Positions 1 to 32,000 of a stretch of 32,000 nucleotides of DNA are shown here, one piece after another; the stretch's first letter is position 1, and each line of letters starts with the position of its first letter. This DNA comes from Candidatus Iainarchaeum sp. GTDB taxonomy: Archaea > Iainarchaeota > Iainarchaeia > Iainarchaeales > CSSED10-239. The notes beneath the pieces were generated by a model. It did no database searches and was not told where the DNA came from. It was given only the letters and a program-made list of their open reading frames with translations. The position numbers and the translations under genes are program-made. The stretch covers positions 4,841 to 36,840 of the forward strand of contig JAQVTI010000009.1 in NCBI GenBank assembly GCA_028700115.1, read 5' to 3'.

Positions 1-44
1 GGATCTTTGAAGCATGGGTTGAATCCAGTGATTTGTAGATTTAA

Positions 45-296
45 ATGAAAAAAATTATTTTTAATAATAGAGAATATTGGTATAGGCAAGAAAAAGAAGA
101 TGTTTATATCTTATTTGAAAAAACTAACTATTTTTATCTTGTAAATATGATTATTATTGATGTAATAGAGTATTTAGCTAATAATAAAAGTTTATTAGAG
201 ATTACAGAAATTATTAATAAAAAATATCATATTAATATAACTGTAGATTTTTTAGTCACAAAATTAAAAAATATTGAGGGTATTATTAATGAGTAA
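45..296 (+). CDS. PqqD-like (RRE-type) small peptide-binding protein, putative
   Basis: 83-aa ORF. Strand-like segment EKEDVYILFEKTNYFYLVN followed by helical IIDVIEYLANNKSLLEITEIINKKY resembles PqqD/RRE chaperones. Its stop overlaps the ATG (289) of the next radical SAM/SPASM gene. Confidence 0.5.
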   Translation: MKKIIFNNREYWYRQEKEDVYILFEKTNYFYLVNMIIIDVIEYLANNKSLLEITEIINKKYHINITVDFLVTKLKNIEGIINE

Positions 297-1278
297 CTAT
301 TTTAGAACCCCTTTATTTCCTAGTATTGATCTTAGTACAAAATGTAATCTTAGTTGTATTCATTGTAGAAATAACAAAAATAAAATAAGTAAAATTCCTT
401 TTAAAAAAGTTATAGAACTATTAGATGAATTTGAATCTTTGGAAGTATTTCATTTAGCTTTTGCTGGTGGAGAACCATTTTTATTTCCTAAAATTTATGA
501 TGTATTAGAATATAGTCAAAAATTAAATGTGCCCAAGGTGACTATCGTAACTAATTGTACATTTATAAATAAAGATAGAATTGATAAATTAGATAATAAT
601 AAAATTAGGTTTGCTGTTAGTTTAGATGGACCAAAAGAAATACACAACTTTATTAGAAATGCAGATGTATTTGATAAAGTAATAGATAATATTAAATATT
701 TAGTTTCAAAAGGTTTTTTTGTTATGCTAAATTGTACTTTAATGAAATATAATTATAAATATTTCGATGAGATTATCAAAATTGCTAAAAATTTAAAAGT
801 TAATCAAATTAATTTTTCAAAAGTATTTCCTGTACATTCTGAGATTATTAAATTTATGCTTTCAAAAGAAGAATTAGATGAGTTATATGAAAACTATAGA
901 AAATATTCTGGTGAAGATAGTTTAGTTATATTCTTAGATAAAGGGTATATGGGTTTTCCTGATGCATATGATTCTGATATTGCATTTTCTATGGGTTGTA
1001 GAGCGGGTATTTCTCAAATAAATGTAATGTCGGATGGTTCTGTTGTAGGTTGTAAATTATTACCGGATGTTTGTGCTGGAAATATTTATAAAAATACAAT
1101 TAAAGAAATATGGGATGATAATAATAATTGGAAGTTATTCCGAAATGTTATACAAAATATTAATAGTGATACTTGTAAAAAATGTGATTATTTTTATGCT
1201 TGTAAAGGTGGATGTAGAGCATTTGCTTATTATATGACTGGAGATATAAATGGTAAGGATCCTTTATGTCCACTATAA
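289..1278 (+). CDS. radical SAM enzyme with C-terminal SPASM domain (PqqE/MftC/AlbA-like class)
   Basis: CNLSCIHC (CX3CX2C) near the N-terminus, plus GGEPF and VSLDGP motifs. C-terminal CKKCDYFYACKGGC (CX2CX5CX3C) with additional upstream Cys. ATG 289 preferred over the TTG 274 of the ORF track. Confidence 0.85.
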   Translation: MSNYFRTPLFPSIDLSTKCNLSCIHCRNNKNKISKIPFKKVIELLDEFESLEVFHLAFAGGEPFLFPKIYDVLEYSQKLNVPKVTIVTNCTFINKDRIDKLDNNKIRFAVSLDGPKEIHNFIRNADVFDKVIDNIKYLVSKGFFVMLNCTLMKYNYKYFDEIIKIAKNLKVNQINFSKVFPVHSEIIKFMLSKEELDELYENYRKYSGEDSLVIFLDKGYMGFPDAYDSDIAFSMGCRAGISQINVMSDGSVVGCKLLPDVCAGNIYKNTIKEIWDDNNNWKLFRNVIQNINSDTCKKCDYFYACKGGCRAFAYYMTGDINGKDPLCPL

Positions 1279-2907
1279 ATGATTACTATGAAAACTATTA
1301 GTGAGATAATTATAGAATTTATTAAATTTTTAAAAATTGATACTATATTTGGAATTCCTGGTTCTAATCTAGATTTTTTAAAGTATTTGTCAGAAGATAA
1401 AGTAATAAAATTTATTGTAAATAAAGATGAAAAAAATTCGCCTTATATGGCTATGGGGTATACTAAATCATCTAATAAAATTAGTTGTTGTTTTGGTAGT
1501 GTAGGTGCAGGAGTTTTTAATTTAATTCCTGGCACAATATCTGCTTATTATGAATCTGTTCCTTTATTAATAATCGGTGGGCAGACTAATTTAAAAAATA
1601 AAGGTAAAAATACTTTTCAAGAGGCCTCTGGATGTGCTAGAAGTGTAAGTCAGTTAAATGAATTTAAAAAAATAACTTTGTACAATTGTATTTTAAATGA
1701 AAAAAAATTGTTCCAACAATTAGAAAAAGTATTTTTTAGTTTAAATGATTTTAGATCTGGTCCGGTATATATTGAATTTCCATCAGAACTTATGAATTTA
1801 AAAATTAATTTTAATAAAAAAATATTTTGTAATATGAAAATTAATTTTAATAGATATAGATTAGATAAAATTAAATTATATGATGAATCAAAAAAAGTTA
1901 ATCAATTAATTATTGATTTAAATAAATCTAAAAAACCAGTTATATTAATTGGTAATGGTGTTAAAGATTCAAAAGAAATTATTAAATTATCATCTAAATT
2001 TAGAATTCCTATTTTTTCTACATTTAAAGGAAAAGATAGGGTTACAAATAATTTTAAGTATTATATGGGTTGTTTAGGATTAATTGGTAGTTCTATTGGT
2101 AATAATTATTTTAAAGAAAGTGATTTGTTAATATCTATTGGATCTAGTTTAAGTCAGTTTACTACGGATAATTGGAAATTAATTGATAATAAAAATATTT
2201 ATAGAATAGACACTATTAATGATGATATAACCAAACATAAGGGGATTGTAATTAAATCAGATTATTCTGATGTTTTTAAAAAACTTTTAAGTTCTGATTA
2301 CAAAGGAAATAATAATATTGTTGAATTAAAACAAAGTATTGATAATGAATTAAATAAATTTAATAGCCCTAAAATAAATTTAATAAGAAAATTAAGGACT
2401 AGTTTATCAAAAGACTCTATAATAGTTACTGAAGATATTTTTTTAATTGGTAAGTATTTTAAATTTTATAAAAATGATATTAATTTAAATTTTACAAATA
2501 TTGCTCCTATTGGGTGTGCCTTATCTGGAGGCATAGGGGCTCAAATAGCAAATTCTAAAAAAAAAGTTATTGTAATTTTGGGGGATGGAGGATTTAACAT
2601 GAATATTTCTGAATTAAATACAATTATGAATTATAAAATCCCTTTAAAAATTATATTAATTAATAATAATGGTTATGGTATAGTGTATAAATCACAAATA
2701 CATAAATTTAAAAATAATTTTTATACTCAATTTAAAAATCCAGATTATTTTAAATTAAGTCAATCATACAATTTTACTGCATATAATATAAATAATGTTT
2801 TTAAATTATCATTAAAAAAACTTAAAAAAATAATTAATTCAAATAAAACGGAATTAATAAATGTAAAAGTAGATATTGACGAAAAAATAGGAATTAAAAT
2901 ATATTAA
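1279..2907 (+). CDS. thiamine-diphosphate-dependent enzyme, acetolactate-synthase-like three-domain architecture
   Basis: 542 aa. N-terminal GIPGSNLDF region and C-terminal ThDP-binding motif GDGGFNMNISELNT...ILINNNGYG. The ATG directly abuts the upstream stop. Confidence 0.8.
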   Translation: MITMKTISEIIIEFIKFLKIDTIFGIPGSNLDFLKYLSEDKVIKFIVNKDEKNSPYMAMGYTKSSNKISCCFGSVGAGVFNLIPGTISAYYESVPLLIIGGQTNLKNKGKNTFQEASGCARSVSQLNEFKKITLYNCILNEKKLFQQLEKVFFSLNDFRSGPVYIEFPSELMNLKINFNKKIFCNMKINFNRYRLDKIKLYDESKKVNQLIIDLNKSKKPVILIGNGVKDSKEIIKLSSKFRIPIFSTFKGKDRVTNNFKYYMGCLGLIGSSIGNNYFKESDLLISIGSSLSQFTTDNWKLIDNKNIYRIDTINDDITKHKGIVIKSDYSDVFKKLLSSDYKGNNNIVELKQSIDNELNKFNSPKINLIRKLRTSLSKDSIIVTEDIFLIGKYFKFYKNDINLNFTNIAPIGCALSGGIGAQIANSKKKVIVILGDGGFNMNISELNTIMNYKIPLKIILINNNGYGIVYKSQIHKFKNNFYTQFKNPDYFKLSQSYNFTAYNINNVFKLSLKKLKKIINSNKTELINVKVDIDEKIGIKIY

Positions 2908-2919
2908 ATAAGTGATTTT

Positions 2920-3234
2920 ATGAAATATGGTATTGAGTATATAGTTAAAAAAGATTTCTTAGGTACTATTAAAATTATAAAGAATAGATCTGATTTTAAT
3001 AAAGTTAATGAAAATGATATTATTTTATTATTAAACACAAGTCCTGATGTTATTTTGTTATTTAATAAAATTAAAGGTGTTATTATTGAAATAGGAGGCC
3101 AAACATCACATTTAACAATTATTGCAAGAGAGAGTAATATGCCTCTAATTAGATTAAATAACGCTAAAGAAATAATTACAGATGGCGATTTTGTAAAAGT
3201 AGTTGAGGGTAATATTTATGTTAATGAAAATTGA
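2920..3234 (+). CDS. stand-alone PEP-utilizing-enzyme mobile (phosphohistidine swivel) domain protein
   Basis: 104 aa. DIILLLNTSPDVILLFNKIKGVIIEIGGQTSHLTIIARESNMPLI matches the GGxTSHaAIvARexgiP signature around the catalytic His of PEP synthase/PPDK/Enzyme I swivel domains. Confidence 0.8.
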   Translation: MKYGIEYIVKKDFLGTIKIIKNRSDFNKVNENDIILLLNTSPDVILLFNKIKGVIIEIGGQTSHLTIIARESNMPLIRLNNAKEIITDGDFVKVVEGNIYVNEN

Positions 3235-4225
3235 GGTTCTTTGTAAAAAGATAGCTAAAGATATATCTATAATACAAAAAGGAGGGGCAATTGAAACTCA
3301 GTGGCCTTTTTTAACTTCAGAAGTAGAAAACTATATTGGTGTTGATTTTATCAAACATTTAAGTAATATATTAGATGAAGCTTTATTAAACAATAATATA
3401 ACACAAATTGCTACTAAATTGAAATACCCTTCAATGATAACTCAATATATTGCTTTGATTCATAGTGCAAATGTATTACCTCTTAATAAAAGAATTGAAT
3501 TAATAACTAATTTAATAAGTATAATAGAAGAATTAAGAATGGACTATTTATGTAATAAAGGTATTAATATATTGCAAAATTTTGATATTAGTAAATTTTT
3601 ATCTAATGATATTAAACAAGATATTATTCCTCAAAAGATATCTAGTATTTTATATGCTTATACTGAAAAATTATATCCTACTTTAATGCGTTTGTCATTT
3701 GAACATCATGGTCCATATATTTTTAATAAAAAAAAATATGTTGTAAAAGAATATTTTAATCTTAAAAATCAATATTCAAATATGTTTCCTGTTTTTAACT
3801 ATGATAATGTTAAAATAATTCAAGAAATAGAAGGAGATTTTAATGTTGATTTTTTTGGGCATTCAATAGGAGATTATAAAATAGTTAATTCGATTTTAGT
3901 TGTAGATAATGAAATAATTAGTGACACAAATAAATTTTTAGAAGAAATATTAATTAATTTTATTAATTTAGATAAGTTATTTTTAGAATATACTGTTGAA
4001 GATTATGCTAAAAATTTAACAAATGGATTGTTTTATTCTTTAAAACCATTAACTACTTTAATTAATAAAGATTGGGTTCCATCTAAAAATATAATTGCTA
4101 AATTAAATGGGTTTAAATTATTTTTTCCTAGAGATAAAATTATTAATTATATAAAGTCTACAGATATAAATGAAATAGAATTTAAAGTGTACTTAAGTTT
4201 TAAAAATATTTTTATTAAAGATTAA
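3218..4225 (+). CDS. hypothetical protein, family X (paralog of 18112..18993)
   Basis: ATG 3218 (or 3224) overlaps the upstream stop. Shares N-terminal CKKIAKD...WPF and central FFGH motifs with the locus-B ORF. No known family recognised by eye. Confidence 0.6.
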   Translation: MLMKIEVLCKKIAKDISIIQKGGAIETQWPFLTSEVENYIGVDFIKHLSNILDEALLNNNITQIATKLKYPSMITQYIALIHSANVLPLNKRIELITNLISIIEELRMDYLCNKGINILQNFDISKFLSNDIKQDIIPQKISSILYAYTEKLYPTLMRLSFEHHGPYIFNKKKYVVKEYFNLKNQYSNMFPVFNYDNVKIIQEIEGDFNVDFFGHSIGDYKIVNSILVVDNEIISDTNKFLEEILINFINLDKLFLEYTVEDYAKNLTNGLFYSLKPLTTLINKDWVPSKNIIAKLNGFKLFFPRDKIINYIKSTDINEIEFKVYLSFKNIFIKD

Positions 4226-4227
4226 TT

Positions 4228-5076
4228 ATGAAATATGAAATTCATTTTAATTATAAATGTAATCAAAATTGTATTTTTTGTAGTGTATTACAACATCCTC
4301 AAAGAGATCTAGAATTAAGTGATTTAGATCTAATTTTACCTTTTATTCATAATAATCAAATTGTTCAAATTAGTGGAGGAGAGCCTTTATTAAATACAAA
4401 TTTGATTAAATGGGTAAAAGAAATTAAAAAAAAAACTAGATTTATTTCTTTAACTACTAATGGCACTTTATTAAATAAAGATAATTTAAATGAATTAATT
4501 AATTTAGGTGTAAATTGTTTTATTATTTCATTACATAGTAATACTATTAATAATTTTAAGAAAATAACTACAACTGATAACTTTAATAATGTAATAAATT
4601 GTTTAGAATTATTTAAAAAAATAAATAATAGTAGCATAAAAGTAATAGTTAATACCGTTATTACAAAATATAATATTTCTGAAATTTTCGATTTATTTAA
4701 AATGTTACATGAAAAATATGGTTTTGCTAAAATAAAATTATCTTATCCTAGATTTTATAAATTTGCAAAATCTGATTTTAATTGTAAAATTCATTTATTG
4801 TCATTAACAGATGTTCATTTCTTTTTAAAAGATATAATTAATAAACCTTATTTTGATAAACTTATTATAGAAAATATTCCTTCATGTATAATTAAACCTA
4901 GTAAAGAATATAGAGACTGGTCTACTAAACTTTTAACAGTAGATGGAATAAAAGATAGTGTAGATAACACGAGATATTATATGAAAAAATGTGTTACTTG
5001 TAATTTAAGATTAAATTGTCAAGGATTTCACAAATATTATAATTATTATTTTGACGATTATATTTTGGAAACATAA
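4228..5076 (+). CDS. radical SAM enzyme with short C-terminal Cys cluster (twitch/partial-SPASM-like)
   Basis: CNQNCIFC, SGGEPLL and TTNGTLL motifs. C-terminal CVTCNLRLNC. Starts 3 nt after the upstream stop. Confidence 0.8.
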   Translation: MKYEIHFNYKCNQNCIFCSVLQHPQRDLELSDLDLILPFIHNNQIVQISGGEPLLNTNLIKWVKEIKKKTRFISLTTNGTLLNKDNLNELINLGVNCFIISLHSNTINNFKKITTTDNFNNVINCLELFKKINNSSIKVIVNTVITKYNISEIFDLFKMLHEKYGFAKIKLSYPRFYKFAKSDFNCKIHLLSLTDVHFFLKDIINKPYFDKLIIENIPSCIIKPSKEYRDWSTKLLTVDGIKDSVDNTRYYMKKCVTCNLRLNCQGFHKYYNYYFDDYILET

Positions 5077-5128
5077 TTGTTTAGATAGATTTATTAATTT
5101 GTAATTATATATATTTATAGTGTTGTAT

Positions 5129-5848
5129 ATGTTTAAAGGAAATATTTCAACTAATTTAAAATTTACAAATAAATTAGATAGATTAAAAAAAGAAACTATA
5201 GCTTCTAAAAAAATTACTTTTGCAAGTTATCCAAAAAAAGAAGTTGCAATTAAGTATGTTGATGCTTTTTGGAAAAGATATTTTGATGGAAGCTTAGAAA
5301 AATCTTTATCTAAAAGAAAAGATAACCATTTTATTTCTAATTATAATCCAAATGTAAAAATTTTTCCTATTTCTCCTACAGTTTCTGTAACTGTAAGAAA
5401 AATGAATTTAATAGATGTAAGACCTTATTTCGAAATTCATAAATATTATAAAGAAAAATTTAAAAATGCAAATTTTAAATATTCTAAATTTGTTTTAACA
5501 GATATAATAGATTATAAGAAAAAAGGGGATTTTTATTATGTTCTTGAAAGAATAGTTCCTTCTATTAGTGTATATGATTTTTATGTGTCAGATTTTAAGG
5601 GTTTTAAAGAAAATAGATTTTCTAAATCTTTTCAGAAAAGTTTAGAAAAAGTGGATTTATTAAAGATGAAAGAAGATTTAGGTCCAGCATTAAATGAATT
5701 AAAACATTTTATTAATAATAATTCTAAATTTAAATTTAGACTTGATAATTCTAATAATAATATTATTATAATTGATTATAATCCAGAAACACATAAATTT
5801 AAATTTGGATTAATTGATTTTGCTGGTATGAGTTCTAAAAGTTTTTAA
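5129..5848 (+). CDS. protein-kinase-like fold protein, putative (RIO/Kdo-kinase-like)
   Basis: VAIK lysine motif, LDNSNNNIIII catalytic-loop-like segment and IDFAG (DFG-like) motif. ATG 5129 preferred over GTG 5120. Confidence 0.45.
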   Translation: MFKGNISTNLKFTNKLDRLKKETIASKKITFASYPKKEVAIKYVDAFWKRYFDGSLEKSLSKRKDNHFISNYNPNVKIFPISPTVSVTVRKMNLIDVRPYFEIHKYYKEKFKNANFKYSKFVLTDIIDYKKKGDFYYVLERIVPSISVYDFYVSDFKGFKENRFSKSFQKSLEKVDLLKMKEDLGPALNELKHFINNNSKFKFRLDNSNNNIIIIDYNPETHKFKFGLIDFAGMSSKSF

Positions 5849-5952
5849 AAATAATACTATTTTTTAAGTTTTTTTTTCTTATTTTGCAAACATCTATTTA
5901 TAAATTTATTGTTACTTGTATATTTATACAACTAATAATTAGGTGAATATTT

Positions 5953-7107
5953 ATGAATTACAAAAATTTTAATCCTTTACTTTTTTTAATGTCTTTAGGT
6001 GCTGGGGGTATTTCAATTATTCCTTTTGCGTTTTTACAATATACTTTTTTTAGTTCAAAAGGACTTGTTACTTTATCTGATGTATTAAGTTCAAGTTTAA
6101 GTATGTCTCAATTAGTTTTATTTAATTTTTTATTTATAGTTATGATTGTTTTTGGATTACTTCATTTAATTTTAAGTGTTATATTAATAAAACATTTAAT
6201 TAAATGGATAAAAGAAGGAAGATATAAAGAAATGTTAAATAATCCTTTAAAAAACTCTGCTCTTTTAGCTCCATTTATTTCTATTATAATGACTTTAAAT
6301 GTATTTATTGGTCCTATTAGATTTTTTATAAACCCTATTTCAAATAATCTTCAAAGTTTAATGATTTATGCATTAATCTTTTGGGGTTTAATATGGTTAT
6401 TTTTAATGTATTTAGATTTAAAGTTAATATCTATATCTTTTTTAAAAGATTTTGATGTTTCTAAAATAAATTTCGGATGGCTTTTACATTCTTTTGCATT
6501 AGGTATGGCTTCTGTAACTGGTTCTGGAATTGCAGCTTTATCTCAAAATATTTTAATTGCACACATTGCTGCATTCTTATCAACAATTTCTTTAAGTTTA
6601 GGTTTATTTTTATTAATAGTAAAACTAATAACTTTATTTAAATTCCATTTTGAATCAAAAGGATTACCTGATAAGCAATTTTTACCTAGTTTTTTAATAG
6701 TTATTCCAAATGTAACTTTATTTGCAATAACTTTATTTAGATTAGGTCATTATTTAGAACATGCTTTTTCATTTTCATTAGGAGCTTATTTTTTAGTAGT
6801 TATTCTTTTAAGCTTTGTATTTGAAATCTGGTATTTTGGTTTTTCTTTATTTTTACTTAAAGATTATTTTAAAAAACACTTTTTTAAAAAAGAATTCTAT
6901 ATATCTCAATGGGGGCTTGTTTGTCCAGTTGTAGCTTTTGCTGTTTTGGGTAGTTTTTTATATAAAGTATTTGTTCCTAATATAATATTATATATTGTAA
7001 TAATAGTAGTTTTAATTATTTCAGTTGTTTTGTTTTTTATACTTTTTATAAGACAATTAAAATGTAGTAATTTTTTAAAAAGTAAAAGTTTTATATGTAA
7101 GAATTAG
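5953..7107 (+). CDS. polytopic integral membrane protein (about 10 hydrophobic segments), putative transporter
   Basis: 384-aa ORF made of repeated 20-25-aa hydrophobic stretches. AGGTGA lies 7 nt before the ATG. Family not recognised with confidence. Confidence 0.7.
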   Translation: MNYKNFNPLLFLMSLGAGGISIIPFAFLQYTFFSSKGLVTLSDVLSSSLSMSQLVLFNFLFIVMIVFGLLHLILSVILIKHLIKWIKEGRYKEMLNNPLKNSALLAPFISIIMTLNVFIGPIRFFINPISNNLQSLMIYALIFWGLIWLFLMYLDLKLISISFLKDFDVSKINFGWLLHSFALGMASVTGSGIAALSQNILIAHIAAFLSTISLSLGLFLLIVKLITLFKFHFESKGLPDKQFLPSFLIVIPNVTLFAITLFRLGHYLEHAFSFSLGAYFLVVILLSFVFEIWYFGFSLFLLKDYFKKHFFKKEFYISQWGLVCPVVAFAVLGSFLYKVFVPNIILYIVIIVVLIISVVLFFILFIRQLKCSNFLKSKSFICKN

Positions 7108-7176
7108 AAATCATAGAAGATTTAAGAAATTATATAATAAAAGAAAATAGTTGAAAAAATATAAAAAGAAAATAAA

Positions 7177-8529
7177 TTATTTTCTTATATATTTTTTATT
7201 TCTTGTTTTTTGTTTATTTTTAAATCTATCTTGATGTTGTCTTTTTCTGAATTTCTTTTCTTTGTCCTTAAAGTATTCTTTATCATCATCACTTTCTTTT
7301 TTTCTAGCAGATGCGATTTGGTCTTTAACTTCAGAAATTCTTTTATCAAATTGATTTCTTCTTCTTGAACCTTTTGTATCTCTTGCCTTAATGTTTTTAG
7401 ATGGTTTTTTAAGTTCAAGATATTTAAATTCAGGAAGAGGCATTAAGTTTACATCAAATTTATTTTTACTACAAATCTTTAAGAAATCTTGTTTATCTTT
7501 AGTTGTAATAAAACTAATTGCTTTTCCTGTTTTTCCTGCTCTTGCAGTTCTACCTATTCTATGTACAAATTGTGTTTTTTCTCTAGGTAGATTAAAATTA
7601 AAAATAAAATCTAAATTATCAATATGTAATCCTCTAGCAGAAACATCAGTTGATACTAAACAAGAATGTTTATCTTGTGTATATTTTTCAATAATATGTG
7701 TTCTTTTTCTTTGTTCTAGTCCACCGTGAAGCTTATATGCATTTATTCCGTTTTCTTTAAGATTATATTCTACACTATCAACTAAAGTTCTTGTATTACA
7801 AAAAACAATTGATTTTTTAAATAAATTTTGTTTAAGTAAATGTACTAATAAAGATATTTTTTTATTTTCTGGAATTTTATAATATTCCTGAACAAGCATG
7901 CTTTTATCAACATGTACTTTTGCAGAAACTCTTTTTGCATTTTTCATAAACTTATTTTCTATATTTTTAACATCTTTTGTAATTGTTGCAGAAAATAAAA
8001 GCATTTGTTTTTCTTTAGGCATATATCCTAATATTTTTTTAATATCAATAATAAAACCCATATCACTCATTCTATCTGCTTCATCTAGAACAATATGTTT
8101 TACTTTTTTAAGATTTAAATTTCCTCTTTCAATATGATCTAATAATCTACCTGGAGTTGCAATTACAATATGTGCTTTTTTAATTTCTACAGTTTGGAAT
8201 CTAATAGGTTCTCCACCATAAACTACACTTGATTTGATATGTGTGTTTTTTGTGAATTTTTTAGTTTCTTTATCAATTTGAATAGCAAGTTCTCTAGTTG
8301 GAGTAATAACTATTGCTTGTGCACCTTTTGTAACATCTAACTTTCCTAGAATTCCAGCTAAAAATGCAAATGTTTTTCCAGTTCCAGTTGCAGATTGTGC
8401 AATTATGTCTTCTCCTTTAATTACTAAAGGTATTGTTTTTTCTTGTATTTCTGTAGGTGTTTTATAACCTAATTTTTCTACAGTCTTAATTACATGTTCA
8501 TCAAGACCTAATTTTTTAAATTCGTTCAT
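7177..8529 (-). CDS. DEAD-box ATP-dependent RNA helicase
   Basis: Motifs AQSATGTGKT (I), PTRELA (Ia), DEAD (II), SAT (III) and HRIGRTARAG (VI). Lys/Arg-rich C-terminal tail. Confidence 0.95.
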   Translation of the reverse strand: MNEFKKLGLDEHVIKTVEKLGYKTPTEIQEKTIPLVIKGEDIIAQSATGTGKTFAFLAGILGKLDVTKGAQAIVITPTRELAIQIDKETKKFTKNTHIKSSVVYGGEPIRFQTVEIKKAHIVIATPGRLLDHIERGNLNLKKVKHIVLDEADRMSDMGFIIDIKKILGYMPKEKQMLLFSATITKDVKNIENKFMKNAKRVSAKVHVDKSMLVQEYYKIPENKKISLLVHLLKQNLFKKSIVFCNTRTLVDSVEYNLKENGINAYKLHGGLEQRKRTHIIEKYTQDKHSCLVSTDVSARGLHIDNLDFIFNFNLPREKTQFVHRIGRTARAGKTGKAISFITTKDKQDFLKICSKNKFDVNLMPLPEFKYLELKKPSKNIKARDTKGSRRRNQFDKRISEVKDQIASARKKESDDDKEYFKDKEKKFRKRQHQDRFKNKQKTRNKKYIRK

Positions 8530-8646
8530 ATGTTTGTTTCCTTTTTTAATTTTATAAAAATAGATTGGTTTTAAATTATATATATTTTTTTCTATTAGTA
8601 TATATAATTTAAGTAAGCATTTGTTTATAAAATAAGGTTTTTAGGC

Positions 8647-9441
8647 TTATTTTCTAAGTTTCCATAATTTTTTCTTACTTCTCTTAAAACCTTCTTTTTT
8701 ATATGCAGCAACATGCATACCTCTTCCTCTTGTTTTAATTGCATTTATTTCTTCTGTAACTAATTTTTGTAAATGTTTTGTTTTTTCTTTAGGTAAGACT
8801 CCTATATTAAATAAATATGCTTCTTCTGAGTTTATTTTTCCTTGATGTATTAGATTATAAAATACTTTTTCAGAAAAAGGTTTGTTATATCCTTTATGAT
8901 GTTTTGGGTTTAGAACTTTTAATCTATCAGAAGGATATGTTTCTTTAAATATTTTAATAACTTCATTAAGTATACTTTTATTTTTCATATGTTTAAAAAA
9001 AGAACCATTTAGTCCTTGTATATTTCCTAAGATAATATGTGTTTTTTTAGATTTATCTAAAAATATATCAAAGTTAAATTTAGCAATTGCATTTTCTGTA
9101 TCTTTTGCATTATATATATTTATACTTATACCAAAAGGCTTATCTGCCCAGGTAGATAGTTTTATTTTTAGATTTTTATTTTCAAATTTGTTTTGAATTT
9201 CTAAAAATTCTTTTGAGAATGTATCTAATATGTTTACTTTTTTAGAAAGGGTATCTTTTCCAGAAACATTTTGTTTGTATGCAAGTATGTTTTGTGTATT
9301 TTTAAGAAATACATTTATATTTCTAAACCCATAATAATAAATTGCTTTTTGTAAAATAAGTTTTTGTTTATAATCTAATTTTTTAATTTCTTCTTTTTTA
9401 AGACCTATAGATAATAGTTCTTTTTGTGATATTAATTTCAT
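8647..9441 (-). CDS. hypothetical protein
   Basis: 264-aa ORF with no antisense competitor. No recognisable motif. Confidence 0.55.
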   Translation of the reverse strand: MKLISQKELLSIGLKKEEIKKLDYKQKLILQKAIYYYGFRNINVFLKNTQNILAYKQNVSGKDTLSKKVNILDTFSKEFLEIQNKFENKNLKIKLSTWADKPFGISINIYNAKDTENAIAKFNFDIFLDKSKKTHIILGNIQGLNGSFFKHMKNKSILNEVIKIFKETYPSDRLKVLNPKHHKGYNKPFSEKVFYNLIHQGKINSEEAYLFNIGVLPKEKTKHLQKLVTEEINAIKTRGRGMHVAAYKKEGFKRSKKKLWKLRK

Positions 9442-9485
9442 TTTTTTTCTCTTTGTAATTTATAAAATAAATAAAAAAGAAGAAA

Positions 9486-10907
9486 TTATTTCTTCTTTGT
9501 GAAAAATTCAATAGCAACTTCTAGTTCTTTATGTGTTTTTGCATATTCTTCAATTGAAATTCCTTTTTTATATGCCTCACATGCCTGAACTAAAGCCATT
9601 GCTCCTTCTTTTGTACCATTTGGATGAGCATGACAACCTGCACCCATAGTTGTAATAAAGTCAACTCCACCCATAACATCAATAAATGGTTTTAATAAAG
9701 TAGGGTTAAGTCCTCCTGAAACAATAGGTGTACATTTTTTTACACCTCTCCATTCATCTTCATCTAAGATAGCTTTGTGTGCATGATCTTTTTCTACATT
9801 TTCAATAAAATCTAAATCTTTTTCAGATATTTTACCCCAAGATTGATCAAAGAAAAATCCTTTTCCATATAAATCTAATATGTTTTTAGCAGCAGTGATG
9901 TCTGATTTAGGAGTTCCATCCATTTTTCCAACTCCAGCAGTTCCTGTATGTATCCCAGAAGCTCCTGCAAGTCTTGCAAATTTAGATAAAACTAAAACTG
10001 AAAATCCAAAATCATTTTCTGGTCTTGTAAAAGCACCGTGAGCTGCTCTATGGAAATGTATAAAAACATCAGGATATCTTCTTCTTAGAGTTTGAACAGC
10101 CATCCATCCTGCAGTAATCCCATCTATTAAAAATGCATATGAACCTTTTTCAAATCCTGCATTTTCAATCATTTCACATCTTTTAATCATTGTGTCAAAA
10201 TCTGCAGCTGAAACATTAAAAGAGTGTACTTTTTTCTTTCCAGTCTCTTTTACTGCCTTTTCCATTGCGTTTTTTACATGTTTTACCATTTTATCGTATG
10301 GACAGAAGTCTTGGTCTGCTTGAGGCTCATCGTTTTTAACAAAGTCTCCTCCACCAACCCAGAAGTCATAACAAACTTCTGCATATTCTGCTGAAGTTAG
10401 TCCCATTTTTGGCTTTACAATTGTTCCTAGAATAGGTCTATTATAAACATCTAAGTATTTTCTCATATCATCAATTGTGTATGATGGTCCATCAAATTGT
10501 TCTAGCATAGAAGGAGGAAACCATAAGTCTAAAAGTTTAAGAGCAGAAACTTCTTTCATACCTAAAACATTTCCTACAATGTAAGTTAGTATATTTTGTA
10601 CATTTCCAACTCTATCAAAAAGTCTCCATGGATATGCAATCCATACAAGTTCTTTTTCTTGATCTAAGTCATAAACTAAAGCATTCATTTCTCTTGAGAA
10701 TGCAGTTTCTGTTTGTACTTTAAAATTAGTCCCAGTTGAAGACTCAGCTGCAATTTCTGCTGCTGCTTGTAAGACATTTAGTCCTTTACCTTCTTTCATT
10801 CTAAAAACACAAAGAAGATATTCTCCATTTTTTGTGTTTGGTATATTAAAATTAACATAGGCTTTTTGTTTTTCATTTAAAGTTTCATATAATTCATTTT
10901 TATTCAT
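9486..10907 (-). CDS. rbcL: RuBisCO large subunit, form II/III-like
   Basis: GGGDFVKNDEPQ (carbamyl-Lys motif in the KNDE variant of form II and II/III enzymes), HFHRAAHG, GIHTGT and VSGGLNP. No small-subunit gene nearby. Confidence 0.9.
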   Translation of the reverse strand: MNKNELYETLNEKQKAYVNFNIPNTKNGEYLLCVFRMKEGKGLNVLQAAAEIAAESSTGTNFKVQTETAFSREMNALVYDLDQEKELVWIAYPWRLFDRVGNVQNILTYIVGNVLGMKEVSALKLLDLWFPPSMLEQFDGPSYTIDDMRKYLDVYNRPILGTIVKPKMGLTSAEYAEVCYDFWVGGGDFVKNDEPQADQDFCPYDKMVKHVKNAMEKAVKETGKKKVHSFNVSAADFDTMIKRCEMIENAGFEKGSYAFLIDGITAGWMAVQTLRRRYPDVFIHFHRAAHGAFTRPENDFGFSVLVLSKFARLAGASGIHTGTAGVGKMDGTPKSDITAAKNILDLYGKGFFFDQSWGKISEKDLDFIENVEKDHAHKAILDEDEWRGVKKCTPIVSGGLNPTLLKPFIDVMGGVDFITTMGAGCHAHPNGTKEGAMALVQACEAYKKGISIEEYAKTHKELEVAIEFFTKKK

Positions 10908-10974
10908 ATTAATTACTCCTTTATAATTTAAATATTATATTTATTATAAAAGATAAATAGATTTATATGGATTA

Positions 10975-11250
10975 TTATTCTTCAATTTTTATAGCTTTTC
11001 CATTAACTATAGAATCAGTAACTTTTTTTCTAGCCTCAAGTAAAAGTCTATGAAAAGTAGGTTGTGAAATCTCCATTTCCTTTGCACATTCTTCTTGTGC
11101 TTTTCCTAAGAAGTCTTTAAGTCTTAATGCTTCAATTTCTTCTTTTTTAAGATCTACTTGTTCTAGTTCTCTTTTAGAAATTCCAGCAGGTTTAAAGTAT
11201 TTTACATCAGTTTCAAAACAAATTCTTCTTTTTTTTCTAGGTCTTGGCAT
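10975..11250 (-). CDS. DUF134 (UPF0251) family predicted DNA-binding protein
   Basis: N-terminal MPRPRKKRRI...YFKP and C-terminal sigma-70 region-4-like HTH (MEISQPTFHRLL). Confidence 0.8.
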   Translation of the reverse strand: MPRPRKKRRICFETDVKYFKPAGISKRELEQVDLKKEEIEALRLKDFLGKAQEECAKEMEISQPTFHRLLLEARKKVTDSIVNGKAIKIEE

Positions 11251-11273
11251 ATTTTCTCATATTTTTTTCAAGT

Positions 11274-11618
11274 TTAATGATCACAGCTTTGTTTAATGTC
11301 TTTTAAGTAATCTATATTTTCAATAACTTCTTTTAGAATATTAAAATTTTCTGTTTTTAGTAAAATACTAGTTTTTGAAAATAAATCAATTGCTTTTTTT
11401 CCTATACCTTTTGTAAAAACTGCATCTATGTCTAGTTCTTGTATTTGTTCAACTGGTGTTTTTTCTTTAGAATGATCTATTATGTTTGGAATTATTTCTA
11501 AATTTTTAGAATCTGTAGAATATATTGCAAAAAAAGAACAATTTCCAAAATGTTCACTTAGTTTTGAGTCTAAGTTTTTATTTTCATCTAAAGCAATTAG
11601 TATTTTCATATTTTTCAA
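11274..11618 (-). CDS. NifB/NifX-type (dinitrogenase FeMo-cofactor biosynthesis domain) small protein
   Basis: KILIALDEN...LSEHFGNCSFFAIYS matches the HFG..xFxiy core of this domain family. Confidence 0.7.
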   Translation of the reverse strand: MKNMKILIALDENKNLDSKLSEHFGNCSFFAIYSTDSKNLEIIPNIIDHSKEKTPVEQIQELDIDAVFTKGIGKKAIDLFSKTSILLKTENFNILKEVIENIDYLKDIKQSCDH

Positions 11619-11703
11619 ATATTTAATTTATATAAATATATATTCGTTAAAAACGTTTTTATGTGTTTTTATTAAAAGTTTTTTTAAAAGAAAAGGCTAC
11701 TAT

Positions 11704-11847
11704 TTATATAGTAGCTCTTCTTCTAAGTCCTCTTCCTCTTCCAAGACCTCTATTTTCTTGATTTGTATTATTATCATTGCATTTTCCTTGTTTTCTTCCA
11801 GTCATTGGACCTTTTCCATCAGGACCTGTTCTATCTTGATTTGGCAT
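11704..11847 (-). CDS. DUF5320-like small Gly/Arg-rich protein (absent from the supplied ORF track)
   Basis: Hand translation gives 47 aa: MPNQDRTGPDGKGPMTGRKQGKCNDNNTNQENRGLGRGRGLRRRATI. GGAGG lies 7 nt upstream of the ATG. The MPxxDxTGPxGxGPMTGR start is the family signature. Confidence 0.65.
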   Translation of the reverse strand: MPNQDRTGPDGKGPMTGRKQGKCNDNNTNQENRGLGRGRGLRRRATI

Positions 11848-12076
11848 ATTAATTCCTCCTTTTATTGAATTTATATTCATATTGTGTTTGGAACAATTTA
11901 TAAATGTATTGAATATATATTCAATTTATTTTATAAACTTATAAACTAAAAAATATAAAATAATCTTTATTCTTTTTATAAATTTTATGTAAAACCAAAC
12001 CCCTTTTAATGATATTTGTTCTAATTATCTAAGTTTATGCTTATTTTAAACAAAAATATTAATAGGAGAGAAAATT

Positions 12077-12667
12077 ATGAGTGTTGAGAAAAATAATTGG
12101 GTAGAAATTGAATACGAAGGAAGTTTTGATGATGGAAAAGTATTTGATACAAACAAAGGTAAAGATCCTCTTAAATTTAGAATAGGAAGCAGAATGGTTA
12201 TTCCTGGATTTGAAAATGCAGTAATTGGTATGAAAGAAGGAGAAGAAAAAGAAGTTAAACTTACTCCTGGTGAAGCATATGGTCCAAAAAACGAAGAAGT
12301 TGTAGATTTACCAAAATCAGCTTTTGCTTCTCTAGAAGGTCTAGAAGAAGGAAAAGAACTTGAAATCATGACAAACATGGGTCCTATGTTAATTGAAGTT
12401 AAAAAATTAGAAGAAGAAAACATAAAAGCTGTTTTAAATCATCCTATGGCTGGTAAAAATTTAAATTTTAAAATTAAATTAATTAGAGTTTTACCAGAAG
12501 AAGAAGCTAAAAAAGAAGATGAATTATTTGCTCAAAGAATAAAAGATATGCAAGAGCAAATGGCAAAAGCTCAAGAAGAACATAACCATGAAGGATGCGA
12601 TTGTGGAGATGATTCTTGTAATGATGAATCATGTTCATGTGAAGATAAGGAAGAAAAGAAAGAATAA
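12077..12667 (+). CDS. slyD: FKBP-type peptidyl-prolyl cis-trans isomerase, SlyD-like
   Basis: VEIEYEGSFDDGKVFDTN...IPGFENAVIGMKEGEEKEV...AYGP FKBP core with an inserted flap segment. Acidic Cys/His-rich tail HNHEGCDCGDDSCNDESCSCED. Confidence 0.9.
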   Translation: MSVEKNNWVEIEYEGSFDDGKVFDTNKGKDPLKFRIGSRMVIPGFENAVIGMKEGEEKEVKLTPGEAYGPKNEEVVDLPKSAFASLEGLEEGKELEIMTNMGPMLIEVKKLEEENIKAVLNHPMAGKNLNFKIKLIRVLPEEEAKKEDELFAQRIKDMQEQMAKAQEEHNHEGCDCGDDSCNDESCSCEDKEEKKE

Positions 12668-12705
12668 TTTCTTTCTTTTTTTATATTTTTTTATAAGTGA
12701 TTTTT

Positions 12706-12864
12706 ATGAAAGTTTATGTGTGTTATCATATTATGAGGGATAAAAAATCATTTACAATAGATTTAGTTACTAGTTCTAAGAAAAAAGCAGACGAATGGTT
12801 TAAAGAAAACGATCCATATCTTTGGAGTGATGCAAAGATAGAGGAACATGAAGTTACTGAATAA
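12706..12864 (+). CDS. small hypothetical protein (52 aa)
   Basis: ATG-initiated ORF MKVYVCYHIMRDKKSFTIDLVTSSKKKADEWFKENDPYLWSDAKIEEHEVTE, not in the track. No family recognised. Confidence 0.25.
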   Translation: MKVYVCYHIMRDKKSFTIDLVTSSKKKADEWFKENDPYLWSDAKIEEHEVTE

Positions 12865-12954
12865 CTTCATTTAATATTTTTCTATTTTTAATAGTTTACG
12901 TTATAACGTTAACTTTTAATGAATAGTTAACGGTATACTGTTAACTTTTATGTG

Positions 12955-13009
12955 AATAATTCCTTTTCGTATTGAGTAAATTTTAATTATTTTCCCTTTG
13001 CCAAAAGGA
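12955..13009. repeat. 55-bp direct repeat, copy 1 (ends 35 nt upstream of the AAA ATPase ATG)
   Basis: aataattccttttcgtattgagtaaattttaattattttccctttgccaaaagga. 50/55 identical to 14312-14366. Confidence 0.9.
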
Positions 13010-13044
13010 ATATATTTATATATGTTTTTATATATAATTTTAAT

Positions 13045-14304
13045 ATGGATAAAGATTATTTAGAAAGAATAATTTTAGATCAGTCTGAAGATCTTAAACA
13101 AATAGATTTAGGTTTACCTAGAGATAAACTTTTAGATTTAGATACTCAAATTAAATCAAAAATAAATATAATAATTACAGGTGTTAGGCGTTGTGGTAAA
13201 TCTACTTTATTATTACAAATAATGAATAAATATTATAAAAATAAATTTTATTATTTAAGATTTGCAGATGAAAGACTTTCAGATATAAAAATAGATGATT
13301 ATCAAAAAATATATGAAATATTTCAATCAAATTTTAATATGAATAATATATTTTTTTTTGATGAAATACAAGGTAAACCTAATTGGGATAAATTTGTTAA
13401 TAGATTGTATGAAACTGGAAATAAATTTTATATAACTGGATCAAATTCAGAATTATTAAGTAAAGAAATATCTACTTATCTTACAGGAAGACATTTAGAT
13501 GTTGAATTATATCCTTTTTCTTTTAAAGAATATTTAAATTTTAAAAAGATTAATTTAGATTATAGATATTCAAAAAATTTAATAAAAATAGAAAAAGAAC
13601 TAAATAACTATATAAAAATAGGTGGTTTTCCACAAGTTGTTGTTGAAAATAATTTAGTATTACTTGAAGAAATATATGAAGATATAATTAATAAAGATAT
13701 TTTATTAAGATATAATTTAAATGATGTAGCTATTTTTAAAAAAATAGCATTATTTTTAATATCAAATATATCAAAAGAATTTTCATATAATTCTATTAAG
13801 AAAATGTACGATATAGGTAATTCTGATACTGTTAGAAATTATGTTTATTATCTTAAAAATGCTTATTTATTATTTGAATTACCTAAATATGACTATTCTT
13901 TGAAAAAACAAGAAAGTTATTCTAAAAAGATTTATGCTATAGATACTGGTTTAATAAATAAGTTGGCTTTTTCTTTTTCTGAGAATATAGGTCGGCTTTA
14001 TGAAAATTTAGTTTTTATAGAATTAAAAAGAAGAAATAAAAGGATATATTTTTGGAAAGATAAATCTAATTATGAAATAGATTTTATAATTTTAGAAAAA
14101 AATAAAGTGACTTCTTTAATACAAGTTGTATATGATTTAAGTGATTTAAAAACAAAAGAAAGAGAAATAAGAGGCTTAATTTCTGGTTTAAAAGAATTTA
14201 AGCTTAAAGAAGGTATAATAATTACAAAAGATTTAGACAAAAAAGAAAAAATAGATAATTTAACTATAAAATATATACCTTTATGGAAATGGTTATTAGA
14301 ATAA
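13045..14304 (+). CDS. AAA+ ATPase with DUF4143-type C-terminal domain (COG1373-like)
   Basis: Walker A GVRRCGKST and Walker B FFFDEIQ. Length and C-terminal layout are typical of this family. Confidence 0.85.
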   Translation: MDKDYLERIILDQSEDLKQIDLGLPRDKLLDLDTQIKSKINIIITGVRRCGKSTLLLQIMNKYYKNKFYYLRFADERLSDIKIDDYQKIYEIFQSNFNMNNIFFFDEIQGKPNWDKFVNRLYETGNKFYITGSNSELLSKEISTYLTGRHLDVELYPFSFKEYLNFKKINLDYRYSKNLIKIEKELNNYIKIGGFPQVVVENNLVLLEEIYEDIINKDILLRYNLNDVAIFKKIALFLISNISKEFSYNSIKKMYDIGNSDTVRNYVYYLKNAYLLFELPKYDYSLKKQESYSKKIYAIDTGLINKLAFSFSENIGRLYENLVFIELKRRNKRIYFWKDKSNYEIDFIILEKNKVTSLIQVVYDLSDLKTKEREIRGLISGLKEFKLKEGIIITKDLDKKEKIDNLTIKYIPLWKWLLE

Positions 14305-14311
14305 TTTTTTA

Positions 14312-14366
14312 AATAATTCCTTTTGGTATTGAGTAAATATTAGATATTTTCCCTTTGCTAAAAGGA
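14312..14366. repeat. 55-bp direct repeat, copy 2 (starts 7 nt after the AAA ATPase stop)
   Basis: aataattccttttggtattgagtaaatattagatattttccctttgctaaaagga. Same orientation as copy 1. Confidence 0.9.
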
Positions 14367-14549
14367 TAATTTTATTCATTGGTATTGAACAAATTTCTTG
14401 TTTTTGTTCATTTTAAATGAACAAATCTTTTATTTTTAATTTGTATATTTATTTTAGAATCCTTTTTTTTAATTTTTTCTAAAATAAACCTATTTTTAAA
14501 TATTCTTTGTTTCTATATTATATATATTATATATTATGGAGGACTATAT

Positions 14550-15842
14550 ATGTTAGATATAAAATATATCAGAGAATATCCTGATAAAGTAAAAGAAAAC
14601 CTAGAAAAGAAAAATAGATCAGATAAGTCCTTTTTAGTTGATGATATTTTAAAATTAGATGAAGATTATAGAGCTTTAATAAAAATTGTAAATGATTTAA
14701 AACATCAAAGAAATAAAATTACAGAAAACATAAAACAAGAAAAAATAAAAGGAAATGATACTTCTGATTTAATCTTAGAAGCAAAAGAACTTCCTGGTAA
14801 AATAAAAGAAAAAGACGAAGAATTAAAAGCTCTAAAACTAGAACTTCTAAAATTACAAAACCAAATACCAAACATAGTAAGTCCAGAGACACCTTTAGGA
14901 AAAGATGAATCTGAAAACAAAGAGATTGAAATGTATGGTGAGATTGTAAAAAAAGATTTTAAAATAAAGCATCATGGTGAAATTTTAGAAAAACTAAATG
15001 TTTTAGATCTAGATTCAGCTAGAGAAAACTCAGGAAAGGGATTTTATTATTTAAAAGGAGATTTAGCTCTTTTAAATAATGCACTTATTAGATATGCACA
15101 AGATATCTTTGCAAAAAAAGGATATACATTTATCTTACCTCCTTTAATGATAAATAAACAAGCATGTGATGGTGTTATTGATTTTGAGTTTTTTAGAGAT
15201 ATGGTTTATAAGATAGAAAATGAAGACTTATATCTAATAGGTACATCAGAACATCCATTAATTGCAATGTTTATAAATAAAGTTATTCCTGAAGAAAACT
15301 TGCCTATTAAGCTATATGGATTTTCAAGTTGTTTTAGAAAAGAAATAGGTGCTCATGGACTTGATGAGAGAGGGCTTTTTAGACTTCATCAATTTGATAA
15401 GGTTGAACAAGTTGTAATCTGTAAGCCAGATGAATCTATTCAAATATTTGATGAACTTAAAAACAATACTGTAGATTTATTTAAATCTCTAGGGCTTCCT
15501 ACAAGGGTTTTAGAACTTTGTACAGGAGATTTAGGAGATCATAAGTATAGACAAGTAGATATTGAAGTTTTTTCACCTAGAAAAAATGACTTTATTGAAG
15601 TAGGTTCTTGTTCAAACTTAACAGAAGCTCAAGCAATTGGTCTAAATATTAAGGTAAAAAACAAACAATCTGAAAAATACTATGCACATACACTAAATAA
15701 CACTGGAATTGCAACACAAAGAGCACTTGTTGCAATTGTAGAAAACTTTCAAACAGAAAAAGGAACAATTAAGGTTCCAGATGTTTTAGTGCCTTATATG
15801 TATGGAAAAGAAGAGATAGAAGTTAATCCTTCTTTCTTTTAA
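14550..15842 (+). CDS. serS: seryl-tRNA synthetase
   Basis: N-terminal coiled-coil arm. Class II core motifs FRKEIGAHG, GLFRLHQFDKVEQ and TLNNTGIATQRALVAIVENFQ. GGAGG lies 8 nt before the ATG. Confidence 0.95.
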   Translation: MLDIKYIREYPDKVKENLEKKNRSDKSFLVDDILKLDEDYRALIKIVNDLKHQRNKITENIKQEKIKGNDTSDLILEAKELPGKIKEKDEELKALKLELLKLQNQIPNIVSPETPLGKDESENKEIEMYGEIVKKDFKIKHHGEILEKLNVLDLDSARENSGKGFYYLKGDLALLNNALIRYAQDIFAKKGYTFILPPLMINKQACDGVIDFEFFRDMVYKIENEDLYLIGTSEHPLIAMFINKVIPEENLPIKLYGFSSCFRKEIGAHGLDERGLFRLHQFDKVEQVVICKPDESIQIFDELKNNTVDLFKSLGLPTRVLELCTGDLGDHKYRQVDIEVFSPRKNDFIEVGSCSNLTEAQAIGLNIKVKNKQSEKYYAHTLNNTGIATQRALVAIVENFQTEKGTIKVPDVLVPYMYGKEEIEVNPSFF

Positions 15843-15883
15843 TTTTTTTTAAATAAATAAATTATAAAAAATTATAGGTTAAG

Positions 15884-16294
15884 ATGCAAATGATAAAAGA
15901 AGACTGTATATTTTGTAAAATTGCACAAAAGCAAATTCCTTCAGCAATAATTTATGAAGATGATAATTATTTAGCTTTTTTAGATAGAAATCCAATGCAT
16001 CCTGGACACACTTTATTAATTCCTAAAGAGCATACAGATTATATATTTGATTTAAATGATGAAAAACTAAGTGAACTTTTTATAATTTCTAAAAAGGTAA
16101 GTCAAATTCTAAAAAAAGCAACTAATTGTGAAAAAGTAGGAATTGCTGTGGAAGGTTTTCTAGTAAGACATGTTCATGTGCATTTAGTTCCATTAAATAA
16201 TGGAGATTCACTAGATCCTTGTTTACAAAAACCAGCAGAACAAAGTGAACTTGATAGTGTTTATGAAAAAATAATTAAATCTAAAGAAAAGTAA
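15884..16294 (+). CDS. HIT-family (histidine triad) nucleotide-binding protein
   Basis: CIFCKI N-terminus, PGHTLLIPKEH, and histidine triad HVHVHLVP. Confidence 0.9.
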   Translation: MQMIKEDCIFCKIAQKQIPSAIIYEDDNYLAFLDRNPMHPGHTLLIPKEHTDYIFDLNDEKLSELFIISKKVSQILKKATNCEKVGIAVEGFLVRHVHVHLVPLNNGDSLDPCLQKPAEQSELDSVYEKIIKSKEK

Positions 16295-16415
16295 ATTAAT
16301 TTTTGGAAAATTTAACCTGGATTAAAAGAAAAATTTTTGGACTTTAAAAAATAAAACTATAATGTTATTAATTGTTGGATTTGGGGCTTTAATTAATACT
16401 ATAATTTATATTATT

Positions 16416-17345
16416 TTATTGTTGTTTATTATAAACTTTAACTATTTTTTTATAAAATTTACACATTTCCATAAATTGATTAGGATTTGTCTTTTCTAAA
16501 AATTTGCACCCTCCTTTACAGTAATTCCATATTTCGCAATTTTTATTTAAACATATATTAATATTATTTATTTTTTTTAGATTATATTTTTTATACATTG
16601 TTAATAAATGACATCTATCATAACTACCATCTGGAAATATTCCATAAGTTGTATTTTCATAATAACCACAAAATTTATTTTTATTTAATTTATTATCTAA
16701 ATAATTAAAAAAATAATTTGAAAATGGGGATATTTTTATATTTTTTTTATGAAGTGAAAGTATGTATTCTATATCTTTAATAGTTATTCTTTTTATAGAA
16801 TTTATATTGGAAAAATTAAATCCTATGTAATTTGGATTTAATTTTAATAAATTAATTATATTCTTTTTAAAATTAATTTTTGTAGATATTGTGGATGATA
16901 TTTGTAATTGTATCCCTCCTTTTTTAATTAATTTAGCATTTGTTATAAGTTTTTTTATATTGGTTGATCTATTTTTTAAATTAGTTTCAATAGGGTCAAT
17001 ACTTATAGTTATATTTTTAATACCCCAATTTTTAAGTTTTTTAATTGTATTTTTGTTAATTAAAGTTCCATTTGTAATTATATTAAAATTGTAAATACCT
17101 AGTAATTTTAATCTTATTATAATTTTTTTAATGTTTTTTAAGTCTAATAAAGGTTCTCCACCATAAAAAATAATTGTAGAATCCGATCTATATTTTTTTG
17201 GAACTAATAAGTTAATAGAATTTATAATATTATTTATGTCAAATGCATTTTTTTTATTTAATAAATTAATTTTTTTTAAATAACAATATTTACAATTTAA
17301 GTTACAATTATATGTAGTTATTATAAATAATTTATATTTTTTCAT
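16416..17345 (-). CDS. radical SAM enzyme with SPASM-like C-terminus
   Basis: CNLNCKYC, YGGEPLL and ITNGTLI motifs. C-terminal CLNKNCEIWNYCKGGC. 4-nt overlap with the upstream gene. Confidence 0.8.
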   Translation of the reverse strand: MKKYKLFIITTYNCNLNCKYCYLKKINLLNKKNAFDINNIINSINLLVPKKYRSDSTIIFYGGEPLLDLKNIKKIIIRLKLLGIYNFNIITNGTLINKNTIKKLKNWGIKNITISIDPIETNLKNRSTNIKKLITNAKLIKKGGIQLQISSTISTKINFKKNIINLLKLNPNYIGFNFSNINSIKRITIKDIEYILSLHKKNIKISPFSNYFFNYLDNKLNKNKFCGYYENTTYGIFPDGSYDRCHLLTMYKKYNLKKINNINICLNKNCEIWNYCKGGCKFLEKTNPNQFMEMCKFYKKIVKVYNKQQ

Positions 17346-17779
17346 AATTCTTCTAAAATATTAATGGTTTTTTCTAAATTATAATTTATAAATAAATTAT
17401 CTCTTTTATTTTTATAATTTTTTATTAATTTATTTATATTATCGTTAATTAATATTGGATCACAATTTAGAAATAATAATTTTTTACAGTTATTATAAAA
17501 ATATGTGGTTAACAATAAATTATCTAGTATGTTATAATTTATTTTAACAAAAGTATTTACCGATAAAGGATAAATTAAAATTAAATTTGGTTTTGGAATT
17601 GAATTAATATTACTCCATTCTATTTTTCTATTTTTTAAAAATTTGAATTTATTTAAATTAAATAAATTATATGAATTATTTGAAATACAATAATATACTT
17701 TATTTTTTTTAAGGATATTGTTAATTTTATCTAAATTCAATATATTTTGACCAGCACAAACTAAAACATATATAATCAT
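17342..17779 (-). CDS. divergent flavoprotein-family (HFCD/EpiD/Dfp-N-like) homolog, putative
   Basis: LILIYPLSVNTFVKINYNILDNLLLT aligns by eye with the (P)ASANT..KiAnGiaDnLLt core of the Flavoprotein family. The N-terminal IIYVLVCAGQN strand-loop is degenerate. Confidence 0.4.
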   Translation of the reverse strand: MIIYVLVCAGQNILNLDKINNILKKNKVYYCISNNSYNLFNLNKFKFLKNRKIEWSNINSIPKPNLILIYPLSVNTFVKINYNILDNLLLTTYFYNNCKKLLFLNCDPILINDNINKLIKNYKNKRDNLFINYNLEKTINILEEL

Positions 17780-18108
17780 AAATTATCAATTGTAATGGTT
17801 TTTTTATTAAAATCAATTATTAATTTTTTATTATTTTTAAACAAATTTATATTATCTACTTTTATTAAAAATATTTTTTTTTCTCTAGCAAATATACTCA
17901 TGTGACTTAAATAACTTCCATTTTCAATAATTCCCCCTAATGAATAAAGTAAATATGGAGAATCCATAGGGGTTAGGGATTTAGAAATTAGAATTTTATC
18001 TTTAATTTTATTTAAATTTGTATTATTTTTTAAAATCAAAGATTTTCCAGAAATTATTTTTGTCATATTAGATTTACTTAATATTTCAAATTTAATTTTA
18101 TTTATCAT
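17776..18108 (-). CDS. stand-alone PEP-utilizing-enzyme mobile (swivel) domain protein, divergent
   Basis: ILISKSLTPMDSPYLLYSLGGIIENGSYLSHMSIFAREKKIFLI keeps the spacing and the SH...AR core of the swivel-domain His motif. Confidence 0.7.
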   Translation of the reverse strand: MINKIKFEILSKSNMTKIISGKSLILKNNTNLNKIKDKILISKSLTPMDSPYLLYSLGGIIENGSYLSHMSIFAREKKIFLIKVDNINLFKNNKKLIIDFNKKTITIDNL

Positions 18109-18111
18109 TTA

Positions 18112-18993
18112 TTATTCCTCTAAAAGATATTTTATGAAGTTATGTGTATTTTTAATTACTTTTGTTTTATTTTCAATAAATATACTTGCATCTTTATCAG
18201 TATCTACATTTAAATATTTGTTTACATCTAAAATATATTTATTTTTTAAATTAATATGAGTTGTGAATTGGTTATAAACATAATTAACTTTATCTTTATT
18301 TAATTTTAATTTTATATTTTTTTTAAGATTTATTAAATGTAGTGATAATTCATTTATTAATTTATTTGGATTTATGGTTTTATTATTTTTCATAATTAAA
18401 AAATCATTTATTTCTTCTACTTTAAATATATGTCCAAAAAAGCTAATATCTGGTTTTTTTATATAATTACTTATTAAAATATATTTTTGATTATTAATAT
18501 TATATTCTCTATATAATTTCCCATTAAATGTGTATATGTTAAATCCAACTCCTCTAAAAATTGGAAAATAAATTTCATTTAAATTATCTAATAAAAATAC
18601 TGTAGAATAATATAATTCTCTATTTTTAATAAATCTACCTAATTTTAAGTCTTTATTTGGATTTAATTTTAAATCCATTGTTTTTTCTAATGTTATGTCT
18701 TCATATTTATCAATTAAATAAGTTATTATTTTTTTAAAATATTTTTTTTGTGTAATTTTATTTGTTTTTTTATTTATTAACATTAGTAAATATGATCTTA
18801 ATTCAAAAAAAGAAATATTTGATATATTATTATCAATATAATCTTTAAGATATGGTGTGAAATTTTCTGCGAATATATTAGAAATTATGGTTGATGATAA
18901 TGGCCAATTATGAATTGTAGAACCAGATATACATAGATAAAACATATCTTTACTTATTTTATTACAAATTTTATTTATTAATTTCTTTTCCAT
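18112..18993 (-). CDS. hypothetical protein, family X (paralog of 3218..4225)
   Basis: ATG 18993 (MEKKLINKICNKISKD...) preferred, 1 nt after the upstream stop. Shares C(N/K)KI(S/A)KD...WP(L/F) and FFGH motifs with the locus-A ORF. Confidence 0.6.
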   Translation of the reverse strand: MEKKLINKICNKISKDMFYLCISGSTIHNWPLSSTIISNIFAENFTPYLKDYIDNNISNISFFELRSYLLMLINKKTNKITQKKYFKKIITYLIDKYEDITLEKTMDLKLNPNKDLKLGRFIKNRELYYSTVFLLDNLNEIYFPIFRGVGFNIYTFNGKLYREYNINNQKYILISNYIKKPDISFFGHIFKVEEINDFLIMKNNKTINPNKLINELSLHLINLKKNIKLKLNKDKVNYVYNQFTTHINLKNKYILDVNKYLNVDTDKDASIFIENKTKVIKNTHNFIKYLLEE

Positions 18994-18994
18994 G

Positions 18995-19561
18995 TTATTC
19001 TGCCTTATATTTAAGTAATATATATTTATTTTCTTTAAAATAAATTTCAACACCAATATTTATTAAATCTATTGCCCTTATAGGTAATAAATTTTCACAT
19101 AAAATTTTATTTTTGTAATTATTAGATAAATTTTGCCAATAATTATTTATAAATTTATTATATTCTAAATTACTTAATTTTTTCTTAATTTTATTTAGGA
19201 TTTCAGTTTCTTTTTTTTTATTAATTGAAATTATATGATAAAAAATACCTTTGTCTTTTAATAATGATTTACATTTTTTAATAAATTTTATGCCATTATT
19301 TTTGAAATATATATCATTAAATAAATTTACTGAATATATTATATCATATTTTGTTTTATTAAAATTATATTTTAAAAAATCTGATTTTATATAATGTATT
19401 TTTTTTGTTTTTAAATTATTTATTTGAATTAAATCTAATAAAGTTATTTTATGGCCTTTATTTAATAATTTTAAATAGTTTTTATTGTTATTAACCCCTA
19501 TTTCTAATATATTTAAATTTAAAGTACTTGAAATATCATTATATATAATATCATATAACAT
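18995..19561 (-). CDS. class I SAM-dependent methyltransferase, putative
   Basis: Degenerate motif I ILEIGVNNN, an acidic residue after beta-2 (TLLD), YDIIYSVNLF and LLKDKGIFY are in the order expected for Rossmann methyltransferases. Confidence 0.5.
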   Translation of the reverse strand: MLYDIIYNDISSTLNLNILEIGVNNNKNYLKLLNKGHKITLLDLIQINNLKTKKIHYIKSDFLKYNFNKTKYDIIYSVNLFNDIYFKNNGIKFIKKCKSLLKDKGIFYHIISINKKKETEILNKIKKKLSNLEYNKFINNYWQNLSNNYKNKILCENLLPIRAIDLINIGVEIYFKENKYILLKYKAE

Positions 19562-20696
19562 ATTTATCTTTTATTTTTATGATTTTGTTAAATAATTTAT
19601 TGGTTACCGTACATAAAGGATCTGATCCTAAAAGTTCTTGTGCATAGATACAACCTCCATATCTTGCACACAAAGAATTATTTTTCAAATAACAATTTTT
19701 ACAATCGTTTATTTTATAAGAATTATATAATTTGTTTTTTATATTATATATTTCTTTTAAATCATTAATAAACTTTATATTTCCTAATTTATGTTTTTCT
19801 AAACCTACAAATCTATTACATAAGTAAATGTCTCCATTATTATTAATACCTAACATATTATCTTTAGTAATACAACTAGTAGTAAATCTACAATTAGGTA
19901 AAGGCATATTAAAAAAAATAGCATCAATATAACTATCAAAATCTTTTATAGTAATTTTTTTATTTTCTAAATAATAGTTAAAACAATCGTATAAGAATTG
20001 CACATATTTATTAACTAAATTATTATCTACAATATTTTTTCCTCTTCCTACTGGATACATTAAATTTATTTGTAAATCTACATTTAAATTATTATAAAAA
20101 TCTATGTAATTTATAGGTTTTATTTTGTTTACAGTAAAATTATTTAATGTAGATAATACATTAAATTTATTCTTATTTTTTTTAAGTATATTAATACCTC
20201 TTATAACTTGATTAAAAGAACTAAAATCATTTTTATTAACTCTATATTTGTCATTAATAAATTTTGGTCCATCTAAACTTACCCCTATAGCAAAATTATT
20301 TTTTTTAAAAAATTTAGAATAATCTTCATCTATTAAAGTTCCATTTGTTTGAATTTTATTTACAAAATGAATATTTTTTGGGAATATATCTTTTTGTAAA
20401 TCAATTATATTTTTATAAAAATCTAACCCAGCTAAAAGTGGTTCTCCTCCATGCCAGGCATATTCTAAAGTTAGAAATCGCGGATTATATTTTTTGACTT
20501 TATTTATATCTTTTTTAGAATATATTGAATTTATATAATCTAAATTTTTATAAAATTCATTAATAGTTAAATTAAATATTTTTTTAATTACATCTATAGA
20601 TATTAAATCATATTTTTGATTGTATGAACCGTATGTATAACAATATTTACAATTTAAATTGCATGCATTTCCAACAGGTCTTATTGAATATCCCAT
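19551..20696 (-). CDS. radical SAM/SPASM enzyme (anSME / peptide-maturase-like)
   Basis: CNLNCKYCY at residues 12-20, WHGGEPLL, IQTNGTLI and VSLDGP motifs. C-terminal Cys-rich CKNCYLKNNSLCARYGGC plus upstream Cys. Confidence 0.85.
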   Translation of the reverse strand: MGYSIRPVGNACNLNCKYCYTYGSYNQKYDLISIDVIKKIFNLTINEFYKNLDYINSIYSKKDINKVKKYNPRFLTLEYAWHGGEPLLAGLDFYKNIIDLQKDIFPKNIHFVNKIQTNGTLIDEDYSKFFKKNNFAIGVSLDGPKFINDKYRVNKNDFSSFNQVIRGINILKKNKNKFNVLSTLNNFTVNKIKPINYIDFYNNLNVDLQINLMYPVGRGKNIVDNNLVNKYVQFLYDCFNYYLENKKITIKDFDSYIDAIFFNMPLPNCRFTTSCITKDNMLGINNNGDIYLCNRFVGLEKHKLGNIKFINDLKEIYNIKNKLYNSYKINDCKNCYLKNNSLCARYGGCIYAQELLGSDPLCTVTNKLFNKIIKIKDKYVI

Positions 20697-20704
20697 ATTA
20701 TTTT

Positions 20705-20851
20705 TTAATATCCATCTACATATTCATCAGCACCGTGTGCTGTTTTTCTAACTAAATCAAAATAGATATTGTCTTTATCTAATTTATTTTTTTTAAGTAA
20801 TTCATAATTTTTAAACCTACATTTTATTGCATTTGATTCAATTTTAGCCAT
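20705..20851 (-). CDS. 48-aa leading small ORF, candidate precursor peptide (absent from ORF track)
   Basis: Hand translation: MAKIESNAIKCRFKNYELLKKNKLDKDNIYFDLVRKTAHGADEYVDGY. AGGAGG lies 9 nt upstream of the ATG. The stop is 8 nt before the radical SAM/SPASM ATG. It is the first gene of the locus-B operon. Confidence 0.45.
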   Translation of the reverse strand: MAKIESNAIKCRFKNYELLKKNKLDKDNIYFDLVRKTAHGADEYVDGY

Positions 20852-20934
20852 AAATTGATTCCTCCTAAATGTTTTTATTAGTATACATAAGGTTTTTATA
20901 TGTTTCTTTTAAATTTTATTACTTTTTCAATTAA

Positions 20935-21612
20935 TTTTTTAGTTTCTGGATCATTATAAAAATCAGAAACACAAAGGCAGATATTATTAATTTAGTTAGA
21001 GTAGAAACACCTGAAATACCAGAACCTGCTTTAAGGGAATCAATATTAAATGCAATGATTCATAGAAATTATTTTATTCAAGGAAGAATATTAATAGAAA
21101 TTTATGAAAATAGAGTGGAAATATTAAATCCTGGAAAACTATTATTTGATCCAAAAGAATTTGGTAAAGTAAGTGTTTCAAGAAATCCTATATTAGCAGA
21201 TTGTATATTAAGAACTAGTTTGATAGAAAAGATAGGTTCTGGTGTTAAAAGAATTAGAAAATTAGTTCCAAATGTTAAGTTTAATATAGATACAGATTGG
21301 TTTAGTGTTATATTTAAAAGAGATATATCTACTAAAGTGGATAGTAAAGTAAGTGTGGATGCCGGTATAAATGCACCTGTAAATGCACCTGTAAATGCAC
21401 CTGTAAATGCACCTGTAAAATTAAATAATTTACAATTAAACATTATAACAGAAATACGAAAAAATAAAAATATAACTTATGATGATTTAAGTAATATATT
21501 TTCTATACATAGAACTACAATTATGAGAAATATTTCTAAATTAAAGAAATCAGGAATATTAGAAAGAATTGGATCTGATAAAACAGGATTTTGGAAAGTA
21601 AATAAAATTTAA
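20935..21612 (+). pseudogene. 5'-truncated remnant of a RecG-like (HATPase_c_4 + C-terminal wHTH) putative transcriptional regulator
   Basis: The frame is open from 20935 with no start until M at 21055. ALRESILNAMIHRNY...NPG...SRNPILADCILRTSLIEKIGSGVKRI matches the C-terminal half of this family. The N-terminal AlbA_2-type half is missing. Confidence 0.6.
21369..21416 (+). repeat. perfect 12-bp x4 tandem repeat (aaatgcacctgt) encoding (NAPV)4
   Basis: Read directly. Lies in the linker before the C-terminal wHTH of the truncated regulator. Confidence 0.95.
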
Positions 21613-21689
21613 ATTTAACTATTAGAAATTTTTCAATAGTTTAAAAAGAAAGCAATAGAAATATATATTTTTATATTTTATAAAAAAAT

Positions 21690-21850
21690 ATTTTTAAAAA
21701 TCATAATAATATTAACTTACCATAATCTGTTAAAGAAAGATTTCTATTAATTTCATTAACTAGTCCTTTTTCTTTAAAATCTCTTATATTATTATAAACT
21801 GCAGTTCTTCCTAAAGTTTTATTATTTGCAAGTTCTGAAAGAGTTATTTT
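21690..21850 (-). pseudogene. duplicated fragment of the 3' end (wHTH part) of the 22228..22835 gene
   Basis: 161 bp near-identical to 22217-22383, with a few substitutions and one 6-nt indel. Encodes ...LSELANNKTLGRTAVYNNIRDFKEKGLVNEINRNLSLTDYGKLILL with no N-terminal part. Confidence 0.75.
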
Positions 21851-21864
21851 AGATTAAATTTTAT

Positions 21865-21990
21865 AAATTTTTAATTTTATTTATAAGTTTGTGCCTTGCA
21901 AAATATGTTTTATCAAAACACACTTAAATATTACACATAATAATAATATACATTATAATATCATATATTATATCTAGAGATGACCATAAT
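21865..21990 (+). promoter_or_regulatory. conserved 5' element, copy 1 (upstream of the exonuclease fragment)
   Basis: aaatttttaattttattta.aa.tttgtgcYttgcaaaatat...acacttaaa...tacacataataat...atagagatga...ATG is shared with 29701-29802. Similarity stops at the start codon. Confidence 0.6.
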
Positions 21991-22224
21991 ATGAAAAAAT
22001 TATATTTTGATGTTGAAACTACAGGTTTAAATCCAGAAAAGCACGGTTTAATTCAATTTTCAGGAATAATTGAAATAGATGGTGAAATTAAAGAAAAATT
22101 TAATTTTAAAATAAAACCATTTGACTCTGATTTAATTGAAGAAAGTGCATTAAATGTAAATAATATAAGTAGAGAAGAACTTAATTTATTTACAGAGCCT
22201 AATTTTATAAAAAAAGATTTTTAA
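21991..22224 (+). pseudogene. 3'-truncated DnaQ-like DEDD 3'-5' exonuclease
   Basis: 77 aa with Exo I motif YFDVETTGL and GLIQFSGII. Exo II/III regions are absent. The stop codon lies inside the 22217-22383 repeat copy. Confidence 0.6.
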
Positions 22225-22227
22225 AAA

Positions 22228-22835
22228 TTATAATAATATTAACTTACCATAATCTGTTAAAGAAAGATTTCCATTAATTTCATTAACTAGACCTTTTTCT
22301 TTAAAATCTCTTATGTTATTATAAACTGCAGTTCTTCCTAGTTTTTTATTATTTGAATTTGCAAGTTCTGAAAGAGTTATTTTCTTTTTAGAAATAGTAC
22401 TTAATAGATCATATGCATTTTTATTAATCTCAAAAGAAAGTTTAGGAATTGAAATCATTTTATTTATTTCTTGAGTAAAATATAATATTTCTTTTATTTT
22501 ATTACTTCTTGCATAACAACCAAGCATAATACCAATAGACTTTGTTTTTCTTCCAGAAGTAATATCTCTATATATATTTCATTAATATCTTCATTATATA
22601 CTTTATCTATTTCTTTAATAATTTCCTTTGCGATTTCATAAACTTCATAAACAGAAGTTTTAATTTCTTTAAATTTAATATGTTTAAATGTGTTTTTTAG
22701 TTTTTCTTTAGCTTCTTTTTGATGTTCATCTGGTTTTTTGTCTATTATTAGATAAATCTCTTCAGGATTTATCTTTGTAATAGCTCCAACCATTGGAGTA
22801 AAAGAATATGTGTTTGTGAATAATATTTTTTTCAT
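22228..22835 (-). pseudogene. Csa3-like (Rossmann/CARF-like N-domain + C-terminal wHTH) regulator, frameshifted
   Basis: The 113-aa and 99-aa ORFs overlap in different frames. The second frame upstream of its Met reads NIYRDITSGRKTKSIGIMLGCYA (DxTxGxK-type loop). The switch falls in the tatatata run at about 22566-22578. Confidence 0.45.
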
Positions 22836-22860
22836 ATTAAATCTTTTTTAAATTATATTT

Positions 22861-22952
22861 TAATTGGTAACTATATTGTATTTTAATTGGTAACTATATT
22901 GTATTTTAATTGGTAACTATATTGTATTTTAATTGGTAACTATATTGTATTT
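22861..22952. repeat. four perfect tandem copies of a 23-bp unit (taattggtaactatattgtattt)
   Basis: Copies at 22861, 22884, 22907 and 22930, plus a partial fifth (taattaat) at 22953. Located 25 nt upstream of the minus-strand ATG at 22835. Confidence 0.95.
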
Positions 22953-23016
22953 TAATTAATAGTAATTGTTTTTAAAAAAGTATTTATTTTTGTAAAAAAA
23001 TACATTTTTTTAAGAA

Positions 23017-23199
23017 CTAGTTTATTAAATCGTATACTAGAGTTAATCCTTTTTTTGTAAGAACTATGATTTTTCCTTTTTTACTATCTTTGTTTTTTAT
23101 AGAAATTAGACTTAGTTTTTCTAGATCTTTTATATTTCTAGAAACATTAGATATATCTATGTTTATAGTTTTTGCAATCTCAGATATAGTTTTAGGCAT
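23017..23199 (-). CDS. small winged-HTH protein (ArsR-like), possibly the 3' part of a frameshifted longer gene (to 23324)
   Basis: TISEIAKTINIDISNVSRNIKDLEKLSLISI is an HTH. The frame stays open upstream without a start (..DYETLGKVISSPNKKKILFSLT). An ATG at 23324 is in another frame, across an A7 run at 23291-23297. Confidence 0.5.
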   Translation of the reverse strand: MPKTISEIAKTINIDISNVSRNIKDLEKLSLISIKNKDSKKGKIIVLTKKGLTLVYDLIN

Positions 23200-23715
23200 A
23201 GTTAGAGAAAAAAGTATTTTTTTCTTATTAGGAGAAGAAATAACTTTACCTAGAGTTTCATAATCTGTTTTGATATCTTTATATTTAAGGTTTTTTTAGA
23301 ATTTTTCTCATCTTTATTTATCATTATATAATATATTATATTTTGTAATAAAAAGGTTTTGTTAATTTGTTAACTTATAGTTATTAATTAATTGTAGTTT
23401 ACTTGTAAGATTTAAAAAGGTTTTGGTACTTAAATATAGATTATATGTTGATTGAAAATAAACAAGTTCACTTTTTTGTGAACAAAGAAGTTTATTTTAA
23501 AAAAATTAAAAAAGGGGATTTTTTAAGAAAAGAAATTAATTTGTAAGGTTATTTTAGAATATATTTTTTTATTCATAGATTTATTTGTTAGCCAGAATAG
23601 ATTTACCTTTTTTTTATATATGTTCTAGAAGATCTTTAATTTAGTTTATTTTTTATAAAAATTTAAAAAAATTAAAATATTCAAAAAAATTATTTAAAAT
23701 ATGGAGGGTATTTAA

Positions 23716-26700
23716 ATGAATAATAAGAATATAAATAATAGTCATTTTCCAAAAATACTATTATCTTTAAGTTTAATCTTTTTCTTTTTATTATCATTTG
23801 GGAATGTATTTGCTGCACCAACAATTACTGTAGATACATTAACTACAAATGATCAAACTCCTGAATTAACAGGAGATATTAGTTTAGATGGAGAATCAAT
23901 TACAAGTATGCAATTAATTTTAGATGGTGTTACTTATGGAGATTCTTCTATTACTAGAACTACAACTACTTGGACATTAGCAGATAATGTGATTACATCT
24001 AATTTATCTGAAGCTACTTATGATGTTGCTGTGCAAATGAACACAAGTGTAACTGGATCTGTAACTGATTCTACATCTGATGAATTAGTAATTGATACAA
24101 CTGCACCTACAGTTTCTATTACATTAAGTGATTATGCTTTAATTGTAGGTGAAACATCAACTGTAACTTTTACATTTAGTGAAGCTCCAATTGGATTTAC
24201 ATCTGATGATGTTATCTTAACAGATGCAAATGGAACTATTGGAGAAATTACAAATGAGGGTTTAGTTTATTCAGGTACTTTTACTCCTACAGATGATTTA
24301 GAAGATGCTGAAAATGTAATTACTGTTGGAACTTCTTGGACTGATGCAGCTGGAAATTCACCAATCGGAACTACAGATTCTTCAAATTATGAAATTGATA
24401 CACAAAAGAACCTACATTATCTATTACATTAAGTGATTATGCTTTAATTGTAGGTGAAACATCAGTTGTAACTTTTACATTTAGTGAAGCTCCAACTGAT
24501 TTTACTGTAGATGATGTAACAATAATTGATAATGGAATTTTATCTGATTTTGCTGTTAATGGTGTAGATTCTAAAATCTATACTGCTACTTTTACTCCTG
24601 CAGATGATTTAGAAGATGCAACAAATATTATTACTGTTGGAACTTCTTGGACTGATGCAGCTGGAAATTCACCAATCGGAACTACAGATTCTTCAAATTA
24701 TAAAATTGATACAAAAGAACCTGTTATTTCTGAAGTTACAGCTGTAGTTACTCCTACAAATGATTCTACTCCTGAATACACTTTTACTACAAGTGAAGTA
24801 GGAAATATGTCATTTACTGGAGGGTGTTCAACTTCAGATACAATTAGTGCTACTGGAGATGCAACAATTACATTTGCTGCATTATCTGATGGAACATATG
24901 ATTGTAACTTAATTGTAACTGATGCAGCTGGAAATGCATCTAATATTTTAAATATAAGTGAATTTACTATTGATGCTACAAGTCCAACATATGAAATTTT
25001 ATATTCAAATAATGGACCTGTAAAATCTGGAGATTCTGTAACTATTACAGCTGAGTTTAATGAAGATGTTAAAGACTCATCTGTTCCACAAATTGAATTA
25101 TCTGGAGATGCTACTGGATTTGATGCTATTAATATGACTAAAACAGATTCAAATACTTATACTTATGTTTGGACTGTTGGAACAGGAGATGGAAATTTAA
25201 TTCCTACTGTCACAGTTGCTGAAGATTTAGTAGGAAATGTTATAACTGAAACAGGATCTACAAAAACTCAAATTGAAGTAGATAATACTTTGCCAACTTT
25301 AAGTTCTGTTACAATTGAATCTAATAATTCAAATACAGCTTATGCAAAAGTTGGAGATGTAGTAACTTTAAGTTTTACTGCAAGTGAAAATTTACAAACA
25401 CCTACTGTTACAATTGCAGGTTATTCTGTGGGTGCAATTTTATCTGAAGGCAGTTATATTGCAGAATATACTTTAGTTTCTGGAGATGCTGAAGGAATTA
25501 TTTCTTTTACAATAGATTTTACAGATACTGCTGGAAATGAAGGTAGTCAAGTAACAACTACTACTAATGAATCTAGTGTTACTTTTGATAAAACTATACC
25601 AATTATCTCAAGTGTTGTTTTAGGTTCTGATGAATATATTAATTCTGATGAAACTACTAGTGGTATAAATATTTTAGTAAATACAACAGGTGTTGAAGAT
25701 TCTCAAACTGTGACTTGTGAATTAACAGATGGAACTACAACTATTTCAAAAATTGGAAGTGTTTCTAGTAATACTGTTACAATTGCAAGTGGTGTTTTAA
25801 CATCATTAAATGATGGAACAATTACAGTAACTTGTGATGTTTCTGATATTTCTGGAAATGCTGCAACTTCTGAAAGTAATACAGCTACAAAAGATACAGT
25901 TGCACCAACTTTAGTTTCTGCAGAAAAAGTTTCTGAAACAGGAATTGAATTAACTTTATCTGAAACAATTACAGATAATGATTCAAATCCAACTGATTTT
26001 ACAGTAACTGATTCACAAGATAATACATTTACTGTAACTAGTCAATCAAATACAGATGGAACAACTATTTTGTTAACAGTTAATTCAATGCATACATCTA
26101 TTGGAGATTTAACTGTAACTTATACAAATAATAATTCAGAAGTAGAAGATTTAGCAGGAAATGATTTAGCAACTGATTCAACTGGAGTTGTTGCTTCAAG
26201 TGTAAATTATTTATCATTTGTTGAAGGTTGGAATTATTTTGCACTTCCAAAAGATACTGAAGATAATACAATTTCTGCTATGTTTAATACAAATCTAGAA
26301 AATATAGAAGTTATTTACAAATATGATTCTGTAAATGAACAATATGTTGCAATGGATAATTCAGACGAATTAGAACTTTTAGAGGGATATATTATAAAAA
26401 CAACATCTGCATTTGATGAAGAAGTTGTTTATGAATTAGATTCTGCATTATATTCTGGAGAATATAGAACTTTAGTTCCTGGAACTTGGAATTTAGTTGG
26501 AAATACTTCTTTAGAAAATAGATCTAGAATGTCATATATTTTGAATTCTTGTGAAAGTACTGTTTCTGAAGATAATCTTTGGGATATGACTGTTCATTAT
26601 AATGAAGCTGGCCAATATGGATTTATACAAAATATACTTTCTTCTTATAATGTAGATTTAATGGATTCATTCTGGGTATATGTTCCAACTTTACCAGATT

Positions 26701-26747
26701 ATCAATCTTGTACAATGCTTTTAAATAGATTAGAGGTTGAAGAATAA
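23716..26747 (+). pseudogene. large secreted surface protein with Ig-like repeats, interrupted by a frameshift at about 24400-24404
   Basis: Signal peptide MNNKN...LSFGNVFA-AP. Repeated TAPTVSITLSDYALIVGETS.VTFTFSEAP...DAAGN modules. The frame of ORF 24807..26747 is open back to 24408 and continues the repeat (EPTLSITLSDYALIVGETSVV...). Confidence 0.7.
24115..24722 (+). repeat. two tandem copies of a roughly 303-bp (101-aa) coding repeat
   Basis: tctattacattaagtgattatgctttaattgtaggtgaaacatca occurs at 24115 and 24420. The last ~75 nt of the two copies differ at a single position. Confidence 0.85.
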
Positions 26748-26817
26748 ATCTGTATAAGAAAAGATTTAATCTTTTCTTTTTTTCCTTTTTTTTATAAAAA
26801 AAGGGAGGTTATAAAAA

Positions 26818-28080
26818 ATGATGAAAAAAATATTTAAAATATTTATATTATTTGTAATTTTTTCAATAGGTGTTATATATGCAACTCCTAATTTACCATC
26901 TACTCCACATGCATTTTATGGAAATGTGACAAATGATGGAACTGCTTTAGAAACAGGTTGTGTTATTTGTACTGAAGTAAATGGAATAACAAATCTAAAT
27001 GATTGTATAACAACAGATCAATTAGGAAAATATGGTTATAATAGAAAATTAATTGCACAAAATGTAAATTTAGAAGATGGAAATATAGTTAAATTTAAAA
27101 TAGGTTCAACTTATGCAACTCAAACAGATGAATTTGAATCAGGAGAAATTACTTTTTTAGATTTAAGTTTTACTGGAGCAGATTGTTCAGAAGAACCTGA
27201 AGGAACTGATCCTAGTTCAGGAACTACTGGAGGTTCTGATAATACCTCTGGAACAACAGGTTCAAGTGGATCTACTGGATCAACTACAGGAACTACAGAT
27301 GATCAAAATACACAAAGCCCATCATATACTGGACAAGATAAACAAGGTATTTTAGATACAATTGATTTAGAAAAAGATTTTCCACAAACACAAAATAAAG
27401 ACGATTTACAAATAAATCTAATTGAAGAAAATTCATATTCAACAAATACAAATAGTTCAAACTTTGATTCTATTTTAGAAAAGATAGAAGATTCAAAAAA
27501 ACAAGAATTTAATGAACTAAAAAATAGATTAAATTCAAATAATAATCTAAGAAGTACAATAAATATAAAAGAATATGAAATAGTAAATCCAGATACAGGA
27601 GAAAAAAGTTATTCTACAAAAATAGAATTAAAACTTCAAGCTTTAGATAATTTAGAAGAAATTGAATATGTTTTAGTTATACCTAAAGAAATAGCACAAG
27701 ATGTATTGGAAATTATCTTTAATATAGAACCTTCTGAAGTTTTAAATGCAGACCCTGTTGTAAAATGGAATGTTGATAGTTTACAAAAAGGAGAAATCTT
27801 AGATTTATCTTATTTTGTAAAAAAAGAAATATTAATTCAAGATTTAGATTTTATTTCAATTAGTGGAGCAAAAGACGTAGATTTAGAAAATACAAATATT
27901 AATACAAATACTACTGGAGATAGTAATAATAATAATAATTCTCCTATAGATACAACTACTCCTTCAAATGCACCTTTTAAATCTAGATTGCCATATCTTA
28001 TAGGTATTTTAGTTGTTGCTATTATTATTGGAATAATTGTTGATATTTCTAAAAAAAAGAAAAAACATAAAGGGCTTTAA
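26818..28080 (+). CDS. surface protein with N-terminal signal/anchor, Ser/Thr/Gly-rich linker and C-terminal TM anchor
   Basis: MMKKIFKIFILFVIFSIGVIYA, then TPHAFYGNVTNDG (reminiscent of archaeal PGF-pre-PGF-type domains), SSGTTGGSDNTSGTTGSSGSTGSTTGTT, and C-terminal LPYLIGILVVAIIIGIIV followed by KKKKKHK. GGGAGG precedes the start. Confidence 0.75.
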   Translation: MMKKIFKIFILFVIFSIGVIYATPNLPSTPHAFYGNVTNDGTALETGCVICTEVNGITNLNDCITTDQLGKYGYNRKLIAQNVNLEDGNIVKFKIGSTYATQTDEFESGEITFLDLSFTGADCSEEPEGTDPSSGTTGGSDNTSGTTGSSGSTGSTTGTTDDQNTQSPSYTGQDKQGILDTIDLEKDFPQTQNKDDLQINLIEENSYSTNTNSSNFDSILEKIEDSKKQEFNELKNRLNSNNNLRSTINIKEYEIVNPDTGEKSYSTKIELKLQALDNLEEIEYVLVIPKEIAQDVLEIIFNIEPSEVLNADPVVKWNVDSLQKGEILDLSYFVKKEILIQDLDFISISGAKDVDLENTNINTNTTGDSNNNNNSPIDTTTPSNAPFKSRLPYLIGILVVAIIIGIIVDISKKKKKHKGL

Positions 28081-28210
28081 AGTCCTTTCTCCTCAAAGAA
28101 CAAATGTAATATAAACTATAAAATACAAAATATAAAATATTTTGTAGTTTGTGTATTTGTTCACATTTAAGTGGACTACCTTTTTAAATAGATTGGTGTA
28201 TAATTTAATT

Positions 28211-28729
28211 ATGAATAACAATAATTCCATTAAAAAGATATTAAAATCTTTAGAATATAAAAAAGAAAATAAAGATTATCTATTTTTAATTGAATGGATT
28301 AAAAAAAATTCAGAAAAAAAAGAATTTATTGGAATTATTAATTATCTTAAAGAATATGATTTTGGAAAAAGTTATTTTGATATACTTAATTGGATTAGAA
28401 AAAAAGAAAAATTAGAATTTGATTCTGATTTTAAAGTAACTTCTAAATACTTTAATAAATTTATAAAACCTAATCTTTCTTCAAAAACTCCTTCTTATAA
28501 TTTAATTAGTGAATTTATAAATTCACCAATTATTGAACTTTATAAAAACCAAAAAATAAATGTTTATGGTTTTTTTCAAGAAGCAAATAAATTTGTTTCA
28601 ACTATAAATAATCCATCTATAAACAAAACTGTTATAGATTATGATTTTTCAACATTTTCAGTAAGTATTCCTTCTATAAAAGGAACTTATGATCAAAAGG
28701 TCTCTATTTTTATGACTTATTGCCTTTAA
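28211..28729 (+). CDS. hypothetical protein
   Basis: ATG 28211 preferred over GTG 28151. No motif recognised. The next ORF overlaps its end in another frame, so one frameshifted gene is possible. Confidence 0.45.
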   Translation: MNNNNSIKKILKSLEYKKENKDYLFLIEWIKKNSEKKEFIGIINYLKEYDFGKSYFDILNWIRKKEKLEFDSDFKVTSKYFNKFIKPNLSSKTPSYNLISEFINSPIIELYKNQKINVYGFFQEANKFVSTINNPSINKTVIDYDFSTFSVSIPSIKGTYDQKVSIFMTYCL

Positions 28730-28800
28730 ATCAAAAAGAAATTCATACTTGTATTCAAAAAAGTCTTTCTTGTTGTCAAAAACAACTATTTAATTATTCA

Positions 28801-29181
28801 ATGAATATCTTTGTTTTTGATCTTGATAATAAATTTACAAAAGAAAGTCTTTCTTATTTATTTAGTAAACCTATTAAAAATTCAATAAATATTTGTGTTC
28901 TTTTAAATAAAAATAAAAAATCTAAAATATCTAAAGAAATTATGAAATCTTTAGAAAAATCTAACTTAAGTTTTATAATTTCAAAAGAAAGTTTAGATAT
29001 TTGTGAAAATATAATAAACTGTAGATCTTACTATAAACAAATAGGTAGGTTTATAGAAGATTTATGTGAATTTAAAGAAGATTTATACTTTTTCTTAAAA
29101 GTTTATAAAAAACCTATATTTTTAGAAAAAGCAAAAATGACACAAGATGTTTTTGAAAAAAATATTATTGATTTAAAATAA
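28801..29181 (+). CDS. hypothetical protein (start uncertain: TTG 28720 or ATG 28801)
   Basis: Open frame from 28693. No motif recognised. Confidence 0.4.
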   Translation: MNIFVFDLDNKFTKESLSYLFSKPIKNSINICVLLNKNKKSKISKEIMKSLEKSNLSFIISKESLDICENIINCRSYYKQIGRFIEDLCEFKEDLYFFLKVYKKPIFLEKAKMTQDVFEKNIIDLK

Positions 29182-29226
29182 TTTTTATATTTATCAATAT
29201 TTTTAATATAGGGAAAGGTGATGTAT

Positions 29227-29670
29227 ATGGTTGAAGAAAAAAAAATAATAAATAGTGTGGACAAAAATAAAAAAGATATACAAATAAAATAACTTACTGA
29301 TAAATATAAAAAATTAATAACTAAATATATAAAATTAGATAAATCATATCATAAACAACAAACAAATTTATATGATCTAAGAAATGATTTTAGACATTTG
29401 AAAATAAGATATAAAAAACAAGAAGACGAATTAGATAGAATAAATAAAGAAAATACTAAACTTTCAAGAGAATATAAATCTGTAAATAATAGAAGATTAC
29501 ATTTATTATATCTTAAATGGAAATATGAATTTTTAAATAATAACTTAAAAGAAGATATTTCTAATTTCAAATTAGAAAATAATCAATTGGAAGAAAGAAA
29601 AAAAGTCTTAGATAGATATAGTAAACAACTAGGGTATAATGATTTTAAGGAAAATAAAGATTTATCTTAG
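29227..29670 (+). pseudogene. coiled-coil protein ORF with an in-frame TAA at 29290-29292
   Basis: AAAGGTG precedes ATG 29221/29227. The same frame continues after the TAA for 126 codons with heptad-like K/E/L/N content and no in-frame ATG. Confidence 0.35.
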
Positions 29671-29700
29671 GATAAATCTTTTTTATAAAATTATATTTTG

Positions 29701-29802
29701 AAATTTTTAATTTTATTTAAAAATTTGTGCTTTGCAAAATATATTTAAACAAAAAACACTTAAAGCTTACACATAATAATATAATATAGAGATGAATATA
29801 AA
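29701..29802 (+). promoter_or_regulatory. conserved 5' element, copy 2 (upstream of the UvrD-like helicase)
   Basis: Shares the tttgtgctttgcaaaatat core and flanks with 21865-21990. Ends at ATG 29803. Confidence 0.6.
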
Positions 29803-32000
29803 ATGGAATTAAATACACAACAGAAAAAAGCAATAAATCTAACTAAAGGTCCGTGTGTTGTTCTTGCAGGAGCAGGAACTGGAAAAACTTATACAATTAG
29901 ACAAAAAATAAAACATTTAATAGAAAATAATTTTTATAAACCAAAAGAAATACTTTGTCTTACTTTTTCTAATGAAGCAACAAATAATTTAAGACAAAAA
30001 GTCTCAGAAGACATAAATGAACTTTCAAATGATTTAACAATTAAGACATTTCATTCTTTTTGTTATGAGATAATTAAAGAAAATACAGATTTTTTTAAAA
30101 TAAAAGAAGATTCACAAATAATCTCTCCAGATGACTTTAAAGTTTTTTTACATAAATATTTCAATATAGATGCATATTATTCAAATAGATATGTAAACAC
30201 TATACAAAACTGTAAAGACTTTGGAATAACTATAGAACAAATAAAACAATATATCCAAGACAAAATATTAGTTAACTTAATAGATATAGAACATATTGAA
30301 AAACTTAAAGAAATTTATAAAAATAAACAAAAAAGATTATCTACTTTATATCTAGAACTAAACAATGCAGATAAAGATTATAAAAAAGAACTAAAACAAG
30401 AAAAAAAAGAAATAAAAGAATTTATTGAAAACTATCAAAAATATATTAAATTTAATAAATTTATAGAAACTTGGGAAAAATACGAAGAATTCAAAAAAGA
30501 AAAAGGATATTTAGATTATGGAGATCTAAATAAGTTTGTTTTAGATTATTTTAAAGAAATAGGTTCAGAAAAATATGTAGATGAATACAAATATGTTTTT
30601 GTAGATGAATTTCAAGACACAAACAAACTACAATTTGAACTTATTAAATATATTGCAAAACACAAAAACATAACTGTAGTTGGAGACCTAAATCAATCTA
30701 TTTATGGATTTAGAGGAGCATATAAAGAAAGTTTTGAAGAATTTAAGAAATTCTTTAATGTTTTAGAAGAAGATATATGTAAATTAGATATTTCTTATAG
30801 ATCTACAAATAAAATCTTAAACACATCTTATGATCTTATAAAAAATAATTATGAAAATATTCAAGATTGTGTAAAAATACATAGTTTTAAAGAAAAAGAA
30901 GGAAATCAAGTAAAATGTATTAACTTTAATAATCAATATGAAGAAGCTAGATTTATTACAGATGATATTTTAGAAAAAAAAGAAAATATAAGTCTAGATA
31001 ATATATGTGTTCTTGTAAGAACACATAAACAAGCAGAAGTTATAAAACAAGCTTTAGAACTTAAGAAAATTCCATATGTTTATGCAGGTAAAAAAAACCT
31101 ATTAGATGCCCCTGAAATACAAACTGTAGTTTCATATCTTTCAGTTTTAAGTAACTTAATAGAAAGAAAAGCAATAGGAGATATTTCTTGGTGGAATTTG
31201 TTTCATTATTCTAACCTACTTAGTGCAAAAGACTCATATAAAATAGGTAAATTCTTAAAAGACAATAGATTCAAAGAAATTACAATAAATGATATCTTAT
31301 TAGAAACAAATAAAGAAGATTTAGGACTTTCTTTAGAAGGAAAAAAAATAATTCAAAGAATTTTACAAAGATTTGATAAGATTTTAAAAATATCAAATAA
31401 AAAAATTCCACAAATTGTTCTAGATATTTATGATATATGTGGAATAAATAGAAAATTTACATATGTAAGAAATCTAGAAAACACAGAACATCTTTATAAT
31501 CTTAAAAAATTTTATGAAATTTCAGAAAGTTTCTATAAAATGCATTCAAAAAGAATAGTTGATTTTGTTGAATATTTAGAAATTATAAACAAACTAAATA
31601 TAACAGTAGATGCAGAAAAAATAAACAATAAGAATGCAGTTAGACTTATGACAATACATGCAAGTAAAGGACTAGAGTTTAATACAGTGTATGTTACAAA
31701 TCTAGCAAAAGATAGATTTCCAGTAACTAGAACAAAAAACGATCCTCTTATACCAAAAGAGCTTTTAGAAGATAGAAGACTTAAAATTGAAGATATTAAA
31801 AAAGAAAACACCTCTTTAGATGAAAAAGAACTAGAAAAGTTAGTAGAAAAAGAAATAAAAAACTATGAAAAAGAGATCTTTATATATGAAGAGAGAAGAC
31901 TTTTCTATGTAGCTATAACTAGAGCAGAAGAAAATCTTTATTTTACATATGCAAAAAGTTATAATGATTCAGATAAAGAATATACAAAATCTGTTTTCCT
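29803..32000 (+). CDS. UvrD/PcrA/Rep-family superfamily 1 DNA helicase (3' end beyond the window)
   Basis: AGAGTGKT (I), LTFSNEA (Ia), VDEFQDTN (II), VGDLNQSIYGFRGA (III), YRST (IV), MTIHASKGLEFNTVYV (V) and EERRLFYVAITRAEENL (VI). The frame is open to position 32000. Confidence 0.9.
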   Translation, partial: MELNTQQKKAINLTKGPCVVLAGAGTGKTYTIRQKIKHLIENNFYKPKEILCLTFSNEATNNLRQKVSEDINELSNDLTIKTFHSFCYEIIKENTDFFKIKEDSQIISPDDFKVFLHKYFNIDAYYSNRYVNTIQNCKDFGITIEQIKQYIQDKILVNLIDIEHIEKLKEIYKNKQKRLSTLYLELNNADKDYKKELKQEKKEIKEFIENYQKYIKFNKFIETWEKYEEFKKEKGYLDYGDLNKFVLDYFKEIGSEKYVDEYKYVFVDEFQDTNKLQFELIKYIAKHKNITVVGDLNQSIYGFRGAYKESFEEFKKFFNVLEEDICKLDISYRSTNKILNTSYDLIKNNYENIQDCVKIHSFKEKEGNQVKCINFNNQYEEARFITDDILEKKENISLDNICVLVRTHKQAEVIKQALELKKIPYVYAGKKNLLDAPEIQTVVSYLSVLSNLIERKAIGDISWWNLFHYSNLLSAKDSYKIGKFLKDNRFKEITINDILLETNKEDLGLSLEGKKIIQRILQRFDKILKISNKKIPQIVLDIYDICGINRKFTYVRNLENTEHLYNLKKFYEISESFYKMHSKRIVDFVEYLEIINKLNITVDAEKINNKNAVRLMTIHASKGLEFNTVYVTNLAKDRFPVTRTKNDPLIPKELLEDRRLKIEDIKKENTSLDEKELEKLVEKEIKNYEKEIFIYEERRLFYVAITRAEENLYFTYAKSYNDSDKEYTKSVF

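Follow-up and report, generated by a model that had tools for sequence, protein, structure and literature searches.

Among the closest described systems are those that make PQQ (PqqA/D/E) and mycofactocin (MftA/B/C). PQQ derives from a Glu and a Tyr of PqqA, which are joined by PqqE, and mycofactocin derives from the C-terminal Val-Tyr of MftA. Locus A, at the left edge of the window (the whole 32-kb stretch of DNA that was analysed), has the same layout: a short precursor, then a PqqD-type chaperone, then a radical SAM/SPASM enzyme. The results are best explained if DPANN archaea share a conserved cassette for maturing a small ribosomal peptide and locus A is one self-contained copy of it; the probability of this reading is put at roughly 0.6. 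The cassette recurs in Pacearchaeota, Micrarchaeota, unclassified ("uncultured archaeon") and metagenomic contigs. In A-type loci with long enough flanks, the peptide gene is always followed by genes for the PqqD-like protein and the radical SAM/SPASM enzyme, and this trio is always accompanied by genes for a ThDP-dependent enzyme, a swivel domain, a protein designated X and a second radical SAM enzyme. A published description of this cassette was not found.

The six locus A genes of the first-pass annotation were confirmed, coordinates and domains included, by ORF and domain searches (Table 1). They had been described as overlapping or abutting, which is correct because the junctions, in order, are an 8-nt overlap, a direct abutment, a 12-nt gap, a 17-nt overlap and a 2-nt gap. 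For all six genes, other archaeal contigs encode full-length orthologues at 35–67% identity, and none is therefore a chance ORF.

Table 1. Features of locus A and locus B in the window.
Feature	Position	Strand	Remarks
Locus A precursor-peptide gene, 3' end, cut by window edge	1-38	+	codons 3-35 = IFEAWVESSDL; stop 36-38
PqqD-like protein, probable RiPP recognition element (peptide chaperone)	45-296	+	83 aa
Radical SAM/SPASM, probable peptide maturase	289-1278	+	329 aa from ATG; PF04055 1.2e-21, PF13186 1.3e-8
ThDP-dependent enzyme, acetolactate-synthase-like	1279-2907	+	542 aa; Pfam TPP_enzyme_N, _M, _C all match
Swivel, stand-alone PEP-utiliser phospho-histidine domain	2920-3234	+	104 aa; PF00391 1.4e-13
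X, unnamed family	3218-4225	+	335 aa from ATG; no Pfam or NCBIfam family
Second radical SAM, HxsC/MoaA-like	4228-5076	+	282 aa; PF04055 2.5e-20
Locus B, whole	16416-20851	-	11.3 kb from locus A
Locus B precursor peptide	20705-20851	-	48 aa, ending ...DEYVDGY; strong AGGAGG Shine-Dalgarno sequence
Locus B anSME-like radical SAM/SPASM	19551-20696	-	domain matches
Locus B methyltransferase	18995-19561	-	domain matches
Locus B X paralogue	18112-19056	-	domain matches
Locus B swivel	17776-18108	-	domain matches
Locus B HFCD-type flavoprotein	17342-17779	-	domain matches
Locus B second radical SAM	16416-17345	-	domain matches

The substrate of locus A had been guessed to lie to the left of the window edge, and extension of the contig had been proposed as the way to find a small ORF upstream of position 45. 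Three contigs that extend the window leftward (L001, L002, L003) contain such an ORF, of 43 aa, directly upstream of the PqqD-like gene and ending at base 38. In all three it is a called gene preceded by a GGAG Shine-Dalgarno sequence, and its full product is MDKINQQVSQQINIDKLFVIKKLPITSKEKNGIFEAWVESSDL. The last 11 codons and the stop occupy window bases 3-38, ending …GIFEAWVESSDL*. The C-terminal precursor core is already encoded by bases 3-38, which was overlooked in the first reading. All nine related loci that cover the region encode an orthologous peptide whose E-x-W-x-E, close to the C-terminus, is invariant, and the leader of the family carries a conserved (L/F)P(I/V)(T/S) motif. The core is unchanged across orthologue sets of 33–67% identity. 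No E-x-W-x-E peptide was found in the five swivel-X-only loci scanned (L004, L012, L031, L032, L038).

The 83-aa protein encoded next is probably PqqD-like and a RiPP recognition element (RRE), judging from its family profile. The best PDB matches of a profile of six orthologues are TfuB1 (6jx3_B, E = 0.0029) and TbiB1 (5v1u, E = 0.035), both lasso-peptide RREs. Pfam PqqD matches five of the six orthologues (best E = 2.3e-4), all below the gathering score. The label is thus supported at the level of the family, but not by the window's own copy, which has no Pfam match, falls under every PqqD threshold and has only a weak NCBIfam match to WgkC (PqqD; E = 0.05). The 329-aa enzyme has, as read from its translation, a CX3CX2C motif and a full SPASM cysteine pattern (CX2CX5CX3C plus flanking Cys). 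Its best NCBIfam matches, all below cut-off, are AhbD, NirJ2, WgkB, MftC and PqqE, and its best PDB matches are anSME (2e-14) and PqqE (2e-8), making it a probable peptide maturase. The PqqD-like protein would bind the leader and present the core to this enzyme, which, by analogy with PqqE, may modify or cross-link the Glu/Trp core.

The same resemblance raises the question of what is made. Instead of a secreted peptide, the cassette could produce a peptide-derived redox cofactor or small molecule, with E-x-W-x-E cross-linked and cut out before the ThDP enzyme, the phosphotransferase and, in some loci, an SDR tailor it. Such a product would suit the PQQ/mycofactocin-like layout with its short acid/aromatic peptide, the presence of MftC and PqqE among the best matches, and the small-molecule enzymes conserved with the cassette (ThDP always, SDR in L006 and L011). 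It would also suit retention of the cassette in very small DPANN genomes of several phyla and the lack of a conserved exporter or immunity gene. However, the cassette has no conserved peptidase and no evident partner dehydrogenase, and the PqqE and MftC scores (89 vs 381 bits and 108 vs 265 bits) are far under the cut-offs. A cofactor is therefore considered an unlikely product, although this reading is a variant of peptide maturation rather than its true opposite. Neither a conserved protease nor a conserved exporter was found in the A-type cassette, which counts against peptide maturation in general.

The second radical SAM enzyme of locus A has NCBIfam matches to MoaA (82 bits) and HxsC (65 bits), both below cut-off, and a C-terminal CxxCx5C motif. 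Orthologues with 33–38% identity occur in the same cassette in eight loci (L006, L011, L013, L015, L016, L034, L036, L037). Its best matches are the PADLOC pVip models and viperin in the PDB, as would be expected if the cassette were an antiviral defence system with a prokaryotic viperin. However, the pVip models score similarly on each of the three radical SAM enzymes tested and align to nothing beyond the generic core (about 150 of 257 profile positions), the NCBIfam viperin model NF038283 reaches 55.5 bits where the cut-off is 180, and no other cassette protein matches a defence family. A role in defence is thus extremely improbable.

The ThDP gene lies immediately 5' of swivel-X in all A-type loci. 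Its product has acolac_lg (TIGR00118) as best NCBIfam match and BbmA (8x3x, 1.3e-44) as top PDB match, with ALS enzymes next. Acetolactate synthase, biosynthetic or catabolic, was rejected as its identity, since the equivalog score is too low (244 bits vs a cut-off of 538) and the top structure is BbmA, not an ALS.

The swivel and X appear to form a phosphotransfer module. All eight swivel proteins compared, which come from A-type, B-type and minimal loci, keep the phospho-carrier His64 (motif GGxTSH). X has no match in Pfam, NCBIfam or PDB sequences, and an exhaustive HMM search recovered at least 150 representatives of its family, 50 of them at E <= 1e-10. The AF2 model of X has a pLDDT of 96.5 and a pTM of 0.94, and Foldseek of this model against the PDB gave no match (best E = 0.2, TM <= 0.15). 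X is also unrelated to PPDK_N (hhalign probability 0.6%). Its conserved residues are W29, P30, N117, E150, E162, H164, G165, P166, Y167 and D211. Two members of the family (P0073 and P0135) are PPDK_N-swivel-X fusions, indicating that X replaces the pyruvate-binding domain of PEP synthase. By this domain order, X holds the third-domain (acceptor) position of PEP-synthase-like enzymes.

In the proposed mechanism, an ATP-grasp PPDK_N protein would phosphorylate the swivel histidine, and X would bind the substrate to which the swivel delivers the phosphoryl group. PPDK_N is encoded in cis, near X, in L004, L006, L011 and L019. A tblastn search with two cassette PPDK_N proteins found no such partner in the 32-kb window, and A-type loci L013, L034, L036 and L037 also lack it; because the partner is absent from the window and from most A-type loci, the phosphoryl donor is only putative. 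For locus A this leaves either a partner that works in trans or no partner. DPANN and CPR organisms very often encode PPDK_N as a stand-alone protein, and so does one further "Ca. ainarchaeum" MAG. The acceptor has about an even chance of being a peptide side chain, acidic or hydroxyl; a somewhat smaller chance is given to a 2-oxo/hydroxy-acid product of the adjacent ThDP carboligase.

X may act on a small molecule rather than a peptide, since some loci (L004, L031, L032, L024) have a swivel-X pair but neither peptide nor radical SAM genes, X is fused to a HAD phosphatase in P0054, and a His_Phos_1-family protein adjoins X in L024. An aconitase-family protein adjoins X in L023. Together with the constant association of ThDP enzyme and swivel-X in A-type loci, these contexts might suggest that the whole cassette is a small-molecule pathway in which the upstream ORF is not the substrate. 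The ThDP enzyme, swivel-X and radical SAM enzymes would then assemble a 2-oxo/hydroxy acid or phosphorylate one, and X would serve as an alternative binding domain of the pyruvate/PEP type. However, the peptide, PqqD-like and radical SAM/SPASM genes co-occur with the other four in every A-type locus with long enough flanks, and the peptide core stays invariant as its orthologues diverge. In addition, the minimal conserved set of the B type consists of peptide, radical SAM, X and swivel, with no small-molecule enzyme. A pathway that bypasses the peptide is accordingly improbable, and maturation of a ribosomal peptide is the preferred reading.

Locus B was found as first described in its content, its distance of 11 kb from locus A and its inverted X-swivel order. 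Its 48-aa peptide is genuine and conserved, and it encodes no discrete RRE; in L020, L021 and L022 the orthologous peptides are also 48 aa long and end in Y-x-D-x-Y. The B-type cassette comprises peptide, radical SAM/SPASM, X, swivel, flavoprotein and radical SAM in L020, and peptide, radical SAM, X and swivel in L021 and L022. The first-pass annotation gave A and B a common core of two radical SAM enzymes, swivel and X, of which swivel and X are indeed shared, but both radical SAM enzymes come from different subfamilies. X_A and X_B are 23% identical (E = 5e-6) and the two swivels 37% (E = 7e-8), so by sequence comparison these proteins are real, distant paralogues. The first radical SAM enzyme is AhbD/NirJ/MftC-like in A vs anSME/DynA-like in B. 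The second is HxsC/MoaA-like with a CxxCx5C tail in A and has a SPASM/twitch-like tail in B; the two resemble each other (E = 2e-6) no more than generic radical SAM cores do. Phylogeny places X_A and X_B in separate clades, each with closer orthologues elsewhere. The X proteins are thus not mutual closest relatives and the loci occur independently, which, by the refuting condition set in the first reading, largely refutes its interpretation of A and B.

Of the two relationships first offered for the loci, independent systems or cooperation in trans through complementary contents, the former is borne out: each type recurs alone in other DPANN genomes. Seven loci have A-type cassettes without B-type genes in the available flanks of up to +/-10 kb (L006, L011, L013, L016, L034, L036, L037), and the three B-type loci named above lack both a PqqD gene and A-type genes. 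Complementarity fails because A has its own precursor, directly 5' of its PqqD-like gene, and each cassette type occurs without the other. It could still be argued, from the presence of both loci, each with X and swivel, in 32 kb and from the absence of a discrete RRE in B, that they are two halves of one system in which the 48-aa peptide of B relies on the RRE-like protein of A. However, the peptide cores are unrelated (E-x-W-x-E vs Y-x-D-x-Y), and anSME/DynA-like radical SAM enzymes, the kind found in B, are known to work without an RRE. Cooperation in trans is unlikely, and a single system split between A and B is highly improbable.

DPANN archaea get by on tiny genomes with few biosynthetic pathways. 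That 32 kb should hold two elaborate cassettes linked to peptides, with conservation across several DPANN phyla, suggests that the product is important to these organisms; it could be a cofactor, a signal or a molecule for interaction with a host. X is a confidently modelled family without a recognisable structural relative, at the substrate-binding position of PEP synthase/rifampin phosphotransferase. A tentative proposal is that X is a previously unrecognised acceptor domain, apparently of a new fold, for histidine-swivel phosphotransferases, and that two distinct radical SAM cassettes of DPANN archaea each recruited the module, which phosphorylates or activates a ribosomal peptide whose core is acid/aromatic, in the A type alongside a ThDP carboligase. 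This could yield a peptide-derived cofactor specific to these reduced-genome archaea. No description was found of radical SAM, ThDP and phospho-histidine relay chemistry combined for ribosomal peptides; if true, this would be, to our knowledge, the first RiPP-type pathway with a His~P relay and the first with ThDP chemistry on or alongside the peptide. The two precursor cores provide ready hypotheses for heterologous expression and mass spectrometry.

Several known systems share parts of locus A. The His-Xaa-Ser system (HxsA-D) also pairs a SPASM radical SAM enzyme with a shorter, HxsC-like one, and the HxsC model covers almost all of the 282-aa protein (residues 10-269). It was rejected as the identity of locus A, as TIGR03977 (HxsC) scores 65.4 bits vs 267.9, the precursor lacks His-Xaa-Ser repeats and there is no HxsD. 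Radical-SAM RiPP systems with a discrete PqqD (streptococcal WgkABC, sactipeptides, ranthipeptides) have the layout of precursor, PqqD/RRE and radical SAM/SPASM. WgkB and WgkC are among the best NCBIfam matches, all below cut-off, and locus A has a Trp-containing core. The core contains no Cys, which excludes a sacti- or ranthipeptide thioether. Unlike these systems, locus A has an archaeal (DPANN) host, and its ThDP and phosphotransfer genes have no counterpart in them.

PEP synthase, PPDK, rifampin phosphotransferase and PigC-RedH share the swivel phospho-histidine and the inferred logic ATP -> His~P -> acceptor, and relatives of the locus A module carry PPDK_N adjacent or fused, in the PEP synthase order PPDK_N-swivel-X. 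At locus A, in contrast, separate polypeptides make up the module, the window has no ATP-grasp part, and the context is one of radical SAM and peptide genes. By Pfam, PDB sequence and Foldseek searches, X is neither the PEP/pyruvate TIM barrel PF02896 nor a detectable rifampin-binding domain. The likeness to PQQ and mycofactocin extends to invariant acidic and aromatic residues in the core and to PqqE and MftC among the best matches of the 329-aa enzyme. The core is E-x-W-x-E, however, vs E-x3-Y in PqqA or the C-terminal GVY of MftA, and locus A has no equivalents of PqqB/C/F or MftD/E/F. The PQQ system itself was rejected on TIGR02109 (PqqE; 89.5 bits vs 381) and on the core, and the mycofactocin system on TIGR03962 (MftC; 107.9 bits vs 265) and on a precursor that ends in ...ESSDL, with no C-terminal Gly-Val-Tyr. 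What locus A has beyond both systems is a ThDP enzyme, a second radical SAM enzyme and the swivel and X module.

Locus A harbors the six genes described in the first-pass annotation, placed exactly as proposed and with the expected domains (radical SAM plus SPASM, three ThDP domains, the PEP-utilizer phospho-histidine swivel domain, and a second radical SAM). Locus B fits its description as well. Every gene has full-length orthologues elsewhere, so the genes are real. Iainarchaeota are DPANN archaea, and the window (~20% G+C) encodes archaeal housekeeping proteins, including a RuBisCO large-chain homologue (Pfam RuBisCO_large), SerRS, a DEAD-box helicase and DUF134.

The first-pass annotation suggested looking for the substrate gene of locus A to the left of the window. 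Three contigs extending past that edge were retrieved by exact-match look-up of the 83-aa protein, and all three encode a 43-aa ORF (MDKINQQVSQQINIDKLFVIKKLPITSKEKNGIFEAWVESSDL) with a GGAG ribosome-binding site directly upstream of the PqqD-like gene, ending six bases before its start codon. Peptides of the same kind are encoded in the orthologous cassettes of database loci L006 and L011 (...LPITAREKKGIFEAWAESSDL), in L013, L016, L034, L036 and L037 (...FPVSGEEGKIAEFWIES(D)) and in the distant L019 (...CREMWGEGST). E-x-W-x-E is invariant among the A-type precursor peptides compared, and their leader contains a conserved (L/F)P(I/V)(T/S) motif. A motif scan revealed exactly one E-x-W-x-E ORF in each of the nine loci whose sequence takes in the stretch upstream of the PqqD/radical SAM-SPASM pair, and none in five loci with swivel and X only. 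A 16-aa frame-1 ORF at the left edge (MGSLKHGLNPVICRFK, then a stop), which overlaps the 43-aa ORF, was rejected as the peptide despite having 'CRFK' in common with the 48-aa peptide of locus B. The same frame reads ...VIYRFF or ...VIYRLL in L006/L011 and is not conserved, the cysteine of the locus B peptide is aspartate in L021, and the conserved frame is that of the 43-aa peptide.

The PqqD-like label has support only at the family level, and the 83-aa sequence of the window itself falls below every PqqD threshold. The top two PDB matches of a six-orthologue profile are TfuB1 (E = 0.0029) and TbiB1 (E = 0.035), both lasso-peptide leader-binding proteins, and five of these orthologues match Pfam PqqD (best E = 2.3e-4). 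These comparisons indicate that the protein is probably PqqD/RRE-like.

For the 335-aa protein X, neither Pfam nor NCBIfam has a matching family. A word-indexed search returned only three relatives; when 1.84 billion representatives were searched exhaustively with a profile, at least 150 emerged, 50 of them at E <= 1e-10. The majority stand alone and are 340-370 aa long, and one, P0054 (584 aa), is fused to a HAD phosphatase. Two others, P0073 and P0135, are PPDK_N–swivel–X fusions, in which PPDK_N is an ATP-grasp domain. PEP synthase has the domain order PPDK_N–swivel–(third domain), and the matching order of the fusions puts X where that enzyme has its acceptor (pyruvate-binding) domain. Loci were retrieved with a closer subset of the alignment, the broad one being too divergent. 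A swivel gene is directly beside X in every stand-alone X locus with adjoining DNA and a detectable swivel, upstream of X in A-type and minimal loci and downstream in B-type loci. The phospho-histidine is invariant in the swivels compared.

An AlphaFold model of X built from a 60-sequence alignment reached pLDDT 96.5 and pTM 0.94 (pLDDT 50 with only 4 sequences). The predicted architecture is an N-terminal helical bundle, a four-stranded antiparallel sheet and C-terminal helices. Foldseek found no match to the model among 350,542 PDB chains (best E = 0.2, TM <= 0.15), nor did the sequence profile match the PDB. A degenerate ATP-grasp was rejected, as X is unrelated to PPDK_N (hhalign probability 0.6%). 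Family-wide conservation of W29, P30, N117, E150, E162, H164, G165, P166, Y167 and D211 suggests a polar or metal-binding site. The E162/H164-G-P segment is missing from X of locus B.

Cassettes resembling locus A (A-type) come in three layouts. In this window the precursor, PqqD, radical SAM/SPASM, ThDP, swivel, X and second radical SAM genes are on one strand. L006 and L011 have this order minus the second radical SAM gene, with PPDK_N after X; the second radical SAM gene and an SDR gene are divergent. In L013, L016, L034, L036 and L037, ThDP, swivel, X and the second radical SAM are convergent with precursor, PqqD and radical SAM/SPASM. The B-type cassette comprises peptide, radical SAM/SPASM, X, swivel, flavoprotein and radical SAM in L020, and peptide, radical SAM, X, swivel and two unknown proteins in L021/L022. 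B-type 48-aa peptides end in [D/E]-Y-[V/A]-D-[G/K]-Y. The locus of the fused P0073 has a B-like order of radical SAM, methyltransferase, PPDK_N-swivel-X and aconitase-family protein.

The first-pass annotation considered loci A and B to share radical SAM enzymes, swivel and X, and to be complementary, either as independent systems or cooperating in trans. The swivel and X are indeed common to both, but the radical SAM enzymes belong to different subfamilies, so the true shared core is swivel plus X. Among the fetched loci, which are contig fragments, A-type and B-type cassettes occur together only in this window. The X proteins of the two loci fall in separate clades of a neighbor-joining tree, with X of locus B ranking 56th of 59 among the neighbors of X of locus A, and locus A has its own precursor. 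Neither complementarity nor cooperation in trans is supported, and the two loci are probably independent.

A separate PPDK_N gene (313-316 aa) adjoins X in L006-L010, L011, L004/L005 and L019. Nowhere does the 32-kb window encode PPDK_N, and most other A-type loci lack it too. Proteins of this size (~315 aa) that consist of PPDK_N alone, with neither swivel nor acceptor domain, are found in very large numbers in DPANN archaea and CPR bacteria (at least 7,048 matches at E <= 1e-40); one is encoded in another 'Ca. ainarchaeum' MAG, beside genes for ribosomal proteins. Given how common they are, it is plausible that PPDK_N is supplied to locus A in trans. The 242-aa ORF that directly follows locus A was rejected as a stand-in for the absent ATP-grasp (E = 0.8 against cassette PPDK_N). 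Pfam, NCBIfam and PADLOC assign it to no family, the other A-type loci contain no homologue of it, and it is unrelated to the gene adjoining PPDK_N in L040.

Coordinates of features in the window and in the database loci compared
Feature	Location	Strand	Remarks
Last 11 codons and stop codon of 43-aa ORF	window 3-38	+	
Locus A, six genes	window 45-5076	+	
242-aa ORF	window 5120-5848	+	C-terminus (…NNNIIIIDYNPETHKFKFGLIDFAG) looks like a protein-kinase-type catalytic-loop/DFG region
SLAC1/TehA-type membrane transporter	window 5953-7107	+	PF03595, 1.3e-12; downstream of locus A; could be an exporter; not conserved beside other A-type cassettes
RuBisCO large chain	window 9486-10907	-	between loci A and B
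DUF134, NifX/Nitro_FeMo-Co-like protein, 58-aa Gly/Arg-rich ORF	window 10975-11880	-	small gene group
FKBP/SlyD-like isomerase	window 12077-12667		Cys/His-rich tail; adjoins the DUF134/NifX-like group
Seryl-tRNA synthetase	window 14550-15842	+	near both cassettes
Locus B	window 16416-20851	-	48-aa peptide, radical SAM/SPASM, methyltransferase, X paralogue, swivel, flavoprotein, radical SAM
185-aa protein	window 21055-21612	+	HATPase_c_4 and wHTH domains; NAPV x4 tandem repeat; N-terminal part typical of the family apparently missing
Large Thr/Ser-rich proteins	window 23716-28080	+	G+C about 0.30 vs 0.20; hydrophobic, signal-like N-terminus in at least two; Ig-like matches in two (Big_12; Big_13 and Big_3_3 below gathering score); probably surface or adhesion proteins
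HExxH protein after swivel + X	L004 5962-6666; L005 3265-3966; L032 10981-11706		conserved, 234-241 aa (HELMH/HEVMH)
Different HExxH protein, same position	L031 3167-3892		
Seryl-tRNA synthetase	L013 12000-13286		Pacearchaeota; directly adjoins A-type precursor gene
RuBisCO	L020 4817-6277		another MAG; adjoins B-type cassette
Aconitase-family context of distant X-family member	L023 4445-5710		
His_Phos_1 context of distant X-family member	L024 3362-4225		faint match; also glycosyltransferases
Stand-alone PPDK_N	L040 2288-3238		no swivel or acceptor domain

The RuBisCO genes near B-type cassettes here and in L020 may reflect shared synteny, not shared function. The HExxH proteins beside swivel and X may be peptidases linked to X.

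The following scheme is proposed for the cassette. The PqqD-like protein would bind the leader, where the (L/F)P(I/V)(T/S) motif is found, and the radical SAM/SPASM enzyme, which has PqqE and MftC among its best matches, would act on the E-x-W-x-E core. The nearest precedent would be PqqE, the enzyme that links Glu to Tyr in PqqA. In the cores of both A (E-x-W-x-E) and B (Y-x-D-x-Y), acidic and aromatic residues alternate at i, i+2, a pattern consistent with related chemistry by the module that A and B share. PPDK_N would phosphorylate the swivel, which would pass the phosphoryl group on to the substrate that X binds. The peptide is one candidate for that substrate, and the minimal set in B-type loci, comprising peptide, radical SAM, X and swivel, speaks for it. 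The other candidate is a small 2-oxo or hydroxy acid made by the ThDP enzyme. In its favor, the ThDP gene always adjoins swivel-X in A-type loci, some loci have only swivel and X, P0054 joins X to a HAD phosphatase, and in L024 X adjoins a faintly matching His_Phos_1-family protein. The HAD-fusion, His_Phos_1 and aconitase contexts hint at a role for some X proteins in the handling of small phosphorylated metabolites. The best solved relative of the ThDP enzyme is BbmA (8x3x), with acetolactate synthases ranking behind, and the enzyme fails the ALS NCBIfam cut-offs. That the cassette performs a new peptide chemistry, combining a His~P relay with ThDP, is a tentative reading with a probability of about 0.3.

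Full-text literature searches, incomplete in coverage, returned no description of the cassette or of X, which is absence of evidence only. A defense-system reading was rejected, as PADLOC gave generic radical SAM matches only. Locus A has the same layout as systems for radical-SAM peptide maturation (PQQ, mycofactocin, RaS-RiPPs), but fails every specific family test on score or motif. Although the phosphotransfer module of the cassette is split, has its ATP-grasp part absent from the window and includes an acceptor domain, X, without known relative, by analogy it would work like those of PEP synthase, rifampin phosphotransferase and PigC.

Follow-up and report, generated by a model that had tools for sequence, protein, structure and literature searches.

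His-swivel dikinases are a textbook case of domain-swivel catalysis, and the stretch of DNA analysed here (32,000 nucleotides of a tiny DPANN archaeon, the window) raises the question of what a swivel protein does when it is encoded on its own, twice, each time beside a partner that we call X. An earlier note on this DNA had proposed that X is a phosphoryl donor or acceptor domain. We suggest that a PEP synthase (PpsA) gave rise to a dikinase split fully into three parts, and that swivel and X are two of these, a reading that we regard as fairly probable, and, with the same degree of confidence, that X is the acceptor-substrate module of such a three-part His-swivel dikinase, served by an ATP-grasp in trans and probably acting on a peptide or a derivative of one. 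The genes of the two loci, A and B, are listed in Table 1.

Table 1. Genes of loci A and B, with positions in the window and the evidence for each assignment
Feature	Position	Strand	Evidence or remark
Locus A: precursor-peptide gene, 3' end	1..38	+	Last 12 codons, GIFEAWVESSDL, and stop; gene start upstream of window
Locus A: PqqD-like protein, 83 aa, putative peptide-recognition chaperone	45..296	+	NCBIfam PqqD_rel_WgkC, weak, E 0.051
Locus A: radical SAM/SPASM enzyme	289..1278	+	PF04055 1.2e-21, PF13186 1.3e-8
Locus A: thiamine-diphosphate (TPP) enzyme, acetolactate-synthase-like	1279..2907	+	PF02775, PF02776, PF00205; immediately 5' of swivel gene
Locus A: stand-alone swivel protein A, 104 aa	2920..3234	+	PF00391; catalytic His64 codon 3109-3111
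Locus A: X-A, 335 aa, canonical X-family member, proposed acceptor-substrate module	3218..4225	+	Family and fusion evidence
Locus A: small radical SAM enzyme, 282 aa, HxsC/MoaA-like	4228..5076	+	PF04055 2.5e-20; 3 nt past X-A
Locus B: second radical SAM enzyme	16416..17345	-	PF04055 2.6e-19; NCBIfam peptide-maturase matches all under cut-off
Locus B: small flavoprotein, PF02441 family	17342..17779	-	PF02441 3.2e-5, 24 bits against a cut-off of 22.7
Locus B: stand-alone swivel protein B, 110 aa	17776..18108	-	PF00391; His69 codon 17904-17902
Locus B: X-B, 293 aa, divergent shorter X subfamily	18112..18993	-	Wider-family HMM; paralog of X-A
Locus B: SAM-dependent methyltransferase	18995..19561	-	PF08241 3.7e-5
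Locus B: radical SAM/SPASM peptide maturase	19551..20696	-	PF04055 and PF13186
Locus B: candidate precursor peptide B, 48 aa, ...IYFDLVRKTAHGADEYVDGY	20705..20851	-	ORF 8 nt 5' of radical SAM/SPASM gene

Both swivel proteins are swivel-only, as the earlier note had read them: PF00391 is the sole Pfam domain in each (swivel A, E 1.4e-13 and 50.7 bits against a cut-off of 23.1; swivel B, E 4.7e-8 and 33 bits), and each keeps the catalytic His; a PF00391 swivel with this His in a G-G-x-x-x-H loop is what characterises the PEP-utilizing, His-swivel dikinase superfamily. Swivel A can be aligned with the swivels of solved PEP synthases and of rifampin phosphotransferase (RPH), its His falling on their catalytic His, and the swivels match RPH models. 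The motif around this residue is GGQTSH in swivel A and GSYLSH in swivel B, where GS stands for GG ahead of the His; among the 31 X-associated swivels the His is invariant (31/31), and the Gly before it and the Arg-Glu after it are invariant or almost so. Some bacterial pyruvate kinases have an extra C-terminal PEP-utilizer-like domain, which offers a model for a swivel that transfers nothing, and swivel A also matches models of this extra domain (NF004978, E 1.6e-10; PDB 2e28). Together with the degeneracy of swivel B and X-B at some conserved positions, that match would suit a pair that no longer transfers phosphate, with a structural or regulatory swivel and an X of unrelated function. Considering the conservation just described, and that fusion of the pair to a complete ATP-grasp (see below) makes sense for phosphotransfer only, we judge this to be very improbable.

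X-A and X-B share 23% identity across 242 residues (E 4e-6), have the CxKIxKD...WP and FFGH motifs in common, are both recovered by a wider-family HMM (E 7.9e-81 and 1.8e-30, respectively) and are, by sequence comparison, distant paralogs, in agreement with the earlier description of the pair. The accompanying claim that X has no recognisable ATP-grasp or TIM barrel was borne out by Pfam, NCBIfam, a PDB profile search and Foldseek alike. Neither protein has a Pfam or NCBIfam match at E <= 0.1, no credible Pfam match (the PF02896 TIM barrel included) was found among 83 X-family members, and a profile search with X against PDB sequences gave no match. The family is rare: it was revealed by an exhaustive profile search, which returned 151 representatives from 1.84 billion proteins, word-index searches with X-A or with the 83-sequence alignment having given three to four relatives; those X genome loci that carry an organism label come mostly from DPANN archaea. 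A viral origin was rejected because viral contigs hold no relatives of X, and a defence-system reading was set aside, PADLOC having matched neither X nor the swivel to a defence system and having shown only a generic viperin-like similarity of the small radical SAM enzymes.

An AF2 model of X-A computed from the 83-sequence alignment (pLDDT 96.3, pTM 0.93), for which an earlier four-sequence run with a pLDDT of 51 was discarded, predicts a helical bundle in the N-terminal half and a four-stranded sheet. In a Foldseek comparison with the PDB, RPH structures included, the model found no match; the predicted fold bears no resemblance to an ATP-grasp or a TIM barrel and is apparently new. The residues conserved in the family are, in X-A numbering, W29-P30, D109, N117, E150, E162, H164-G-P-Y, R/K177 and D211, and in the model E150, E162, H164, R/K177 and D211 cluster at the face of a beta-hairpin that would probably form the active site. 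X-B has neither E162, H164 nor D211 (Asn replaces the conserved Glu, the HGPY hairpin is missing and Ser replaces Asp211), and with several near-invariant residues lost it may work differently or not at all. The confident fold, the conserved polar cluster and the absence of ATP-grasp or TIM-barrel likeness argue for X as an enzyme domain.

That X is the true functional partner of the swivel, as had been claimed, follows from their arrangement across 28 distinct X loci: in 25 the two genes abut, overlapping or standing at most 4 nt apart, in a decayed locus (L023) they are separated by 436 nt, and in two they are fused; swivel and X are thus distinct ORFs in 26/28. In locus A the swivel A gene comes first and overlaps that of X-A by 17 nt, and in locus B, on the minus strand, X-B precedes swivel B with a gap of 3 nt, the gene orders that had been given before; L015 encodes a near-identical X-B protein in the same gene order. 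Natural fusions, which the earlier note had suggested looking for, do exist. P0073 (796 aa) and P0135 (769 aa, on several contigs) have the Pfam domain order PPDK_N - swivel - X and are two independent cases, their X regions being recognized at E 3.9e-59 and 5e-51, respectively, by an HMM built without either. Their match to NCBIfam PEP synthase models is restricted to positions ~95-470 of 798, that is, to the ATP-grasp and the swivel. Since X occupies here the place that the pyruvate-binding barrel has in PEP synthase, we take it as a probable new substrate module of the dikinase class. The analogy with RPH that had been drawn before needs correcting as to architecture: the fusions follow the domain order of PEP synthase and score best on PEP synthase models; no RPH-type substrate domain was found between an ATP-grasp and a C-terminal swivel. 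It had also been anticipated that a fold unrelated to nucleotide or PEP binding would tell against a phosphoryl-transfer role of X. The predicted fold is indeed unrelated to known nucleotide- and PEP-binding folds, but we consider this to be outweighed by the fusions and the synteny.

PPDK_N, the ATP-grasp, is adjacent, nearby or fused in 8/28 X loci (the two fusions and six further loci), and we therefore count it as part of the system at the family level. Separate PPDK_N genes adjoin swivel and X in L001, L003-7, L013, L017 and L025, in varied arrangements that include a PPDK_N-swivel-X operon (L013). Given that these relatives have a separate, ordinary PPDK_N, adjacent or fused upstream, we argue for a three-part system with X in the acceptor position, in which neither ATP binding nor donor loading is a likely task of X; of the two roles originally offered for X, the acceptor role is the one that we favour. 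PPDK_N was found neither in the window (tblastn, Pfam) nor in the 2.6 kb upstream of it, nor within ~5-10 kb of flank per side around X in L019, L040 and L041; altogether it was not found in the available DNA of 20/28 loci, many of these contigs being short. The contig upstream of the window (L028) has an AAA/DUF4143-like ATPase, methyltransferase fragments and a PNP_UDP_1 protein, and no PPDK_N.

The absence of PPDK_N from the window and from many long-flanked X loci is what one would cite for X as a donor-side module, which would bind PEP or another high-energy phosphate and charge the swivel His without an ATP-grasp; the swivel would then hand the phosphate on, in the manner of Enzyme I and HPr, to a third protein or substrate, and swivel and X would be self-sufficient in such genomes. 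PpsA/PPDK chemistry is reversible, so that the position equivalent to the TIM barrel can be a donor site, and a minimal cluster (L031), comprising a precursor, a radical SAM/SPASM gene, an X of the X-B subfamily (P0026) and a swivel only, has just the pair beside the maturase gene. We nonetheless find a donor-side X unlikely, considering that the ATP-grasp of the fusions and of the six further loci would be redundant and that no third phospho-acceptor protein is conserved beside the pair. Moreover, PPDK_N as a stand-alone gene is extremely common across DPANN/CPR genomes, one Ca. ainarchaeum MAG among them, which makes a supply of the ATP-grasp in trans plausible.

In the split dikinase that we favour, the PPDK_N ATP-grasp would bind ATP and pyrophosphorylate the swivel His (His64 in locus A, His69 in locus B), the terminal phosphate would leave as Pi to give His~P, and the ~105-aa swivel, a free subunit and not a tethered domain, would ferry the phosphate to a second active site; these three steps are the established mechanism of PpsA, PPDK and RPH. 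In a fourth step X, in the place of the TIM barrel, would bind the acceptor and catalyse phosphoryl transfer to an oxygen nucleophile. The adjacency of swivel and X, the invariant His and the PPDK_N fusions and neighbours all support a dikinase, and the ATP-grasp, encoded outside the window, would need to act in trans, as it does in the characterised multi-subunit dikinases HpeHI, CreHI and phenylphosphate synthase (PMC12167813). X-HAD phosphatase fusions exist and one X neighbour is weakly supported as His-phosphatase-like (a faint PF00300 match), both of which fit a phospho-ester product.

As to the acceptor, the peptide-related context suspected before is real, since conserved precursor peptides, with the motifs W-[VAI]-E-S and Y-x-D-x-Y, are encoded in both loci; each is a radical SAM/SPASM cluster in which the precursor gene adjoins that of the maturase. 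Precursor A is complete on overlapping contigs (L028/L029/L030) as a 43-aa ORF, MDKINQQVSQQINIDKLFVIKKLPITSKEKNGIFEAWVESSDL, and has homologues at the equivalent position in L003, L017, L019 and L022. Putative PqqD-like genes and radical SAM/SPASM genes surround the swivel-X pair. The PqqD-like protein of the window is 55-57% identical to homologues in L003 and L017; L019 encodes at the equivalent position a 104-aa protein (Pfam PqqD, E 4.6e-4, 20.9 bits, below the cut-off of 23.4) with no similarity to it detectable by sequence comparison. The radical SAM/SPASM enzyme of locus A is conserved in L003, L017, L019, L022 and L025; as called on L028/L029 it has 329 aa, and its longest ORF runs from a TTG at 274. 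The TPP enzyme has ALS as its top NCBIfam match (244 bits, far under the cut-off of 538), and its gene adjoins the swivel in 11/28 X loci, while a twelfth (L023) has degraded pieces of a TPP gene. A 399-aa protein that recurs 5' of the TPP gene in other loci matched nothing in Pfam, NCBIfam or the PDB. At the other end of locus A, a 242-aa ORF (5120-5848) that looks kinase-like by eye only ('DNSNNN...IDFAG') was rejected as an ATP-binding partner, since neither Pfam, NCBIfam nor the PDB supports that reading and other loci hold no homologue.

In locus B, candidate precursor B ends in ...DEYVDGY, and L031 has at the equivalent position a 54-aa ORF ending in ...IYIDVADNRFQCWGQDYSDRY; ...IY[FI]D[LV]... 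and a C-terminal [DE]YxDxY-COOH are common to both. The radical SAM/SPASM enzyme of locus B, which is 35% identical to that of L031, has NCBIfam matches to anSME, DynA and cyclophane-forming maturases, all under cut-off. Methyltransferases recur next to X, swivel or PPDK_N (L008, L018, L024, L025, L026).

The small radical SAM enzyme of locus A, whose NCBIfam HxsC match spans residues 10-269 of 282, is tightly coupled to X: its counterparts abut or overlap X in L019, L022, L039, L040 and L041 and lie 273 nt away in L038, and in L021 the two are in frame, on one MAG contig and possibly through a frameshift error. This coupling would also suit an X that is a non-catalytic adaptor docking the swivel, and perhaps the precursor, onto a neighbour, for instance the TPP enzyme or the small radical SAM enzyme, where the real acceptor site would then lie. 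The predicted helical bundle of the N-terminal half is of a kind often used for binding, and in the two type-B clusters considered (locus B of the window and L031), which lack a PqqD-like gene, peptide recognition could fall to X. We think an adaptor improbable all the same, since X is found without radical SAM or TPP neighbours (L001, L009, L011, L013, L036), the triple fusions place it exactly in the catalytic acceptor position and its near-invariant Glu, His and Asp suggest chemistry beyond docking.

For X as an acceptor module, then, a peptide acceptor draws support from the conserved precursors, the putative PqqD-like and the radical SAM/SPASM genes, the minimal cluster L031 and the coupling of X to the small radical SAM enzyme. 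We suggest, more cautiously than for the preceding steps, that the acceptor in loci A and B may most likely be the precursor peptide after radical SAM/SPASM processing, or a fragment of it, and that phosphorylation would prepare it, by activation or as a mark, for the enzyme that acts next and is tightly coupled; in locus A this would be the small radical SAM enzyme, with the TPP enzyme upstream. Since four X loci (L001, L009, L011, L036) have no peptide-cluster genes at all, the substrate is not uniformly a peptide. Measured against the two kinds of second-substrate domain that we compared, the PEP/pyruvate TIM barrel and the RPH-type domain, X may represent a third structural class of acceptor domain, within a split DPANN dikinase that phosphorylates a ribosomal peptide or an intermediate derived from it; this fuller proposal we put forward tentatively, as less likely than not.

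Were the acceptor position indeed taken by X, a domain with a confident model and no fold match, the dikinase superfamily would be more modular than its two compared substrate domains show, and X would offer a new handle on phosphorylation-dependent chemistry in uncultured archaea; three parts made as separate small proteins would make it easy to study how a swivel docks when no tether holds it. Should a peptide prove to be the acceptor, the pair would stand for a new strategy of ATP-dependent activation in peptide natural-product biosynthesis, and genome-reduced DPANN archaea would be seen to invest in elaborate peptide-modification pathways. If the fuller proposal is true, no enzyme of the PEP synthase type would have been drawn into peptide maturation before this one, which would work there with a TPP enzyme and paired radical SAM enzymes, and the conserved precursor motifs make the pathway directly testable in vitro.

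Finally, among known systems, locus A has a precursor, a putative PqqD-like protein, a radical SAM/SPASM enzyme and an HxsC-like small radical SAM enzyme in common with the paired radical-SAM peptide systems (His-Xaa-Ser HxsB/HxsC, PQQ and mycofactocin, the latter with PqqD and radical SAM/SPASM), although it matches all of them far under the family cut-offs. To our knowledge swivel proteins, X and TPP enzymes are all absent from systems of this kind, and literature searches turned up no exception; searches combining swivel or dikinase with RiPP likewise found nothing relevant. In Enzyme I of the PTS a swivel His domain similarly picks up phosphate at one site and delivers it to a separate partner, but Enzyme I also contains an N-terminal subdomain that binds HPr and a TIM barrel that binds PEP, neither of which is detectable here. 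HpeHI, CreHI and the phenylphosphate synthase PpsAB use a separate ATP-grasp subunit that acts in trans on the swivel His, with a phenolic hydroxyl as acceptor (PMC12167813); they differ in that the RPH-type substrate domain and the swivel form one polypeptide, whereas the window swivels are separate proteins of ~105 aa, and by Foldseek the HpeH-type domain is unrelated to X, so that the pair does not have this two-component architecture. The logic of RPH and of PigC/RedH-type dikinases is alike, an ATP-grasp and a His swivel being combined with a substrate domain, not a TIM barrel, to phosphorylate a secondary metabolite; the order in RPH is ATP-grasp - substrate domain - swivel, in contrast to ATP-grasp - swivel - X, and the X fusions score better on PpsA than on RPH models. 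PpsA itself differs in its C-terminal PEP/pyruvate TIM barrel (PF02896), replaced here by X with its different predicted fold, and the window differs further in that the parts are separate proteins, lack an ATP-grasp and lie in peptide-modification clusters, not in central metabolism. Yet the swivel with its catalytic His, the order ATP-grasp - swivel - third domain, the similar total length of ~770-800 aa in the fused relatives and the PpsA-like PPDK_N of L003 (model positions 5-339 of 798, E 3e-100) are all held in common with PEP synthase.

X, the protein encoded next to a stand-alone phosphohistidine (PF00391) swivel protein in both locus A and locus B, is a real, unannotated family, and from the arrangement of its relatives we favour, with some reserve, the view that it serves as the acceptor-substrate module of a swivel dikinase. 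The coordinates, motifs and gene orders that the earlier note gave for the two swivel/X pairs all proved correct. The window is strongly AT-rich, and proteins of 'Candidatus ainarchaeum sp.' MAGs (a DPANN archaeon) are identical or near-identical to those it encodes.

Features of loci A and B and of their surroundings in the window
Feature	Position	Strand	Remark
Small ORF (precursor peptide), last 12 codons	1-38	+	Locus A; full gene L028:2555-2686, L029:360-491; ends ...GIFEAWVESSDL, then stop
PqqD-like protein, 83 aa	45-296	+	Locus A
Radical SAM/SPASM enzyme	ends 1278	+	Locus A
Acetolactate-synthase-like TPP enzyme	1279-2907	+	Locus A
Swivel A, 104 aa, PF00391 as sole domain	2920-3234	+	Locus A
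X-A	3218-4225	+	Locus A
Small radical SAM enzyme	4228-5076	+	Last gene of locus A
242-aa ORF	5120-5848	+	
TehA/SLAC1-type transporter	5953-7107	+	
RuBisCO large-subunit homolog	9486-10907	-	PF00016, 4.8e-91
ATPase with DUF4143 domain	13045-14304		
Seryl-tRNA synthetase	14550-15842	+	~570 nt from locus B
Second radical SAM enzyme	17345-16416	-	Locus B
Small flavoprotein	17779-17342	-	Locus B
Swivel B, 110 aa	18108-17776	-	Locus B
X-B	18993-18112	-	Locus B
Methyltransferase	19561-18995	-	Locus B
Radical SAM/SPASM enzyme	20696-19551	-	Locus B
48-aa ORF (likely precursor peptide)	20851-20705	-	Locus B
HATPase_c_4/HTH protein	21055-21612	+	

Locus A is followed by the 242-aa ORF, which was found only in the same species (L027) and had no match in Pfam, NCBIfam or PDB searches; a protein-kinase-like reading by eye ('D-x4-N ... 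IDFAG') was supported by no tool. The transporter gene comes next. The RuBisCO homolog of this DPANN genome is, we assume, probably a nucleotide-salvage enzyme of the kind that such archaea are known to have. The HATPase_c_4/HTH protein looks truncated, and its linker contains 'NAPV' four times in tandem; the DUF4143 ATPase resembles it and has a homolog on the overlapping contig L028, in the part upstream of the window.

Searches of Pfam and NCBIfam with X gave zero matches, a credible Pfam match was obtained for 0/83 family members, and neither PDB sequences searched with the family profile nor literature searches on the partner domain returned anything. When 1.84 billion representatives were searched exhaustively with a profile, 151 X proteins scored at E ≤ 1e-3, of which 50 reached E ≤ 1e-10; the genome matches are nearly all DPANN (Pacearchaeota, Nanoarchaeota, Micrarchaeota and Iainarchaeum), and no relatives were found in viral contigs. 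The AlphaFold model of X is very confident (pLDDT 96.3, pTM 0.93, five concordant models, 83-sequence alignment): a bundle of helices at the N-terminus precedes an antiparallel sheet of four strands (residues 161–229), and the C-terminal part is again helical. Foldseek searches with this model gave no structural match in the PDB (best E 0.24, TM < 0.2) or in BFVD. Conserved positions are W29-P30, D109, N117, E150, E162, H164-G165-P166-Y167, R/K177, D211 and K276. Since strand register places E162/H164 and R177/Y179 on the same face of the first β-hairpin, we infer that this face is the putative active site.

With 23% identity (E 4e-6), X-A and X-B are only distantly related paralogs; they fall into different subfamilies and hence do not stem from a recent duplication. 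Position E162 (X-A numbering) is Glu in ~90% of the family and Asn in X-B, which also has no H-G-P-Y hairpin and carries Ser at the D211 position. The Glu is absent from the close X-B relatives P0004 (Asn) and P0014 (Gly) as well; the remainder of the short X-B subfamily retains it, and X-B may therefore be impaired or work differently.

The catalytic His is present in both swivel proteins, is aligned in swivel A with the His of solved PEP synthases and rifampin phosphotransferase (RPH), and is invariant in 31/31 unique X-associated sequences. To place X among its neighbours, 43 loci were gathered, their ORFs were classified with HMMs built for this analysis, and distinct X groups (≤ 90% identity; 28 in all) were taken as the counting unit. 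The swivel gene overlaps X, or follows or precedes it at a gap of ≤ 4 nt, in 25/28 groups; 436 nt separate the two in L023, where the locus has decayed and the X ORF is split. In 2/28 groups swivel and X are fused, both times as a triple fusion PPDK_N–swivel–X, PPDK_N being the ATP-grasp domain of PEP synthase (PpsA): P0073 (796 aa; PPDK_N 49–289, swivel 323–392, X 466–763) and P0135 (769 aa), which is present on several contigs. The natural fusions that the earlier note had proposed as a search target do exist. Because NCBIfam PEP synthase models cover their ATP-grasp and swivel portions only (~95–470 of 798 model positions, below cut-off), these proteins are, as judged from sequence, PEP-synthase-like enzymes in which X replaces the PEP/pyruvate TIM barrel. 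The architecture of the relatives follows PEP synthase instead of the rifampicin phosphotransferase logic that had been suggested. The proposal that a swivel cannot work alone, X being the missing donor or acceptor, holds for the X–swivel link and for the acceptor position that X appears to take, and needs amending in that ATP binding would come from a separate PPDK_N, giving three parts. Upstream of P0135 lies a protein with a merely faint PF00300 (histidine phosphatase) match (L009:3362-4225). Additionally, X and the small radical SAM enzyme form one 621-aa ORF on a single contig (L021:2099-3964), which could be a true fusion or an assembly frameshift; in its sister loci the two genes are in different frames and overlap by 8–20 nt.

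PPDK_N is fused, adjacent or nearby in 8/28 groups (L001, L003-7, L008, L009, both L013 pairs, L017 and L025). Separate proteins of 313–350 aa adjoin swivel and X in L001/2, L003-7, L013, L017 and L025 in varying arrangements; L013 has an operon PPDK_N–swivel–X, with one PPDK_N for two swivel/X pairs. None was found in the 32 kb of the window or the further 2.6 kb upstream on L028, nor within flanks of ~5–10 kb a side of the Pacearchaeota-type clusters L019, L040 and L041. Such clusters bear on the rival explanation that X is itself the donor side, drawing on PEP or some similar compound, against which the triple fusions have to be weighed. Loading of the swivel in trans by a PPDK_N is plausible in the window's genome, because stand-alone ATP-grasp-only proteins of ~315 aa abound in DPANN and CPR genomes: > 7,900 sequences match the L003 protein (L003:6383-7333) at E ≤ 1e-20 (~58–74% identity, most ~58–62%), and another Ca. 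ainarchaeum MAG has one between S7 and EF-2, beside a TehB-like methyltransferase. PPDK_N lies at the S7/EF-2 junction in L017, where the PPDK_N–EF-2 junction comes directly after X, and in L026 (L026:2288-3238). Since these proteins far outnumber the X family, they must have further partners too. SAM methyltransferases recur beside X, swivel or PPDK_N (L008, L018, L024, L025, L026 and locus B), being TehB/TPMT-like in L008, L018 and L026; upstream of locus A, methyltransferase fragments of 101 + 85 aa lie on L028. A conserved 396–399-aa protein lies directly upstream of the TPP gene (L038:2296-3486, L041:4818-6017, L043:35-1219) in Pacearchaeota-type clusters with no nearby PPDK_N, and was without match in Pfam, NCBIfam and the PDB.

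Both window loci are peptide clusters, with precursor-peptide ORFs and radical SAM/SPASM genes, in agreement with the peptide-related setting first supposed for the pairs. The locus A precursor is truncated where the window begins; overlapping contigs give it in full (43 aa), MDKINQQVSQQINIDKLFVIKKLPITSKEKNGIFEAWVESSDL. L003 and L017 have homologous peptides at the corresponding place (...LPITAREKKGIFEAWAESSDL), and together with those of L019 (...KIAEFWIESD) and L022 (...KIAEFWVES...) the peptides define a core E-x-W-[VAI]-E-S conserved upstream of the PqqD-like gene. A TPP–swivel–X–small radical SAM block, with a radical SAM/SPASM gene and a small PqqD-like-sized ORF nearby, occurs in 11/28 groups, and L023 is a twelfth case with gene fragments only. 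The 48-aa ORF of locus B, a likely precursor peptide, lies 8 nt upstream of the maturase gene and ends ...IYFDLVRKTAHGADEYVDGY (C-terminus DEYVDGY). A minimal cluster in L031, 54-aa ORF–radical SAM/SPASM–X (P0026, an X-B relative)–swivel, has a maturase sharing 35% identity with the locus B enzyme and a peptide ending ...IYIDVADNRFQCWGQDYSDRY, and the two peptides have in common ...IY[FI]D[LV]... and a C-terminal [DE]-Y-x-D-x-Y. Both precursor types contain an aromatic-x-acidic triplet (W-V-E, Y-V-D, Y-S-D), and the locus B maturase matches NCBIfam cyclophane-forming and DynA/DarE-type maturases below cut-offs; given the known behaviour of such enzymes, a cross-link at the triplet is a reasonable guess. 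Peptide genes are entirely absent from L001, L009, L011 and L036, so that the substrate range of the family is probably wider than peptides. Seryl-tRNA synthetase genes lie near peptide clusters in the window and in L019 (14000-15286, adjoining the cluster), which may be conserved synteny or coincidence.

In PpsA, PPDK and RPH, the ATP-grasp domain and ATP yield swivel-His~PP, Pi is lost, and the resulting His~P moves to a second site. By analogy, PPDK_N would use ATP to form His~PP on the swivel, loss of Pi would leave His~P, and the swivel would carry this to X as the second active site, where the phosphoryl group would pass to an oxygen nucleophile of the X substrate. In both loci this substrate might be a radical-SAM-processed precursor peptide or a derivative, a peptide acceptor being a tentative and somewhat doubtful proposal. 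Candidate acceptors are the Ser in ...ESSDL, the Tyr phenol in ...Y-x-D-x-Y (phosphorylation of a phenol being phenylphosphate synthase chemistry), an Asp/Glu carboxylate, or an enolisable carbonyl, the acceptor type of PpsA. The tight coupling of X to the small radical SAM and TPP enzymes suggests that phosphorylation yields an intermediate and not the end product; fusions of X to a HAD phosphatase in two protein clusters, P0054 and P0155 (L013:1240-3015), likewise point to an intermediate.

Finally, dikinase-type systems are already known as a kind of enzyme, and what is new here is an unannotated partner domain with no structural match so far. Multi-subunit dikinases with an ATP-grasp acting in trans have been characterised, namely HpeHI, CreHI and phenylphosphate synthase (PMC12167813). 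In these enzymes one polypeptide carries both the swivel and an RPH-like substrate domain.

Follow-up and report, generated by a model that had tools for sequence, protein, structure and literature searches.

Seven genes lie in close succession on the minus strand between positions 16416 and 20851 of the 32,000-nucleotide stretch of DNA analysed here (the window), and all seven open reading frames are found where an earlier note had placed them, with no gap or overlap longer than 11 nt, as it had claimed. The operon is headed by a precursor-like small ORF of 48 aa (20705–20851), recognised by its motif and homologues, followed by genes for a radical SAM/SPASM enzyme of the peptide-maturase type, rSAM1 (19551–20696, 381 aa; PF04055 and PF13186), a class I methyltransferase-like protein (18995–19561, 188 aa; PF08241), a member of a rare unannotated family that we refer to as X (18112–18993, 293 aa), a stand-alone PEP-utilizer swivel (phosphohistidine) domain protein (17776–18108, 110 aa; PF00391), a short HFCD-like flavoprotein (17342–17779, 145 aa; PF02441) and a second radical SAM enzyme, rSAM2 (16416–17345, 309 aa; PF04055). 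The junctions, in this order, are an 8-nt gap, an 11-nt overlap, a 1-nt gap, a 3-nt gap and two 4-nt overlaps. Pfam reproduces the domain calls of the earlier note with the exception of SPASM on rSAM2, for which there is only a pattern of cysteines. None of the seven products reaches a curated-family cut-off; the operon in the window contains no peptidase, transporter or immunity genes, and no RRE or PqqD-type partner was detected among its products with Pfam or NCBIfam.

The operon had been described as rich in A/T and in Asn, Lys and Ile, and this is readily seen: its GC content is 16.5% versus 23.2% in the rest of the window, and N, K and I together account for 38–48% of the residues in the six enzyme products (versus 20–27% in rbcL and serS) and 31% of those in the 48-aa peptide. 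The GC3 of the operon genes (0.07–0.10) is the same as that of the backbone genes (0.06–0.14), and the low GC is thus a matter of amino acid composition, not of foreign codon usage. Of the two origins suggested for this composition, acquisition or fast evolution, fast or relaxed evolution fits a low GC at the amino acid level with native GC3, but recent acquisition is not indicated.

The first gene encodes MAKIESNAIKCRFKNYELLKKNKLDKDNIYFDLVRKTAHGADEYVDGY, and a ribosome-binding site, AGGAGG, is present at positions 20861–20866, 9 nt 5′ of its ATG. A small ORF lies immediately upstream of an rSAM1 orthologue in five independent loci, the window and four others (L002, L009, L014 and L019), which span X identities of 25–49% and GC contents of 22–41%. 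Directly before the stop codon, each of the five small ORFs has [D/E]-Y-x-D-[G/K/R]-Y, the terminal residues being GADEYVDGY in the window, GDEYVDKY in L002, EDEYADKY in L009, GQDYSDRY in L014 and GIDYIDKY in L019; a Y.D.Y ending is absent from all of the others among the 5033 ORFs (at least 20 codons, in approximately 250 kb of fetched loci). The L009 homologue matches the 48-aa ORF with an E value of 1e-10. The family is tiny, with only four precursor clusters in a search of 5.8 billion proteins, and most contigs are short. The small ORFs lack a C/S-x-P/A-x-R sulfatase motif, and there is no C-terminal Cys in any of the precursor-like peptides. The window, L009, L014 and L019 each contain all four of the small ORF, rSAM/SPASM, X and swivel genes; in L002 the first three are present and the contig is cut before the swivel position. 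The co-occurrence of a small leading ORF with a radical SAM–X–swivel core, for which a neighbourhood search had been proposed, is therefore seen in independent loci, and the recurrence of the gene set in unrelated metagenomes together with the conserved small ORF is more than chance.

rSAM1 matches PF04055 with 47.9 bits and PF13186 with 23.4 bits, and its CX3CX2C motif is at residues 12–19, leaving no N-terminal RRE domain. The best NCBIfam match of the window protein is to anSME (TIGR03942), over the full length and with 188 bits against a cut-off of 349, and the DynA model gives 163 bits against a cut-off of 450. When the orthologues downstream of the other four small ORFs are included, DynA and anSME remain the best matches at 150–220 bits, with DynA scoring at least as high as anSME for three of the four; the top families of every orthologue are DynA, anSME and cyclophane-forming maturases (YhhB, GrrM/OscB, AmcB, XyeB), all of them below cut-off. 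In the PDB the best match is anSME 4k37 (E 3.5e-33, full length), and CteB and ChlB are also matched. The mycofactocin (MftC) model scores only about 47 bits (cut-off 265), and the NCBIfam matches listed for the rSAM1 proteins do not include PqqE. Judging from these similarities, rSAM1 appears to be of the peptide-maturase type.

The ATG start of X is backed by both the homologue alignment and the NCBI gene call. The family has about 26 representatives among 1.84 billion proteins and conserved motifs (WPISS, PIFRGxGF and FGH..PE) that are kept across organisms of 20–58% GC; in the alignment, His188 is replaced by Arg in a clade that includes L014. There is no match to X in Pfam, NCBIfam, PADLOC or PDB sequences, including by profile searches of Pfam and the PDB. 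AF2 models the protein well (pLDDT 92.7, pTM 0.91), and Foldseek comparison of the model finds no fold match in the PDB (best E 0.04, TM <0.2) and no match among the viral folds of BFVD, with no recognisable nucleotide-, phosphate- or peptide-binding fold against either. A relationship to PPDK_N was considered and rejected (hhalign probability 0.15%).

The swivel protein (PF00391, 33 bits) has a predicted phospho-acceptor, His69, within GSYLSHMSIFARE, which aligns with His189 of Enzyme I; the phospho-His and its GGxLSHxAIxxRE context are kept without exception in the 12 stand-alone swivel proteins encoded at X loci. Its gene is directly 3′ of X, abutting or overlapping, in nine of 11 independent loci, and we propose X as the acceptor-binding partner of the swivel protein. 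A PPDK_N (ATP-grasp) domain adjoins the pair in three independent loci, as a PPDK_N–swivel fusion in L019 and as a stand-alone protein in each of L012 and L025. Neither PPDK_N nor any other obvious phosphoryl donor is present in the 32-kb window, and the phospho-relay is thus incomplete as seen here. The earlier note knew of no RiPP class with a swivel module, and full-text searches found no paper that pairs RiPPs or radical SAM enzymes with PEP-utilizing or swivel proteins.

The assignment of the flavoprotein as HFCD-like holds in so far as a profile search of the PDB places EpiD (1g5q) first with an E value of 5e-5, the PF02441 score is 24 bits (borderline, with a cut-off of 22.7) and a PASANT-like motif, PLSVNT, is kept. 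However, Asn57 occupies the position of the catalytic His67 of EpiD and is invariant in the three orthologues (window, L018 and L019), and the protein stops short of the substrate clamp, near EpiD residue 140–150; canonical Cys decarboxylation therefore seems unlikely from the sequence. A single-sequence AF2 model was too poor for use (pLDDT 49.5). L018 and L019 both carry the gene alongside X and swivel. In L019 rSAM2 (full-length orthologue, E 1.7e-20) comes directly after it, an arrangement shared with the window, where the two overlap by 4 nt; both genes are absent from L009 and L014, and are thus not core. rSAM2 itself matches PF04055 with 70.4 bits and has only sub-threshold, generic NCBIfam matches, including the AF0577 family with 57 bits over the full length. 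Pfam calls no SPASM domain on it, and the pattern read from its C-terminus is a SPASM-like arrangement of seven cysteines, C-x18-C ... C-x4-C-x5-C-x3-C ... C. The methyltransferase-like protein (PF08241, 24.7 bits, cut-off 21.2) has a degenerate SAM-binding motif I, read as ILEIGVNNN, and the sole homologue found is in a 97% identical contig (L001); this gene is specific to the window's own lineage.

We interpret the locus as a previously undescribed RiPP-type maturation operon of a DPANN archaeon, a reading that we hold at somewhat better than even chances and whose chemistry is all inferred. The recurring gene set and the conserved small-ORF terminus support the RiPP-like reading put forward earlier, albeit as genomic inference without biochemistry. 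It was to be given up if the core genes mapped to a known pathway or if homologous loci never carried a conserved small ORF; rSAM1 remains below cut-off and X matches nothing, and five loci carry such an ORF. What the data show is a gene set conserved as such, a precursor motif, an invariant His and no membership of a known family; every chemical step that follows is inferred. The 48-aa ORF would be the precursor, with an N-terminal leader of about 40 residues and a core formed by the last seven or so, x-[D/E]-Y-x-D-x-Y-COOH. rSAM1, as a putative SPASM maturase of the anSME/DynA/cyclophane-synthase clade, would abstract hydrogen in the core and join the i, i+2 and i+4 residues of Y-x-D-x-Y by one short cross-link or two, for example between a Tyr ring and an Asp C-beta, the linkage type of three-residue cyclophanes. 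X and the swivel protein would be translationally coupled and, as a pair, form one module of a split dikinase-type phosphotransferase that phosphorylates or activates the core: the swivel His may be charged by an ATP-grasp PPDK_N, whose gene is in cis in some loci and would in this case have to lie elsewhere in the genome, and X could be a new-fold acceptor-binding domain from which the phosphoryl group passes to a peptide hydroxyl or carboxylate, the most attractive acceptor being the conserved Tyr phenol. The flavoprotein and rSAM2 may be a recurrent accessory unit, either for a second radical modification or with the FMN protein as a dedicated electron donor, and the methyltransferase-like gene would be a lineage-specific extra.

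A rather different outcome is conceivable with the same genes, if the peptide were a disposable scaffold for a small molecule or cofactor, as in PQQ or mycofactocin. The conserved acidic residues and Tyr would then be cross-linked by rSAM1 and oxidised or rearranged by the flavoprotein and rSAM2, a protease encoded elsewhere would free a small redox-active or signalling molecule from the C-terminal residues, and phosphorylation by X and swivel would be an activation or handle step. MftA has a C-terminal Tyr and PqqA a Glu and a Tyr, which the invariant C-terminal Tyr and conserved acidic residues resemble; the operon has a flavoprotein and a second radical SAM enzyme and, in the window, lacks genes for transport or immunity; L009 and L019 have in common a putative peptidase with weak resemblance to DUF5700, an HExxH motif is present in a small ORF of L019, and a costly seven-gene operon has been kept in a reduced genome. 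We nonetheless regard this possibility as doubtful, given the distance of rSAM1 from MftC and PqqE, the lack of an RRE partner in this operon, an E/D-to-Y spacing unlike that of PqqA, the absence of any candidate cofactor-dependent dehydrogenase nearby, and the fact that L009 and L014 are without flavoprotein and rSAM2. It is also possible that two unrelated modules are merely neighbours, with the small ORF and rSAM1 as a minimal RiPP pair, and X and swivel as an autonomous phosphotransferase or phospho-relay that acts on small molecules or in regulation and never touches the peptide. This we consider unlikely, since the peptide–rSAM1–X order is kept, overlapping or near-abutting, in five lineages with X identity down to 25%, and linkage this close and this often repeated is difficult to account for if the genes have no substrate or pathway in common. 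Nevertheless, X and swivel do occur with no radical SAM gene or Y-x-D-x-Y ORF nearby in L011 (among ribosomal genes), in L012 and L025, and on the short L003/L004 contigs; the neighbours in L012 and L025 (AMP-binding, epimerase, PLP-decarboxylase, GHMP-kinase and CN-hydrolase-like genes) suggest small-molecule chemistry. The window contains a second swivel and X-paralogue pair beside a TPP enzyme, although both of its X-family pairs are in operons with radical SAM/SPASM genes. X plus swivel is a more general module and the substrate of X need not be a peptide.

Two further explanations have little to recommend them. That rSAM1 is an anSME or other maturase of a full-length enzyme encoded elsewhere, with the 48-aa ORF incidental or regulatory, is very improbable: anSME is indeed its top match in both NCBIfam and the PDB, but the score is far under the equivalog cut-off, DynA does as well or better for most orthologues from other loci, no sulfatase gene was found in the window, and the small ORF is conserved and invariant at its terminus without the sulfatase motif. 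We find it hard to credit that the region is decaying or has no function, in a genome with an AT bias, its ORFs drifting and its domain matches relics. None of the seven ORFs is disrupted and their coupling is tight, independent assemblies and samples carry the locus in an identical or 97% identical form, the CX3CX2C and SPASM cysteines, the swivel His and the X motifs are kept, and X folds confidently with AF2; these outweigh for us the very low domain scores of the flavoprotein, methyltransferase and swivel proteins, the extreme composition, the degenerate motif I and the lost catalytic His, all of which decay could account for.

Comparison with known systems places the proposed RiPP-type operon close to several of them and within none. 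Mycofactocin and PQQ start from a small precursor in which Tyr and acidic residues are functionally critical, their first step is taken by a SPASM radical SAM enzyme, and mycofactocin has flavin-dependent and methyltransferase tailoring; the proposed pathway shares these elements, but MftC and PqqE are not close to rSAM1, no RRE or PqqD-type partner was detected in the operon, and the motif and its spacing differ from GVY-COOH (MftA) and E-x3-Y (PqqA). EpiD/LanD enzymes, the oxidative decarboxylases of peptidyl-Cys in lanthipeptide-type RiPPs, include the closest solved relative of the flavoprotein, which keeps the PASANT-like motif and an N-terminal flavin-binding-type beta-alpha unit and is likewise encoded within a peptide-modification operon. 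Unlike EpiD, it mimics the inactive H67N variant, its PxMNxxMW region is deleted or degenerate, it has no substrate clamp, and the precursors have no C-terminal Cys. In paeninodin-type lasso peptides, HPr-kinase-like precursor kinases phosphorylate the hydroxyl of the C-terminal residue. This too is a RiPP pathway that recruits a kinase from the world of PTS and carbohydrate phosphotransfer, although as a lead only: the enzyme there is an HprK-like P-loop kinase and here a swivel phospho-His relay, the operon has no lasso cyclase or B-protein genes, and its phosphorylation is only inferred.

The closest parallels to the front of the operon are the DynA, DarE, XyeB, YhhB, GrrM/OscB and ChlB systems, in which a short precursor gene is directly 5′ of a SPASM maturase. 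DarE- and DynA-type enzymes lack an N-terminal RRE domain, as does rSAM1, whose best NCBIfam matches are in the dynobactin and triceptide families, and the darobactin core has an i, i+2, i+4 pattern that the operon core resembles. For triceptide synthases, aromatic-X-X motifs are the published targets, a native YDR motif among them (PMC11499958), and the short core of the operon similarly pairs an aromatic residue with a partner two residues on (Y-x-D, D-x-Y). The differences are that the rSAM1 scores are far below cut-off, that a precursor with a strictly C-terminal [D/E]YxDxY fits no listed family, that the host is an archaeon, and that X, the phosphohistidine swivel, the His-less HFCD-like flavoprotein and the second radical SAM enzyme are found in none of those systems.

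For X and swivel the comparison is with split PEP-synthase-type dikinases (phenylphosphate synthase Pps alpha/beta/gamma, rifampin phosphotransferase and PigC). X has no sequence or fold similarity to the PEP/pyruvate TIM barrel, the rifampin-binding domain or PPDK_N, the last of these is missing from the window, and the proposed substrate is a ribosomal peptide. Shared with them, however, are the PF00391 swivel with its invariant phospho-His, the distribution of parts over separate polypeptides and, in three loci, a PPDK_N partner nearby. Phenylphosphate synthase is a split PEP-synthase-like enzyme that transfers phosphate from a phospho-His to a phenolic OH (PMC7500099), and phosphorylation of a phenol is the chemistry that a Tyr-rich core would invite.

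The seven genes of the operon all lie on the minus strand, within positions 16416–20851 of the window, with the open reading frames and junctions as re-derived from the window sequence confirming the arrangement originally proposed. In order, they encode a precursor-like small ORF of 48 aa (20705–20851), read from the sequence and with an AGGAGG 9 nt upstream of its ATG; a radical SAM enzyme, rSAM1 (381 aa, 19551–20696), with Pfam Radical_SAM and SPASM domains; a methyltransferase-like protein (188 aa, 18995–19561; Methyltransf_11, 24.7 bits); X (293 aa, 18112–18993), which has no Pfam match; a stand-alone PEP-utilizer phosphohistidine (swivel) domain (110 aa, 17776–18108; PF00391, 33 bits); a flavoprotein (145 aa, 17342–17779; PF02441, 24.0 bits, barely above the 22.7 cut-off); and a second radical SAM enzyme, rSAM2 (309 aa, 16416–17345; PF04055). 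The successive junctions are an 8-nt gap, an 11-nt overlap, gaps of 1 and 3 nt, and two 4-nt overlaps. Each of the domain identities claimed in the earlier note was reproduced by a Pfam scan of the operon products, although its description of rSAM2 as a second radical SAM/SPASM protein holds only in part; PF04055 is found and a seven-cysteine, SPASM-like C-terminus can be recognised by eye, but Pfam calls no SPASM domain. Identical proteins are present in NCBI from the MAG GCA_028691725.1, labelled 'Candidatus ainarchaeum sp.', under the generic names 'radical SAM protein', 'PEP-utilizing enzyme', 'flavoprotein' and 'hypothetical protein'. A scan for sigma-70 promoters and terminators was uninformative (63 sites versus 63.5 expected in shuffles), the organism being an archaeon.

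The window is extremely AT-rich (22% GC), and the operon is more so, at 16.5% GC versus 23.2% in the remainder. As had been judged by eye, its products are also rich in Asn, Lys and Ile, which make up 38–48% of the six enzymes and 31% of the 48-aa peptide, versus 20–27% of the rbcL and serS products. However, GC3 is the same in the operon (0.07–0.10) as in housekeeping genes (0.06–0.14), so the AT excess sits at the amino acid level and does not reflect foreign codon usage. Of the two explanations offered previously, fast evolution is therefore compatible with the composition, but recent acquisition gets no support, and we reject horizontal acquisition as an inference from composition. The pattern is that of weakly constrained, fast-evolving proteins under strong AT mutation pressure.

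Several other features of the window deserve mention. Immediately upstream of a gene related to HFX_2341_N/Csa3_N is an intergenic array (22852–22957) of 4.6 copies of a 23-bp unit, ATTGTATTTTAATTGGTAACTAT, with 98% identity, and these repeats could be regulator binding sites or iterons. The HFX_2341_N-like gene (22228–22835, minus strand) is a single 201-aa ORF in a sister assembly (L022, 2284–2889) but is broken here into ORFs of 99 and 113 aa that overlap, which points to a frameshift or an assembly difference. A perfect 12-bp repeat of 4.3 copies (21368–21419) encodes NAPV repeats in a 185-aa HTH protein (21055–21612), and a 311-bp repeat of 2.1 copies (24090–24722) runs across ORFs for Ig-like (Big_12/Big_13) surface proteins that look fragmented (23716–24432 and 24807–26747). 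Elsewhere, the RuBisCO large-subunit gene (9486–10907, minus strand) adjoins genes for small DUF134 and Nitro_FeMo-Co (NifX-like) proteins (11274–11618, minus strand); RuBisCO in DPANN archaea is typical of a nucleotide-salvage pathway.

X was the key query for finding homologous loci, and the loci encoding its relatives were then looked up. Searched exhaustively with HMMER, 1.84 billion cluster representatives yield a small family of 26, mostly of 270–305 aa (alignment A1); a word-indexed protein search with X returned only a 97% identical twin, and further collections added one locus from GTDB genomes and two from JGI metagenomes, with none in IMG/VR. The comparison is limited by the small size of the family and by the homologous contigs, which are mostly short (1–14 kb). 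A small ORF, an rSAM/SPASM gene and X follow one another in L002 (a 40-aa ORF, the contig ending after X), L009/L010 (a 48-aa ORF, with swivel after X), L014 (a 54-aa ORF, likewise followed by swivel), and L019, where X is followed by a flavoprotein, a second rSAM, swivel, and a PPDK_N–swivel fusion; L018 contains X, swivel and flavoprotein genes. The core of radical SAM, X and swivel with a leading small ORF, for which the earlier note had proposed a neighbourhood search, thus recurs in L009, L014 and L019. The rSAM genes of L002, L009, L014 and L019 are orthologous to rSAM1 (E 1e-123 to 6e-39). L019 (1–14448) is the richest version of the cluster, with three stand-alone swivel genes in addition to the fusion, two more unknown proteins, a 791-aa protein whose N-terminus is hydrophobic, an HExxH-containing ORF of 128 aa, a GNAT acetyltransferase, and a third rSAM/SPASM protein of 444 aa; L019 and L009 both encode a protein with weak likeness to DUF5700 and another with a PKD domain.

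Alignment of the small ORFs reveals a shared C-terminus, which is GADEYVDGY* in the window, GDEYVDKY* in L002, EDEYADKY* in L009, GQDYSDRY* in L014 and GIDYIDKY* in L019. An ORF ending in Y-x-D-x-Y therefore lies directly upstream of the rSAM/SPASM gene in all five of these independent loci, the window included, and the window and L009 peptides also have leader residues in common (46% identity, E 1e-10). A stop-to-stop scan of all six frames of every fetched locus (at least 20 codons) yielded 5033 ORFs, and these small ORFs alone have this ending. Because the five loci span 22–41% GC and their X proteins are down to about 25% identical, neither AT-richness nor close kinship accounts for the motif. 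Searching 5.8 billion proteins with a profile of the five peptides gave only four clusters, showing that the system is rare. It had been stated at the outset that the RiPP-like interpretation would fail if homologous loci never carried a conserved small ORF and the enzymes did not modify the peptide; five loci have such an ORF. The precursor family is new, and we consider it likely that rSAM1 takes the small-ORF product as its substrate.

The rSAM1 protein matches PF04055 (47.9 bits) and PF13186 (23.4 bits) and has a CX3CX2C motif at residues 12–19; this core together with a SPASM domain and an adjacent, co-conserved small gene are the generic features of a radical SAM/SPASM peptide maturase. 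The motif begins so close to the N-terminus that there is no space for an N-terminal RRE domain. The top NCBIfam matches of rSAM1 and four orthologues are DynA, the dynobactin maturase, and anSME, followed by YhhB, GrrM/OscB, AmcB, XyeB and FxsB (cyclophane-forming maturases), PapB, and DarE/DarW. For DynA (NF041298) rSAM1 scores 163 bits and the orthologues 153–220, versus a cut-off of 450, and for the triceptide or three-residue cyclophane models (XyeB, YhhB, GrrM/OscB, FxsB and AmcB) the scores are 66–144 bits versus cut-offs of 310–450, so that neither assignment can be accepted. All of the family scores, including that for anSME considered below, are far under their cut-offs, and rSAM1 thus constitutes a distinct family. 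As judged from its sequence, it belongs to the SPASM clade that abstracts side-chain or C-alpha hydrogens of peptides. Most characterised members of this clade yield a short cross-link, and in darobactin and dynobactin the cross-links join residues i and i+2. The invariant Y-x-D of the peptides resembles an aromatic-X-X motif. Triceptide synthases work on aromatic-X-X motifs, including a native YDR (PMC11499958). Y-x-D-x-Y would suit both the aromatic-X-X and the i,i+2 pattern, and our best guess, by inference, is that one or two three-residue cross-links would be formed.

The swivel protein aligns with the phosphohistidine domain of Enzyme I, placing His69 on EI His189, and in all 12 stand-alone swivel proteins from X loci the GGxLSHxAIxxRE motif is conserved and its histidine invariant. 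It thus meets one expectation for the dikinase family, a swivel domain with a conserved phospho-acceptor histidine; the other, a PPDK_N domain or PEP-binding TIM-barrel donor in the same protein or operon, is missing from the window, where PPDK_N is detected neither by tblastn nor by scanning the larger ORFs from 274 to 26747 with Pfam. In nine of the 11 independent loci that have downstream sequence, the swivel gene abuts or overlaps that of X; in L019 the two are separated by two genes, and L013 lacks a swivel gene but has merely 360 bp after X. A confident AF2 model of X from a 22-sequence alignment (pLDDT 92.7, pTM 0.91) has helices bundled at the N-terminus, a five-stranded antiparallel sheet, and further helices at the C-terminus. 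Foldseek finds no match for this model in the PDB (best E 0.04, TM <0.2) or in BFVD, and sequence and profile searches of the PDB and Pfam with X are also negative. X is not a diverged ATP-grasp PPDK_N, as hhalign gives a probability of 0.15% against the PPDK_N alignment and there is no Foldseek match, and on the null fold, sequence and profile searches of these databases we likewise reject any other known swivel-partner domain. Its conserved motifs are WPISS, PIFRGxGF and FGH..PE; in the second of these Pro144 is invariant and Arg147 is present in at least 90% of the sequences of alignment A1.

PPDK_N, the ATP-grasp domain of PEP synthase, is encoded within a few genes of X in only three independent loci, as a separate protein in L012 and L025, and in L019 as a fusion with a further swivel domain. 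The simplest reading of PPDK_N, swivel and X is a PEP-synthase-type dikinase split in three, in which PPDK_N would bind ATP, the swivel histidine would carry the phosphoryl group, and X would be the acceptor-binding part. We think it somewhat probable that X and swivel form a phospho-relay, but this chemistry is inferred, and the dikinase reading has weak points: PPDK_N is missing from the window, no phosphate- or nucleotide-binding fold can be recognised in X, and the pair is also found apart from rSAM and peptide genes. A precedent is phenylphosphate synthase, a split PEP-synthase-like enzyme that transfers phosphate from histidine to a phenolic hydroxyl (PMC7500099), which makes the conserved tyrosines of the peptide attractive acceptors; a Tyr hydroxyl as the actual acceptor is nonetheless an improbable inference at present.

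A second cluster of the same kind, of different composition, is present on the plus strand at 45–5848 (Locus A). It contains in order an 83-aa ORF without family match (45–296), an rSAM/SPASM protein (334 aa), a TPP-dependent enzyme (542 aa), a stand-alone swivel (104 aa, 2920–3234), a distant X paralogue (340 aa, 3203–4225; X-profile E 3.5e-14), a MoaA/HxsC-like rSAM (282 aa), and an unknown protein (242 aa). The pairing of a swivel with an X-family protein therefore occurs twice in 32 kb, both times in a radical SAM operon. The 83-aa ORF resembles a PqqD-like RRE by eye only, and neither Pfam nor NCBIfam supports this.

Among solved structures in the PDB, the best match to a profile of three flavoprotein orthologues is EpiD, which decarboxylates Cys in lanthipeptides (E 5e-5), and the PASANT-type motif is kept as PLSVNT. 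The initial description as HFCD-like is thus sound as to domain and closest relative but does not extend to the catalytic features: EpiD catalytic His67 aligns to Asn57, a residue that all three orthologues share, the PxMNxxMW region is shorter, the sequence stops near EpiD residue 140–150, before the substrate clamp, and none of the peptides has a C-terminal cysteine, all ending in tyrosine. The protein accordingly lacks the defining features of a peptidyl-Cys decarboxylase (EpiD/LanD), and the canonical reaction is unlikely. A single-sequence AF2 model of the flavoprotein was unusable for structure search (pLDDT 49.5). The flavoprotein and second rSAM of L019 are orthologous to those of the window (rSAM2, E 1.7e-20 over the full length), and in both loci having the two the flavoprotein gene directly precedes and overlaps that of rSAM2, for which reason we view them as a functional pair. 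They may carry out another radical tailoring reaction, one half of which would depend on flavin, or the flavoprotein could be an FMN protein serving as dedicated electron donor. The methyltransferase-like gene is confined to the lineage of the window, and the glycine-rich motif I of its product is degenerate; other genes with a methyltransferase domain lie near X in L021, L025 and L009.

All of the chemistry of the operon is inferred, including that the peptide is modified by an enzyme at all, and other interpretations must be weighed. One is that rSAM1 is anSME proper, which is in keeping with its being, besides CteB and the triceptide synthase ChlB, among the closest solved relatives (E 3.5e-33); but rSAM1 scores only 188 bits, and its orthologues 150–217, versus an equivalog cut-off of 349 for TIGR03942, there is no sulfatase gene in the window, and the C/S-x-P/A-x-R motif is absent from the peptides, and we do not accept the assignment. 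The operon might alternatively be decaying DNA, as its composition and the degenerate methyltransferase motif would allow; the intact, tightly spaced genes, the invariant swivel histidine and the conserved motifs of X speak against this.

A further rival is that the operon comprises two independent modules side by side. X and swivel occur with neither an rSAM gene nor a Y-x-D-x-Y ORF in L011, L012, L025 and L003. In L011 they are located amid ribosomal-protein genes, L012 and L025 have them next to genes for a CN-hydrolase-like protein and for small-molecule enzymes, and the order in L003 is X, swivel, swivel, X-paralogue; the pair is therefore a general module, of which the peptide-linked loci are one use. 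The repeated association with rSAM and small ORF genes favours a joint function, and that X and swivel act on this peptide is an inference we hold only tentatively. The neighbourhood in L012 (5552–10030) and L025 (10001–13831) is conserved in two independent contigs of 32% and 49% GC, with X, swivel and a CN-hydrolase-like gene of about 352 aa on one strand and PRAI and the stand-alone PPDK_N on the opposite one; AMP-binding, epimerase, PLP-decarboxylase and GHMP-kinase genes lie nearby, there is no rSAM and no Y-x-D-x-Y ORF, and it looks like a small-molecule use of the module.

The fullest interpretation is that X, a stand-alone swivel and a detachable PPDK_N constitute a new modular three-component dikinase, with an X fold unseen in solved structures, wired in DPANN to a new rSAM/SPASM maturase so that a [D/E]YxDxY precursor would yield a heptapeptide that is cross-linked and either Tyr-phosphorylated or phospho-activated. 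Taken as a whole we regard this as rather unlikely, but if true no earlier RiPP class would have relied on a phosphohistidine relay, and the product could also be a peptide-derived cofactor or a host-interaction factor of a symbiotic archaeon. RiPP discovery has so far been almost wholly bacterial, and DPANN archaea, which include the Iainarchaeum lineage (kingdom Nanobdellati), are thought to be minimal in biosynthetic capacity. A conserved multi-enzyme peptide-maturation operon in such a genome, with possibly two inside 32 kb, suggests that they invest in specialised peptide chemistry, whose product could serve host interaction or be a cofactor not otherwise obtainable. The X–swivel pair points to an unrecognised construction of PEP-synthase-type phosphotransferases from separate small proteins, in which the substrate-binding subunit would have a new fold; this bears on how enzymes evolve and offers a handle for genome mining. 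The [D/E]-Y-x-D-x-Y-COOH terminus is likewise a specific mining pattern and defines a seven-residue core.

A peptide-derived cofactor remains a rival to a RiPP-like product, and a small ORF ending in tyrosine next to a SPASM enzyme invites comparison with mycofactocin and PQQ. The system differs from these, as rSAM1 scores only about 47 bits on the MftC model versus a cut-off of 265, the peptide motif is not GVY-COOH or E-x3-Y, and no operon product contains an RRE domain of the MftB/PqqD type by Pfam or NCBIfam. A known anti-phage defence system is also excluded, PADLOC giving only generic radical SAM likeness to pVip (38 and 62 bits) and a weak methyltransferase match. The tests for specific families (anSME, DynA, triceptide models, MftC/PqqE, LanD chemistry and PADLOC) all failed; mapping of the core to a known cofactor, lipid or glycan pathway, which would have refuted the earlier note, is thus not observed. 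In the literature library searched, nothing relevant links RiPPs or radical SAM peptide maturases to PEP-utilizing, swivel or PEP-synthase proteins, in agreement with the earlier remark that a phosphohistidine swivel is not known from any RiPP class, and among the papers found there on DPANN, RiPPs and radical SAM none, by title and abstract, describes such a cluster. The logic of the operon is nevertheless that of an rSAM/SPASM RiPP system, with a precursor gene, a maturase and tailoring enzymes, and its new component is the X–swivel module.

Follow-up and report, generated by a model that had tools for sequence, protein, structure and literature searches.

The window, by which we mean the whole 32-kb stretch of Candidatus Iainarchaeum DNA that was analyzed, contains a seven-gene operon on the minus strand (16416..20851). 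Every junction between its genes is either an overlap or a gap of 11 nt or less, and the operon is translationally coupled. The leading gene is a 48-aa ORF with the translation MAKIESNAIKCRFKNYELLKKNKLDKDNIYFDLVRKTAHGADEYVDGY, followed by genes for a radical SAM/SPASM protein, a methyltransferase, a protein of about 300 aa, a phospho-histidine swivel protein, a flavoprotein-like protein, and a second radical SAM protein (Table 1). Neither Rfam nor tRNA scans detected anything in the window. A second, paralogous cluster (cluster A) begins at the left edge of the window, which cuts the precursor gene of that cluster. Cluster A encodes an MftC/AhbD-like radical SAM protein and an 83-aa RRE-like (PqqD-like) protein with a weak WgkC-type match (E 0.051); the operon that contains the 48-aa ORF is referred to as cluster B.

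Table 1. Features of the cluster B operon, with positions numbered from the first nucleotide of the window
Feature	Position	Strand	Description
Probable precursor (substrate) peptide gene, 48 aa	20705..20851, stop codon included	minus	First gene of the operon
C-terminal core Y44-V-D46-G-Y48	20708..20722	minus	Proposed modification site; family motif Y-x-D-x-Y-COOH
Shine-Dalgarno sequence AGGAGG	20861..20866	minus	Separated by 9 nt from the ATG at 20851
A/T-rich TATA-like string catataaaaa	20893..20902	minus	Read from sequence; lies some 45 nt ahead of the start codon
Radical SAM/SPASM peptide maturase, 381 aa	19551..20696	minus	Pfam Radical_SAM and SPASM
SAM-dependent methyltransferase, 188 aa	18995..19561	minus	Pfam Methyltransf_11, E 3.7e-5
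Protein of uncharacterized family 'unk300', about 293 aa	18112..18993	minus	No Pfam or NCBIfam match
Stand-alone phospho-histidine swivel protein, 110 aa	17776..18108	minus	Pfam PEP-utilizers, E 4.7e-8
Flavoprotein-like protein, 145 aa	17342..17779	minus	Pfam Flavoprotein, 24.0 bits against a cut-off of 22.7
Second radical SAM protein, 309 aa, Cys-rich C-terminus	16416..17345	minus	Pfam Radical_SAM, E 2.6e-19

The peptide ORF ends in a TAA stop codon (20705..20707), 8 nt from the ATG of the radical SAM/SPASM gene at 20696. A preliminary description of this DNA had reported the ORF, the AGGAGG, the catataaaaa string, and the 8-nt gap, and all of these were confirmed in the sequence. The same description had called the ORF unannotated, which is correct as far as function is concerned, but the ORF does have GenBank entries (MDD3178047.1 and MDD3976127.1), which assign it to Candidatus Iainarchaeum sp. 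as a hypothetical protein. Spurious ORFs of 47-67 aa are present elsewhere in the window, which has a GC content of 22%, so an ORF of 48 aa is by itself within what would be expected by chance. GGAGG is rare, with 20 occurrences in 64 kb (both strands), and Shine-Dalgarno-like sites were found ahead of 8 of 33 genes, compared to a background of 4.3%. The catataaaaa string is a candidate archaeal promoter; A/T-rich strings are common in DNA of this composition. Start signals were also seen at homologous peptide ORFs: GGAGG in locus L006, GAGGTG in L007, and, in place of a Shine-Dalgarno sequence, a TATA box about 30 nt upstream in L002, a position that suggests a leaderless transcript.

No match to the 48-aa peptide was found in Pfam, NCBIfam, or PADLOC scans, and when the peptide was used as the query of a word-indexed search covering 5.8 billion proteins, only the peptide itself was returned. 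Its four relatives and the cluster A peptide had no NCBIfam match. The relatives were identified through gene context rather than through a homology search with the peptide: orthologous ORFs were found at the matching position in L006, L007, L002, and L020, which together with the window gives five distinct peptides encoded directly upstream of orthologous radical SAM/SPASM genes in five metagenomic lineages. The gene order peptide, radical SAM/SPASM protein, ~300-aa protein, swivel protein was conserved in L001/L006, L002-L004, L007, and L020, and both L022 and the P0139 contig contain the end of the radical SAM gene followed by the ~300-aa gene and then the swivel gene. L005 is a near-identical strain fragment of the window locus. 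The short ORF was co-oriented with the adjoining radical SAM/SPASM gene, as is generally required of a RiPP precursor, in the window, L005, L006, L007, L002, and L020. Scans of genome contigs and of viral contigs found no further loci, and a scan of metagenomes returned the loci already known plus one fragment, L011.

Alignment of the five peptides, which are 48-59 aa in length and 24-46% identical overall, showed that every one of them ends in Y-x-D-x-Y-stop and that Y44, D46, Y48, and a leader residue, Y16, are invariant. The leader, residues 1 to approximately 38, contains a conserved A-I-K/R-x-R...Y16 motif. Among 4274 six-frame segments from 121 kb of related DNA, Y-x-D-x-Y-stop occurred 5 times where 0.26 occurrences were expected; all five were at the peptide position, and there were none elsewhere in the 121 kb. 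A variable leader joined to a core that is conserved across orthologous loci is the pattern by which RiPP precursors are recognized. The preliminary description had proposed a leader-plus-core precursor with an acidic, Tyr-containing C-terminus for the adjoining radical SAM/SPASM enzyme, and had made conservation of the ORF and its C-terminus in homologous loci a test of that proposal; the five distinct peptides with their shared ending support it. The choice of key residue did not hold up: the Glu in question (Glu43, five residues ahead of the C-terminus) lies at a position that reads E, E, D, V, and D, and the invariant residues are instead Tyr44, Asp46, and Tyr48. The penultimate residue is G, K, or R, giving tails of Gly-Tyr, Lys-Tyr, or Arg-Tyr. 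The window peptide has a single Cys (Cys11), which is not conserved, and there is no conserved Cys donor in the five cores, so the peptides do not fit the definition of sactipeptides or ranthipeptides.

Comparison with the strain variant L005 showed one change, a synonymous one, in the 147 nt of the peptide ORF, 16 changes in 738 nt of the radical SAM gene, and 11 changes in 112 nt (approximately 10%) of the upstream spacer, which indicates that the peptide ORF is under purifying selection. The Shine-Dalgarno signal and the conserved C-terminal motif are beyond chance, unlike the bare 48-aa ORF.

The 381-aa radical SAM/SPASM protein does not have an N-terminal RRE domain. The five orthologous enzymes were 31-51% identical, and the CX3CX2C motif (C12/C16/C19) and eight SPASM cysteines were invariant in all five, giving the radical SAM and auxiliary-cluster cysteines expected of a RiPP maturase of this type. 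MftC and PqqE had been named as precedents, but they are not the closest ones: DynA and anSME were the top two NCBIfam models for all five enzymes; the enzyme in the window scored 188 bits with anSME and 163 bits with DynA, both less than the cut-off. These models were followed by the cyclophane synthases YhhB, GrrM/OscB, AmcB, FxsB, and XyeB and by other maturases, PapB and TIGR04083. The closest solved structure was anSMEcpe 4K37 (E 3.5e-33), and the ChlB structure 9GM3 was among the solved relatives. All five enzymes scored well under the curated cut-off of every characterized family, and so the chemistry discussed below is put forward by analogy.

The true start of the ~300-aa protein is probably Met22 of a 314-aa ORF that begins with TTG. 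The family had 43 cluster representatives among 1.84 billion proteins, and its conserved positions include W-P, E140, P144, R147, and FFGH. An AF2 model of the protein was of high confidence (pLDDT 93.7, pTM 0.91), and a Foldseek search of the PDB with this model did not find a match (best E 0.077, TM 0.14). Alignment of the family with the 83-aa RRE-like protein of cluster A by hhalign gave a probability of 1.4%. For the swivel protein, the best matches were to PRK06241-type 'PEP synthase' models, in their C-terminal swivel part. PigC was also among its matches, and its phospho-carrier residue, His69, was invariant in 11 homologues.

The ~300-aa protein was always paired with a swivel protein, and both genes were present in every radical SAM locus whose contig runs past the radical SAM gene. 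The pair was also found with neither a radical SAM gene nor a peptide nearby in L016, L008/L009, and L017-L019 (contigs of only about 3 kb in the case of L017-L019), and it may therefore not act on the peptide. In L008, the swivel gene and its ~300-aa partner adjoin a separate PPDK_N ATP-grasp gene. A tblastn search with this PPDK_N protein found no PPDK_N, ATP-grasp, or PEP-binding donor in the window, and in the other radical SAM loci the sole match was a full-length PEP synthase located 7 kb away in L002. In the literature searched, no dikinase-type or swivel/phosphohistidine component has been described in a RiPP pathway, no paper joins the terms RiPP, radical SAM, and PEP-utilizing, and the association of a swivel protein with a radical SAM enzyme and a peptide has not been described.

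The methyltransferase gene overlaps the radical SAM gene by 11 nt, and its location between the radical SAM and ~300-aa genes was specific to this locus; there was none at that place in L006, L007, L002, or L020. L006 has a gene for a 230-aa methyltransferase upstream in divergent orientation, and in L022 the swivel gene is followed by one for a 430-aa protein with a weak Methyltransf_23 match. The flavoprotein-like protein and the second radical SAM protein are accessory components and were shared with L007 only, the former being 40% identical to its L007 orthologue and the latter 51% identical to a 259-aa ORF plus a 71-aa ORF. The flavoprotein-like protein had a weak HFCD/CoaC-type match, with PPCDC (1QZU, E 0.37) as its top PDB relative; at 24 bits and this E value the similarity was marginal, and an HFCD-type decarboxylation was set aside. 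For the second radical SAM protein, the top NCBIfam matches were geopeptide, PapB, and AF0577-type models, all less than the cut-off. PADLOC detected generic viperin-core similarity in the two radical SAM proteins and nothing more specific, and a link to defense systems was dropped for this reason. No leader peptidase or exporter was found in the operon, and Pfam identified no PqqD/RRE protein, peptidase, FMN oxidase, or glycosyltransferase in it.

The best overall explanation of these data, to which we assign a probability of roughly 0.7, is that the 48-aa ORF is a translated precursor peptide gene, the first of a coupled operon, and that its product undergoes cross-linking and then phosphoryl transfer. 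This explanation draws on five peptide-bearing lineages, all of them metagenomic. The assignment of the 48-aa ORF as the substrate of the adjoining radical SAM/SPASM enzyme is highly probable in its own right. Naming a Tyr-Asp cross-link as the first reaction is a more tentative step, made by analogy with related enzymes, and we hold it as somewhat short of an even chance.

In the proposed mechanism, the leader would dock the peptide on the RRE-less enzyme, and the 5'-deoxyadenosyl radical would take a hydrogen from Cβ of the invariant Asp. The Cβ radical would then attack the Tyr two positions from it, either on the aromatic ring or at the phenol oxygen, and the mass would fall by 2 Da with each cross-link; Tyr-x-Asp is an aromatic-X-X motif, as found in cyclophanes of the triceptide and dynobactin type. 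Subsequently, the modified tail might be phosphorylated on a hydroxyl or carboxylate by the swivel protein together with the ~300-aa protein, and in this lineage the methyltransferase, the flavoprotein-like protein, and the second radical SAM protein may tailor the product further. A cross-link alone would leave the Tyr that is always terminal unexplained, since triceptide motifs need not be C-terminal. A more far-reaching proposal, which we consider rather doubtful, is that these loci specify a new class of archaeal peptide product, in which the DynA/anSME-like radical SAM enzyme cross-links or otherwise remodels Y-x-D-x-Y and a histidine phospho-relay, formed by the stand-alone swivel and a ~300-aa partner with a previously unseen fold, phosphorylates or activates the product. 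This would be chemistry not seen in RiPP pathways, and in these genome-reduced archaea the product could be a small, cofactor-like molecule.

A strictly C-terminal Tyr leaves a C-terminal reaction like that of MftC as a rival to the cross-link. By a route similar to those of mycofactocin or PQQ, the radical SAM enzyme would oxidatively decarboxylate the terminal Tyr (-46 Da) or join an acidic residue to a Tyr, and the modified tail would be released by cleavage and tailored to give a small redox cofactor. Tyr is the last residue of all five peptides, as it is in MftA, no exporter or immunity gene was found, the methyltransferase, flavoprotein-like protein, and second radical SAM protein could serve as tailoring enzymes, and in hosts with such small genomes a cofactor seems more plausible than an antibiotic. 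We nevertheless regard this route as unlikely. MftC (TIGR03962, for which the threshold is at least 265 bits) and PqqE were not among the best 25 models for the 381-aa enzyme, nor among the matches at E ≤ 1e-20 for the four orthologous enzymes; the penultimate residue is G, K, or R, not Val, and the Glu is not conserved; and no homologues of MftD/E/F or PqqB/C are present. MftC moreover requires the RRE protein MftB (PMC8728441), while cluster B has no RRE. It is quite improbable that the peptide is instead a scaffold or carrier, comparable to LysW/pearlin, on which the phospho-histidine module activates the C-terminal or Asp carboxylate as an acyl phosphate while the radical SAM enzyme carries out tailoring. 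Such a role would suit an acidic C-terminus that is invariant and strictly terminal, and the presence of the swivel, with its invariant His, and the ~300-aa partner in every radical SAM locus that extends far enough, but the pair also exists without the peptide, the peptide always abuts the radical SAM gene and not the swivel module, and the ~300-aa protein has no family or fold match that would indicate its activity.

Conservation and synteny alone would fit a partner of the radical SAM enzyme as well as a substrate, and searches turned up neither a cleavage motif nor a protease or exporter, so that a small regulatory protein, chaperone, or accessory subunit has to be considered. A variable body with an invariant five-residue end is typical of leader-plus-core substrates and not of folded partners, and the size of the peptides and their position directly before a SPASM maturase match known RiPP precursors, which makes a non-substrate protein very unlikely. 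The last alternative, a spurious ORF or the remnant of an RRE (PqqD-like) gene, is effectively refuted. Random ORFs of about 50 aa do occur in this AT-rich window, and cluster A does have a PqqD-like 83-aa gene, which is the kind of origin that the preliminary description had offered as a refutation of its own proposal. BLASTP gave no alignment between the peptide and the 83-aa protein, there was no match to PqqD models, the ORF is intact in five lineages and has a Shine-Dalgarno sequence, its single synonymous change contrasts with the divergence of the adjoining spacer, and chance falls far short of accounting for the terminal motif.

If the precursor explanation is correct, Y-x-D-x-Y-COOH defines a new precursor family with an enzyme-substrate pair that is directly testable, the 48-aa peptide and the 381-aa enzyme being small enough for heterologous expression. 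A link would also be made between radical SAM peptide chemistry, a phospho-histidine relay, and a family that has a confidently predicted fold but no structural relative, and the orphan ~300-aa family would be given its first functional context. The operon is likely an uncommon and uncharacterized peptide-modification operon of tiny DPANN archaea (Ca. Iainarchaeum). The literature searched contains no report of a radical SAM-modified peptide from a DPANN archaeon, and a survey of archaeal RiPPs mentions only generic radical SAM classes for this group. That so small a genome has two paralogous clusters suggests that their products matter to the organism, perhaps as cofactors or as mediators between host and symbiont.

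Among known systems, DynA/DarE and the triceptide synthases are similar in being RRE-less radical SAM/SPASM enzymes encoded beside a short precursor. Triceptide cross-links are made at aromatic-X-X motifs, in which the aromatic residue is joined to Cβ of the third residue, and the native motif of ChlB is Tyr-Asp-Arg (PMC11499958); the invariant Tyr-x-Asp of the five peptides has this form. The scores here are far under the 310-650-bit cut-offs of the dynobactin and triceptide families: DynA 163-220 bits against 450, DarE and DarW 80-133 bits (650 for DarW), and GrrM/OscB, YhhB, AmcB, FxsB, and XyeB 66-156 bits against 310-450. Unlike in those families, the hosts are DPANN archaea, a single motif with an invariant terminal Tyr is fixed at the extreme C-terminus, and the system always includes a phospho-histidine swivel and a protein of unmatched fold.

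The anSME enzymes (PDB 4K36-4K39) have the same SPASM cysteine pattern for two auxiliary clusters. The five enzymes scored 170-217 bits with the anSME model TIGR03942, compared to a cut-off of 349, the peptide does not contain the Cys/Ser-x-Pro-x-Arg motif of sulfatases, and of those proteins of the cluster and its flanks that were scanned with Pfam, none is a sulfatase. The Asp that follows the third SPASM Cys of anSMEcpe (C-D-F), which we take to be its proposed general base, is replaced by Asn (C-N-R) in all five enzymes. Mycofactocin biosynthesis, in which MftC decarboxylates the C-terminal Tyr of MftA (PMC8728441), resembles this system in having a short peptide that ends in Tyr beside a radical SAM/SPASM enzyme and tailoring enzymes, and in a product that could be an intracellular small molecule. 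Only the terminal Tyr is shared with MftA, the tails here do not end in Val-Tyr, the enzyme falls in a clade other than that of MftC, and the operon has neither an RRE partner nor MftD/E/F. As for PQQ, in addition to the variable Glu43, where PqqA would have Glu-x-x-x-Tyr, and the absence of PqqE from the best 25 models, no PqqB/C/D was found.

The swivel protein shares the PEP-utilizers mobile domain and its phospho-carrier His with PEP synthase/PPDK, rifampin phosphotransferase, and PigC. In those enzymes the domains are not separate small proteins as they are here, where the partner of the swivel also has an unmatched fold. The swivel, ~300-aa, and PPDK_N genes of L008 together reproduce the three-part layout of swivel phosphotransferases, split into separate genes.

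The 48-aa open reading frame (ORF) at the head of the cluster B operon most probably encodes the substrate of the adjacent 381-aa radical SAM (rSAM)/SPASM enzyme, a reading to which the sequence comparisons lead us to give a probability of about 80%. The ORF could be read from the sequence just as the preliminary description had it. Contrary to what was stated there, it is not strictly unannotated: it has been deposited in GenBank as a Candidatus Iainarchaeum sp. hypothetical protein (MDD3178047.1 and MDD3976127.1), and these entries also indicate that the window belongs to a DPANN archaeon. A 48-codon ORF alone would be unremarkable, because the window has a GC content of 22% and contains spurious ORFs of 47-67 aa on other frames. 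Its ribosome-binding site is an informative signal: the strong AGGAGG is indeed present (20861..20866), spaced 9 nt from the ATG, only 20 GGAGG sequences occur in 64 kb (both strands), and Shine-Dalgarno-like sites precede 8 of 33 genes versus a background of 4.3%. The TATA-like, A/T-rich catataaaaa (20893..20902) and the 8 nt between the TAA stop and the enzyme's ATG (20696) were also as described.

Seven co-oriented genes, starting with that of the peptide, make up the operon, and adjacent ones overlap or are spaced by 11 nt at most (see table). The true start of the ~300-aa protein is probably Met22 of a TTG-initiated ORF. At 15-16%, the GC content of the cluster (17000..20000) is lower than that of the window (22%) and of RuBisCO and other housekeeping genes (25-30%), which suggests that the region is accessory or was acquired recently. 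The divergent neighbor (21055..21612, +) encodes HATPase_c_4 and HTH domains with the ORF start inside the domain. Since the version in locus L008 is complete (486 aa, SLFN_AlbA_2 + HATPase_c_4), the copy in the window seems to have lost its 5' part and is possibly a rearrangement scar beside the operon. Farther away (23716..28080, +) are genes for three large proteins (238, 646, and 420 aa) rich in Thr, Ser, and Asp, whose N-termini resemble signal peptides or which have a membrane anchor at the C-terminus. Two alternative-frame ORFs (24326..24436 and 24616..24747) have near-identical strings in common, a sign of DNA repeated between the first two of these genes.

Genes of the two clusters and peptides of the related loci
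Feature	Source	Position	Strand	Remarks
Peptide, 48 aa	cluster B	20705..20851	-	encodes MAKIESNAIKCRFKNYELLKKNKLDKDNIYFDLVRKTAHGADEYVDGY
rSAM/SPASM, 381 aa	cluster B	19551..20696	-	Radical_SAM + SPASM domains
Methyltransferase	cluster B	18995..19561	-	
~300-aa protein	cluster B	18112..18993	-	no Pfam or NCBIfam match
Swivel protein, 110 aa	cluster B	17776..18108	-	PEP-utilizers domain
Flavoprotein family (weak)	cluster B	17342..17779	-	
Second radical SAM protein	cluster B	16416..17345	-	
83-aa protein	cluster A		+	weakly PqqD/WgkC-like
rSAM/SPASM	cluster A		+	MftC/AhbD-like
TPP-dependent enzyme, 542 aa	cluster A		+	
Swivel protein	cluster A		+	
~300-aa family member, 340 aa	cluster A	3203..4225	+	24% identical to cluster B copy
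Further rSAM	cluster A		+	MoaA/HxsC-like
Peptide C-terminus	L001/L006, JGI 3300013138			...NAHAEDEYADKY
Peptide C-terminus	L007, GCA_003557145.1			...WEGNDYVDKY
Peptide C-terminus	L002-L004, JGI 3300032069			...VDHSDVYGDKY
Peptide C-terminus	L020, ENA ERZ27247220			...CWGQDYSDRY
Peptide C-terminus	L005, near-identical strain			identical to the window's

The closest rSAM relatives shared this gene order, and so did every close relative of the ~300-aa protein; a short ORF lay directly 5' of the rSAM gene in every readable case. On two further contigs (L022 and P0139), the C-terminal end of an rSAM precedes the ~300-aa protein and the swivel protein. The five rSAM enzymes share only 31-51% pairwise identity, and the five peptides are 48, 48, 48, 59, and 54 aa long. 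The C-terminus singled out in the preliminary description is conserved in the homologous loci: Tyr44, Asp46, and Tyr48 are invariant in the alignment of all five peptides, as is Tyr16, and a leader motif (A/V-I/V-K/R/Q-x-R) is common to them. The Glu stressed there varies (E, E, D, V, D). Among the 4274 stop-terminated six-frame segments from 121 kb of non-redundant loci, Y-x-D-x-Y-stop occurred exactly five times, always at the peptide position, with 0.26 occurrences expected anywhere. Of the other four peptide ORFs, three follow a GGAGG- or GAGG-type Shine-Dalgarno sequence; the fourth has a TATA box ~30 nt upstream, resembling leaderless archaeal mRNAs. Compared with the near-identical strain fragment (L005), the peptide ORF has one difference, synonymous, in 147 nt, the rSAM gene 16 in 738 nt (10 non-synonymous), and the upstream spacer 11 in 112 nt. 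This indicates that the peptide ORF is under purifying selection, and a chance ORF was rejected on this ground. A remnant of an RRE gene was also rejected, as the peptide resembles neither the 83-aa RRE-like protein nor PqqD models.

The window (9486..10907, -) and L007 (4817..6277) each have a form-III-like RuBisCO large-subunit gene within a few kb of their peptide operon, probably as synteny of related genomes and not as a functional link. A frameshift, marking either a pseudogene or an assembly error, breaks the second-rSAM orthologue of L007 (3387..4323) into two overlapping ORFs of 259 and 71 aa, the shorter of which encodes the Cys-rich C-terminus. In L001/L006, a 1075-aa protein without Pfam match (L006, 4078..7305) ends 15 nt 5' of the peptide gene and two more uncharacterised proteins (258 and 272 aa) are encoded after the swivel; these may be components of the system peculiar to that lineage.

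The 381-aa enzyme begins directly with its CX3CX2C motif and therefore has no N-terminal RRE; the seven-gene operon contains no PqqD-like protein. For all five orthologues the top two NCBIfam models were DynA (dynobactin maturase, 163-220 bits) and the anaerobic sulfatase maturase (170-217 bits), followed by cyclophane synthases (YhhB, GrrM/OscB, AmcB, FxsB, XyeB) and other maturases (PapB, TIGR04083, DarE/DarW), with all scores far under the curated cut-offs. The MftC and PqqE precedents suggested earlier are not the closest ones: their models were missing from the best 25 for the window enzyme and from the matches at E ≤ 1e-20 of the other four. The system fell outside every curated family tested (DynA, DarE/W, 3-CyFE families, anSME, PapB, MftC, and PqqE). 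The nearest solved structure is anSMEcpe (4K37, E 3.5e-33), and CteB and the triceptide synthase ChlB were also matched. Three rSAM and eight SPASM Cys are invariant in the five orthologues, which predicts two auxiliary clusters. Where anSMEcpe has an Asp after its third SPASM Cys (C-D-F), the proposed general base of anSME, all five have Asn (C-N-R). The peptide lacks a sulfatase motif, and the cores of the five peptides share no conserved Cys, so the enzymes are not anSMEs, sactisynthases, or ranthipeptide synthases.

PapB and QhpD, members of the same enzyme clade, attack β- or γ-carbons of Asp/Glu. Triceptide synthases link aromatic residues to the Cβ two positions on, and ChlB has a native Tyr-Asp-Arg motif (PMC11499958). 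Because of these precedents and the invariant Tyr-x-Asp-x-Tyr, we tentatively propose, at slightly under even odds, an Asp46 Cβ to Tyr cross-link: hydrogen would be abstracted at Asp46 Cβ, and the radical would couple to the ring or phenol oxygen of Tyr44 or Tyr48, each cross-link costing 2 Da. Cross-linking by itself does not account for Tyr48 being strictly terminal, so that a reaction at the C-terminus is conceivable, for example MftC-type decarboxylation (PMC8728441) or carboxylate activation.

The swivel protein is encoded in every rSAM locus whose contig reaches past the rSAM gene, and the ~300-aa protein is its constant neighbor. Its phospho-carrier His is invariant in 11 homologues, and its best match is the C-terminal swivel of PRK06241-type 'PEP synthase' models. 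The ~300-aa family had 43 cluster representatives among 1.84 billion proteins (five members in a word-indexed protein search), no Pfam match in any of 30 members, and conserved W-P, Glu140, Pro144, Arg147, and F-F-G-H. An AlphaFold model from a 30-sequence alignment (pLDDT 93.7, pTM 0.91) had no Foldseek match in the PDB (best E 0.077, TM 0.14). The pair also occurs with no rSAM or peptide nearby: amid housekeeping genes (L016), as two tandem pairs, each time on a short contig of ~3 kb (L017, L019), or adjoining a separate PPDK_N ATP-grasp gene (L008, L009). By analogy, this set suggests a split swivel-type phosphotransferase with a layout like that of rifampin phosphotransferase or PigC. From its co-location, the module may have been recruited in the peptide operons to phosphorylate or activate the modified peptide. 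PPDK_N was not found in the window, which counts against this role, and the module might act on something other than the peptide.

The paralogous cluster A (45..5076, +) contains, unusually for a peptide-modification cluster, a TPP enzyme. What had been taken for a remnant at 1-140 is a second precursor candidate severed by the window edge: on contigs with cluster A genes (L013-L015) a 43-aa ORF, MDKINQQVSQQINIDKLFVIKKLPITSKEKNGIFEAWVESSDL (GenBank MDD3178652.1 and MDD3976101.1), lies directly 5', complete in L014 (360..491), and window positions 1..38 (+) are its 3' end. A gap of 6 nt separates this ORF from the 83-aa RRE-like gene downstream, and its tail E-A-W-V-E resembles D-E-Y-V-D of the 48-aa peptide (acidic, x, aromatic, Val, acidic).

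The family is rare. With the ~300-aa protein as marker, one-genome-per-species scans found no relative and a metagenome scan added only one fragment. The literature searched contained no description of this peptide family and no swivel, dikinase-type, or PEP-utilizing component of any RiPP pathway; an archaeal RiPP survey noted only generic rSAM classes for DPANN. The logic of the system resembles that of RRE-independent rSAM/SPASM RiPP pathways, with dynobactin and triceptide chemistry the closest, judged by enzyme similarity and motif geometry. The peptide-plus-rSAM logic is known, and the precursor family and its unprecedented accessory module are new.
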